Assembly (NCBI RefSeq): GCF_963921235.1
Contig: NC_086108.1
Coordinates: forward strand, 44,642,001 to 44,706,000
Source of the DNA: Mobula hypostoma
Lineage: Eukaryota
DNA: 64,000 nt
Direction of reading: 5' to 3'
The notes below the pieces were generated by a model. That model made no database searches, was not told the origin of the DNA, and worked only from the letters and a program-made list of their open reading frames with translations. Numbering within the stretch: the stretch's first letter is position 1; each line of letters opens with the position of its first letter. The translations under genes and the position numbers were made by a program. Positions 1 to 64,000 of the stretch are shown one piece after another.

Positions 1-1940
1 GCAGTCAACTCCCCTCCCTCATGGTAGTTCAGAGCGTCTACTAAGAGGGTCTCACCCTCAGATACTTCCCCCTGGCCGTACCACAATCGGCTGTCGTTTA
101 AATTCGGTACCGGCCCAAGACTGCTACATGCGTCCTCACAAGCAGCTCGAAACACTGGGTGCACAGACAATGCCCCTATGAACACCAGTTTCACTGACCA
201 ATAATTGTCTTCTGGATAATCACTGGCACTGGTACCCCAAATCTCCAGTGCCCTTAATGTTGTCAAGGGTAAATGCTTCAGAAACCGATTGTAAAACGAA
301 CTGTACAACAACTTGACCTGCGCCCCAGTGTCGAGGATGGCTTTAGCATAGCTTCCATCTATCTGTAATGACACACAGGGGCGTGGTCCCTCTAAGCCTT
401 CAGGAATAGGGTCTGTTCCTTTCGGGAGTTCCTTGGTATGTTGCTGGGAACGTGCTCCCCCAAAGACCCCAAGCCGTTCCCCCACTGGGCCTCCACTAAG
501 TTTCCCAACACCTCTCTGATCAGCTGAAGAACTGAAGGAGGGGCTGATCTCCCTGGCACTACAAGCAATTTAGCTGCCCCCTAGCCAGAGGAGATACACT
601 GAAAGCTTTCCCCCAATCTCCTGACACAGGTATGGAAAGCCCCCCAGACGCTGCATTTTTACTTCCAGTCGAACCGGACGCATTTCCTCCCCCCCCCTTT
701 CAGATAACTGGCAGCCGTCACTACGGAGTAATTGAACCTGACAGCTCTGACACCGTCAACAGCCCGCCTACTCAAACTTTCAACCAATCCCTGTCGCTCT
801 CCCTCAACCGAGCACTGCCACTCATCTAACAACTGAGGGATCCGCTCCGCCCACGTCTCGTATGCCTCCGCCCCTTTAGGGGTGGACACTTATCCCAAAA
901 GCCAGGTGGAGCTTGCCATAGCTGGAACGTTTATTCGCAGACACTACCTCTGAATCAGACCACTCTTTCCTCTCTTTCCTAACAGTATGGACAGCCCATG
1001 GTCCCGCCTCACCCGGGGCACCAATAAACACTGGCAGTCCCACCACCAACTCGTCAGCGCTAGTCTGAATTTGAACAAAGACCCCACCCAACACGCATGC
1101 AGTAATAACCAGCAATCCCAGAGACACACATTACTAACCGCAATCCCACAGAGACACAGCAGTACTGATTTAAACAGGGCAATCACACAGCACACTACTG
1201 AATCCAATCTCAGACAAAGCCCCCAAATGTACCCCCCTGGTAAGCCTCAGGCTCACTCAGCTCACTTCCGTCTAGGGGGAGTCAGCCTTCAGCCCTGCCA
1301 AACTGGGTAATCAAGTTTGTGAGGATGCTGTGTGATGTACCCCACCATGCCAAATAACAGACAGTACACCATATGTGATTATACTTTATAGATCTTACTG
1401 GAACTATGTAATTAATAGAGATAAATTGTAAAAGGAAAGTAAAAGGTGCCAAACTTATCAAAGTTCAACCACTTTGTGCACACAGTTGGAGCTCGATTAA
1501 CGGAGTCCTCATTCCACCAGTCGGTCCCTTCTCACCCCCTCGACCCGTCGCCTGGGACCAACCACGGTGGTCGACCAGAGCGCGTCCAGCACGTCCTGTC
1601 CTTTTCGGTTCTCCTCCCCAAAACCCTGGGCCTCAGACTCCTGCTTGGGGTCCGTCCCGTTGCCCAGCTTACAGCATTGCGTCTCCTCTGTCTGCCCCCA
1701 TCCGCCTTCTGCCCCAAAGCCCGCGAAAACAATCGCTTACAGACACACAAGAAAGAATAACATCTATCCCAATTGGTTCGTTCTCTCTCTTATCAATAAT
1801 ATAACCCAAACAAGCAGAGAAAGAGAGAGAGAACTCCTTACATCGCAGTTATTATTACAGATAAGCCTTTTTAATTATAACATAACAAAGAAGTCATTTT
1901 GTTAGCCTTCGCAGTAACATAAAAGAAGAAACCCCTTACA
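1..1940 (-). mobile_element. Gypsy-type LTR element, 5' part (5' LTR 1228-1940, PBS, degenerate PNMA-like gag, aspartic protease); runs off the window start
   Basis: LTR bounded by TGT(1228)...ACA(1940). The minus strand next reads TTTGGGGGCTTTGTCTGAGATT, a tRNA-Pro-like PBS. ORF 659-889 [25 protein letters not shown]...LVESL resembles PNMA-type capsid. The minus strand at ~300-400 reads [29 protein letters not shown] (retropepsin DTG). Confidence 0.8.
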
Positions 1941-2255
1941 GTGGGGGAGACTAGGACCGGAAGGCACAGCTTCAGAATAGAATGATGTCCATTTAGAATG
2001 GAGATGAAGAGGAATTTCTTTAGCCAGTGAGTGGTGAATCTGTGGAATTCAATGCCAGAGGCAGCTGTGGAGGCCAGGACTTTGAGTGCATTCAAGGTGG
2101 AGGTTGATAGATTCTTGACAAGCCAGGGCGTGAAATGTTATGGGGAGAAGACAGGAGAATAGGACTGAGAGGGGAATGGATCAGCCAGGATCAAATGGTG
2201 GAGAAGACTTGATGGGCCAAATGGCCTAATTCTGCTCCAATATCTTATGGTCTTA
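1941..2255 (+). mobile_element. CR1 LINE 3' end fragment
   Basis: Degenerate ORF2 C-terminus (TRTGRHSFRIE..FRMEMKRNFFSQ.VVNLWNS) followed by the typical GGGCCAAATGGCCT...TATCTTATGGTCTTA tail. Confidence 0.8.
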
Positions 2256-2967
2256 ACTCACTGGAGTTAATGCTATCATCTTTTGTGGGACATATGATTG
2301 TACAGTAAACAGAACTTAAATCTGCTGATCAGTTAAGCTTAATTCATAGAGTCATGGAACACTACAGCACAGAAACAGGCCCTTCAGTCCATCTAGTCTG
2401 TGCTGAATCATTAATCTACCTACTACCATTGACCTGCACCAGAACCATAGCCCTCCGCACACCTCTCTCATCCATGGCCCAATACAAATTTCTCTTAAAT
2501 GTTGAAATTGACCCTGTGCTGTCAGCTCGCTGCACAAGAAGTAGCCCCCGTATTCCCGTTAAACATTTCACCTTTCACCCTTAACCCATGACCTCTGGTT
2601 GAACTCTCATTGAACCTCAATGGAAAAAGCCTGCTTGCATTTACCCTATCTATGCCCCTCATAATTTTGTATACCGCTATCAAATCTCCCCTCTATCTTC
2701 TACGTTCTAGGGAGTGAAGTCCTACCCCGTTCAATCCTTCCCTATAACGTGGGTCTTCCAGTTCCGACAACATCCTTGTACATTTCCTCTGTACTCTTTC
2801 AATATTATTTACATCTTTCCTGCAGGAAGGTGACCAAAACTGCACACAATACTCCAAATTAGGTCTCACCTATGTCTTATACAACTTCAACATAACATCC
2901 CATCTCCTATACTCAGTTCATTGATTTATAAAGACCAATGCATGAAAAGCTTTCTTCGACCCTACCT

Positions 2968-3059
2968 GACGAAGGGTCTCGGCTTGGAACGTCGACTGTA
3001 CCTCTTCCTAGAGATGCTGCCTGGCCTGCTGCGTTCACCAGCGACTTTGATGTGTGTTG
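2968..3059 (+). mobile_element. 92-bp Penelope-derived mini insertion (degenerate hammerhead plus downstream tail)
   Basis: Flanked by a 13-bp direct repeat TTCGACCCTACCT (2955-2967, 3060-3072). The sequence matches the Penelope terminus at 12407-12500. Confidence 0.8.
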
Positions 3060-4041
3060 TTCGACCCTACCTACCTGTGATGCCACTTTCTCTGTTCTAC
3101 TGTACTCCATAATGCCCTACACTTGTCTACATTATATTGTATCTGCTGCTTTTCAACCCATTTTTCCAGCTGGTCCAGATTCAGCTGCAAGCTTTAATTG
3201 CCTTCCTTGCTGTCCACTACACCCCTGATCTTGGTGTTATCTGCAAATCTGCTGATCCAGTTTATCATCTTATCATCCAGATTGTTGATACAAATGACAA
3301 ACAATGGACCCAGCACCGATCCCTGAGGCACACCTCTTGTCACAGGCCTCCAATCAGAGAGGCAACCATCTACTACCACTCTCTGGCTTCTTCCACAAAG
3401 TCAATGTCTGATCCAATTTACTACCTCATCTTGCATGCCAAGCAACTGAACCTTCTTGATCAACCTCCCATGTGGGACCTTGTCAAAGGCCTTGCTAAAG
3501 TCCATGTAAGCATTAACTGCCTTGCCTTCATCAACTTTCCTGGTAACTTCCTTGTAAAACTCTATAAGATTGTTTAGACGTGACTCGCCATGCACAAAGC
3601 TATGTTGATTATCCCTAATCAGTCCCTGTTTATTATATATCCGGTCTGTTAGAGTACCTTCCAATAGCTTTCCCACTATTCATGTCAGGTTGACTGACAT
3701 ATACTGTAATTTCCTGGTTTATTTTTAGAGCCTTTCTTAAACAATGTAACAACATTATCTATCCTCCAATCCTCCAGCACCTCACCCATTCCTAAGCAAG
3801 TTTTAAATATCTCTGCCAGAGCTCCTGCAATTTCTGCACCAGACTCCGACAAAGTTTGACAGGACACTTTGTCAGGTTCTGGGGATATATCTACCCTAAT
3901 TTACCTCAAGACAGCAAACGCCTCCTCCTTTGTAATCTGTGTAGGGCCCATAACCTCACTGCTGCATTGCCTCACATTTACAGACTCTGTCCATCTCCCA
4001 AGTTAATACAGATGCAAAAAATCCATTTAAGATCTCCCCCA

Positions 4042-4530
4042 AGGAAAGGATATTATTTTGGAGTCATCTGACTTGCACATTTTGGCTTTTATGTCTCTCA
4101 GGGCCAGAAGGACGCTCTTGCTTAAATGGAAAGATGCGGCCCCTCCTATTCACCCCCAATGGTTACATGATGTGATGTCATGTTTAAACTTAGAGAAGAT
4201 TCGATGCTCAATCTCTGAACCTAGTCAAGACTTTCAAACATTGTGGGGACCTTTTCTGAATTATTTTCAAAACCTTTGATTTGATGTTAAAGCACAGATG
4301 ATGCCTAATAATTTTTTTCCCTTTTTTCTTTACTAATCAGCTTTGGTCTTGGTAGTGGGTTAGATTTTTTAATATAATAAAATTACTATATTTCAATGTT
4401 ACAAATTAATTAACCTGTATGAATATATTGTGAGGAGTCTTTATATGTGATTTAGTATAATGTATTGATATTTTTTTTCCTGTACTCTGTATTCTTATAT
4501 GTAAATTATAAAAATATTGGAAAAGAAAGA
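4042..4530 (+). mobile_element. 5'-truncated L1-type LINE (ORF2 C-terminus, 3' UTR, A-rich tail)
   Basis: ORF 4058-4279 LRARRTLLLKWKDAAPP...LEKIR...WGPFLNYF is typical of fish-type L1 ORF2 ends. 13-bp TSD AAGATCTCCCCCA (4029-4041, 4531-4543) at a TTT/AA site. Confidence 0.8.
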
Positions 4531-7519
4531 AAGATCTCCCCCATCTCTTTTGGCTCCACATAGAATACCATTCTGATCTTCAAGAGGACAAGTTTTGCCC
4601 CTTGCTATGCTTTTGTTCTTACTATACGCGTGGAAGCCCTTGGGATTCTCCTTCACATTGTCTGCTAGAGCAACCTCATGCCTCCTTTTAGCCCTCCTAG
4701 TTCCCTTTTTAAGTGTTCTCTTGCATTTCTCATACTCTGGTATAATGTTGGTATAATTATGTTTCCACACAGGTAATCACAATGGAATGAACATGGACAA
4801 GGTAAATACCAAGCATAATTGCACAGTAAATTCTACTGATTCAAAATTGTAACCTTTCAGAAATATTTAATGTATCATGATCAATATTACGAAGTCATAG
4901 TCTGGGTAAATAGATTACTAACTTCCACAAATAGAATTATTAGATATAAAACAAACATCTTGTCTTAGTACAAAATGCAGGTTAGACCTCATTTGGAATC
5001 TTAATGAATTTTGGTTTTCTATTTGATCACTATAGAAAATTTGAAACTTATCAAAGAAGGGCCATGGAAATAATAGTTTAATTGTGAATCTGTAATGCCT
5101 AAAACACTAGTTCTACTCCTTTTAGAAATGTGTATAGTTGGATGATTTAAAGGTTTTACAAAATTATTAAAGATTTGGTTGTATTTTTGTTTAGGAATTG
5201 GTTCAATAATCTGAGGATAGTCAGAAATCATAAGTTCCAGTGAAGTCTTGGCCAAAACATTGACTGCCCATTTTTATCATTAGGTGCGACCTGATTTGCT
5301 AAGTTCCTCCATCATTTTCTTTGTATTGATCCAGAGACCTTAAGTTATATTTTTCTCCAGCCCCTCATTTTCTGATGTTTATGTGTTCACATTTGTATCA
5401 ATGAACTGTTGTGTGACTGTCTTTCTGTAATTGTAAATATGGATGTGGACTACAGCAAACCACCACCAATGTGGAATGGGGGGTCAATAGTTAAAAACTA
5501 CCTGCCTCTGTATAAATTAGTCGGAACATATTCTACAGAATGTGTCAGAGACAGCCCGATCAAGATTGCTTCCTTTGAGCTATCTCATCTCAGTGAAGCT
5601 GATTCATTCAGAAGATGTACTAAATCTTGTTTAGAAACGTTTTATCAGATTAAGATGCAGTTAATATTAGAATTATGAACAGAAGAATAAACACATCAGT
5701 GTTTTAATTGTATTCAATATTATCATTATGAAATTACTGTGTCCGACACGTCAAAACAAGCTTAACTCTGTTTGATAATTTTTAAACCCATTTCTTTCTA
5801 CCAAATGCACTGTCTATGGTGTGAAGACAAAAGACTGCAGATGTTATATCATTCGCTCTCTATTTGGGTCCAGCTCACAGCTGTCAGTCTCTATTGCACC
5901 CACACCCTCTCTCAACCATCTATATACCGGCAATCTTTCCTCTTCCACCTTGGTCTCAATGTAGGGTCTACTCAAAACAGTAACTTGCACTTGTTTCCTG
6001 CACAGATGCTGTTTGATCCAGTGAGCTTCATAAACATTGTTATTTGATGCAATATCTATAGTTTATACTTCAACCACTGTTAGCTTATCTGTCCATTTAG
6101 CAGAAGCAAGCCTTGAACATTAAATTCAAGCAGAAGAATTAATAATTCTGCTAATTACACTTTCATTTTTGTAAAGCTGCTTAATTTTGCTGGGGTACAC
6201 TTACAGACACATTGTCCAAATAATTGTTCATACTGTGTGAACCATTGTTTTTCAGTGACCCCTTGTGGAGAATGTAGATATGAATAGGATGGCAACAAAC
6301 ACTAGTTCGCTCGAGGATTCACATCCCCTCTTGTCTGAAGGAAAGAAAGCTGTGACATTTGGATGCATTTAGCAGGCACCTCAAACCTACACTCTCCTTC
6401 CTCCCCCCCCCCCCCACCACCATTATTTCCATAATATCTTTGATTAACAGACATTTATAACTACTGGCTGCCTGAGCATTAACTGCCATTTATAGAAGAA
6501 AGTTCCAAATTTGGAAACGTCAGTTAGAAGTTTCTCATCTTAGCTACTGGGTTTAAATTTTGACACATGTATCCTAGTTATGGGTTCCCTTAACTAGCAT
6601 AATTAGTTTATTTCTATAGTTATCTTGTTGGTTCCCTTTAATGAATTGATAGCAAAAGTGAAATAGTGGATATAAAAGCAAAGTATCCATCTATTTGAAT
6701 CTGTGCCATCAGGAACACAAATCAATTCCTATACGGGTACAATTTTCTAGCAGGAATGACCACATCAATTTTGAACCTTCCTTTCTTTGGATGAGGGCAT
6801 CAGCTGTCAGTCCAGCTACATTCAGATATTAGCTAAAACATCTTATATTGAAGGATATATCAAATTCAGGTCTATATAGTGAAAGGTAATCAATACTTTG
6901 TGGAGCTAGGAAATACATTATGTTGAAAACAGTCTACTCTTCAAGTTACCTTTTTAAATCAATTATTTATGGGATGCAAGATGGAATCTTTATCTTTTTA
7001 CTCCACAACACCGACTTTTGTTGAGTCAATGTCCTGAAGTGTAATAGGTTGGTGCATCAAACACCACATACTTTATCACCAGTTTCTGAATTACCTTACC
7101 AATGCTTGAAATTCAGATTTTATTCATTCAATAAAAAACAAAGGAAGAAGAGGTATTTAATAACCTCCTTAACAAAAGCAGTTCTTAGCTGTATGTAATT
7201 CTGCTTGATGAAGCAACAAATAGAATGTAGTCTATTTTAATTGTTCATAATAACCAAATACAATGTTCCAGTAAAGTGATTTACCATTAGTAATTCAAAT
7301 GATCATAATTTAACAATAGTTTGTTGTTGATCCTCTCTGCGCCTTGTGGACCATCGGGCGGTAACCTTTGCCGTTTCCTTAGCATTTGTCTGTTTTTTTT
7401 AAATGAGGCCGAGTTGCTAACTTAGCTCAACGCTCAACCCAGCACAGATGGATAGCGTGCAAGGAGCTGGCTGGATTTGAACCCGGAACCACTCGCCTTG
7501 ATGTCTGGTGTCGATGCCA

Positions 7520-8146
7520 TCAAAGCCAACAAAGCCATCTATTCCATCATCTAAATCATTTATATACAGCATAGAAAGAAGTGGTCCCAACACCGACCCC
7601 TGAGGAACACCACTAGTCACTGGCAGCCAATCAGAAAAGGATCCTTTTATTTCCTCCTGTTGCCTCCTACCAATCAGCCAGTAACTTTCATGTAGTACCA
7701 TGGGCTCTTGGTAAGCAGCCTTATGTGTGGCACCTTGTCAAAGGTCTCTGGAAGTCCAAATATACAACATCCACTGTATCCCATTTATCTATCCTACTTG
7801 TAAACTCCTCAAAGAATTCCAACAGATTCGTTAGACAGGATTTTCCCTGAAGGAAACCATGCTGACTTTGTACTATCCAGGACATCTTCAAGGAGTGGTG
7901 TCTCAGAAAGGCAGTGTCCATTATTAATGACCTCCAGCACCCAGGGCATGCACTTTTCTCGCTGTTACCATCAAATAGGAGGTACATGAGCCTGAAGGCA
8001 CACACTCAACGATTCAGGAACAGCTCCTTCTCTGCCATCTGATTCCTAAATGGACATTGAACCCTTGGACACTGCTTCACTTTTTAAAATATACAGTATA
8101 TTTCTGTTTTTTGCATGTTTTTTAATCTACTCAATATACGTATACT
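7520..8146. mobile_element. CR1 RT fragment (minus, ~7520-7875) joined to a Rex1-type LINE 3' fragment (plus, ~7876-8146)
   Basis: TSGVPQGSVLGPLL and QHGFLQGKSCLTNLLEFFE motifs. 7876-8146 matches the 3' end of the Rex1 copy at 36540-36820. Confidence 0.75.
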
Positions 8147-9234
8147 GCCTTCCGCCACCCCACTAGGAATAGGGTTCCCCTTGTCCTAACCTACCAGCCC
8201 ACCAGCCTCCAGGTCCAACATATAATTCTCTGTAACTTCCGCCACCTCCCACGGGATCCCACCACCAAGCACATCTTTCCCTCCCTCCACCCTCTCTGCT
8301 TTCCGCAGGGATTGCTTCCTACGCGACTCCCTTGTTCATTTGTCCCTCCCCATCCCTTCCCACCGATCTCCCTTCCGGCAAGCAGAACAAGTGCTACACA
8401 TGCCCTTACACTTCCTCCCTCACCACCATTCAGGGCCCCAGACAGTCCTTCCAGGTGAGGCGACACTTCACCTGTGTCAGCTGGGGTGATATACTGCGTC
8501 CAGTGCTTCCGATGTGGCCTTCTATATATTGGCAAGACCAACACAGGCTGGGAGACTGTTTCGCTGAACACCCGCGCTCTGTCCGTCAGAGAAAGCAGGA
8601 TCTCCCTGTGGCCACACATTTTAATTCCACGTCCCATTCCCATTCTGATATGTCTATCCACGGTCTCCTCTACTGTCAAGATGAAGCCACACTCAGGTTG
8701 GAAGAACAACACCTTATATTCCGTCTGGGTAGCCTCCAACCTGATGGCATGAATATTGACTTCTCTAATTTCCATTAATGCCCCTCCTCCCCTTCACACC
8801 CCATCCCTTATTTATTTAATATATTTTTTACCCCCCCCTTTTTTCTCTCTCTCTTTTTTTCTCCCTCTGTCCCTCTCACTATAACTCCTTGCCTGCTCTC
8901 CACCCTCCAGGCTCCCCTCCCCCCTTCTCTTTCTCCCCAGGCTTCCCGTCCCATGATCCTCTCCCTTCTCCAGTCTGGTATCCCTTCTGCCAATCAACTT
9001 TCCAGCTCTTAGATCCACCCCTCTCCTCCTGTCTTCTATCATTTTGGATCTCCCCCTCCCTCTCCCACTTTCAAATCTCTTACTAGCTCTTCTTTCAGTT
9101 AGACCTGACGAAGGGTCTCGGCCCAAAACGTCGACTGTACCTCTTCCTAGAGATGCTGCCTGGCCTACTGCATTCACCAGCAACTTTGAGTTGTGTTGCT
9201 TGAATTTCCAGCATCCGCAGAACTCCTCGTGTTT
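8147..9234 (+). mobile_element. Penelope-like element 3' fragment (GIY-YIG endonuclease remnant plus terminal repeat with hammerhead motif)
   Basis: GVIYCVQCFRCGLLYIGKT / PVATHFNS...LQPDGMNIDF (frameshifted), then a CT-rich tract and CTGACGAAGGGTCTCGGCCCAAAACGTC at 9105-9132. Confidence 0.9.
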
Positions 9235-10417
9235 TCCTTGTCCCCCATTATTATTTCTCCTGCCTCATTTTCTAGTGGTCTTATATCCACTCTCATTTCT
9301 CTTTTATTTTTAACATACTTGAAAAAACTTTTACTCTCCACTTTGATATTATTTGCCAGCTTGCTTTCATATTTCATCTTTTCCCTTCTAATGATTTTTT
9401 TAGTTGCTCTCTGTAGGTTTTTAAAAACTTCCCAATCCTCTATCTTCCCACTAATTTTTGCTTTGTTGTATGCCCTTTCTTTTGCTTTGACTTCCCTAGT
9501 CAGCCATGGTTGTACTAGTTTACCATTTGAGTATTTCTTCTTTTTTGGAATACATATGTCCTGCACCTTCCTCATTTTTCCCAGAAACACATGCCATTGC
9601 TGCTCTGCTGACATCCCTGCCAGCAGCTCCTTCCAATTTACTTTGGCCAACTCCTCTCTCATACCTCTGTAATTTCCCTTATTCCACTGAAATACTGCTT
9701 CATCAGACCTTATTTTCTTCCTATCAAATTTCAAGTTGAACTCAATCATATTGTGATCATTGGCTCCTAAGAGTTCCTTTACCTTAAGCTCCCTCATTGC
9801 CTCTGGTTCATTACACAACACCCAATCCAGTGCAGCTGATCTCTTAGTAGGCTCAATGACAAACTGCCCTGAAAATTTATCTCTTAGGCATTCAACAAGC
9901 TCACTCTCCAGCCTCATTTCCTAGCAGTCCTGTATCCACTCTCATCTCGCTTTTATTTTTACGCAATTGAAAAAGCTTTTTCTATCCACCTGAACATTGT
10001 TTGCTAGCTTGTTTTTATATTTCATCTTTTCTCTTCTAATGATTCATTTAGTTGCTTTCTCTAGGTTTTTAAAAACTTCCCAATCCTCTATCTTCCCACT
10101 AATTTTTGCTTTGTTGTATGCCCTCTCTTTTGCTTTTACGTTAACTTTGACTTCCTTTGTCAGCCATGGTTGTACTGTTTTCCCATTTGAGTACCTGTAT
10201 TTCTGTGTTTTTGGAATACATCTATCATGCCCCTTCTCCATTTTCCCGAGAAACTCAGGCCATTGCTGCTCTTCCGTCATCCCTGCCAGCATCTCCTTCC
10301 AATTTACTTTGGCCAACTCCTCTCTCTCATACCTCTGTAATTTCCTTTACTCCACTGAAATACTGCTTCGTCAGACCTTACTTTCTCCCTATCAAATTTT
10401 GTTGAACTCAATCATAT

Positions 10418-12129
10418 CATAGCAACACATCAAAGTTGCTGGTGAACGCAGCAGGCCAGGCAGCATCTCTAGGAAGAGGTAGTGTCGACGTTTTGGGCCG
10501 AGACCCTTCGTCAGGACTAACTGAAGGAAGAGCCAGTAAGAGATTTGAATTTGGAGGGGGAGGGGGAGATCTAAAATGACAGGAGAAGACAGGAGGGGGA
10601 GGGATGGAGCCAAGAGCTGGACAGGTGATAGGCAAAAGGGATATGAGAGGATCGTGGGACAGGAGGCCCAGGGAGAAGGAAAAGTTGGGGGGGGGAACCC
10701 AGAGGATGGGCAAGGGATATAGTCAGAGGGACAGAGGGAGAAAAAGGAGAGAGAGAGAGAGAGAGAGAGAAAGAATGTGTGTATATAAATAAATAACGAA
10801 CGGGGTACAAGGGGGAGGTGGGCATTAGCGGAAGTTCGAGAAGTCAATGTTCATGCCATCAGGTTGGAGGCTACCCAGATGGAATATAAGGTGTTGTTCC
10901 TCCAACCTGAGTGTGGCTTCATCTTTACAGTAGAGGAGGCCGTGGATAGACATATCAGAATGGGAATGGGATGTGGAATTAAAATGTGTGGCCACTGGGA
11001 GATCCTGCTTTCTCTGGCAGACAGAGTGTAGGCGTTCAGCAAAATGATCTCCCAGTCTGCGTCGGGTCTCGGCAATATATAGAAGGCCACATCGGGAGCA
11101 CCGTCCATTTCTGACACCTCCCTCCCCTTTCTAGGTCTTTCTGTCTCTATCTTTGGAGACAGCTTATCTACTGATGTCTACTATAAGCCTACTGACTCTC
11201 ACAGCTATCTGGACTATTCCTCTTCTCACCCTGTCTCTTGGAAAAATGCCATCCCCTTCTCGCAATTCCTCCGTCTCCGCCGCATCTGCACTCAGGATGA
11301 GGCTTTTCATTCCAGGACGAGGGAGATGTCCTCCTTTTTTAAGGAAAGGAGCTTCCCTTCCTCCACCATCAACTCTGCTCTCAAATGCATCTCCCCCATT
11401 TCACGCACATCTGCTCTCACTCCATCCTCCTGCCACCCCACTAGGAATAGGCTTCCCCTAGTCCTCACCTACCACCCAACCAGCCTCCGGGTCCAACATA
11501 TTATTCTCCGTAACTTCCGCCACTTCCAATGGGATCCCACCGCTAAGCACATCTTTCCCTCCCCCCCCCCGCTTTCCACAGGGATCGCTCCCTACACGAC
11601 TCCCTTGTCCATTCGTCCCCCCCATCCCTCCCCACCGATCTCCCTCCTGGGCACTTATCCTTATAAGTGGAACAAGCGCTACACATTGTCCTTACACTTC
11701 CTCCCTTACCACCATTCAGGGCCCCAGACAGTCCTTCCAGGTGAGGTGACACTTCACTTGTGAGTTGGCTGGGGTGATATACTGCGTCCGGTGCTCCCGA
11801 TGTGGCCTTCTATATATTGGTGAGACCAGACGCAGACTAGGAGATCGTTTTGCTGAACACCTACGCTCTGTCCACCAGAGAAAGCAGGATCTCCCAGTGG
11901 CCACACATTTTAATTCCACATCCCATTCCCATTCTGATATGTCTATCCACGGTCTCCTCTACTGTCAAGATGAAGCCACACTCAGGTTGGAGGAACAACA
12001 CGTTATATTCCATCTGGGTAGCCTCCAACCTGATGGCATGAACATTGACTTCTCTAACTTCCGCTAATGCCCCACCTCCCCCTTGTACCCCAACCGTTAT
12101 TTATTTATATACACACATTCTCTCTCTCG

Positions 12130-12166
<37 letters not shown>

Positions 12167-12541
12167 CTTTTTCTCCCTTTGTCCCTCTGACTATACCACT
12201 TGCCCATCCTCTGGGTTCCCCCCACCCTTTTACTTCTCCCTGGGCCTCCTGTCCCATGATCCTCTCATATCCCTTATATCCCTTTTGTCAATCAACTGTC
12301 CAGCTCTTGGCTCCATCCCTCCCCCTCCAGTCTTCTCCTATCATTTTGGATCTCCCCCTCCCCCTCCCACTTTCAAATCTCTTACTAGCTCTTCCTTCAG
12401 TTAGTCCTGACGAAGGGTCTCGGCCCGAAATGTCGACTGTACCTCTTCCTAGAGATGCTGCCTGGCCTGCTGCGTTCACCAGCAACTTTGATGTGTGTTG
12501 CTTGAATTTCCAGCATCTGCAGAATTCCTCGTGTTTCCGTG
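10418..12541. mobile_element. Penelope-like element with inverted architecture (minus arm ~10421-11100, plus arm ~11101-12541)
   Basis: Both arms encode the GIY-YIG C-terminus (GVIYCVRCSRCGLLYIGETRRRLGDRFAEH...GMNIDF). The plus arm has the RT thumb (VYYKPTDSHSYLDYSSSHP-like). 10-bp TSD TCAATCATAT (10408-10417, 12542-12551) within CR1. Confidence 0.9.
12402..12439 (+). ncRNA. Putative minimal type I hammerhead ribozyme in Penelope terminal repeat
   Basis: TAGTC-CTGACGA-AGGGTCTCGGCCC-GAAA-TGTC-GACTG: CUGANGA and GAAA cores, stem II GGG/CCC, stem I UAGUC/GACUG, loopless stem III, GUC triplet. Minimal hammerheads are known in Penelope elements. Confidence 0.75.
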
Positions 12542-15012
12542 TCAATCATATTGTGATCAGTTTCTCCTCAGGGTTCATTTACCTTAAGCTCCCAAATCGC
12601 CTCTAGTTCATTACATAACACCCAATCCAGTATAGCTGATCTCCTAGTAGGCACAATGACAAACTGCTCTAAAAAACCATCTTGTAGGCCTTCAACAAGT
12701 TCACTCCCTTGGGATTCATTACCAACCTGATTTTCCCAATCGACCTGCGTGTTAAAGACTCCCATGACTACCATATCATTGCCCTTTTGACTCACCTTTT
12801 CTATTTCCTGATGCAACCTCCCGGCCACTGTTAGAAGGCCTGTATATACAGTAACTGCCAGCAGGGTCCTTTTACCCTTGCAGTTTCCTAACTCAACCCA
12901 CAAGGATTCAACATCTTCCGATCCTATGTCTCATCTTTCTACTGATCTGATGCCATCCTTTACTAGTAGAGCCACACCACCCCCTCTACCTACCTTCCTA
13001 TTCCTCCGATAGAACGTGTAACCTTGGACATTCGGCTCCCAACTACAACCATTCTTCAGCCACGATTCAGTGATGGCCACAACATCATGCCTGGCAATCT
13101 GTAATATTGCGATAAGATCATCCACCTTAATTCTAGTACTACACACATTTAGATGCAACACCTTGAATACCCTATTCGCTATCCTTTCTGATTTTTCACC
13201 TTTAATGATTTGATACTTAGCCTGTTGGCTGCAACTAAGTCCCATCACCTGCCTGCCCTTCCTGATAGTCTGACTGCACGCTATCTTTACTTTTATACCA
13301 TCCGTCCTATCCTGAGTCCCTTCACTCTGGTTCCCAACCCCCTGCCAAGTTAGTTTAAACCCTCCCCAACAGCTCAAACAAACACGCCCATGAGAATATT
13401 GGTCCCCCTCCGGTTCAGGTGCAACCCGTCACTCTTGAACAGGTGTTTTGAACACTTTTTGACAGGTACATGGAGCTTAGAAAAATAGAGGGCTATGGGT
13501 AACCCTAGGTAATTTCTACGGTAAGGACATGTTCGGCACAGCTTTGTGGGCTGAAGGGCCTGTATTGTGTTGTAGGTTTTCTATATTTCTATGTTAGGTC
13601 ATACCACCCCCAAAGAGATCCCAATTATCCAAGATCCTGAAGCCCTGCCCCCTGCACCAGCTCTCAGTCACTCATTTATCTGCCAAATCATCCTGTTTCT
13701 ACCCTCACTGGTGCGTAGCACAGGCAGTAATCCAGAAATTACTACCCAGGAGGTCCTGCTTCTCAGCTTTCTAACTAGCTCTCTAAATTCTCCTTTCAGG
13801 ACCTCATTGCTTTTCCTTCCTATGTCATTAGTACCAATATGTACCAAGACATCTGACTGCTCCCCCTCCCCCTCCAAAATGTTGTGGACATGATCTGAGC
13901 CATCCCAGACCCTGGCTCCTGGGAGGCAACATACTATCTGGATGTCCTGTTCATGTCCGCAGAACCTCCTCTCTGTTCCTCCCACTATCAAGTCCCCTAT
14001 CACTACCACTCCCTTCTTCTCTCTCTTTCGTCAGTGCCTGTAACCCAGTTGCCATGGCATTCTCCTGGGAAGTTATCCCCCAAAAAAGTATCCAAAGAGG
14101 TATACTTATTTTTCAGGGGAATGGCCACAGGGGTGCTCTGCTCTAACTGTCTATTTCCACTTCCCCTTGCAGTCACCCAGCTACTCGCCTTCTGCAACCT
14201 TGGGGTGACTACGTCCCTGTAGCTCTGATCAATTATCTCCTCACTCTCCCATACAAGCCGAAGGTCATCCAGTTGCTGCTCCAGATCCCTAACACGGTCT
14301 TCAAGGAACTGCAGCCGGACGCACTTCACGCAGATGTAGTTTCCCAGGAGACTCTGGGTCTCCCAGTTCTGCAACATCTGACACGAACAACACACCACAG
14401 CCATTTAAATGGTACGGTAAGAGAGAGGAAAAAAAAACAAAAAGGAAATATTAACAGACACTTTACAGAGTCGACACCTCTTCCTAGCCAAAGCCTCCTT
14501 TGAGCCAAAGCCTGTTGTTTCTACTCTTGCCACTCCCGACGATGACCACTCCGCTTATCCTTTCTGTACTTTTATTTAATCCGTAGAGCTCTGTTGACGC
14601 CGCGATAGGTCATGTACAATGGACAAACACCCTCGAAGTTCCCTTCTTAAATAACCGCTGCCAACCTGCGAAAAATACCTCTTGGTAAAGCTCTGAAGAG
14701 TCACATACCTGTAGAGTCTGAAAACATAACTAATTTGGCTGATCATATCCGTAAAGAAGCAACAAGAATCCATCTGATCGATGGAATTTCTTTGACTGGA
14801 TCCATTCAGGTCTCCACCTGGGGTGACTCAACATTATGAGTCATATTATTCATAATTATGCCTCATCATAATCTACATTTTTTATTTGTTTAAAAGCAAT
14901 CATTAATAGAATAGTTCAAACTTGTGCAAGTATGTCTACTAATCTGCCTAGTCTTATAATTTACATAATTTTATGAATACTTTGAGGAATATATATCCTT
15001 TGATATTGATTA

Positions 15013-15797
15013 TACTAGACAACAAAGGTTTTGCTTCCTGAATACTTTTGGATGTATCTTATGGATTTTGGGATGCAGATCATGGAAACCAACATGAAAT
15101 TTCTCTATCACGCACCATTTTGTTTAAAATCACCTACTTTTGTTATCTCAATTCATAATTCAAGTCAGAATAACTGATGCCAAGATTAAGGAAGGCATTT
15201 TTGTTGGTCCAGAAGTCATCAATGACTGGCAATTCGAAGAACTTCCAGTGGGACCGGAGAAAATCACATGAAAGGCATTCAAGGATTTTGTTGAAAATTT
15301 TCTTGGCAACTACGGAGCACCAAACTATGCGCAGCTGGTTGACAACATGCTTCCAGCATAGAAAACCATGAAGTACAACATGTCACAAAAGATTAGTTTT
15401 CTGCATTTCCATTTGTACTTCTTCCCTGTAAATCCTAGTGCTGTCAGTGACGAGCATGGTGAAAGGTTTCACCAGGACATTGTGTTCATGGAGAAATGAT
15501 ATCAGGGCAACTGGAATCCATCAATGTTGGCTGATTATTGTTGGAACACTTAACCTAGAAGCCTCTGATACTGAGTGTAAACAAAATCATCAACAAAACA
15601 TTTTTAACTTAGTTGGACTATTGCAATGCATCAGCACTGTTATGCAATTAAACTAATTATATTCAATTAAAGTTAATTTCTTGTTTCTCCAAATTCCTAT
15701 ATGATACAAGTAGACTGAAATTATATTTGTTCAGCTTCAAACAATCTATCAAAACAAACATTTGAGGAAGCAATACTTCAGAAAAATTTGTCCAGAG
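15013..15797 (+). mobile_element. Internally deleted Chapaev3-like (CMC) DNA transposon fossil
   Basis: Degenerate translation KEGIFVGP...ENFLGNYGAPNY...NMSQKISFLHFHLYFFP...VSDEHGERFHQDI...YQGNWNPSMLADYCW. Imperfect terminal IRs (TACTAGACAACAAA.../...TTTGTCCAGAG). Family assignment is from remembered motifs. Confidence 0.65.
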
Positions 15798-16212
15798 TTA
15801 TTTTATACGTAATGTAGATACCACAAGATTTTCTGCCTCTGAATTTTCAGTTGTAAAAATTCTAAGTGTGTGATTTAGAATCAAACATGGAGAGGGGAAG
15901 AATTGTTGGATCCAACTATTTGTCATTTTCTTTGCAGTTCAACGATGATCTGTGTTTATTCTATTATTCCGTTTTGTTCAGGAGGTGGGTTTGGGGGTTG
16001 ATGATCAGGATGTTGTTCTTTATTGTGTGTGGTGGCGGGGCAGGGAGGTGGGTTTGATGTTTCATGTTTTTCTTTGTTTTGCGGCTCTCTGGAGAAGATG
16101 AATCTAAGAGTTGTATATAGGTACATACTTTGACAATAAATGAACCTTTGAATTACTTATTATACAAGTATCTGGTTACTGTGACTCCTGGTAGGTATAG
16201 TATGCATAACAT

Positions 16213-16553
16213 TGTAATGTGCCTCTAGTGGCTATACAAAGTATAATTCTGGAGCTTCTTCGTACTACATGAAGTGAATCAATGTTTTTCTCATTGGTTA
16301 ATTTTTACTACAGTATTGACTAAGTGCTTTCTAACTGGTTAATTTTAACTATAGATTAGAATGGAATTTTTCTTATTTCTGTGGGTATAAAATAGCTGAA
16401 CACAAAGTAGGTTCCATCTTAATCTTCCTAGTCTCTTGTCTGTAAGCCTTCTGCTCCTGTTTCCGTTGCTCCATCAACCTTTAATAAAATAATTGTGAAG
16501 CAACAAGTCTTATGCCTCTTTCCTGACTTCTAAAAGAACCTTGGATTAAAACA
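16213..16553 (+). mobile_element. Possible solo LTR
   Basis: TGTAAT...AAAACA ends with ATTGG-like boxes, TATAAAA at ~16386 and AATAAA at ~16483 in LTR order. No TSD found. Confidence 0.4.
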
Positions 16554-17639
16554 CCAAAATCCATCGGCTTCCTTTGCTCCAAGGAAAACAGTCCCAGTCT
16601 ACCCAATCGTTCCTTATAACTCAAGCCCTCCATTCCAAGTAACTGCTTTCTGAATCTTTTCTGCATCCTCTTGAGTTTAATCATATCCTTCCTTTAGTGT
16701 TGTGACCAGAACTGTGGTCTAAACAATGTTTTGTACAACTGTAACATGACTTCTCAAATCTTGTCACTGTATTTTATAGGAGGCATGAATCCCAAGTCTG
16801 CAGTTGACATTAAAATTGGTGTTATTTATAGTGTGGCAGATAGTCATAGGCTAGAGGATGATACTAATCAGTTGTTAAGATGGGCAAAACAATAGCAGCT
16901 AGAATTTTGGAATGACACACAAGTTGGGGGGGGCGGGAGTCTTAGAGAATACTGTGGAATGGATGGACTTTGTGTACAAATCTAGAGATCACTGAAGTTG
17001 GCAGCAAGATAGATAAAGTGGAGGCAAGATATGCTTCTGGAAAGATGGCTGCATGCTCGTACACAGTGGCTTCTACAGGGCTAGCCAAAGCTGGTATTGT
17101 CTTTTTTAAATGTATTTTTTACAATCATAAGACCCAGCTAGACATTAAGAACTTAAAGTACTGCAGGTCTACCCCATCAGCAAGTTGCTCATTAGCAAGA
17201 AATCAATGGAGCTTGACTTGGTGCAGATCACATTGCTATCTGTGTCAGAGAGATGTTGGAGTGGGTACACAAAGGTGGTGTGCAGTCTCAATGTGAGAGG
17301 TTGCCTTAGTCTCTTTTCTTGTGATTGCAAGACCCTGCTGGACATTGTTAATGTGGAATACTGCAAGTCCGATTCATTGGTGAACAGTGGGAGAATTGCG
17401 TGGCTTGTGCCATAGTGAGAACTGGGCCTTAAGCTGCGGCATCACCTGCTTGCAACCACCCAGTAGAGAGGTGTCGGACTGGAGGGCCGGACACGTTGAG
17501 ATGTGGCCTACATGCTGGAGTCTGTGCTGGCCTCTAGTGTTCATGTGGTATGTATTGTATGCAACTGCAGACTGCTGCAACATTCATGAACTCAGGGACT
17601 TGGACTATATTTCTTTTGTAACTGTATTTTACTGCTGTC

Positions 17640-20600
17640 TGTTACGTACCCCGTAACTGGATTGCCAAACCAGCAGAAATGGATCACTCAGTTGGAGTCT
17701 GGATTACTAGAACTAAGAAAGTTTTATTAAAGAAACAAACAACACAGTACTCTAATCAAAAGGATAATAAATGCAACAGTTCAGCAATGATAAACATACA
17801 TGTACACAGAATTAAGATAACAGGATCAATCAAGCTCTATCGTTGTCTAGGGGTAAATGACCAGTTTCAAAGTGACGCAAAGTTCAGTTCAAATTAGTTC
17901 AGTTCAGTTTGCAGTAATCGCTGCCGTGGCGATGGAGAGTGGGAGGGGGAGGAGAGAGAGAGCAAAACGAATGAATATTCAAAACCGCTTCCACACAGAT
18001 CTTCGCAGTCAGCTTTCGGGCGAGTCCTTTGTTATGTCATCTGAGGTCACCGACCGTGACCCCTCCGTTTCCAGATACGATTGTTTCCCTGCGGTGAACC
18101 TGGCACCCAGGCAAGGGTGGACACACACCAGGTTCCCGCCGATCGTGCCTTTCCACCCTGTGCGTCTATGGACCTGTACTTCCCACTGACTTGTGAGAGA
18201 CGCACCGCTTCCAGGGTCTTGTTACCTCAGGTGTCGTGTGTGTGTCCTGCCTTAGCGAACCTGTCCCTTTTTATCCCTCTGCTGGGGTATCGCCTGTCCA
18301 TCACTTCAAACAGTTCAGGGTTCAAAGGGGGAGCCGATCTTGACAGCTCTCCTTCCCCTTCATTAACATCTCCAAATACTGCTCCATTGTTTTCCTTATC
18401 TCTCTCTTTCCTGAAGACAGGTGGCAGACCAACTGCTGATCCCCCTGGTGCCAGCACAGGACAGCTACATCTTAATCTATGTGTATTCTTGTCACACTTC
18501 CCCCCTTTAAGGATTTTTACCGGGGGGTAAAAATTACAAACATGAATATATTATTTGATACACACAAATACACATCTTTATCAGCTATTTGGTTAATACA
18601 GCAAATTTGAAGTTGTCAACACCTTGACAGACAGTCAGCCATCACATTTCCTGTTCCTTTTATATGTTATTAATAATCCCTTAGACCAGGCTCCAACTTA
18701 GCAAACTTCATAGTGGCCAAAAACACTGATGAGTTGCGATCAATGTAACCTCTCATTTGGTTTCGTCCCGGACCACAATAACAAGGGTCGTCCCATTCCG
18801 ACTTAGTTTTCTCTCGCAAGGGCTTAGTAGGAGGGGGAGGGGTAGTAACCGCAGAGTTATTGCAAAACTTCCTACAGTACCCCACCATCTCCAAGAGCCT
18901 TCTGAGGGCCCTCTAGTCTGTCGGGGTTGGGATGTCAGAGATAGCCCGCACTTTAGCCTGCATTGCTGCCAGTTGCCCCTGTGTCACCACAATTCCCAGG
19001 TAAGTGACCTTTGTGTGGCCGAACTCATTTTTTTCAAGGTTCACTATCGAGCTGGCTTCAGACAGCCATATGACATCGCCAATACACACCTCTGTGTTTG
19101 TCAGCCCTTTAGTCACTGAATTACTCATTATCATTCTATATGGATGGTGCTCGCTAGGCTAACCAATGTCCCAGTTCGTTGCATCGCCTCGGGACAATCA
19201 AACACACGTGTGCGAGTCGTTTAATTACTTCTCCTAAAGAGTCGCTTTGTTTGGGGATTAAGGGAGAGACCTTATCAGCAGAGCTGGCCAAAACAATAGC
19301 CTTCTCCCATCTGGTCGATACCATACTCATCTTTTCAAAATGGTTTATTTCTCTTATCAGGGGGACCCTAGCTTCATTGATTTCCGTGCTAACACGGACT
19401 AGGTTTGTTAGCATATCAAAAGCCTGTGACCGTCTCAGTTTGCGTCTGCCATGATCAATAACACCCTTCCTCCTGGGCAGCCGGTAAACCTCTTTCATGA
19501 TTCCACCAACTGTTTCCTCCAGCACCGCAAAATGTCCACCGGGGGGGTACCTTGTGGGCCAGGTTAAAAATCTCATCCCCATAACTCTTTTGCACCACCC
19601 CCCATTCCTCATCTGCAGGTACGGTACTTGGTTTCCCTTTCTTCCTTAGCACTTCCTCATCCGCACAATAGCCTACTGGTTCCCTTGTTAATTCTGTGTC
19701 AGAGGGAGCTGTCTCTGCCAAAACCATCAGCCCCTCGTCTCGCTCCTGCGCCTGCACAAATTCTTTCCTGGCTAATGCTAAGTCTGTCTCAGCTCCCTCA
19801 CTACCTCTTGTTTCGCTACACTCCTTCTTTTCACTTTCTACCCCCTTCTCGTACAAGGCTGGCAGAAACGTCTCCGCTAAATTTACTACCGCAGTCCCAT
19901 GATGAACCTGTGAGTCCATGGGCGGGGCCTCAATGCTGGCAGACTGACCTGTCAATCTCACTGCTTCGAACACGATTCCCCCTGGCGAGGTCATTACCGA
20001 GCAAGACTTCCACGCCTTTCATCGGTAATTCGGGCCTCACCCCGATCGTGACTAGTCCAGAGACCAGGTTACTTTGTAAGTGTATCTGGTGCAAAGGGAC
20101 TGCCTCTGTCCCTTCCCCAATCCCTTTGATCTTGACTTCCCCAGTCAGGGTCTCTGAGCTAAACTCTAATACACTCTTCAGTATTAGTGACTGACACGCT
20201 CCCGTGTCTCTCCAGATCCGCACTGGAACTGGTTTTAACCCCTCCTTCACCGACACCAATCCGGCCGAGATAAACCTCTCGCGCCCTTCCTGAACTTTGG
20301 CATACCTGTCCTGTCCTAGCGGTTCGTTTACCAGCTCAATACAGCCAGTCAAAATCGCCGTTTTTCCTTTTCCCGTCTCCTTCTTTGGGGCAAAGCACCT
20401 GGACGCAAAGTGTCCGACTTTCCCGCAATTATAACAGACAACCCCAGGAGACTTCCTACCAGACTGCTCCCGGTCTACCTTATCCTTCTCACTAGTCCCT
20501 GGCTTACTTTCTGACTTTTCTGGCGGACTCTCCCTGCCATCCTAACTACCCTTCTGGTAGCCTTTACTTGGGGCAAACTTCATTTTATGCGTCAATGCAT

Positions 20601-22526
20601 ACTCATCCGCTAACTTAGCAGTTGGGGCTAACGTGGCTGCCTCTTTCTCATCTAGGTAGGGTCTCATACCCTCAGGGACACAACCTTTAAACTGCTCAAT
20701 CAGGATCAGCTGTAGCAGTCTGTCATAATCCCCCTCTACCCCCTTCGAGGCGCACCAACGCTCACAATATGTCTGCATCTCACGGGCAAACTCTAAATAC
20801 GTGCGGTCCCACTGCTTCCTCGCATTCCGGAACCTCTGCCGGTATGCCTCCGGGACCAACTCATAAATCCTGAGGATGGCCTCTTTCACCACCTCATACC
20901 TCTGGGCATCTTCCGCGGACAAAGCTGAGTAAGCTTCTTGGGCTTTCCCTTTCAGTACACTCTGAAGCAAAACAGCCCACTTATCCCTCGGCCAGTCCTG
21001 ACTTGTAGCAACTTTTTCGAAATGGAGAAAGTACCGATCCACGTTGGTATTGTCAAATGGGGGAACCAGCCTAACCTCCTGGGTCGCCCAGAACCCTCCA
21101 CCTTGGTTCGGCACGGGCCCCTGCTCGGCCCTTATCTTTAACTTCTCCAGCTCAAATTCCCTTTCCCTCTGCCTCTCTCTCTCTTCTCGCTCCCATTGCC
21201 TCTCTTTCTCGTCTCTCTCCAACTCTCTCTCTCTCTCTCTCTCTCTCCTGCCTTTCTAACTCTTTCTCTTTCTCTTGCCTTTCGAACTCTCTCTGCTTCT
21301 CTTCTCGCTCCAACTGCCGTACCCGGAACTCGTGCTTGAGTCTCAGCTTTTCAAGCTGCACCTGTACTGCGTCTCCAGCAGGTTTTTCAATAGACAACAC
21401 CTCCAGCTCGTCTTGGGGAAACACACCTTTAGATACATAGTGCTCTACGATAGCTCTGTGTATCTCCTCTCTCCTCATTGTCGACTTCCCCTTAGCAAGA
21501 TTCAACCGTTTGGCCACAGCTACCAATTCCGTTTTCCTGGCATCCTCTAATGCCTCCAAGGTCGGCGCCTTTATAATTTCCTCAGCCTCCATTTCTGCTG
21601 TTTGTCTTTTCTTTCTTTCGGGAATTTTGACCCAATCAATTTACTCCGTCCCAAATTTAGTGTTCAAAATCGCGGACGAGAACCCCACTTATGTTACGTA
21701 CCCCGTAACTGGGTTGCCAAACCAGCAGAAATGGATCACTCAGTTGGAGTCTGGATTACTAGAACTAAGAAAGTTTTATTAAAGAAACAAGCAACACAGT
21801 ACTCTAATCAAAAGGATAATGAATGCAACAGTTCAGCAATGATAAACATACATGTACACAGAATTAAGGTAACAGGATCAATCAGCTCTATCTTTGTCTA
21901 GGGGTAAATGACCAGTTTCAAAGTGACGCAAACTTCAGTTCAGTTCGCAGTAATCGCTGCCGTGGGAGATGGACAGTGGGGGGGAAGGAGAGAGAGAGCA
22001 AAACGAATGAATATTCAGGGCTTCCACACAGACCTTCGCAGTCAGCTTTCGGGCGAGTCCTTTGTGATGTCATCTGAGGTCACCAACCGTGACCCCTCCG
22101 TTTCCAGATACGATTGTTTCCCTGCGGTGAACCTGGCACCCAGGCAAGGGTGGACACACACCAGGTTCCCGTCGATTGTGTCTTTCCACCCTGTGCGTCT
22201 ATGGCCCGGTACTTCCCACCAACTTGTGAGAGACGCACCGCTTCCAGGGTCTTGTTACCTCGGGTGTTGTGTGTGTGTCCTGCCCTAGCGAACCTGTCCC
22301 TTTTTATCCCCTGCTGGGGTATCGCCTGTCCATCACTTCAAACAGTTCAGGGTTCAAAGGGGGTCCCGATCTTGACAGCTCTCCTTCCTTCATTAACATC
22401 TCCAAATGCTGCTCCATTGTTTTCCTTATCTCTCTCTCTCCTGAAGCCAGGTGGCAGACCAACTGCTGATCCCACTGGTGCCAGCACAGGACAGCTACAT
22501 CTTAATCTATGTGTATTCTTGTCACA
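17640..22526 (-). mobile_element. Full-length non-autonomous Gmr1-like Gypsy LTR element, copy A (frameshifted)
   Basis: LTRs 17640-18496 and 21692-22526 (TG...CA), 4-bp TSD TGTC, PPT at 18497-18510, PBS at ~21662-21687. Gag (SCAN-like, CCHC), protease RDTGA and pol remnants are collinear with copy B. Confidence 0.93.
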
Positions 22527-22862
22527 TGTCTTATACATGCTATGTGTCCCTTATTATAAGACGGAACAGAACAAAGTTAAATGGATCAAACTACCTTGAT
22601 AGAGAAAAACATGATGATTTGTACAAATAGTTTATTCTACCCAACTAATTATCACCAGCTCCAATAGCTTCTCATAGGAGAAGCTAAATGTTACATTATT
22701 ATTAACCATTTGAGATATTTTATCCAGGCAATGCTATTCAATTATACTGTGTATTAATTATGTTTTGCCCAATTCTTAAACAGGATTTTTCGATACATTA
22801 ATATTTTTGTTCTTTGCTAATCGACTAAATTGAAATGCATTTAATATCAAACACACACAGTA

Positions 22863-23419
22863 CAGGTTGCGTACCCCTTGTCCGAAATGCTTGGAGCTGC
22901 AAGGGTTTAGGATTTTTCTGTATTTTGGAATATGTAACGAGATAGCATGACACCAATACCATTTCTGATTCTGAATTATGTGCTACCAGTAAGCAGTTTT
23001 TGCCTTACACTTGTTCATCACACATAAATACAGATGCAGCCATTCAGCATTTTAGATTTTTATCGGCGACAATCTTGGCAAACTCATCAATGAATTTCTC
23101 TGCTGCTTCATGATCAGCAGACACTTTATCAGCATAAATCTTTAAATATATAATGCTATGCCTTTTCTTAAATTCCTGCAACTCAGTCTGCTGAATATTA
23201 AATTATCCTCAATTTTCAGTTCCTCATGATAGATCTTTGCTTGTTTCATGATCAGCATACTATTATGTTCTTTTTGGTGCCGATGAATCCACTCTATAAA
23301 TACACGTTTCAGATCTTCGTTTTCCACTTTATGGAGTATTTTTCATTAACTTGTCAACACTCAAAAACATTTTGGATTTCAGAGGTTTTCGCATTTTGGA
23401 TTTTCAGATACTCAACTGC
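22863..23419 (-). mobile_element. Tigger/pogo-type DNA transposon remnant (Tigger4/Zombi-like)
   Basis: Ends TA|CAGGTTGCGTACCCCTTGTCCGAAATGCTTGG and ...GATACTCAACTG. ORF 23142-23327 (DLKRVFIEWIHR...LIMKQAKIYHEELKI) resembles a CENP-B/Tc5 HTH. Confidence 0.65.
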
Positions 23420-23630
23420 ATGATCAATGCAATGTCACTTTCCCAATAGTCATAAATCAGATCAAAGGAATGCTCTGGCATCTTGGTACAAATCCAGGTA
23501 TTAAATAACAGTGTTTATACACTTCCTTCTGCCATTGCATCCAAAGAAAAATTAGGTGACAGTTTAAAAAGGCAAAGTCCTTCTGGAAGTCCACAATTCA
23601 TGTATATACGTAAATTTCTTTAATAAAAAG

Positions 23631-23822
23631 TCAACATTTCTTGTGATTTTCAACAAGCTGCTTCACTGGGAACTTGTAGGTTTTAACCTGCTCTCGGATT
23701 TCTGGTTTGTGTTTTAAAGTAAAGATTAGAGCTCGTATTGTCCTCCGATATGAAATGTTGATCAAACGGGAACACTGGTGAAAAACCTCTCGTTCTAAGT
23801 TTTCAATCAGCGGATGTTCCTT
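23631..23822 (-). CDS. TCEANC2: TCEANC2 last coding exon (KEHPLIENLERE...NHKKC*)
   Basis: ttgttacag acceptor, phase 0, 192 nt ending TGA. YRRTIRALIFTLKHKPEIR matches the TCEANC2 TFIIS central-like C-terminus. Confidence 0.93.
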   Translation of the reverse strand, partial: KEHPLIENLEREVFHQCSRLINISYRRTIRALIFTLKHKPEIREQVKTYKFPVKQLVENHKKC

Positions 23823-24374
23823 CTGTAACAAATACATAAAAAATACATTAATTATTACAGATAGTAACAATATACTCAGTTTATTCGAGCTAATGACCTA
23901 GATTATGCCTCTCTTTAGCCTCCAGTTCCAGAGAAAACTGCTAGCTGACAGCGTTGTGTGAATTAGTGTTTCCAACTACCATGCATATGGAATGAAAGTG
24001 TGGAACCTCCTGCTATAGTGACAGACCAGCACCCAGCCCAGAAGTGGAGCTCAGTGTACTGAGTTGAGGAGCTGGATATACTTAATACCTCTGATCATCT
24101 TACCAGTTATGGCAAGTGTTTGGAAAGAACCTTCTCTTTTTTAATAATATCGTGGATCTGGCCCGAAAAGTGAAGACAATCTTGCCAATTATGAGTGTTC
24201 CCTTAAGTCAATCCACATTGAAGGTAGTTCTTAATAAGGGTGTTAAAAAGGATAAGTGAATTAGTCTTACACATCATGATTGCCTTTAAGACAATGGACA
24301 GGAGGCTGCAATACAGTTTCTGTTTGAAAATAAGTTTTAAAATCAAAAACTTAAATCAGCATTAAAAAAAATAC

Positions 24375-24568
24375 CTCCAGTTCCAAGACTTCAGTGAACA
24401 TCTTTCGAGCATTACTCCTGAGACTCTCAGTCTTAGAATCACATCGCACCTCGATGGATGGCTTATTTTTATTTTCTTTTATAAAATCTCTCCAGGTTTT
24501 AAAAATGACTTTAGCAAGCTCAGCAACTTCAGGGTCTGAGTTTTTCCGCATCCTATTTACAGTGTGTC
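24375..24568 (-). CDS. TCEANC2: TCEANC2 coding exon 3 (HTVNRMRKNSDPEVA...KPSIEVRCD...VLELE)
   Basis: AG/GT boundaries, 194 nt, phase compatible with neighbouring exons. Confidence 0.93.
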
Positions 24569-24840
24569 CTAGAAATAGGAAGAATATTTATCTGAAAGCA
24601 GAATACAATAAGAATGATCTGTGCAATCGCAGACTAAATTTAAAAAAACATACTACTACTTGTGGAAGGCAATCTCTGTCACACAACTTTACCCAGCACA
24701 TCGAACCACATTTTTAAGGCAGAAGCATGTTTTTATTTTGTCCAACAATTCACAACTAAAACTACAAAAGTAGTTCTCTAGGCTTCAACTTTAAAAACCC
24801 CTCAAACTTACTTGAATTTAACTGAAAAGATACTAAGGAC

Positions 24841-25055
24841 AGCAGCGCACACAAAATGCTGGAGGAACTCAGCAGGACAGGTAGCATCTACAGAAAAGAA
24901 TAAACAGCTGACATTTTGGCTGAGATGAAGGATTTCAACCTGAAATTTCGACTGTTTACTCTTTTCCATAGATGCTGCCTGACCTGCTGAGTTCCTCCAG
25001 CATTTTGTGTGTGTTGCTTTGGATTTCTAGCATCTGCAGATTTTCTTGTGTTTGA
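24841..25055. repeat. Fold-back (palindromic) Penelope-terminus-derived element in TCEANC2 intron
   Basis: CACACAAAATGCTGGAGGAACTCAGCAGG... is inverted against ...CCTGCTGAGTTCCTCCAGCATTTTGTGTG, with a decayed hammerhead core at the centre. Confidence 0.8.
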
Positions 25056-25729
25056 GATGCATGGTATAAACTTCTTTTAAAAGCAGAAAGAGAACTGATT
25101 TATAGTATAAGCATTTCTATGCATGATATAGTTAGTGGTTAAATACAGTAAAAATTCAGCACTGCTCTGGTTCACAGACTTAAGTTCACACTGGGAACCC
25201 GCTGGTATATGTTTCACACCCTAGGCAATGCAAGGAAGACTCTCCAAATGATTTTTGTTTGTACATGAATTTCACAATTTTTAAGTTTTTTCCGGCAACA
25301 TTAAATCTTTTCAAAGCATGCCCAGATTTCAAACTGTGGTTCAAACCTAGGCATTCAAATACATCCATTTTCACCTCTTTGCCTGCATTCAATAAAGACC
25401 ACAGCTAGCCACTCTTTACTCCCTTCCACTTTGCCTGAACCTTACAATTTTCACTCAAGAGAAGTCAACCTTTTCAACTTGGTGTTATCAAATATATGCA
25501 CCAAGTTGCAAATGTTATTTTCAGCCTGGTAGTTCCTTAATGCAGTATTGGTGGTTTGATCAGACTTTGATTAATGGGTAGAGCTATGAGGGGATAATAT
25601 TAAATTATTTGTGCAATGTGCCTGGAGACCACACCTGAAAACAACTCTGTTTTTGTCAATTAAAAAGTTTCCATCCTCTAGTCAGTTTGTGGCACCATCT
25701 TGCAAATAACCATACAGTACAATCTTCAC

Positions 25730-25871
25730 CTATTTTTGTTGAGATGAGAACTTCCTGAGAGGGTATTTTCTTCTTTAGTTCCAGCAATGCTTCAATTAAG
25801 TTTTCCTTTGTTTGATTGGGGAGTTCCAGAATGGATTTAAATCTTTTAATATCTTCAATCACCACAACTCT
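25730..25871 (-). CDS. TCEANC2: TCEANC2 coding exon 2 ([18 protein letters not shown]...[15 protein letters not shown])
   Basis: cag acceptor, G|GTGAAG donor, 142 nt. TFIIS N-terminal domain motif. Confidence 0.93.
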
Positions 25872-27027
25872 CTGTTTAGAGAATTAAAACAATCATTAAT
25901 GTTCACTCAAATTGTACTTGAAGTATTACTACAAAACATGTTTTAAGATTTTCAGTAAGAGTCAAAAGAAGTATTTAACATCTCAGAAACCAGACCTTGG
26001 ATTAAATAAAAAAAATCACACAAATGCAAGCATAGATGAAAAAAAACACAAACCCACATACAATGGAATACTTCATCCAGTTTTTGCTCCATTAAAAGAC
26101 TTTTAATTGTGTTTTAGTTCCAACTTTAACATTACTTCAATTGTTTTTCACCAATTCATATTTTGTACTATAAAGGGTTAATCTTTGTGATTGTTCATTG
26201 TCTCACCACTACTGTGGCATTAAACATAACAGAATTAGCTTAGATTACTACTATGCGAATAGAATGCAATGTACTAAGGGAGCACAGCCATGGGAACGTG
26301 AAGGTTAGGTGAACACAGGGGTGGGACTTGTGAAGGGTGTGATAAGTGATGGCTGGTTCTGGTTCAGTGGTCTGAGTTGATGCTACTGTACTGATACACT
26401 TACTGCAACGTTTCATACCAGTGGAGAGGGTGTAGGGCATTCAGAGGGGCTTGGGGGTAGTTCTTTGATGGGCTGGTTGTCAGCAGTGCCACAGATCAGC
26501 AGAATGGGAGATGTGCTGCAGTAAGAGGGGCCTGTACAAACCTCAATAAATATTTTAATGGTTGCTCTGTCCAAGTTTTGTAATTCTAAGTAGATAATTA
26601 AAGGTTGTGTCTTTCTGCCTGACCTAGCTGGTTCAGGAACCTATTGGTGTAAGAAAACAATTATGAACTGCTCTTTTATCATAAGCCTCATTCACATTTT
26701 GTTTTACATTTGGAAACAATAATTTTCTTGTTTTTTTAAATTGGAATAACACATTGAGATTTTTAATTAACGAAATGACCTGGGTATTTAAAAAAAAACA
26801 AGTAAAAAAACTAGGCCAAGGCACCTTTGTTGAGAAATGTATTTTTATTAGTTTTGTTTATTTAGCGATGCAGCACGGAGTAGGCCATTCTGGCCCTTTG
26901 GGCCATGATGTCCCATCAACCCCCAACAAACCTGATTATCCCTAACTAATCACGGACAATTAAACTACGCGGTATGCCTTTGTACTGTGAGAGGAAACCC
27001 ATGCATTTCACAAGGAGTGGGTACAGT

Positions 27028-29566
27028 CAGGGTTACCAGATTGGCTTTTTTGGTGCCAAATTCCAGAAAGCTGGCTTCTTCCTAATCTGGTTAGCACCAG
27101 AAATATCATTTGGCTTTTTCGGGCTTTTCTACATGCTAAGATTATCTGCACAAAAATTACATACCATCCTTTTTCTAAAACATTTTCCTTTCAGAAAAAT
27201 GTTTTTTGGTCAGTTACATTTGGCAATATTTCTGCCGCCAAGAGTCTGGGCAAGAAGCGGCCAACCAGCAAGTCAGCAACACGATCACGTGCTAACCCGC
27301 CCGGGCGAGTGCAGTTTCTCTTGGAGCTCCGAAGTTTTCGGATGTGATTTATAATCATACAATTCGACTGTGAAGTGTACTTTCTATACATAATAACATT
27401 TTGTGGTGAAACTGTGATGCCTTCGGCTGTTTCCATAAATCATTTATTATCAACACCCATGACCATGTCGTTAAAGAAATGGAAAGCTTCTTATGATAGC
27501 AATCGTAAGTACAATAGCAAATGGGACGAAACGCTTGTATGGGTCCAAAAGGCTGCTGATGGATTGGAGGCAGCTTATTGTAAATTGTGCCACAGCACCA
27601 TTGTACCAAGAGCTAGCAACCTTTCAGATCATGAAAAACCGGAGAAACACAAGCGGAGGACTCGATCAAAAGGCCAGACACAACTTAATGTAACAAAGAC
27701 TCCTAGGCAAGATAATGATAAGGTTAAGGCAGCAGAGCTGCAAATTGCTGTAAGCATGACCTGCCATTGTGCGATACGTACAGTTGACCACCTGAGTGAA
27801 GTCATGATAGCACATGGGCATGGGAGTACACTGGAGCACATAAAGTTACATAAAACTAAATGTGCATGCTTAACCAAAAATATCATTTCGCCTGCACTGA
27901 AAACCGATCTCATTGATGGCTTTCAGAATAAGAAATATGCCATCATTATATTGTTTGTAGATGAATCTACTGACACTTCAACACAAAAACACTTGCGTAT
28001 TTGCCGATTTTTTAAGTGATAGGACAAAGGAAATTGTAAGTGGATTTCTAGGTTTAATTCCGGTGCAAGAGGCTATAGGAAAAAACGTATTCAATTTGAT
28101 TGACGAGGAAATCAAAAGATGTGGCCAGGGTCTTGCAAATTGCATTGGTTTTGCATCGGATGGTGCATCAAACATGGTTGGGTGCAACAACTCCATGTGG
28201 TCTAGACTAAAAGATGTGTCTCCTTTCTGTGTGCAACTCAAATGTATCTGTCATTCGCTGGCACTGTGCATTCAATATGCAGTATCCAAGCTACCATCAA
28301 ATATTGGATTTTTACTGTCAGAAATACCCAATTGGTTTTGCCATAGTGAATTAAGACAGGAAGCATACAAAGAATTGTTTAGAGTGATGAACACAGCTAC
28401 AGAACTTGAGCTAACCCAAACTGCCCCCCTCCCCTTTGAAAAGCCTGCGTCTACTCAGTGGCTTGTGCGTGGAAAGGTCATGCTTAATATTTTGATGAAC
28501 TGGGAAGAGCTAAAGGCTTATTTCACTTCTGCTGAAGTAGCCCAGTCAAAGTTTGATACAAAATTCAAAGCAAGACTCCTAAAGGAAATGTTGTCAGACT
28601 ACAAAAACTTGTTCTTTGAGTTTGCAACACCTGTTGTGCAGGAATTTGAAAGACTGAACAGCCTTTTTCAGCAAACCAAAGCTGATCCTCATGAAATGTA
28701 GCAACAAATATTCTTACACCAGAAGAATCTTCAGATCAGACTGTATGATGCCAATAGACAGAAAAAAATATTAATGAAGTATTTTGTATCAAATTCTTAA
28801 CAGCATGTGATAAGTTCCTACAGCAGAACAACACTGCTGAGGCCCATCTAGAAATAAAAAATGTGGAAGAAAGATGTATGTCTATGCTAGGAGAAGCTCT
28901 GAGTCAAGGTACATGTAGACTTGCGTCAGCGGGAGATACATTTGCAAGTTTATCAAAATTGAGCCATGTGATAATTTTAAATCAAGCTTCAAGGCCCATG
29001 TATTCCAAGTTACCCTTTATACACCTTGCAGGAAACAACGTCAGCACAATTGAAAAAGAATAGAGAAAAATGCCTTTTGTGGATTGGAAAGAAGCAGCTC
29101 CATTTAAGAAAGATGGACTCTCGACAGACACTGAAGAGTTTTGGCTTGGTGTACTTCAGCATCAGGCATTTAAAGAGGTCGCCACCTTTGCCCTTACTTG
29201 TCTAATAACCCCTGTCGGCAATGCTGTAGTTGAGAGGATATTTTCTCTTGTATCCTCCGTTAAAAGGAAGGCAAGAAACAGAATGCAGCTGAATCTTCTT
29301 GATGGTATTGTGAGAATGAGGGCAGAAGTATTGCTTTCAAGCAAATGTTGCAAAGACTTTACTGCATCTCCAGAAATGCTAAAAAAAAACTTCACATCGG
29401 ACAAGGTTTATGCCGTATGTTCCACTGATTTCAGTGAAGAGGATAGTAATAACCTGGATCTGGAGCTTTTCTTGTGTTGTGAGTATGGGGAAAATAGTGG
29501 GCTTTTATCTGGCTTTTAAAAAAGTATTGTTTGGCTTTAAATTAAAATTTCAATCTGGCAACCCTG
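27028..29566 (+). mobile_element. Near full-length hAT transposon (BED zinc finger transposase; frameshifts and stops) in TCEANC2 intron
   Basis: 16-bp TIRs CAGGGTTACCAGATTG / CAATCTGGCAACCCTG. Motifs AYCKLC, VDESTD, FASDGASNMVG, CICHSLAL, STQWL, NAVVERIFS. It splits a SINE-like sequence. Confidence 0.9.
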
Positions 29567-30257
29567 GAATTCCTTACTGGAATTGGAACTCCGAAACACA
29601 CCGCGCTGCAACAGCGGCGCGCTAATCGCTGCGCTACCGAGCTACCCTCTCGAGTCTGTCCGAAGCACTTCCATTCAGGAAAAATCCCGTTGCTTTTCTC
29701 CCTCGCCACTTTTAACTGTGGATAGCCAATGTTCCTTCTCCCAATGTCTGCACCCACGTATAACTGTTCCTCCTCTCCATAGTACTACTAATTTCAATCT
29801 TCATCCATGCCAGACATTTGGATCACTTATACTCTTCTTCTAGGATGCTGTATAAAAGTAATTACTCTGTAACAATAATTAACTCTTATAACTCGACAGA
29901 CCCTCCTAAATTGTCATTTTAACCAAAACAAAAACAAAAAGGAAACTTTTGACTGACCATGAATTACTTTGCCTTCTTTGCAGGGAGTACAGCCCCACAC
30001 TTCCAGTGACCTGGGTTCAATCTTGACTTCCAGAGGGGGGAGAGAGAGGGATTGTTAGTGATTTGGAGGGCCTCAGCGAAACAATGGGAGATTGGAACTG
30101 ATGGGACTAATAGCTTTGTGTCTTTAGAAATGAGCAAAGGTTTACTGGGAAATGTGATTAGAACAGGTAGTAAACAGAACAAAAACATCTCGAATGCCCT
30201 TAATCCACAGTTTCAAGTGAACTCCGGAAACCCCTCCACAATGGGGAAATTCTCTAC

Positions 30258-30347
30258 CTTCAAAGACTCCAGAGTAGTCTGACGGTAAACCTTGGGCTGG
30301 GGCTGTGCCGGGCTCGCCGCGCAGCCCCGCACTACGAAGCGATCCAT
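30258..30347 (-). CDS. TCEANC2: TCEANC2 first coding exon (MDRFVVR...KVYRQTTLESLK)
   Basis: ATG at 30347, 90 nt, AAG|GTAGAG donor. N-terminus matches TCEANC2 (MDKFV...KVYKQATIESLK|RVVV). The spliced CDS gives about 205 aa. Confidence 0.92.
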
Positions 30348-30705
30348 GGATGACCCCAAGCTCAGGGCACAGGACGAAGCACTCCTGTTCTTGGTTACGG
30401 AATACAACACGACAAGCCCACTCCAGCCAGTGTCCTAGCGCGGCCTGCCTTCAGGCAACTACGCAAACAGCTGGCAACTACAAGTCCCAGCCACCCTTGC
30501 GCCAGCAGCTGGAAGTATTTTTTTTAAAAACATAATATTTACATCTAACACAAACCTAACTGCGGTAAATTTGTACAGTAAATCTGTAGGATCAGATGTA
30601 AGATGAAAGTTGTAGTAAAACCGATGGCAGTGAGGTACGGTATGACGGCGCACGCGCGGTGAGGTAAGGGATTGTGGATCACAACAAACAGGCGGAAGAT
30701 GGCGG
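30348..30705. promoter_or_regulatory. Bidirectional TCEANC2/TMEM59 promoter
   Basis: 351 bp between the ATGs, CpG-rich patches. ACTACAAGTCCCAGCCACCCTTGCG (30477-30501; ZNF143/THAP11 motif), TGACG (30643), GCGCACGCGC (30648; NRF1-like), CGGAAG (30693; ETS), AAGATGGCGG over the TMEM59 ATG (YY1). Confidence 0.85.
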
Positions 30706-30884
30706 TGGCGGCGGGCGGTTCTAGTCGCTGCGGCTCGGTCTTCGGCTTTGCTTTGGTCTCGATATTGGCTCTGTCTTTCAGTAATGTGTCGCTGGCTTCC
30801 GACGCGTTCGATGCTGTTTTGGGAGATACATCGTCGTGTCAGAAATCCTGTGAGATGACCTATACGCTGCACACTTATCCGAAG
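30699..30884 (+). CDS. TMEM59: TMEM59 coding exon 1 (signal peptide plus AFDAVLGDTSSCQKSCEMTYTLHTYPK)
   Basis: Kozak AAGATGG, AAG|GTAGGG donor, BSMAP/TMEM59 motif. Head-to-head with TCEANC2 as in human, which favours TMEM59 over TMEM59L. Confidence 0.93.
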
Positions 30885-31054
30885 GTAGGGCTGGCCGGCT
30901 GGTATTTTTATGTAAAACCTTGTTGTTCTGAGGCTTGAGGCTTCTCATTATTTTACTTTAACAACGCAGTCTTTTTTGATTAACTGATGTGTATTATGCA
31001 TTTCAGATATCTAAATTGGTGAATCCTGTGAATTTTGTTAAAAAGCTCACATAT

Positions 31055-31705
31055 TAGACCATAAGACCTTGGAGCAAATTAGACCGTTCGGCCCGTCGAG
31101 TTTTCTCCGTATTCCATCATAGCTGTTTTGATTTATTATCCCTCTCAACCCCATTCTCCTGCCCTTTTCCAGTAACCTATGACGCCCTGATTAATCAAAA
31201 ACCTATCAATCTCCACCTTAAATATACCTAATAACTTGGCCTCCACAGCCGTCTGGGGCAAAAAATTCCACAGATTCACCACCCTCTGGTTAAATAAATT
31301 TTTCCTCATCTCCGTTCTAAACGGACGTCTCTCAATTCCGAGGCTGCCCTATGGTCCTAGACACCCCCACTATAGGAAACAGTGCCTCCATATCCACTCT
31401 ATCCAGACCTTCCAATTCTGATGAACTCCAGTGAGTACAGGCATAGAGCCATCAAAAACTCCTCATATGTTAAACTTTTCATTCCTAGGATCATCTTCGT
31501 CAACCTCTTCTGGACTGGAATTTCTTCAATGCTAGCACATCCTTTCTTAGATAAGGGGACCAAAACAACTCTCTATAATCCAAGTGTAGTCTGACCAATG
31601 CCATATAAACCCTCAGCATTATGTACTTGCAATTGTATTCATGTCCTCTCAAAATGAATGCTAATATTGCATTTGGCTTCCTTGCCACTGACTCAACCTG
31701 CAAAT
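31055..31705 (-). mobile_element. CR1 LINE 3' fragment
   Basis: ORF 31500-31703 ILAFILRGHEY...LVRLHLDY..FWSPYLRKDVLAL with a CR1-type tail. Confidence 0.75.
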
Positions 31706-33035
31706 TAAATTCTGTATTCTATAGAAATAACTTTGAACAATTGAATCATGAAGTTAATGGGTTGTAAATCACGGGAACGGTGCAGGAAAAGTATATTTGG
31801 GATCTTAATCATTACCATCTAAAATGTAAGTTTTCTGGCAACTATCTTGAAAGTATTGAGCTGGAGGTAATAGAAATTGATTTAAATTGAAAGTGTGGTT
31901 TTGAATGATATTCAACCAATCTGCAATGATCTGCTGGAAATGTCATCGATTTTTTAAGCCAGATTTGGATAATGGAGGTCTGGATTATTTACCATAAATT
32001 AGAAAATATTTGACCTTACTCTTTACATTGCTGGATTTTTTTATGGGGGAAAGCTGGTCAAACTATTACAATCTGTAATTTGATTCCTGCAGCATTTTCT
32101 TAGATTGTTTATGCAGTTATTGTTCCAGTCTCTTGAGAGAAAATTTATGGTTATAGTTGATTATGCCGATTATGCCAACCTGATTGTGGAGATTATGCCA
32201 ACCTGTTTCTTGATTCTGGTTTTGGGAATTGGGATGCAATCCTGCAGAGTAAGCATGTATCAGTGACCAGGAGAAGCTCTTGTCTATGAGAATTTCTTAT
32301 TGGTTTTATCTGGAGATCTCTAAAGTAAGTCATAGGTATCAGAAACCCGGTTAACCATAACTTTGGCTTTGAATTGAATTTTGAAAGTGAGATTTGTGTT
32401 TGAGCATTAATAGTGATGATTTTGAACTTGATCAAACAGCTGGCAAAACCTGTAGAATAGTATTTATGTTGCCTGTTTCTGTGGTTAAATAGTTGAAAAT
32501 TGAAGGTATTTTGTAGCATTGTTCTCATTGTGATGTCACATTGGGGAAATTAAGATGAAAGGCTGAGATCCATATTTGGGCTTTGTAGAAAAAAGTCACT
32601 AGTAACAAATGTTTGTTTTTGGTATTAAAATTAGTAATAATGATTTCTTTGATTTGAAAATAGTTTGCTTTTTAGAGACAATTCAATTTAGAAAAACAGC
32701 AGCTTCATTTAGTATAAGGGAGATTTTATTTATCATTTATTGAATTCTCAGCATCAGACTTACCCAGTAAAATATATTTTGCAGATATTCTACATTGATG
32801 GTGTTGACTGCTGATTTAGAGAATTAATATAATGCATCAAGTAGATAGTTCTACAAAATTTTGAAACTACTGGGTTTATTGTGTGAAACAATTCTTCAGA
32901 AAAATGGAGTTCTGAAATCAGAAGTCTAATGGTTTAGGTAGGAGGGAGAGTGGGTGTTTTTGATTTGCTTTTCAGCTGGTTTGGCACAACACAGTGGGCC
33001 GAACGGCCTGTTCCTGTGCTATAGTCTTCTATGTT

Positions 33036-34252
33036 TCACATTGTCCACATTGTCTCTGTTTTAGGTGATACAACTCCACATTGTCTATGTTTTAGGTGAT
33101 ACAGCTCCACATTGTCTATGTTTTAGGTGATACAACTCCACATTGTCTCTGTTTTAGGTGATACAACTCCACATTGTCTATGTTTTAGGTGATACAGCTC
33201 CACATTGTCTATGTTTTAGGTGATACAACTCCACATTGTCTATGTTTTAGGTGATACAACTCCACATTGTCTATGTTTTAGGTGATACAACTCCACATTG
33301 TCTATGTTTTAGGTGATACAGCTTCACATTGTCTATGTTTTAGGTGATACAGCTTCACATTGTCTATGTTTTAGGTGATACAGCTTCACATTGTCTATGT
33401 TTTAGGTGATACAACTCCACATTGTCTATGTTTTAGGTGATACAACTCCACATTGTCTTTTAGGTGATACAACTCCACATTGTCTATGTTTTAGGTGATA
33501 CAACTCCACATTGTCTATGTTTTAGGTGATACAACTCCACATTGTCTATGTTTTAGGTGATACAACTCCACATTGTCTATGTTTTAGGTGATACAGCTTC
33601 ACATTGTCTATGTTTTAGGTGATACAGCTTCACATTGTCTATGTTTTAGGTGATACAGCTTCACATTGTCTATGTTTTAGGTGATACAGCTTCACATTGT
33701 CTATGTTTTAGGTGATACAGCTTCGCATTGTCTATGTTTTAGGTGATACAGCTTCGCATTGTCTATGTTTTAGGTGATACAGCTTCGCATTGTCTATGTT
33801 TTAGGTGATACAGCTTCGCATTGTCTATGTTTTAGGTGATACAGCTTCGCATTGTCTATGTTTTAGGTGATACAGCTTCGCATTGTCTATGTTTTAGGTG
33901 ATACAGCTTCGCATTGTCTATGTTTTAGGTGATACAGCTTCGCATTGTCTATGTTTTAGGTGATACAACTCCACCTTGTCTATGTTTTAGGTGATACAAC
34001 TCCACCTTGTCTATGTTTTAGGTGATACAACTCCACCTTGTCTATGTTTTAGGTGATACAGCTCCACGTTGTCTATGTTTTAGGTGATACAGCTCCACGT
34101 TGTCTATGTTTTAGGTGATACAACTCATTGTCTATGTTTTAGGTGATACAGCTTCACATTGTCTATGTTTTAGGTGATACAACTCCACATGGTCTATGTT
34201 TTAGGTGATACAACTCATTGTCTATGTTTTAGGTGATACAGCTCCACATTGC
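33036..34252. repeat. Minisatellite, 31-bp unit CTCCACATTGTCTATGTTTTAGGTGATACAA, about 39 copies
   Basis: Contiguous tandem units without spacers. Variants occur in blocks. Confidence 0.97.
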
Positions 34253-34719
34253 TAGGGTTGCGGGAGGGCTGAGATGAGGCGGGATTGATTGTATTGGATA
34301 TTGTCAAATTTGTAATGTACATGAGGTGTATATGTAATGGAATAAGAAATATTTTACGACTGAGAAAGCAATTACACTTGTCAGGTATGCATGGAAACCT
34401 GTGGATTTTATCCTCGGGTAGAAATACTTGAAAACAAAAGCGGAGGTTGTGGATCCATGCAATAATTGAAGATGTTGGTCATTGTACACCGCCCCCCCCC
34501 AGTGGGTTGCTGGGGGGGGCTGCAGTTTGTTGGGCCCAAAAGGCCTGTCCTGTGCTATTTTTCTAAATAAATAAATGTGAAGACAAACCAACTATTAAAC
34601 ATTAATGTCCAGTGTCATTTGTGCAGAAATGAGCTGCAGTATATCTCAACCTTTTCTCAGGACTAAGGTAAAAAAAAATGTCAAAATAACATCCAAGGAT
34701 ACACATTGTATTGAAAGGA

Positions 34720-37250
34720 CATGTAGGTAGGTAGAGGCGGTTGGGTGGTTTTGTTAAAAAATGAAATAAAATCTTTAGGAAGAAGTGACATAAGATTAAA
34801 AAATGTAGAAATCTTGTGGGTAGAGTTGGGGAGAAGCTGGAAGGGTTAAAAAAAAACCATGTTGTGAGTTACATAAAAGCCTCAGAACAATAGCCAGGGT
34901 GTGGCAGACAAATTACAGTGGAAGCTAGAAAAGGCTTGTAAAAACAAAAAGAGCAATGTTATGATGATTATGAGGGATTTCAATATACAGGTAGATTGGG
35001 AAAATCATGTGGGTACTGGATCCTGAGAGAAGGAATTTATAGAATACCTATGGGATGGCTTTTAGAGCAGATTATGGTTGACCACACTTGGGAAAAGGCA
35101 ATTCTAGATTGGGTGTTGTGTAATGAACCAGATTTGATTAGAGAATTTAATGTAAAGAAACACATAGGCAGTGATCATATTATGATAGAATTCACCCTGC
35201 AGTTGGAGAGAGAGAAAGAAGATAAAATGGGATGTTATTGGTATTATAGTAGAGTAAAGTTAACTACAGAGAAGTTAACAAAGTTAACTACCAAATGAAC
35301 TCAACGCCTTCTATACCCACTTTGAAAGGGAGAATATAACTACAACTGTGACGATCCCTGCTGCAGTCGATGATCCTGTGATCTCTGTCTCAGAAGCCGA
35401 TGCTAGGCTGTCTTTAAAGAGAGTGAACCCTTGCAAGATGGAAGGTCCAGGTGGAATTCCTGGTAAGATTTTGAAAACCTATGCCAACTAACTGGTGGGA
35501 GTATTCGAGGACATTTTCAACCTCTCACTGCTGCGGGCTGAAGTTCCCACTTGCTTCAAAAAGGCAACAATTATACCAGTGCCTAAGAAGAATAATGTGG
35601 GCTGCCTTAATGACTATTGCCCAGTAGCACTTGCATCTATATTGATGAAATGCTTTGAGAGGTTGGTCATGACTAGACTGAACTCCTGCCTCAGCAAGGA
35701 CCTGGACCCATTGCAATTTGCCTATCGCCACAATAGGTCAATGGCAGATGCAATCTCAATGGCTGTCCACATGGCCTTATACCACCTGGACAACACAAAC
35801 ACCTATTTCAGGATGCTGTTCATCTACTATAGTTCAGCATTTAATACCATCTTTCCCATAATCCTGATTGAGAAGTTATAGAACCTGGGCCCCTGTACCT
35901 CCTTCTGTAATTGGATCCTCAACTTCCTAACTGGAAGACCACAGTCTGTGCAGATTGGTGATAACATCTCCTTGCTGATGATCAACATTGGTGCACCTCA
36001 GGGGTGTGTGCTCAGCCCACTACTCTACTCTATACGCATGACTGTGTGGCTAAGCGTAGCTCAAATATCATCTATAAATTTGCTGATGATACAACCATTG
36101 TTGGTAGAATCTCAGATGGTGGTGAGATATGCCAACTAGTGGAGTAGTGTCACAGCAACAACCTGGCACTGAATGTCAGTAAGACAAAAGAGCTGACTGT
36201 GGACTTCAGGAAGGGTAAGATGAAGGAACACATACCAGTCCTCATAGAGGGATCATAAGTGGAGAGTGTGAGCAGTTTCAAGTTCCTGGGTGTCAAGATC
36301 TCTGAGGACCTGACCTGGTCCCAACATATCGATGTAGTTATAAAGAAGGCAAGACAGTGACTATACCTCATTAGGAGTTTGAAGAGATTTGGTATGTCAA
36401 CAAATACACTCGAAAACATTCTAACATTCTGACATCACTGTCTGGTATGGGGGGGGAGGGGTGTGCTACTGCACAGGACCGAAAGAAGCTGCGGATGGTT
36501 GTAAATTTAGTCGGCTCCATCTTGGGACTAGCCTGCAAAGTACCCAGGGCATCTTCAAGGAGCGGTGTCTCAGAAAGGCATCGCTCTCAGAATTATTAAG
36601 GACCTCCAGCACCCAGAGCATGCATTTGTCTCACTGTTACCATCAGGTAAGAGGTACAGAAGCCTGAAGGCACACACTCAGCGATTCAGGAACAGATTCT
36701 TCCCCTCTGCCATCTGATTCCTAAATGGACATTGAACCCTTGAACGTTACCTCACTTTTTTAATATATATAATTTCTGTTTTTTGCACGATTTTTAATCT
36801 ATTCAATTTATGTATACTGTAATTTATTTATTATTTTTTCCCTTCTCTATTATGTATTGCATTGAACTGCTGCTGCTAAGTTAACAAATTTCATGACACA
36901 TGCCGGTGATAATAAACCTGACTCTGATCTGAAAGGAGTAGGTCAAAGTTTATTAGAAGGGGACATTAGCAGGGACAACAGTAGAGCAGCAATGGCTGGA
37001 GTTTCTGGGAATAATTCAGAAGATGCAGGATTGGTTCATCCCAAAGAAGAAGCAGCATTTGAAGGGAGGACGAGGCAACTGTGGTTAACAAGGAAAGTCA
37101 GAGATGGCATAAAATCAAAAGAGAGGGCCTGCACTATCGCAAAAATTAGTGGGAAGCTAAAAGATTGAGAAGTTCTTAAATAAAACAGAAATTAGGAGAG
37201 AAATGGAGCTAGCAAACCGTATAGAAGAGGACAGCAAAAGCTTTTTCAAA
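34720..37250 (+). mobile_element. Old CR1 endonuclease-region fragment split by a Rex1 insertion
   Basis: LEQIMVDHTWEKAILDWVLCNEPDLI...SDHIMIEF before 35296, and LWLTRKVRDGIKSKERA...KISGKLKD after 36931. Confidence 0.7.
35297..36931 (+). mobile_element. Rex1/Babar-type LINE, 5'-truncated
   Basis: [78 protein letters not shown]. 3' AATAAACCTGACTCTGATCTGA tail. Confidence 0.88.
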
Positions 37251-38684
37251 TTTTTAAGACTATTAGACATGAGAGGAGAATTAGGTCATTCAGCCTATTA
37301 AGTCTGCTCTGCCCTTCAATGATGGCTGATTTATTTTCCCCTCAACTCCATTCTTCTGCCTTCTCCCAGTAACCTCTAACATTTTTAATAATCAAGAACC
37401 TATCAGCCTCTGCTTTAAATATATCCAATAACTTGGTCTCCTGAGGACTAGGCTATGAAAGCAAGGACATAATGATGAAGCTTTATTAAGGGATTCTTTG
37501 GCTGCATTTAGAGTATTGTGAGCAGTTTTGGGATCTATGTACAAGAAAGGTTGTGCTGGCATAGGAAAGGATCCAGGGGAGGTTTATGAGAATGACTCCA
37601 GGAAAAGTTTGATGGCTCTAGGTCCTGTACTTGCTGTAGTTTGGAAGAATGAGGGGTATGAGTCTCATTGAAACCTACCAAATGTTAAAAGACCCAGAGT
37701 GGATGTGGAGAGGATGTTTCCTGTAGAGACTTTAGGACCACAGGACGCAACCTCAGAATAGAAGGATGTCCTCTTAGAATAGAGGTATGGATGAATTTCT
37801 TTAGCCAGAGCGTGGTGAATCTGTGGAATTAATTTACACAGATGGTTGTAGAAGCCAAGTTATTGAGTATATTTAAAGGAAAAATAGGGAAAATAAATCG
37901 GCTATGATGGAATGGCAAGACAGACTTGATGGGTCAAAATGGCCCAATTCTGCACCTCTGTCTTGTGGTTTAAAATTTTCCACTCTTGCCTAGTCTGATT
38001 TATGTAATTCCAGATATGCAATAATATTCTTGCTCTTGAATTTCCCTCTGAAATGGCCAGCAAGTAGCTAAATCTGGGAGTAGCCAGTGATGCTCATGTA
38101 CCATGAATAATTAAATTTCTATATATAAGTAGTCTTCTTGTGTGCTGGTGTCCTTTTTCAGTTGAGAGTTTGATTTTAAACATCATATTCCATCCTGGAA
38201 AGTAAGACTGTGCTGTGCATGGAACTGCCATGAACCATTATTTAAACTCTTTAATGTGTTTTATTGTAAAAACTTCGCATCATAATCAGGATAGACAAAA
38301 AAAAAACAATGTTCTTTGCTGCTGCAAGTAAGTTTTAGGTTGCACTTGTGCATATGTGTACTAGTGCATTTGGCAATAATCTCAACTTGGACCTTTGTTG
38401 GTTAGGTTATGTGAGTTTGAAATATACTTGGTAGCTCTGATCTTTCTCAGCCAAAATTCACAAACAGCATTGCAGTCCACTGTATAGTTCTGAACTCTGG
38501 GTGGTTTTACTGTACTTGGCTACATGTCACTAAACTGTCTGGATCTAATGCTCCCTAAATTTACAATTAAAATCAATTGATTGTACAGTTATGCTAAGCT
38601 AGTGGGGCAGTCAGTGCTTATGACATTGTTCCATTCAGGCTTTCTCTTTTAAAAAAAAACTTGTATCATACTCAGTATGTTGCC

Positions 38685-39291
38685 TTAAGGTGCCGTGCAC
38701 AATCCTGACTTGATGGAGACAGAAGTGAGAGCACAGAGGAACATCTGGTGAAACTTCTGAAATGCCTGCTTCGCTGCTGCTGCAACTGTGTGGTCCGAAA
38801 TCTCCGGAGGGGAAGGCCCCGAGTCCTCGGCTTTGCCTGTTGCTCGGCGGCCGGGGCGGGGTCAAAGCGCTCAGCAGAGGATGGTGCTCAGTGTCGAAGG
38901 GCTGGTCGGAGGCTCGAAGTTTTCGGGCAGACTCAGGGTCAGCTGTGGTCGGGTGCTTCCAATGGTGCTGCATCAGCAAGTTTGCGGCGCTTGGAGGTTC
39001 ATGGCAGGGAGAGTTTCTCCCTTCTATCGTCTGTGTGAGATGATGAGGCTATCAGGACTTTGAGACTTCTTTTTTACCGTGCCCATGGTCTGCTCTTTAT
39101 CAAATTATGGTATTGCTTTGCACTGTTGTAACTATATGTTATAATTACGTGGTTTTGTCAGTTTTAGTCTTGGTTTGTCCTGTGTTTCTTGTGATATTAT
39201 TTTGGAGGAACGTTGTATCATTTTTTAATGCATGCATTTCTAAATGACAATAAGCAAGGACTGAGTGTCCTCATAATCTAATCTAATCTAA
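38685..39291 (+). mobile_element. Putative SINE or non-autonomous retroposon with (TAATC)n tail
   Basis: GC/CpG-rich 5' body, AT-rich 3' part, ends TAATCTAATCTAATCTAA. No coding similarity recognised. Confidence 0.55.
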
Positions 39292-39376
39292 CCACTGAAC
39301 CGTTCTATGCTAGTAAACTTGAAGGATTTCTCCCAAGCTGTTTTACATTGTGCTAACATTTGATTTGGTGTATAGC

Positions 39377-42300
39377 AGTGTTTCCCAACCTTGTTTAATC
39401 CCAAGCCCCCTTAAAGTATTATCATACTTGCCAACGCCCCCCTGAAGTACTCTCATACTTGCCAATGCCCCTCTTGGGCACAGTATACTTTCTAGTGCCC
39501 CCATCGTGTAAAAATATGTCTATCATATGCTAACTGAGAAAATTATTCTGCTTTAAATCTTTATTTGTCTTTAACCTAGCTTATGCAGTACCTGTGCGCT
39601 GTACAGCAGCTTCGATATCAATGTGATCCTTGAGCTTGATGACTTTTAGCAAAAATTGAAATATCTGGTTGAAGTTGTGGTCTTAAGTCCCCAGGCATAA
39701 CAATGTCCAAGCAGTTTCTGTTTTTTTGTGATATTGTGGTTCACTGCACTGAAGTCTCTTTCACCAAGGTAGGAGGGTGGAAATGCAATGAAGAGCAGTT
39801 TGACTCTTCTCTAAAGACCAGGAAACTTCATTTGACAGAGTAGCCACATACCACAAAAGCTGACATTTTTGAAAAGCATTTTTACTTCTTCATCATTCTG
39901 AATTTCGATAATTTCTTCTTGCAAGGTCTCTTCCTGTTCTTCCACCTTGCAAAGAAATAAAGTTAATTACCCAGTCCCAGTCCAGAATTTCCAGGTCATT
40001 TAAATCCTTGAATCGATATTGAAAATACTTCGGTGACTGCAGGTGTAAGCAGTATTCTTGCAAATCGCCATCTGTGAAAGAGAGTGCCATACTTTACATG
40101 TAGAGAAATTGAGACGACATTCTTCTCCTGATGTTTTGTGTATATATTTCCAATTTTCTGATAAAAGTGGACACTGCTCTTTTTGCCTGGATTAAATTGA
40201 AATTCTCACCCTGTAGGTTCATACGTAGAATATTCATTTTGATTGGTTAGGTATGCCACATCTCCAAGTAGAAGTTCAGTCTTGTTTCCAAAGCTCTTGT
40301 TAACTTTGAGCAAAAATTCAACCATGGTGTCAAAAAGATCAAGGAAACATTTTAAGCAGCAGCCTCTTAACAGCCAATGCACTTCTTTGTGAAGAAGCAA
40401 GTGTCCTAACTTATCATCATTATCTTAGCGTAACTGGTGAAATATTCTGCTATTTAGTGGATGATCTTTAATTTTGTTGATAGCAGATATTACAAGAGTC
40501 ATGCTTGAAAAAAGTCACTGGCTAAGGTTTTTGATTGTGAGATGTTGATGATGAATTACACAATGGACTGCAAACTGACTTGGAATTTCTTTTTTCATAA
40601 ATGCCACAATACCAGCATGGTGATCTGTCATACATGGTGCTTCATCTGTTGCACAAGAAATTGAATAATTACTTTGGTTCTGTCTTCACTAAGGAGGACA
40701 TAAATAGTCTTCCAGAAATAGTAGGGGACAGAGGGTCCAGTGAGATGGAGGAACTGAGCGAAATACATGTGAGTAGGGAAGTGGTGTTAGGTAAATTGAA
40801 GGGATTGAAGGCAGATAAATCCCCAGGGCCAGATAGTCTGCATCCTAGAGTGCTTAAGGAAGTAGCCCAAGAAATAGTGGATGCATTAGTGATAATTTTT
40901 CAAACCTCGTTAGATTCTGGACTAGTTCCTGAGGATTGGAGGGTGGCTAATGTAACCCCACTTTTTAAAAAAGGAGGGAGAGAGAAACCGGGGAATTATA
41001 GACCGGTTAGCTTAACGTCAGTGGTGGGGAAACTGCTGGAGTCAGTTATCAAGGATGTGATAACAGCACATTTGGAAAGCGGTGAAATCATCGGACAAAG
41101 TCAGCATGGATTTGTGAAAGGAAAATTATGTCTGATGAATCTCATAGAATTTTTTGAGGATGTAACTAGTAGAGTGGATAGGGGAGAACCAGTGGATGTG
41201 GTATATTTGGATTTTCAAAAGGCTTTTGACAAGGTCCCACACAGGAGATTAGTGTGCAAACTTAAAGCACACGGTATTGGGGGTAAGGTATTGGTGTGGG
41301 TGGAGCATTGGTTAGCAGACAGGAAGCAAAGAGTGGGAATAAATGGGACCTTTTCAGAATGGTAGGCGGTGACAAGTGGGGTACCGCAAGGCTCAGTGCT
41401 GGGACCCCAGTTGTTTACAATATATATTAATGACTTGGATGAGAGAATTAAATGCAGCATCTCCAAATTTGCGGATGACATGAAGCTGGGTGGCAGTGTT
41501 AGCAGTGAGGAGGATGCTAAGAGGATGCAGGGTGACTTGGATAGGTTGGGTGAGTGGGCAAATTCATGGCAGATGCAATTTAATGTGGATAAATGTGAAG
41601 TTATCCACTTTGGTGGCAAAAATAGGAAAACAGATTATTATCTGAATGGTGGCCGATTAGGAAAAGAGGAGGTGCAACGAGACCTGGGTGTCATTATACA
41701 CCAGTCATTGAAAGTGGGCATGCAGGTACAGCAGGCGGTGAAAAAGGCGAATGGTATGCTGGCATTTATAGCGAGAGGATTCGAATACAGGAGCAGGGAG
41801 GTACTACTGCAGTTGTACAAGGCCTTGGTGAGACCACACCTGGAGTATTGTGTGCAGTTTTGGTCCCCTAATCTGAGGAAAGACATCTTTGCCATAGAGG
41901 GAGTACAAAGAAGGTTCACCAGATTGATTCCTGGGATGGCAGGACTTTCATATGAAGAAAGACTGGATGAACTGGGCTTGTAGTCGTTGGAATTTAGAAG
42001 ATTGAGGGGGGATCTGATTGAAACGTATAAGATCCTAAAGGGATTGGACAGGCTAGATGCAGGAAGATTGTTCCCGATGTTGGGGAAGTCCAGAACGAGG
42101 GGCCACAGTTTGAGGATAGAGGGGAAGCCTTTCAGGACCGAGATTAGGAAAAACTTCTTCACACAGAGAGTGGTGAATCTGTGGAATTCTCTGCCACAGG
42201 AAACTGTTGAGGCCAGTTCATTGGCTATATTTAAGAGGGAGTTAGATATGGCCCTTGTGGCTACGGGGGTCAGGGGGTATGGAGGGAAGGCTGGGGCGGG

Positions 42301-43450
42301 GTTCTGAGTTGGATGATCAGCCATGATCATAATAAATGGCGGTGCAGGCTCGAAGGGCCGAATGGCCTACTCCTGCACCTATTTTCTATGTTTTCTATGT
42401 AAATCATGTTCCTAATTGGAATACTTTTATCCTCCAAATAGATTTTGAGTTCATTGTAGATTGATTCTCCATTGATATTTGTTTATTTGCAGAAGAGAAT
42501 CTCTTCATAAAATGGCTAGCACGCGAGGGCATAGTTTTAAGGTGCTTGGAAGTAGGTACAAAGGAGATGTCAGGGGTAAGTTTTTTATGCAGGGAGTGGT
42601 AAGTGTGTGGAATGGGCTGCCGGCGGAGGCAGAAACAATAGGGTCTTTAAAGAGACTCCTGGATGGCTACATGGAGCTTAGAAAAATAGAGGACTATGGG
42701 TAAAGCCTAGGTAGTTCTAAGGTAGGGACATGTTCGGCACAGCTTTGTGGGCCGAGGGGCCTGTATTGTGCTGTAGATTTTCAATGTTTCTATAAACTTT
42801 TCCATTTTTGATAAATCATACATATGCCATCTGTAATGCTTCATTGTATCACACCATTGACTCATCCAGTTGTATCCCAAATTCTGTTTTTTGTAGTGCT
42901 GTGCCCGTAGTTCATTCTCAATGGCTTCACTCTTTTCATCAGTATGAGGGGTTACAGAGTTATTAATCAGAAGAATTGATTTTAAAATACTGGTATCCAT
43001 TTTGAGAACAGTGGTGAGCACTTCTGATACAGCAGGCATTATTAATCTTTCACCAATTGAATGAGATTTTCTGTGCTTTGCCATCATTTTGGAAATGTTA
43101 TAAGCACCACTATCAAGGTCAATTTTAGCTTTCTTGGCAAATGACTGGAGTGTGCAATGCTTTTCAAATGCTTCTTTCATCTTCTGGAACTGAACAATAT
43201 CATAAGTAGCCTTTTAGGGAAGTGTTCCTGCAATCTTGATTGTTTCATGGCTTGATTAGACAGTACAGTATTACACATAAGACATATGAGGTGTTGCTGA
43301 TCTGACGGGAATGGAATAAAACCATTCTCCAGGTATGTAACATTGTATTGATGCACTTTCTGTTAATTCTGTGTCTTAGCAGGATTAGAATTCATGGCTT
43401 CACTGCCTTCAGACTCGGAGATAGAGCTATATGTATTTATCCATTGTTGA
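39377..43450 (-). mobile_element. hAT (Buster/ZBED5-like) transposon fossil interrupted by CR1 insertions
   Basis: End CAGTGTTTCCCAACC at 39377. Minus-strand remnants AKHRKSHSIGERLIMPAVSEVL, CATDEAPCM, HCVIHHQHL, LLHKEVHWL, AFPPSYLGERDFS. Confidence 0.75.
40657..42400 (+). mobile_element. Young 5'-truncated CR1 LINE (RT domain to 3' tail; two in-frame stops)
   Basis: ORFs 40601-41365, 41369-41983 and 41987-42307 are in one frame (KSPGPD, NYRPVSLTS, YLDFQKAFDKVPH, GVPQGSVLGP, KFADD). Tail TTTTCTATGTTTTCTATGT. Confidence 0.95.
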
Positions 43451-44633
43451 TAGGGCTCAATTAAAATGAAAAAATTAACACAAACTGGGAATGCCTATCA
43501 GATATTGGCGATGGCAACAAGTTGATACGGTCAGCCAGGTCTTGTGCCTCAAGTTAGGGTGCTGCTTACTTCTTCCCCCCCCAGCGACCATAACCACCCG
43601 TGCTGGGCATCACTGGTGTATTGGAGATTCTATTTTGATAGTATCACAAAAGCAGTTATTAATTATACATTAGTCCTAAGGCTTCCACTTATACAAAGAC
43701 TTGCAGCGTGTTTACATTAGTTCTGTTAAGTCAAATACAATTGGCGTTTCAGTTGTATCATGCATGGGACAAGGGATAAGCGATCTTGCAACCTTAATAA
43801 TATGCTCAGAATCAAACAAAGTATTCATTGTTTTTAAATTTGATTCTGCATTTTTGATCAGCTAGTAGCATGCATGCCTGAATAAGCAAGTTTCATTTCA
43901 AGCCTTACTTTAGAAGCCTGTCTTAAAATTGTGCAACTTTATTTTGAAGGCATTAATTTGTATCACATGTTGTGTGTTGACTTGTGCAATTTTAACATAT
44001 AATCTTCCTTGGCCACTTGCCAATTGTAGACCATAAGATGTAGGAGCAGAATTAGGCCATTTGGACCATCGAATGTTTCGCCATTTCATCATGGCTGATA
44101 CATTTTTCCTTCAGCCCCAATCTCCTGCTGCCTTCTCTCCTCCCCCATATCCCTTCATGCCCTGACCACCCAAGGATTTATCAACCTGTGCCTTAAATAT
44201 ACATTTGGTCCCCACAACTGCCTGTGGCAATGAATTTCACAGATTTACAACCCTCTGGCTAAAGGAATTCCTCCTCATCTCCTTTCTAAAAGGACACCCC
44301 TCTATTCTGAGGCTGTGTCCTCTGGTCTTAGACTCTCCTACCATAGGAAACATTCTCTCCACATTCACTCTATCAAAGCCTTTCATCATTCAATAAGTTT
44401 CAATGAGGTCACCCCGCATTCTTCTGAATTCTAGTGAATACAGGCCCAAAAGCATCAAATGTTCTTCATATGACAAGCTGTTCAATCCTGGTATCATTTT
44501 CATTAACCTCCTTTGAACCTTCTCCAGTTTCAGCACGTTCTTTCTAAGATAAATTGTGACTTTGAAATTATATCAGTTGTTGCTGGTAGAAGTTCCTTAC
44601 TTAAGCATTTTTCTGTTTTTTCCATTATGGCAG

Positions 44634-44739
44634 GAAGAGGAACTCTATGCTTGTCAAAGAGGCTGCAGGCTCTTCTCGATCTGTCAATTTGTGGATGATG
44701 GCACTGAATTAAACAGAACCAAGAATGAATGTGAATCTG
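44634..44739 (+). CDS. TMEM59: TMEM59 coding exon 2 (EEELYACQRGCRLFSICQFVDDGTELNRTKNECES)
   Basis: cag acceptor, G|GTAAG donor, 106 nt. Highly conserved TMEM59 motif. Confidence 0.95.
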
Positions 44740-45879
44740 GTAAGATTGCAGACTTGTGTGCCATGATATGCTCTGGTGCTGTACAGAACTTTTGATTAAA
44801 CAACCAGTAATAGAAGATGACATGCCCTAAGGAGGAATCTTTTGAATGATTAGGAAATTGATGGAATCAGATATATTAGCTCACACTGCTGGGGAGGTTA
44901 TTAACAGCAATAGGATAATTTTGTAGTACAGCTGACATAGAAATCATAAGTACTTTTATCTTAGTAGAGACTATAGAGACTTGTATATCAAAGTGCAGGA
45001 GTTTCGACATATGCATTCATAAAGTGCATCAGGAGCAGCTTTCTCAGCTAATGCAACCAGGAAAGCAGTTATAAAATATTACTTTAGATCTTATAAAATG
45101 ATAGCAATCTTATAGTAAAATGTTGTAGTAAAATTTAAAGACTTCCACAGGGATCCTGCTAGTGCCTGTGGAATGGCTTGTAGATTTATTAATAGCTTAA
45201 CAATGACAGATCTAAGGAATGACTTCATAATACTAGATGATTATATGTTGCTTTGAGAAATGAAATTTCCATGTGGAGTTTGATTATGACAAAAGCTGCT
45301 AAGGTTTTAAAAGTTTGTGATATTGCGGAAAAATTAGCTAGCCTGAAAAGTGGAAACACATTAAAACATGATCAAAAACAAATAGAATCTGTTTTTATGC
45401 CTTGCTAGTTTATATTCCTAGAGGTTCTACATGTACTATATGTTTAATTAAAAAGGATGTGGTTATGAATATGGGATCCTTGGAGAAATGGGAAGAAATG
45501 ATCCATTGGTGTGGAAAGGGGAGGAGGGAGGAAATATTAGACATGAATATCCATTTTCATAGTAGTAGAAACATTAAAAATAAACTTAATGAGAGATGGA
45601 TGTAAAACAGAATTGTAATAAGTAGGTTATTTTTGGGTTAGGTGACTAAACTCTAGGACGCAACAGGAATTGGTGATGGGCCCTACGTCTTCACTTGATG
45701 ATTTGCATAAGGGGATCAAGTGCAATATATCCAAATTTGCTGAAGGTGTAAATTTAGATGGTTTTCAATTGGGGGGGGCCTTAGAAATTTCAAGGGGCAG
45801 GCTGAATGAAAGGGTGAGGACATGGGAGATGACTGTTTGGCATACCTGCACAATCAGGAGGTAAATTTAGCAGTCTGTG

Positions 45880-46840
45880 ACAGGGAGAAGCTAAAGTCAG
45901 ATGTATCAGTATTACAGTGGAGTAAAGGGAATTGCAGAGACATGCAAGAAGAGTTGACCAAAATTGATTGGAAGGGGGCATGAGAGGGATGATGACAGAA
46001 AGCAATGGCTAGAGTTTCTGAGAGCAATTTGGAAGGCAGAGTATAATACATCCCAAAGATGAAGAACTATTCTAAAGGGAAGTTTATGCAACCATCATGA
46101 CAAGGAAAGTCAAAGACAGCATAAAAGAAAAAGAGAGGGCATTTAATATCGCAAAAATGATTGGGAAGTTAGGGTTTTGGGAAGAGTTTAAAAACTGATG
46201 GAAGGCAACTAAAGCCATAAGGAGAGAAAAGCTGAAATATAAAGGTAAGCTAGCCAACAATATAAAATAGGATACCAAACGTTTTCTGATATATATAGAG
46301 AAAAACAGGTGAGAGTAGATATTGGACCGCTGGAAAATGATGCTGGAGAGGTAGTAATGGGGGCAAAGAAATGGCAGATGAACTCAATAAATATTTTGCG
46401 TTACTCTTCACTGTAGAAGACACTTGCAGTATGCCGGAAATTCAAGAGTGTCACGACAGGAGTGTGTCTAGTTGCTTTTACCAAGGAGAATGTGCTTGGG
46501 AAGGTGAAGAGTCTAAAGATAGATAAGTCATCTGGACCATACGGACTACACCTCAAGGTTCTGAAAGAGGTAGCTGAAGAGATTGTGAAGGCATTAGTGA
46601 TGATCTTTCAAGAATCAATAGATTCTGGAAATTTTCCAGAGGACTGGAAAATTGCAACTGTCACACCACTCTTTAAGAAGGGAGGGAGGCAGAAGAATGG
46701 AAATTGTAGGCCAGTTAGCCTCACTTCAGCAGTTGGGAAGATGATGGAGTCCATTCTCCATTGGGGTACTTGGAGGCGAATGATAAAATAGACCAAAGAT
46801 TGCATAGTTTTCTTAAGTGTAAATCTTGCCCGATAATCCT
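45880..46840 (+). mobile_element. Degenerate CR1 ORF2 fragment
   Basis: KSSGPYGLHLKVLKEVAEEI...PEDWKIATVTPLFKKGGRQKNGNCRPVSLTS. Confidence 0.8.
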
Positions 46841-48834
46841 GAAAAATGCACGTCTTCTTCCTACAAGGTGAATCCTAACATCATGAATGCCTGTGATGCT
46901 TCACTCCTAGATGAGAGTAACACGTTGTTATGCATACTTTGAAAGGGAGAATAAAACTACACCTATGCAAATCTCTACATCTGGTGACCCTTGGAAGCTG
47001 ACTTCAGGATATCTTTCATGAGGGTGAACCCTTGCAAGGCCTCAGACCTTGTTGGTACCTGGTAGGGCACTGAAAACCTGAGCTTATCAACTGGCTGGAG
47101 CATTCAAGGACATCTTCTGTCTCTCACCGCTACAGTCAGAGGTTCCTACATGCTTCAAAAAGGTGACAGTGCCCAAGTAGAGCAGGGGGAGCTGCCTCAA
47201 TGACTAATGCATAGCTGCACTCACCTCTGCAGTGATGAAGTGATTTGAGGGATTGGTCATGGCCAGAATCAATTTCTGCCTAAACGAGGACCTGAATCTG
47301 TTGCCACAATAGGTCTACAGTGGAGGCAATCTCGCTGGCTCTCCATTCGGCCTTGGATCACCTAGATAACAGTAATACATACAGTTGCAAGAAAAAAGTT
47401 TGTGAACCCTTTGCAATTACCTGGTTTTCTGCATTAATTACTCATAAAATGTGGTCTAATATCTGAGTCACAATAATAAACAAACAGAATCTGCCTAAAC
47501 TAATAACACACAAATAATTGTACTACTTCTCATCAATACTGAATACATGATTTAAACAATCATATTCTAGGTTCAAAGAAGTATGTGAACTCTGGGGTAT
47601 TGCCTTCTACAAAAGCTATTTGGAGTCAAGTGTTCCAATCATTGAGATGAGCTGGGAGGTGTGAGGTGTAGTGGTGCCTTGCTCTATAAAAAAAGACACA
47701 CAAAGTCAGGTTATAGATAGAGCCTGCTCTTCTCAAGAAAGATCTGTTTATGTGCACCATGCCCCAATCAAAACAACTTTCAGACGACCTTAGAAGAAGA
47801 ACTGTAGAGATTCATGAAGCTGGAAAAGGCTACAAAAGCATTTCGAAAGACCTGAGTGTTCATCAGTCCACAATAAGAGAAATTTTCTGCAAATGGAGGA
47901 AATTTAGTACTGTTGCTACTCTCCCTAGGAGTAGGCGTTCTGCAAAGATCACACCAAGGGCACAATGTGCAATGCTGAAGGAGGTGAAAAAGAACCCAAG
48001 GGTAACAGCAAAAGACCTGCAAAAATCTCTAGAACTTGCTAAAGTTTCTGTTCATGTGTCCACGCTAAGAAAAACACTCAACAAGAATGAGGAAATCACT
48101 GCTCTCCAAAAACAAAAACATTGCTGCATGTCTCAGGTTTGCAAAAGACCACCTGGAGTTCTGTAATGCTTCTGGGACAATGGTCTATGGACCTGTGAGA
48201 CAAAAGTTTTTTGGCAGAAGTGCCCACCGCTATGTTTGGAGGTAAAAGGGCACTACACACCAACACCAAAACCTCATCCCAGCTGTGAAGCATGGTGGAA
48301 GGAGGATCATGCTTTGGGGCTGCTTTCTGTCTCAGGGCCTGGACAGCTTGCAGTCATTGACGGAATAATGAATTCAAAATTGTATCAAGACATTTTACAG
48401 GAGAATGTCATGGTAGTGGTCCACCACCTGAAGCCTACTAGAAGTTGGATGATGCAACAAGACAATGATCTGAAACACAAGAGTAAATCAACAAAAAAGA
48501 GAAAAAGAGAAAATGTGTTTTGGAATGGCCAAGTCAGAGTCTACACTTTAACCCGATTGAGATGCTATAGTGTAACCTGAAGAGGGCTACACTACACTAC
48601 ATGCAAGGTATCCCAGAAATATTGATGAACTGAAATAGTTTTGTGTAGAGGAATAGTCAAAAATTCCTCCTCGCCATTGCAGCTGCAGAAATTGTCTGGT
48701 GGAGGTTATTGCTGCTAAAGGAGGTTCTACCAGTTATTAAATACAAGGGTTCACTTACTTCCAGCTTGTGCTGTGAATGATTAAACAATGTATTCAATAA
48801 AGACCTGAAAAGTACAATTGTTCTTAGTTTAGGT

Positions 48835-49985
48835 CAGGGATAGGCGGCCGGCAAAGGTATTTTGACCGGCCCGCGAGCAAATATTGAGATACTATGCTTA
48901 TCTGGCCTGTGAGCGAATTGTTTTCCTTATTCTGAGTGTTTCATGCAACCACACTGATGGACATGCATGGCATCTTGTTACACTGGCCTCAGGTTCCGTT
49001 TTATTCCAAACCAAACACTGGTAAATACGAATGACGGGAAGGCAAACTACCTTATTAATATGTATTAGATTCTCTCCGTGCACGCGCAGATTTTCAGATG
49101 GGATCGTTCAAATTTGTAAACAGAAACAACGTTACTGTGTTTTAACAAGAAATCCACGCTAAATATCCAGATATTTACATGTGCTACGATACTTGTTGAA
49201 AAACTCGTGTTTCGAAATAAAATCAAAGAAAAAAATTCCAATGGCAGTGAATGCAAAACATAGGAAGGTAGACGCTGAATGCCGAAAAAGCAGTGAAAAT
49301 GAAGGAAATACCCGTGCCAGCTACGAAGACTCAAAATGTATTGCAGAAAAAATGAAGCCTTTTACAAATGGAGAGTTTGTCAAAGAATGTTTACTGGCAG
49401 TGGTGGATATTGTTTGTCCTGAAAAGAAATCTTTATTTCCATCTATCCACCCGTCAACAAGAACGATCACACGGTGAGTTGAAGAAATCTCAGCAGATGT
49501 TAGAAGTCGTTTAAGGGATGCCTGCAATGAATTGCTTTTTTTTTCAATTGCGCTTGATGAAAGTACAGACTTGAGAGAGACTGCTCAACTTGCAGAGTTT
49601 GTGCGAGGAGTGACCTCAACTTTTCAAATTTTTGAAGGGTTTATTCAATTAATTCCTATGAAGGACCCGGTTACTGGAGCAGACATTTTTGAAACTTTGC
49701 TGAAAATGATGTCAGAAATGAAACTTAATGTGTCGAAGCTAATTGGCACCAGCAGTGGTGGGACAGAAAAACTAAACTGAGTTCTTTGATTACTAATTGG
49801 CATCCTTGGTTAAGCATAAATGGTTTTCTAGCATGTGTTATTCATTAATTTGAGGCAAAACATAACTAGATGTATTTAAATGGATAATTCCCATATTTCA
49901 AGTTTCTTATGGCATCTATCTGACCCACCGTCCGCTCATTAATATGTGATTCGGCCCACAGAGGCAAAAAGGTTGCCGACCCTTG
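48835..49985 (+). mobile_element. Internally deleted hAT (Charlie/SPIN/GTF2IRD2-like) element
   Basis: 8-bp TSD GTTTAGGT (48827-48834, 49986-49993). Ends CAGGGA.../...GGTTGCCGACCCTTG. Motifs KPFTNGEFVKECL and FSIALDESTD..TAQLAEFVRG. Confidence 0.88.
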
Positions 49986-50054
49986 GTTTAGGTGGATTGA
50001 GTTTGCTATTATTGTGACTTAGATGAAGATCAGACCACATTTTATGATTAGTGT

Positions 50055-53000
50055 TGTTACGAGAATACACATAAAATTAAGATGTTTGCTGGCCTGGGCT
50101 AGCATCAGTGGCATCAGCAGTTGGTCTGCCACCTGCCCTCAGGGGAAGGAGAGATAAGGAACAATGGAGCAGCGTCTGGAGATGTGTAATGAAGGGATGT
50201 GGGAGGAAGAGCTGTCTGGAGCGGCTCCCCCCTTTGAACCCTGAACTGTTTGAAGTGATGGACAGGCGATACCCCAGCAGGGGGATAAAAAGGGACAGGT
50301 TCGCTAAGACAGACACACACGCCACCCGAGGTAACGAGACCCTGGAAGCGGTGCGCCTCTCACGAGTGATGAGAAGTACCGGACAACGCACAGGGTGGAA
50401 AGGTACGATCAGCGGGAACCCGGTGTGTGTCCGCCCTTGCCTGGGTGCCGGGTTCACTGCAGAGGATCGACCGCATCTGGAGGAGGGGTCACAGTCGGTG
50501 ACCTCAGGTGACATCACCAAGGACCCGCCCAAATGCTGTTTGTGAGCCATCCCGCTGGTCTGTGAGTGAAGCAGTGTTCTGAATGATCAGTAGTTCCTAT
50601 TCTATCTCTGTCTCTCTTCCCCCACCTTGTCCATCGCCATGGCAACGATTACTGCGAACTGAACTACAAACTGGACTGAACTTTGAGTCATTTTGAAATT
50701 GGTCATTTACCCCTAGACAACGATAGAGCTTGATTGATGCTGTTATCTTAATTCTGTGCACATGTGTTTATCATCACTGAACTGTTGCATTTATTATCCT
50801 TTCGATTACTGTGTTGCTTGTTTCTTTAATAAAACTTTCTTAGTTCTAGTACTCCAGACTCCAACTGAGTGATCCATTTCTGCTGGTTTGGCAACCCAGT
50901 TACAGGGTACGTAACATAAGTGGGGTTCTCGTCCGCGATTTTGAACGCTAAATTTGGGACGGAGTAAATTGATTGGGTTAAAATTCCCGAAAGAAAGAAA
51001 AGACAAACAGCAGAAATGGAGGTTGAGGAATTTATAAAGGCGCCGACCTTGGAGGCATTAGAGGATGCCAGGAAATCGGAATTGATAGCTGTGGCAAAAC
51101 GGGTGAATCTTGCTAAGGTGAAGTCGACAATGAGGAGAGAGGAGATACACAGAGCTATTGTAGAGCACTATGTATCTAAAGGTGTGTTTCCCCAAGGTGA
51201 GCTGGGGGAGGTGTCTATTGAAAAACCTGCTGGAGACGCGGTACAGGTACAGCTTGAAAAACTGAGACTCGAGCACGAGTTCCGGGTACGGCAGTTAGAA
51301 CACGAAGAGAAGCAGTTAGAAAGGCAGAAGAAAGAGAGAGAGGTAGAAAGGCAAGAGAGAGAAAGACAGTTGGAGAGAGAAGAGAGAGAGAGGGACAGAC
51401 AGTTGGAGAGAGAAGAGAGAGAGAGGGACAGACAGTTGGAGAGAGAGGAGAAACAGAGGGAAAGGGAATTTGAGCTGGAGAAGTTAAAGATAAGGGCCGA
51501 GCAGGGGCTCGTGCCGAACCAAGGTGGAGGGTTCCGGGCGACCCAGGAGGTTAGGCTGGTTCCCCCATTTGACGATACCGATGTGGATCGGTACTTTCTC
51601 CACTTCGAAAAAGTAGCTATAAGTCAGGACTGGCCGAGGGATAAGTGGGTTGTCTTACTTCAGAGTGTACTGAAAGGGAAAGCCCAGCAAGCTTACTCAG
51701 CTTTATCCGCGGAAGATGCCCAGAGGTATGAGGTGGTGAAAGAGGCCATCCTCAGGATTTATGAGTTGGTCCCGGAGGCATACCGGCAGAGGTTCCGGAA
51801 TGCGAGGAAGCGGTGGGACCGCACGTATTTGGAGTTTGCTCGTGAGATGCAAACATATTGTGAGCGTTGGTGCGCCTCGAAAGGGGTAGAGGGGGATTAC
51901 GACAGTCTGCTGCAACTGATTCTGATTGAGCAGTTTAAAGGTTGTGTCCCTGAGGGTATGAGACCCTACCTCGATGAGAAAGAGGCAGCCACGTTAGCCG
52001 CAACTGCTAAGTTAGCGGATGAGTATGCGTTGACGCATAAAATGAAGGTTGCCCCGAGTAAAGGCTACCAGAAGGGTAGTCAGGACGGCGGGGAGAGTCC
52101 ACCGGAAAAGTCAGAAAGTAAGCCGGGGACTAGTGAAAAGGATAAGGTAGACCGGGAGCAGTCTGGTAGGAAGTCTCCTGGGGTCGTCTGTTATAATTGT
52201 GGGAAAGTCGGACACTTTGCGTCCAGGTGCTTTGCCCCAAGAAAGGAGACGGGGAAAGGAAAAGCGGAAATTTGGAATGGCTGTATTGAGCTGTTAAGCG
52301 AACCGCTAGGGAAGGACAGGTCTGAAAAAGTCCAGGAAGGGCGCGAGAGGTTTATCTCGGCCGGACTGGTGTCAGTGAAGGAGAGGTTAAAACCAGTTCC
52401 AGTGCGGATCTGGAGAGACACGGGAGCGTGTCAGTCATTGATATTGAAGAGTGTATTAGAGTTTAGCTCAGAGACCCAGACTGGGGAGGTAGAGGTCAAA
52501 GGTGTTGGGGAAGGGACAGAGTCAGTCCCTTTGCACCAGATACATTTACAGAGCAACCTGGTCTCTGGACTAGTCACGATCGGGGTGAGATCCGAATTAC
52601 CGATGAAAGACGTGGAAGTCTTGCTCGGTAATGACATCGCCGGAGGGATCGTGTTCCCAGTCGTGAGATTGACGGGTCAGCCTGCCAGCATGGAGGCCCC
52701 GCCCGCGATGGTGAATTTGGCTGAAACATTTCTGCCAACCTTGTATGAGACAGGGTGTAGTGAGATAAGAGGTAGTGAGGGAGCTGGGACGGACGTAGCA
52801 GTAGCCAGGAAAGAATTTGTGCAGACGCAGGAGCGAGACGAGGGGCTGATGGTTTTGGCCGAGACAGCTCTCTCTGACACAGCCTTGACAAGGGAACTAG
52901 TAGGCTATTGTGCGGATGAGGAAGTGCTAAGGAAGAAAGGGAAATCAAGTACAGCATCCGCAGATGAGGAGTGGGGGGTGGTGCAAAAGAGTTATGGGGA

Positions 53001-54935
53001 TGAGGTTTTTAACATGGCCCACGAGGTACCCCCCGGTGGACATTTTGCGGTGCTGGAGGAAACAGTTGGTGGAATCATGAAAGAGAGTTACCGGCTGCCC
53101 AGGGGGAAAAATGTTATTGATCATGACCGACGCGAACTGAGACGGTCACCGGCTTTTGATATGCTAACAAACCTAGTCGGTGTTAGCGTGGAAATCAATG
53201 AAGCTAGGGGCCCCTTGATAAGAGGAAAAAACCATTTTGAAAAGATTAGGATGGGATCGGTCAGATGGGAGAAGGCTATTGTTTTGGCCAGGTCTACTGA
53301 TAAGGTCTCTCCCTTAATCCCCGAAGGAGTAATTAAACGACTCGCACCCATGTGTTTGATTGTCCCGAGGAAATGCAAAGAACTGGGACGTTGGGTTATG
53401 TCGGTTACAATAGGGCGGCCAAGTAAACAACACCCATATTTTTTGAGTAATTCAGTGACTAAAGGGCTGATGAACACAGAGGTGTGTATTGGCAATTTAA
53501 CACGGCTGTCTGAAGCCAGTCTGATAGTGAACCTTGAAAAAAATGAATTCGGCCACACGAGAGTCACCTACCTGGGAATTGTGGTGACACAGGGGCAGCT
53601 GGCAGCGATGCAAGCTGCAGTGCAGGCTATCGCTGACCTCCCCACCCCGACAGACAAGAGGGCCCTCAGAAGGCTCTTGGAGATGGTGGGGTACTGCAGG
53701 AAGTTTTGCAATAACTCTGCGGTCAATACCCGTCCCCCTCCTACTAAGCCCTTGCGAGAGAAAACTGAGTCGGAATGGGACGACCCTTGTTATTGTGGTC
53801 CGGGACAAAACCAAATGAGAGGTTACATTGGTCGCAATTCATCAGTGTTTTTGGCCACTATGAAGTTTGCTGAGTTGGAGCCTGGTCTAAGGGATTATTA
53901 ATAACACGTGTAAAAGGAACAGAAAATGTGATGACTGTCTGTCAAGGTGTTGACAGCTTCAAATTCTCTGTATTAGCTAAATAACTGTTAAAGATGTATA
54001 TTGTGTATGTATCAGATAATGTAGTCATGTTTGTAATTTTTACCTCCCGGTAAAAATCCTTAAAGGGGGGAAGTGTTACGAGAATACACATAAAATTAAG
54101 ATGTTTGCTGGCCTGGGCTAGCATCAGTGGCATCAGCAGTTGGTCTGCCACCTGCCCTCAGGGGAAGGAGAGATAAGGAACAATGGAGCAGCGTCTGGAG
54201 ATGTGTAATGAAGGGATGTGGGAGGAAGAGCTGTCTGGAGCGGCTCCCCCCTTTGAACCCTGAACTGTTTGAAGTGATGGACAGGCGATACCCCAGCAGG
54301 GGGATAAAAAGGGACAGGTTCGCTAAGACAGACACACACGCCACCCGAGGTAACGAGACCCTGGAAGCGGTGCGCCTCTCACGAGTGATGAGAAGTACCG
54401 GACAACGCACAGGGTGGAAAGGTACGATCAGCGGGAACCCGGTGTGTGTCCGCCCTTGCCTGGGTGCCGGGTTCACTGCAGAGGATCGACCGCATCTGGA
54501 GGAGGGGTCACAGTCGGTGACCTCAGGTGACATCACCAAGGACCCGCCCAAATGCTGTTTGTGAGCCATCCCGCTGGTCTGTGAGTGAAGCAGTGTTCTG
54601 AATGATCAGTAGTTCCTATTCTATCTCTGTCTCTCTTCCCCCACCTTGTCCATCGCCATGGCAACGATTACTGCGAACTGAACTACAAACTGGACTGAAC
54701 TTTGAGTCATTTTGAAATTGGTCATTTACCCCTAGACAACGATAGAGCTTGATTGATGCTGTTATCTTAATTCTGTGCACATGTGTTTATCATCACTGAA
54801 CTGTTGCATTTATTATCCTTTCGATTACTGTGTTGCTTGTTTCTTTAATAAAACTTTCTTAGTTCTAGTACTCCAGACTCCAACTGAGTGATCCATTTCT
54901 GCTGGTTTGGCAACCCAGTTACGGGGTACGTAACA
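50055..54935 (+). mobile_element. Full-length non-autonomous Gmr1-like Gypsy LTR element, copy B (very young)
   Basis: 862-bp LTRs 50055-50916 and 54074-54935, in which I find one difference (A50904 vs G54923). 4-bp TSD GTGT, PBS 50921-50946, PPT AAAGGGGGGAAG 54062-54073. Confidence 0.96.
51016..53901 (+). CDS. 961-aa Gag-protease polyprotein with in-frame remnants of integrase and RT/RNase H
   Basis: Coiled coil, SCAN-like capsid (LILIEQFKGCVPEGMRPYL..LADEY), CYNCGKVGHFASRC knuckle, RDTGA..LLGND protease, AHEVPPGGH integrase-ZF remnant, PSKQHPY and LIVNLEKNEF..VTYLGIVV..LRRLLEMVGYCRKF RT remnants. Confidence 0.9.
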   Translation: MEVEEFIKAPTLEALEDARKSELIAVAKRVNLAKVKSTMRREEIHRAIVEHYVSKGVFPQGELGEVSIEKPAGDAVQVQLEKLRLEHEFRVRQLEHEEKQLERQKKEREVERQERERQLEREERERDRQLEREERERDRQLEREEKQREREFELEKLKIRAEQGLVPNQGGGFRATQEVRLVPPFDDTDVDRYFLHFEKVAISQDWPRDKWVVLLQSVLKGKAQQAYSALSAEDAQRYEVVKEAILRIYELVPEAYRQRFRNARKRWDRTYLEFAREMQTYCERWCASKGVEGDYDSLLQLILIEQFKGCVPEGMRPYLDEKEAATLAATAKLADEYALTHKMKVAPSKGYQKGSQDGGESPPEKSESKPGTSEKDKVDREQSGRKSPGVVCYNCGKVGHFASRCFAPRKETGKGKAEIWNGCIELLSEPLGKDRSEKVQEGRERFISAGLVSVKERLKPVPVRIWRDTGACQSLILKSVLEFSSETQTGEVEVKGVGEGTESVPLHQIHLQSNLVSGLVTIGVRSELPMKDVEVLLGNDIAGGIVFPVVRLTGQPASMEAPPAMVNLAETFLPTLYETGCSEIRGSEGAGTDVAVARKEFVQTQERDEGLMVLAETALSDTALTRELVGYCADEEVLRKKGKSSTASADEEWGVVQKSYGDEVFNMAHEVPPGGHFAVLEETVGGIMKESYRLPRGKNVIDHDRRELRRSPAFDMLTNLVGVSVEINEARGPLIRGKNHFEKIRMGSVRWEKAIVLARSTDKVSPLIPEGVIKRLAPMCLIVPRKCKELGRWVMSVTIGRPSKQHPYFLSNSVTKGLMNTEVCIGNLTRLSEASLIVNLEKNEFGHTRVTYLGIVVTQGQLAAMQAAVQAIADLPTPTDKRALRRLLEMVGYCRKFCNNSAVNTRPPPTKPLREKTESEWDDPCYCGPGQNQMRGYIGRNSSVFLATMKFAELEPGLRDY

Positions 54936-57900
54936 GTGTAGAAAACCAGATAATTGTAAAGGGTTCACAGACTTATTCATGCAACTGTACATCAGGCCAC
55001 TAATTATTGATTACAGCTCAGTTTTCAATACCATCATATCTGCAGTACTAATCAACAAGCTCCAAAACTTGGACCTTTGTACCTCCCTGTGGAAAAAAGC
55101 TTGTGTTATAGCAGAACTGCCTGGATTGTGAACAAGCAGGTTTGTGGGGGGATTGGGGGAGAAGGATGTGGGTATGATTTGTCCTATGAGGAAAGGTTAT
55201 GAAGATAGGCTTTCACACATTAGAAGAATGAAAGGTGATCTCATTAAAATATAAACTTACTGGTGCTTGACAGGGTAAATGATCATATGAGATAAGATAT
55301 AGGGGCATAATTAAGTGATTCAGCCCACTGAGTCTGCTTCACTGTTCAATCATGGTTGATTTTACTTCAACCCCATTTTTCCGCTGTCTTCCCATTACCC
55401 TTGAACCCCTCCGAATCTAGACTCTCCTGCTAACAGAAGCTTCCCATGTTCACTTATTTAGGCCTTTCAGTATCTGGAAGGTTTCAATGAGATAGAGTCG
55501 TAGATTATTTCAGCAAAGAAACGGGCCCTTCAGTCCATCTTGTCTGTTACATGAGTTATAGGGAAAGGTTGAATTGGTCAGGAATTCATTACCTGGAGTG
55601 CAGGAGAATGAAGGGAGATCTTATAGAGCAGGACTTCCCAACTTTTTTTTAATGCCATGGACCAATACCATTAAGCAAGGGATACCTCTATACAAAACTA
55701 TGATGGATATAGATGGGTAAATGCATGCAGACTTTTTCCCCTGTGGTTGGGTGAGACTTGAAGTAGAAGGGTTGAAACATTCAAGGGGAACCTGAGGGGG
55801 AAATTCCCTCATAGGGTGATGCAAGTGTGGAAGGAGCTGCTAGTGAAGTGGTGAATGTGGGCTCAATTGTAACATTTAAGAGAGGTTTGGATAGGTATAT
55901 GGATAAAAGGTTTGTCAGAATATCATTGACCATTTAGGACATAGAAGTTTCTTCACCTTCATGTAGGGAATGAGAGTTCTCTAAGATGGCAATAGAGGCT
56001 TGAGTTGCATAGGATAATCAATACTGACTTTAGAATTATCAGAGCAAAATGCTGTTGAGTTTTAATGGTCAGCCATGATCTTATTGATCAGTGGATCAGG
56101 CATGAGTGGCCAAATGGCCTGTCTTGACTTCTTGTGACATGTGTGGTCAAAATAAAGGGTAATTTTGTTAAACTGTTATCAGTAGGGTGTTACAAGGATT
56201 AGCAGTAGGATATCTGCATTAAACACTTGAAAAACAGCACAATTTATCAATGTTTGCTAATGATGCAAGTCTGAATGGGAAAAGTAGGGTCTGTAGATAA
56301 TGCAAAGTCTTTGTAACAAGTTATCTGTGCCTTAGTGGACAACAGGGAGTGCGCAAATTTGTTTATTAATTTGTAACAAGATATCTTTGCCTTAGTGGGA
56401 CAACAGGGAGTGTGGAAATTTGTTTATTAATTTTGGTAGGAATAATTTTAAAATCAAATGTTAAACCTAACAAATACAAGTGTACAGAGGCATCTGAATG
56501 TGCTAATGCACAGAATGGGAGTGTTAGCATAAAGGTTTTCATATTTTTTTGATGGTTCTTGCTGGAAAGACCAACATTTATTGACCATCACTGGTAGTGA
56601 TGTTCCTATGCAGCTGTTGCCTTTGTCCTCTTCTGTGGTATACAAGAATTTGTAAAAAGGTTTTGTTAGAGTGTAGAGGTAAGTACATTGGTACATTTTG
56701 TTGATAGTATGATGGGTGGTTTACTAGTGAAGGAGATGCTTTGTCTTGGCTAATTTTGACCCAATTATGTTGTCATTCCATTTCTGGGCAACTGGAAAGT
56801 GTTATATCATGTTCCTGACTTGTACTGCAAAGTTTTTTTTAGTATCTGCAAGGCGGGAGATACCCAGCCTATGACTTGCATTTATATTTATGTAATTGGC
56901 TCAATTGAATTTCCAGTCAACAATAACTAATTTTTTTTTTAACTTCAGATGGTGTCGAGGCTGCAGTTCAGATTTAGTTGATTTTAATTTTTTTAGATTT
57001 ATAGTGATGGTTTTGGGGACCGAGGGGGATTAGGGATCAGGTTACAGTTTAGGGAGAGGGATGTGGGGAATTAGAGGTCAAGCCAGAGTCTGAGTCTGAG
57101 CCTCCGCTCCACATTGGAAGTTGGAAGGCCAGTAACACAGAGGTAGGATGTTTAGTGTGAAAGAGAGCTGGTCCCCCCCACGCCCCACATTGTTGAGCTG
57201 TCTACAGGTTCCAGGGCAGGCAGAAGAAAGAGGGTCCTATGACTCCCTGAGTGTGCAAATCGGTGAGACTTGAATTTGAGGCCTAGTGTTTGGGATCCCG
57301 TCATTGGCCTAGTGTTTGGCAATTGGCAGGTCCTGAGGTTGATGCCGAAGATTGAAGCCTGACAGTTGATCAGAAGTCCAAAAGTCAAGGCCCAATGGCG
57401 GAAGCCCAAGTCTGTTAGTCTTTGTCTGCTGGGGAAGTCAAAGCCGGATGTCTGTGAGCCTGAATCTGAATCTGCTGTAGGATGAAGATGGCCTGTCCTA
57501 GGGTTGGGGGCCGGGGGTGTACGTACACAGAGGAAAAGAGAGGAAAGGGGTTTGCTTTGCTGTTGCTGTTTTGTCTCTTTTTCTGTTGTGTCCCTTTTTC
57601 TGTTGTGTCCCTGTGCCGAGCATTGTGGACATACTGTGTTTGCTCTGGAATGTGTAGTCATACTTGCGGGATCCCCCCCAGCATCCCTTGGTGTGTTAAT
57701 GCTAACGATGGATTTCACTGTATGTTTTGATGTACAGATGATAAATAAATTTGGATCTTGATAATGGTAGGGGTCGTGGTGGTATTGCGGTTGAAAGTCA
57801 AGGATAGGTGATTAGACTCACTTTTTGAAGCTGCTCATTGTTTGACATTTGCTTGACTTTTGTATAGGTTTTGCTCTGCCAGCTGCGGCAAAAGAACATC

Positions 57901-59139
57901 ACATTGGCTCTTTTGAGATTTTTGCCATGAGTGTTTAATGCTTTGATAAGATCAGATTTGGAGAAGTCTATACAGATTTCATTGTAATACCTAAGGAATG
58001 TATTTTTTTTTGGAAGGAAGTGTCCTATGAGGACATGCGATTTCTCTCTGGAATTTCGTAGAATGTAAGGTGACCTTTTGAAACCAGCAGTACTGATGGT
58101 TGACAAGATTAAATGTTGAGGCTGTATATTCTCTTGGGTGGGGGGGAGTGGGAAATGGGGTTAGGAATGAGAGACTTCATTTACTGTTGAGTTGCATCTT
58201 AAGTCTACACCCGAAAGGGCAGTGGATGATCAGTATTTAAGGTAATCACATTTAAAGATGAAATTGATAATTTTTTTTTAGACACATCAATAACAGGATC
58301 AGGTAACAATGTGCACTTGATACAGAAAAATCTTAATGGTGGATCAGGAGCAAGGGGCTCCTTGGCTTTAACGTGATTGGTCTTGTGTTCTTGCCACTGT
58401 AAATATTGTAGGAAGAAGTGCATTTAAGACAGAAGACTATAATGTTATTAATTATCTTTACTTGTGTAGTACTGTGCAAAAGTCTTAGGTATGTGTAAAA
58501 AAGATGCTTTCAAAATTATGAAATGAGAAGTTTCTAAATATCAAAAAAATTACTGTAAATCACTTTTTGGTATGACCACCCTTTGCCTTTAAAACGGTGT
58601 CAATTGTCTTGAGTACACTGTTGAGCAGTTTTTTAAGAAAATCGGCTGGTATCTTGTTCTAAGCATCTTGGAGAAAAACTGTCACAGTTCTTCCGCAGAC
58701 TTTGGCTGTCTCACTTGTTTCTGTCTCTCCAGGTAATCCCAGACAGCATCAAAGATGTTGCGATCAAGTCTCTGTAAAGGCTATACTATCTGTTTCAGAA
58801 CTCCTTGTTCTTTTTGCTGAAGATAGTACTTTATTACCTTGGTCATGTGTTTGGGGTCATTGTTCTGCTGCAGAATGAAATTGGGACTGATGGTATTGTG
58901 TGATGGATGAGAATCTGCTTGTACTTCTCAGCAGTGAAGATTCTATTAATTCTGACCAGATCACCAACTCCATTTGCAGAAATACACCCCCAAACCTGCA
59001 GGGAACCTCTGCCGTGCTTCACTGTTGGCTGAAGACACTCATCCATGTTGCACTCTCCAGCTGTTCTACAGACAAACTACTTCCTGTTTCATCCAAAAAT
59101 TTCAAATTTTGGCTCGTCAGACCAGAGCACTTGCTGCTA

Positions 59140-59552
59140 TTATTGTTATTGTGAGAGGGACAGAGGAAAAAAAGGAAAAATTTTCCCTTTTTTCTTTCTT
59201 TCTTTCTCTCTCACGCTCTCTGTTCTCTCTCTCTGTCCCTCTCACAATAACTCCTTGCCTGCTCTCCATCTTCCTCTGGTGCTCCCCTCCCCCTTTCTTT
59301 CTCCCCAGGCCTCCCATCCCATGATCCTCTCATATCCCTTTTGCCAATCAACTGTTTAGCTCCATCCCTCCCCCTCCTGTCTTCTCCTATCATTTTGGAT
59401 CTCCCCCTCCCCCCCCCACTTTCAAATCTCTTACTATCTCTCCTTTCAGTTAGTCCTGACGAAGGGTCTCAGCCCGAAACATCAACTGTGCTTCTTCCTA
59501 TGGATGTTGTCTGGCCTGCTGCGTTCCACCAGCATTTTGTGTGTGTTGCTTG
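59140..59552 (+). mobile_element. Penelope terminal-repeat fragment nested in Tc1
   Basis: Matches 8860-9200 and 12170-12503, with a short inverted GTGAGAGGGACAGAG at the 5' side. Confidence 0.8.
59451..59488 (+). ncRNA. Putative minimal hammerhead ribozyme (core intact, AUC triplet)
   Basis: TAGTC-CTGACGA-AGGGTCTCAGCCC-GAAA-CATC-AACTG. Confidence 0.6.
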
Positions 59553-60382
59553 ATGTGTCTCTTGTCCAGTACACTTTCATGGCTGATCACTGCATTTCTG
59601 ATCCTCAACCTTGCCTTTTTCTTCCATGTTTCTTCAGAAGAGCTTGGACAGCACATCTTGAAACTCCTGCCGGCTGCAAAATTTCTGCTTGGGAGAGACC
59701 TTGCTGATGTTGGATGACCACCTTGTGTCTTGTTGCTATGCTCACTCTTGCCATGGTTGAAGGTTAAATTGTCACACCTATCACATCCTCACCTTTTAGT
59801 TGGTTGTCCTTCACCCAGTTTGATTCCTTCTAGACTAGTTTCTGTTTCAGTTAATCAGTTAAGTTTATCAAACTCATTATGCCATTGATCATTAGTACCT
59901 GTTCGCTATCTTTGTTTAATCACGCACAGGGCTATATACCTAGAAAATAATCGAGTCTTTATTTGAAAAGTTAGTATGTGACTTTTTTTAATGAAATACA
60001 GAAATTTCTCTGACATTAATTTTTTTTGGAAATTGAATGTTTGGAAATCTCTTGCTCTTTTCTACTGATAAAGTAATGCAGAAGGCAAAATATAAACATC
60101 TACAACAAAATTCATATTAAAAAAATCTGTGGTGCATAAGATTTTGCACAGTACAGTATGATATTGTTTAATTCTTCAGCTGGAATTGCTTCGGGTATCA
60201 ACCGCTGAACTATAACTGCCAGTACCCTATCTTGTGTCACACAATCCCGAAGTTTGTGGCTTCAAGAGCTCCGTGGCTGTCTCATTGACTGCTCTGGAGA
60301 TAAAACTTTGCTGTGTATGAGATTGATATAAATCTGATTTTTGATACATTAGAAATGTTCTTTTTTATTTATTCCTTCTTAG

Positions 60383-60477
60383 CCTGTGTTGAAGCGTATA
60401 AACAGCAAGATGAGCAATATGCTTGCAACCTAGGATGTGAAAACCAACTGCCGTTTGCTGAACAGAGACAGAAACAG
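60383..60477 (+). CDS. TMEM59: TMEM59 coding exon 3 (ACVEAYKQQDEQYACNLGCENQLPFAEQRQKQ)
   Basis: Polypyrimidine tract plus tag acceptor, CAG|GTAAGG donor, 95 nt, phase consistent. Confidence 0.95.
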
Positions 60478-60981
60478 GTAAGGCAGGAACAAAGGAGTAA
60501 ACCTGTTAACTCAGAAACACAACATAACTGTAGACATCGTTTTCAACTTCTCGACCTGTTGTACGGAATTTCTTCTGGTTACTTAGGTACAAAGTGATCA
60601 TTCTTTTGTTACTGTGTGGTAGGTATTGATAGCACTAGAGTAAATGTGGTCTGACTTTCCAGGCTACAATCTCATAGAAAATTAACAGCTAAAGGGGAAG
60701 AAAGCTGTTGCAGTGTCACTCGGTGGAGGGGGGGAGGGGGGGAGAACACAACTCTTTTTTAAATAAATTGAAGGAATAAGGAAAAGGCAATATTCAAGGC
60801 TATGAAGAGAGAACTAGGAAAGCATCGTAGACCCAGTAAGAGAATTTCTGTTGCTTTTTTTTCCCCATAATGGAAGACCTGAGAATTTTTGGTTTTGAAT
60901 TGTAGTGTACAGTTTAGCAGATAGAGAGAAAAAATCATGTTACGTCAGTCATATTGCGTGACAGCAATTGGGAATTATTAA

Positions 60982-61254
<273 letters not shown>

Positions 61255-61334
61255 TAACTAAATGTGGGGCACACATAAAGGCTAAATGATCCTAACGGGT
61301 ACTACCAGCAACCAAAAGGAGGCCAATGACTTTA

Positions 61335-62255
61335 AATAAGATAAGATAAAACTTTATTTATCCTGAAGAAATTTATTGTTGCAAGGATGCTCAGTAAGAA
61401 ATATATACTTTAAAATACACGATGTAAGCATTGAGGTACCAAAAAAAATACAAAATGTGCATTTAAAAAGTAATAGTGCAAAGTACAGATGTGCAAAGAA
61501 ACCATATACTTACATACTTAAGGAGGAGGAGTTGTAGAACCTTATAGCCACAGAGAGAAAGAGGATCTCCTGTGGCGTTCAGTGGTGTACCTTGGTGGAA
61601 TCAGTCTGTTACTAAAGGTGCGCCTTTGTCCAGTATATCATGGAGGGGGTGAGAGGGATTGTCCATAATGCTCCGTAGCTTCTGCAGCGTCCTTCTCTCA
61701 GACACAACCACCGGGGAATCTAGTTCTGCCCCCAGAACAGAACCAGCCTTCCTGACAAGCTTATCGATCTTATTGGTGTCAGCTGCTCTCACCCTGCTGC
61801 CCCAGCAGACTACAGTGTAGAATAGAATGCTGGCCACCACTGAGTCGTAGAACATCTGCAGCATAGTACTGCAGATGTTGAATGGCTGGAGCCTCCTCAG
61901 GAGGTACAGTTGGCTTTGTCCCTTCTTGTACAGAGCCCCAGGCAATCCACACAAAATGCTGGAGGAACTCAACAAGCCAGGTAGCATCTATGGAAAACAG
62001 TGCAGTTGATGTTTCGGGCCAAGACCCTTTAGCAGGAGGGTCCTGCTGAAGGGTTTCGGCCCAAAACATCAACGGTACTTTTTTCCATCGATGCTGCCTG
62101 GCCTTCTGAGTTCCTCCAGCATTTTGTGTGTTGCTTGGATTTCTAGCATCTGCAGATTTTCTCTTGTTTGTGATTGTACAGAGCCCCTGTATTTTTAGTG
62201 CAGTCCAGTTTATTCTCCAGGTGAGTTCCCAAGTATTTGTAGTCCTGGACTACAA
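61335..62255 (-). mobile_element. Rex1-type LINE 3' fragment
   Basis: ALYKKGQSQLYLLRRL..FNICSTMLQMFYDSVVASILFYTVVCWG...IMDNPSHPLH, with a (TCTTA)n-like tail. Confidence 0.8.
61940..62173. mobile_element. 234-bp fold-back Penelope-derived mini-element with back-to-back hammerhead-like motifs
   Basis: 14-bp TSD TTGTACAGAGCCCC (61926-61939, 62174-62187). Arms are inverted about GCAGGA-GGG-TCCTGC (62032-62046). Confidence 0.85.
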
Positions 62256-62549
62256 ATCAAGTTTTCTTTTTTTTTACTAAGATTCATTGTTGTTCTCTTG
62301 TCAGTGATTTTGTTGTCTTTTGTCTTTTTACAATTGTTTTGTTTTCATCGTCAAAGGAGAGTGCATTTGCTGTGTGGTTGAGGAAAAGTTCTTGTTTTAT
62401 TTCTTCACCAAATTTGGATACAGGGGAACTGCTGGAGTAATACTTGTTTCCTGAAGGGTAAAAATGTTCTAGTTATGTTATATCCAAATGGTGTGGATAG
62501 AAGAATAGCTGGAAAGCAGGAAACAGCACAAGCATAAATGAATCCTTCT

Positions 62550-63143
62550 CGGCGAAGGGTCTTACCCCGAAACGTCAATTGTGCTTCTTCCTGTGGATGC
62601 TGTCTGGCCTGCTGCGTTCCACCAGCATTTTAGAAACATAGAAACATAGAAAATAGGTGCAGGAGTAGGCCATTCGGCCCTTCGAGCCTGCACCGCCATT
62701 TATTATGATCATGGCTGATCATCCAACTCAGAACCCAGCCTTCCCTCCATACCCCGTGACCCCTGTAGCCACAAGGGCCATATCTAACTTCCTTTTAAAC
62801 ATAGCTAATGAACTGGCCTCAACAGTTTGCTGTGGCAGAGAATTCCACAGATTCACCACTCTCTGTGTGAAGAAGTTTTTCCTAACCTCGGTCCTAAAAG
62901 GCTTCCCCTCTATCCTCAAACTGTGACCCCTCGTTCTAGACCTCCCCAACATCGGGAACAATCTTCCCGCATCTAGCCTGTCCAATCCCTTTAGGATCTT
63001 ATACGTTTCAATCAGATCCCCCCTCAATCTTCTAAATTCCAACGAGTACAAGCCCAGTTCATCCAGTCTTTCTTCATATGAAAGACCTGCCATCCCAGTG
63101 TGTGTTGCTTGAATTTCTAGCATCTGCAGATTTCCTCGTGTTT
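62550..63143 (+). mobile_element. Penelope mini insertion containing a young minus-strand CR1 3' fragment (62632-63098)
   Basis: CGAAGGGTCTTACCCCGAAACGTC...CCAGCATTT|CR1|GTGTGTGTTGCTTGAATTTC...CTCGTGTT. Imperfect flanking repeat TGAATCC(C)TT(T)CT. The CR1 is nearly identical to 41930-42400. Confidence 0.8.
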
Positions 63144-64000
63144 GAATCCCTTTCTGTTTGGTGTTCAGGGCTGGGACCTCACCTTTTTAAAATTTATATT
63201 AATACCATAAGATATAGGAACAGAAGTAGGCCTTTCATCCCATCAAATCTTCTCCGCCATTCAATCATGGGCTGATCCAATTCTTCCAGTCATCCTCACT
63301 CCCCTGCCTTCACTCCATGCCCTTTGATGCCCTGGCTAATCAAGAACCTATCTATCGCTGCCTTAAATACACCCGATGACTTGGCCTCCACAGCTGCTCG
63401 TGGCAACAAATCCACAGATTTACCACCCTGTGACTAAAGTAATTTCTCCGCATCTCAGTTCTAAATGGACATCCTTCAATCCTGAAGTCGTGCCCTCTTG
63501 TCCTAGACTCCCCTACTCCCCTAATTAGATATTCCCAATCATCCAATTCCTGTTTCTATATTGTTGATTCAGAATCTAATGCAACAATATATATTATACC
63601 TAGGGCATGATTTTCAATAGATTGTTGGTAAAGCTAATGGAATGAATATGTAAGTAGGGAGATTATACTTCAGCATATGGGGCATTGGTGAAACCTCTGG
63701 AGAATTGTGTACAGTATTGATCTTTTATTTGGGAACAGTGTTTATAAAAACATGTTTAGGTGAGAAGATGCACTGGGCACTAAAGGACAGATTGTCCTAT
63801 AAGACAAAAGGCTGAAAAATGAAATTTGTGTTTGGAGTCTGGAAGAGTGAAAGGGACTTGATTAAAGTACAAAATCTTCAGGGATTTTGTGATAGATATG
63901 GTGAAAATATTTCCTTTCATGGGAGATGCTAAATTGAGAAGTTGCTATTTAAAAATAATGCATTACCCATTTAAGATAATTGAGGCTAGTTGAGAGCCTT

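Follow-up and report, generated by a model that had tools for sequence, protein, structure and literature searches.

Du et al. are said to have described, in 2010, a soybean pair of autonomous and non-autonomous elements in which the non-autonomous member keeps pace through recombination that exchanges LTRs. Among other elements retaining part of a coding region, plant TR-GAG elements were reported as keeping Gag, measuring less than 4 kb and being selected for having no similarity to protease, integrase, reverse transcriptase (RT) or RNase H, and BARE-2 appears in the same account as an element without Gag (PMC4350172). Gmr1-like Ty3/Gypsy elements, as outlined in a preprint, encode a SCAN-like capsid followed by protease, integrase and RT-RNase H (bioRxiv 10.1101/2025.03.03.638093). 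The mouse IAP 1Δ1 element, as characterised in PMC6466679 and PMC7411935, is non-autonomous, carries a fused gag-pol ORF, uses partner proteins in trans and out-transposes that partner, and its translation matters in cis. Finally, the helper-dependent defective-interfering (DI) RNAs of the coronavirus MHV were reported to require a long chimeric ORF, the encoded sequence being immaterial (PMC8255065).

In the 64-kb window (the whole stretch of Mobula hypostoma DNA analysed, 64,000 nucleotides), we delimited an element with the hallmarks of LTR retrotransposons, namely TG...CA termini, a short target duplication, a tRNA primer site and a polypurine tract (PPT) (Table 1). An initial annotation had proposed near-identical LTRs, a target site duplication, a primer binding site (PBS), a PPT and a single stop-free ORF, and all of these were borne out by the coordinates and the ORF map: the two LTRs are identical at 861 of 862 positions, with one mismatch, and the remaining five frames over 52705-53865 contain 7-32 stops apiece. 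The net distance of the 5′ LTR to those of young full-length copies was 0.002. The variant PBS was found in 14 of 20 young copies, the other six having the canonical tRNA-Pro match either exactly or with one letter changed; no tRNA genes were found within the window, and an Rfam search returned nothing matching up to E 1. The Pfam search suggested at the outset recovered SCAN and zf-CCHC alone from the ORF. For the protease, the predicted structure (pLDDT 81) had retroviral proteases as its top fold matches (E about 1e-3, TM about 0.55-0.6), and a PDB sequence search with it as query yielded no real match. Judged by its SCAN-like capsid and by a domain order collinear with that of its full-length partner (protease, integrase, RT, RNase H), the family is Gmr1-like, as initially stated; unlike the Gmr1-like elements of the preprint (bioRxiv 10.1101/2025.03.03.638093), its post-protease enzymes are deleted or dead. 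It resembles TR-GAG and BARE-2, as described in PMC4350172, in being a mobile non-autonomous LTR element with part of a coding region. The closer analogies that had been drawn did not hold, since at 4,881 bp, with a protease and a pol remnant, the element falls outside the TR-GAG definition given there, and the parallel with BARE-2 is reversed, the ray element having an intact Gag.

Table 1. Features of the element and of a related copy in the window.
Feature	Position	Strand	Remarks
Whole element	50055..54935		4,881 bp
Target site duplication	50051..50054 (left), 54936..54939 (right)	.	GTGT, 4 bp
5′ LTR	50055..50916	+	862 bp, TG...CA; partner-type
Primer binding site	50921..50939	+	variant of tRNA-Pro match; preceded by 4-nt spacer
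Single ORF (Gag-protease-pol remnant)	51016..53901	+	961 aa
Gag E/R-rich repeat	51280..51480	+	length varies from copy to copy
Capsid C-terminal (SCAN-like) domain	51772..52041	+	partner-type; PF02023 E 2e-12, aa 253-342
CCHC zinc knuckle	52189..52230	+	intact
Recombination boundary	52254..52263	.	partner-type 5′ of site, non-autonomous-lineage sequence 3′ of site
Aspartic protease	52330..52665	+	DTG retained
Protease-integrase linker and integrase N-terminus	52705..53133	+	H..H retained; shortened by in-frame deletions
Integrase deletion junction	53125..53165	+	867-nt deletion and later 21-nt deletion
Integrase-RT linker and RT start	53158..53448	+	PSKQHPY; 3′ end is junction of 384-nt RT deletion
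Dead RT palm and thumb fragment	53449..53790	+	CIGN at YxDD site, then 54-nt deletion
RNase H end	53791..53901	+	258-nt RNase H deletion junction and VFLATMK, followed by a frameshifting 14-nt deletion, 11 codons out of frame and the TAA stop at 53899
Recombination boundary	53921..53967	.	return to partner-type sequence
Polypurine tract	54062..54073	+
3′ LTR	54074..54935	+	its sole AATAAA, at 54847, is the putative poly(A) signal
Copy A (same family, stage 3, older)	17640..22526	-	broken; LTRs 93.6% identical, longest ORF 179 aa

The post-protease pieces aligned collinearly to the full-length partner with the ancestral frame kept, in line with their earlier description as in-frame scraps in the order integrase zinc finger, RT start, RT palm/thumb and RNase H end. 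The same alignment agreed with the reading of the integrase N-terminus, in which H..H is present and CxxC and the core are gone. The annotated RT start, altered YxDD site and RNase H end were all seen, together with a KGTENVM remnant past the stop and CIGD at the YxDD site of copy A. The "pol mosaic" of about 400 codons does exist, with the minor correction that aa 564-657 are the protease-integrase linker. Residues 830-906 of the ORF matched Ty3 RT in PDB (E 3e-5), and single-sequence fold prediction of protease plus remnant gave a pLDDT of 31, too low to be informative. The terminal arrangement up to the TAA was present in 60/60 non-autonomous copies examined.

The family has no coding capacity for its own replication, yet it has multiplied, with 2,147 copies matching a deletion junction versus 75 matches to the partner's integrase core, an excess over the full-length partner of about 29:1. 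The ORF was intact in 16 of 20 young copies, whose LTR pairs were a median of 0.12% apart, in agreement with the propagating non-autonomous family first proposed. Among 30 old-LTR copies the ratio of non-autonomous to full-length was 21:9, and the rise since then may hint at lowered helper replication. The autonomous element anticipated on the basis of common LTR ends and PBS was found: this partner shares PBS and PPT, has LTRs 95-97% identical (net distance 0.002) and carries HHCC, DDE, YIDD and RNase H in that order, as do its homologues. An apparent dead RT shared by full-length copies (YIGY) was an alignment artefact, and these copies read YIDD. As a separate observation, contigs of four presumed-RNA runs (the run type is guessed and all copies are pooled) covered the whole element and left some flank bins blank.

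The order of the deletions is preserved in the genome, where the 867-nt integrase deletion was followed by the 384-nt RT deletion, the 258-nt RNase H deletion and smaller indels. Six of 30 junction-selected copies carry the first without the later ones and the others add 384 and then 258 nt, with median LTR-pair divergences of 5.6, 4.7, 3.1 and 0.12% for stages 1-4. Splicing as the origin of the deletions was discarded, given that the junctions have direct microhomologies, of 5-7 nt, and not GT-AG ends. Neither this stepwise fossil series, nor the recurrent exchange with the partner, nor the second family reported below was part of the initial annotation.

With regard to ancestry, net distances to the same-era partner were about 0.001 for the capsid and 0.001-0.003 for the LTR, and 0.007, 0.19 and 0.25 for the remnant. 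Monophyly of stages 3-4 was rejected by the AU test for the LTR (p 2e-52) and the capsid (p 2e-4) and was held, with a support of 100, for the remnant. On the evidence of these distances and trees, LTRs and capsid are drawn anew from the partner in each era and the remnant is one old lineage. Unlike the soybean pair, the ray family exchanges its capsid too, its lasting core being a dead, presumably translated cassette. One full-length copy bears the same protease type as the non-autonomous lineage.

Of the trunk (inherited) indels, 14/15 keep the frame, which answers the earlier suggestion that deletions relative to the autonomous partner be checked for multiples of three; the sole frameshifting one lies 36 nt before the stop and shifts it by about 50 nt. 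A 3-nt protease indel among them is not independent because it is also present in one full-length copy. The p value for 14/15 is 2e-6 at a 1/3 expectation. Chance aided by an in-phase bias of template-switch deletions could in principle leave such a pattern, as the junction microhomologies and the phasing of repeats within the ORF (in phase 40-55% of the time) would favour, but with that bias p is still 1e-4 to 2e-3, or 0.002-0.02 if an apparent -1/+1 pair is taken as two frameshifts. Independently of indels, the remnant has no inherited nonsense change against 7-10.6 expected (P(no stop) 3e-5 to 8e-4), and we regard chance as scarcely credible. Inherited LTR/UTR indels are in frame in 17/88 cases. 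In 43 old copies, indels common to three or more copies were in frame in 7/7 cases, those in exactly two copies in 5/14 and singletons in 19/110. The in-frame trunk indels, the absence of inherited stops and the shared old-copy indels uphold the proposal that selection holds the frame open. Stage-3 copies do show a TAG at 53416 (10/30) and a +1 at 53029 (4/30); however, the TAG carriers are not a clade and are no nearer each other than other copies, so the TAG is read as recurrent post-insertion mutation and not as an inherited stop.

The encoded protein, by contrast with the same codons in the partner (dN/dS 0.24 and 0.26; 0.20-0.26 overall), drifts: net dN/dS of the remnant was 0.87 [0.64-1.25] and 1.12 [0.69-1.91], with intervals containing 1 in all three sub-regions and both branches. 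The initial annotation had set scattered stops or frameshifts in most copies, together with a dN/dS near 1, against its own reading; such a dN/dS is found, but inherited stops are absent. From a remnant that drifts without having inherited a stop it follows that being translated, and not a protein product, is what selection acts on. A new protein function of the mosaic, which had also been envisaged, would suit the open frame, the recognisable RT thumb fragment and some three-taxon dN/dS values above 1 (1.2-1.9), readable as adaptive. Set against it are net intervals spanning 1, 20 nonsynonymous to 6 synonymous (N/S) new shared variants and the continuing deletion of pieces, which largely refute it already and leave it very improbable.

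Alternatively, the family might be a mutualist: its partner has a single ORF, and added Gag and protease would raise the Gag:Pol ratio, the open tail being secondary. Intact DTG in 30/30 and CCHC in 29/30 young copies, a three-taxon protease-branch dN/dS of about 0.2 and 7 N/8 S new shared variants in capsid, NC and protease versus the 20 N/6 S of the remnant (p 0.086) speak in its favour. However, the capsid is simply that of the same-era partner, the protease type recurs in a full-length copy, protease dN/dS for stages 3-4 is 0.54 with a wide interval [0.15-2.41], and the open remnant is left unexplained. We consider mutualism improbable as the main account, though compatible with our preferred explanation as an added role. 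The family may make its own particles, as first envisaged, but its capsid and LTRs are recent imports from the partner and the contrast in its own Gag-protease variants (p 0.086) is only suggestive.

A second, unrelated family has lost the capsid N-half, CCHC, DTG and integrase motifs, and a frame of 1,065-1,110 codons is nevertheless open in 2/14 copies. These 14, of 150 listed copies, were chosen mostly for long open frames, and with that selection shared indels were in frame in 13/19 cases versus 25/57 private ones. P0017, P0037 and P0047, considered as an independent Gag-protease family, were rejected; the matches of their tails lie in the second family's degenerate gag-protease.

The explanation that we prefer, and hold to be probable, is that of a young Gmr1-like non-autonomous copy, without working integrase, RT or RNase H, which exchanges LTRs and capsid with its partner, is likely to rely on that partner's enzymes inside common particles, and likely keeps its dead remnant in frame because transcripts that stop early fall to RNA surveillance. 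Element and partner RNAs would be packaged together, and switches of template by the reverse transcriptase would generate both deletions and swaps, as the junction microhomologies and mosaic trees suggest. Ribosomes would be needed in cis up to a point about 170 nt short of the 3′ LTR; the simplest cause would be avoidance of nonsense-mediated decay, to which a long 3′ UTR exposes a transcript. The 3′ UTR is 0.95 kb at present and would be 2.2 kb were the stop right after the protease. Given such a need, the remnant would be translated filler, free to lose sequence only in steps of three nucleotides or right at its end.

The frame and dN/dS data are all matched just as well by another cis effect, exerted by translation or by the polyprotein as it is being made, be it on export, localisation, packaging or small-RNA shielding, or through a long tail that places Gag or adjusts the protease. 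For IAP 1Δ1, the fusion protein was reported to aid retrotransposition in cis (PMC6466679, PMC7411935), and a Ty1 paper suggests that RNA stability needs some translation (PMC3945221). Nevertheless, Gag cis-preference alone would need no frame past the protease, the open frames of the second family argue against a protein-product role, and the tolerated frameshift is located where a 3′ UTR-length rule predicts; we therefore rate such effects as unlikely, albeit the most serious competitor to surveillance.

Like IAP 1Δ1, as far as PMC6466679 and PMC7411935 describe it, the ray element has gag and pol fused in frame into one ORF as a result of internal deletion, the evidence for a cis effect of translation here being evolutionary. 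IAP 1Δ1 is betaretrovirus-like with one 1.9-kb deletion, whereas the ray element underwent about 15 successive indels, its steps are preserved as fossils, and its remnant is 25% diverged and drifting. With the MHV DI RNAs of PMC8255065 it shares a long ORF held without sequence constraint; those are of a cytoplasmic RNA virus in cell culture, and the ray family is a germline retrotransposon with several amplification waves. The literature searched returned no account of the family, nor of selection on the frame alone in any non-autonomous LTR element; the family may already be catalogued, for instance in Dfam, Repbase or elasmobranch repeat catalogues.

With confidence only somewhat better than even, we propose a "translate to the end" rule for ray Gmr1-like retrotransposons, whereby any parasite of such elements needs one uninterrupted frame, of whatever content, running from the start of gag as far as the 3′ LTR. 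The genome would thus hold a dated germline record of DI evolution in at least two independent families, a fossil series in which the rise of a defective-interfering genome could be followed through evolutionary time. The same rule would explain in-frame host-gene fusions, and related elements with captured host pieces would give rise to translated junk and to chimeric proteins. Selection on being translated can here be told apart from selection on protein, this one genome providing natural controls: codons conserved in the partner drift in the parasite, and its frame stays open all the same. RNA surveillance would then have a hand in deciding which defective elements can spread through vertebrate germlines. 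The decay hypothesis can be tested on RNA data alone, as natural copies, some with early stops and some without, number in the thousands. Furthermore, long intact ORFs in high-copy elements would not count as evidence that a protein is functional or domesticated; several such ORFs bear NCBI names as host proteins.

The LTR retrotransposon has a single ORF of 961 codons, and its terminal repeats, target duplication, primer site and polypurine tract, listed below, bear out the structure proposed in the initial annotation. A Pfam search of this ORF, as that annotation had advised, returned SCAN and CCHC domains and no others; the protease kept DTG and shared the invariant residues of 59 homologues, and its modelled structure (pLDDT 81) resembled retroviral proteases in a structure comparison (best E 1e-3). 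The nearest named proteins were from Mobula hypostoma itself (up to 96%), followed by those of other rays. NCBI gives ORFs of this family (P0001–P0008) host-protein names, one being a MACC1 isoform and one trichohyalin-like, which are likely mis-annotations. The mismatched primer site was present through all stages of the non-autonomous lineage, and in 6 of 20 young copies the site either matched tRNA-Pro canonically or was a single letter away from doing so, as though reverse transcription had corrected it.

Features in the window and in the second-family loci (window positions unless a locus is named)
Feature	Position	Description
LTR retrotransposon	50055-54935	two 862-bp LTRs, 1 mismatch between them
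Target duplication GTGT, primer site, polypurine tract	flanking or inside 50055-54935	
Primer site	50921-50939	variant of tRNA-Pro match
Second-family loci	L261-L274, e.g. L261 3503-6832	protein motifs all decayed; some copies retain an open frame of ~1,100 codons
Tandem array	32920-34300	31-nt unit
ORF fragment	27417-29519	presumably hAT-type transposase-like
ORF fragment	40601-41983	presumably LINE (CR1-like) reverse transcriptase-like
ORF fragment	42707-43180	presumably SPIN/hAT-like transposase-like
ORF fragment	47750-48166	presumably Tc1-like transposase-like

By searching the genome with a ray integrase core, we located full-length partner elements, several of them with frames of 1,414–1,580 codons, and 20 of the 150 loci listed were fetched. 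The youngest of these bear HHCC, DDE, YIDD and RNase H motifs, match the element at 95–97% in their LTRs and have its PBS and PPT; the initial annotation had proposed a search for such a relative. Aligned to them, residues 564–950 of the element were scraps collinear with the partner that retain the ancestral frame, which is lost only in the final 11 residues of the ORF. With one mismatch allowed, a 26-nt junction pattern of stages 3–4 gave 2,147 genome matches versus 75 for a 26-nt integrase-core pattern that full-length copies of young and middle age have in common, an approximate ratio of 29:1 from one pattern each. The remnant was present in 30/30 examined loci whose UTR-LTR stretch is identical to that of the element, and the ORF was intact in 16 of the 20 such copies fetched whole. 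The propagating family first suggested is real, recently mobile, helper-dependent and Gmr1-like.

Older copies recorded the deletion series. In a set of 30 loci selected for an LTR of the old type, the full-length form accounted for 9, stage 1 (−867 nt in integrase, −384 nt in RT) for 13, stage 2 (a further −258 nt in RNase H) for 5 and other rearrangements for 3. Another 30, chosen by the 867 junction from 76 matches, included 6 at stage 0 (the 867 deletion without the 384 deletion) and one at stage 2 with a terminal 14-nt deletion. Stage 3 (copy A type) adds −36, −15, +3, −21, +3, −54, +3 and, in protease, −3; stage 4 (the element) adds −27, −21 and −18, with −12 in many young copies. Median LTR-pair divergence for stages 1–4 was 5.6, 4.7, 3.1 and 0.12% (12, 5, 19 and 19 copies), after exclusion of a tandem stage-4 copy and of two copies, one each from stages 1 and 3, that had no LTR pair. 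Large deletion junctions bear short direct repeats, the expectation under template switching.

With regard to the reading frame, 14 of 15 trunk indels were multiples of three (p = 2e-6 at an expectation of 1/3; 1e-4 to 2e-3 allowing a 45–55% in-phase bias of ORF repeats; 0.002–0.02 if, with that bias, an apparent −1/+1 pair is scored as two frameshifts); the 3-nt protease indel among them also occurs in one full-length copy. The sole exception lies 36 nt upstream of the stop, which it displaces by ~50 nt with respect to the LTR. Among the LTR and UTR indels that were inherited, 17/88 were in frame. In 43 stage 0–2 copies, in-frame indels made up 7/7 of those found in at least 3 copies (where the 867 deletion was split between alignments, it was counted once), 5/14 of those in exactly 2 and 19/110 of singletons. 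None of the 7–10.6 nonsense changes expected in 386 codons over 0.20–0.25 substitutions per site was inherited, and the stops that several old copies have in common fell either at CGA codons or at a single hotspot; copies with the hotspot stop do not form a clade. The indels and the absence of inherited stops uphold the earlier claim of selection for an open remnant frame.

The remnant is under no selection as a protein. Its net dN/dS, computed between groups over 331 codons without the terminal branches and with 300 bootstraps, was 0.87 [0.64–1.25] from stage 1 to 3 and 1.12 [0.69–1.91] from stage 3 to 4; the same codons between partner generations, with one recombinant young copy left out, gave 0.24 and 0.26. 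Variants that were both new and shared among 50 young copies comprised 20 non-synonymous and 6 synonymous changes and no stops. These ratios and variants argue against the new function once considered for the remnant.

At window positions 53400–53445, 141/1,323 cells differed (10.7%) in 30 stage-3 copies (L081–L110) versus 2.2–2.7% in other parts of the remnant, and private deletions numbered 9 here versus 4 in its remainder; young copies also differ strongly there. The stretch seems to have broken repeatedly in copies already inserted, and our guess is a recombination hotspot or nuclease site.

In each era, the non-autonomous capsid and LTR matched those of the contemporary partner (net distances of about 0.001 and 0.001–0.003), while the distance of the remnant was 0.007, 0.19 and 0.25. 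With 14 stage 3–4 copies among 38 rows, their monophyly was rejected by the AU test for LTR (p 2e-52) and capsid (p 2e-4) and upheld for the remnant (support 100); ancestry in the element switches at 52254–52263 and 53921–53967. Since capsid and LTR track the partner while the remnant diverges as one lineage, the enduring lineage is a protease-plus-remnant cassette, and we infer that non-autonomous RNA was co-packaged with partner RNA. As the capsid comes from the partner, its conservation is no proof that the element makes use of its own Gag; variants specific to the lineage in capsid, NC and protease (7 N/8 S; p 0.086 versus remnant) are suggestive of such use. L078, a full-length copy, has the protease type of the non-autonomous lineage, and exchange may run in both directions.

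A second abundant Gmr1-like family (4,416 first-look candidates), reached via the tail of a stingray protein, shares only 66–70% identity with the partner across RT and the LTR ends and is without the capsid N-half, CCHC, DTG and integrase motifs. Even so, long frames were open in two of 14 fetched copies (1,065 codons in one and 1,110 in the other), and one of these frames stops ~145 nt upstream of the 3′ LTR; gag-protease dN/dS was 0.8–1.4. As the 14 copies were chosen mostly for long frames and in-frame indels numbered 13/19 shared versus 25/57 private, this family is a supporting lead. Some copies still hold an integrase core, and a hydrophobic segment follows the dead protease. In three proteins (P0017, P0037, P0047), two of them named from Hemitrygon and Hypanus, an intact Gag-protease continues in frame into a degenerate copy of gag-protease that resembles the one in the second family.

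Judged from sequence, the conserved feature would be that ribosomes travel almost as far as the 3′ LTR. A long 3′ UTR exposes an RNA to decay. The only AATAAA lies 946 nt downstream of the element's stop and 2,182 nt downstream of a hypothetical stop after the protease, and an early stop would leave a long 3′ UTR and might trigger such decay, which would be the simplest cause of the open frame; translation may instead act in cis in some other way. Helper-dependent LTR families are already known as a kind. Precedents are mouse IAP 1Δ1, a translated non-autonomous element (PMC6466679, PMC7411935), MHV defective-interfering RNAs (PMC8255065), LTR swapping between autonomous and non-autonomous elements and, for a translation effect, Ty1 RNA stability (PMC3945221). 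The TR-GAG/BARE-2 analogy drawn initially was dropped, neither fitting the element as defined in PMC4350172. A search confined to papers, as opposed to repeat databases, gave no account of an in-frame erosion that can be dated and leaves the protein neutral, of the renewal of capsid and LTR, or of the parallel second family.

Full-length and non-autonomous types alike included copies in head-to-tail tandem, spaced by roughly the length of an element minus one LTR (L068/L069, L198, L017/L026). Contigs of a second organism (sequencing runs X5 and X8) cover the remnant with older-stage alleles, hinting that the family is older than a species split.
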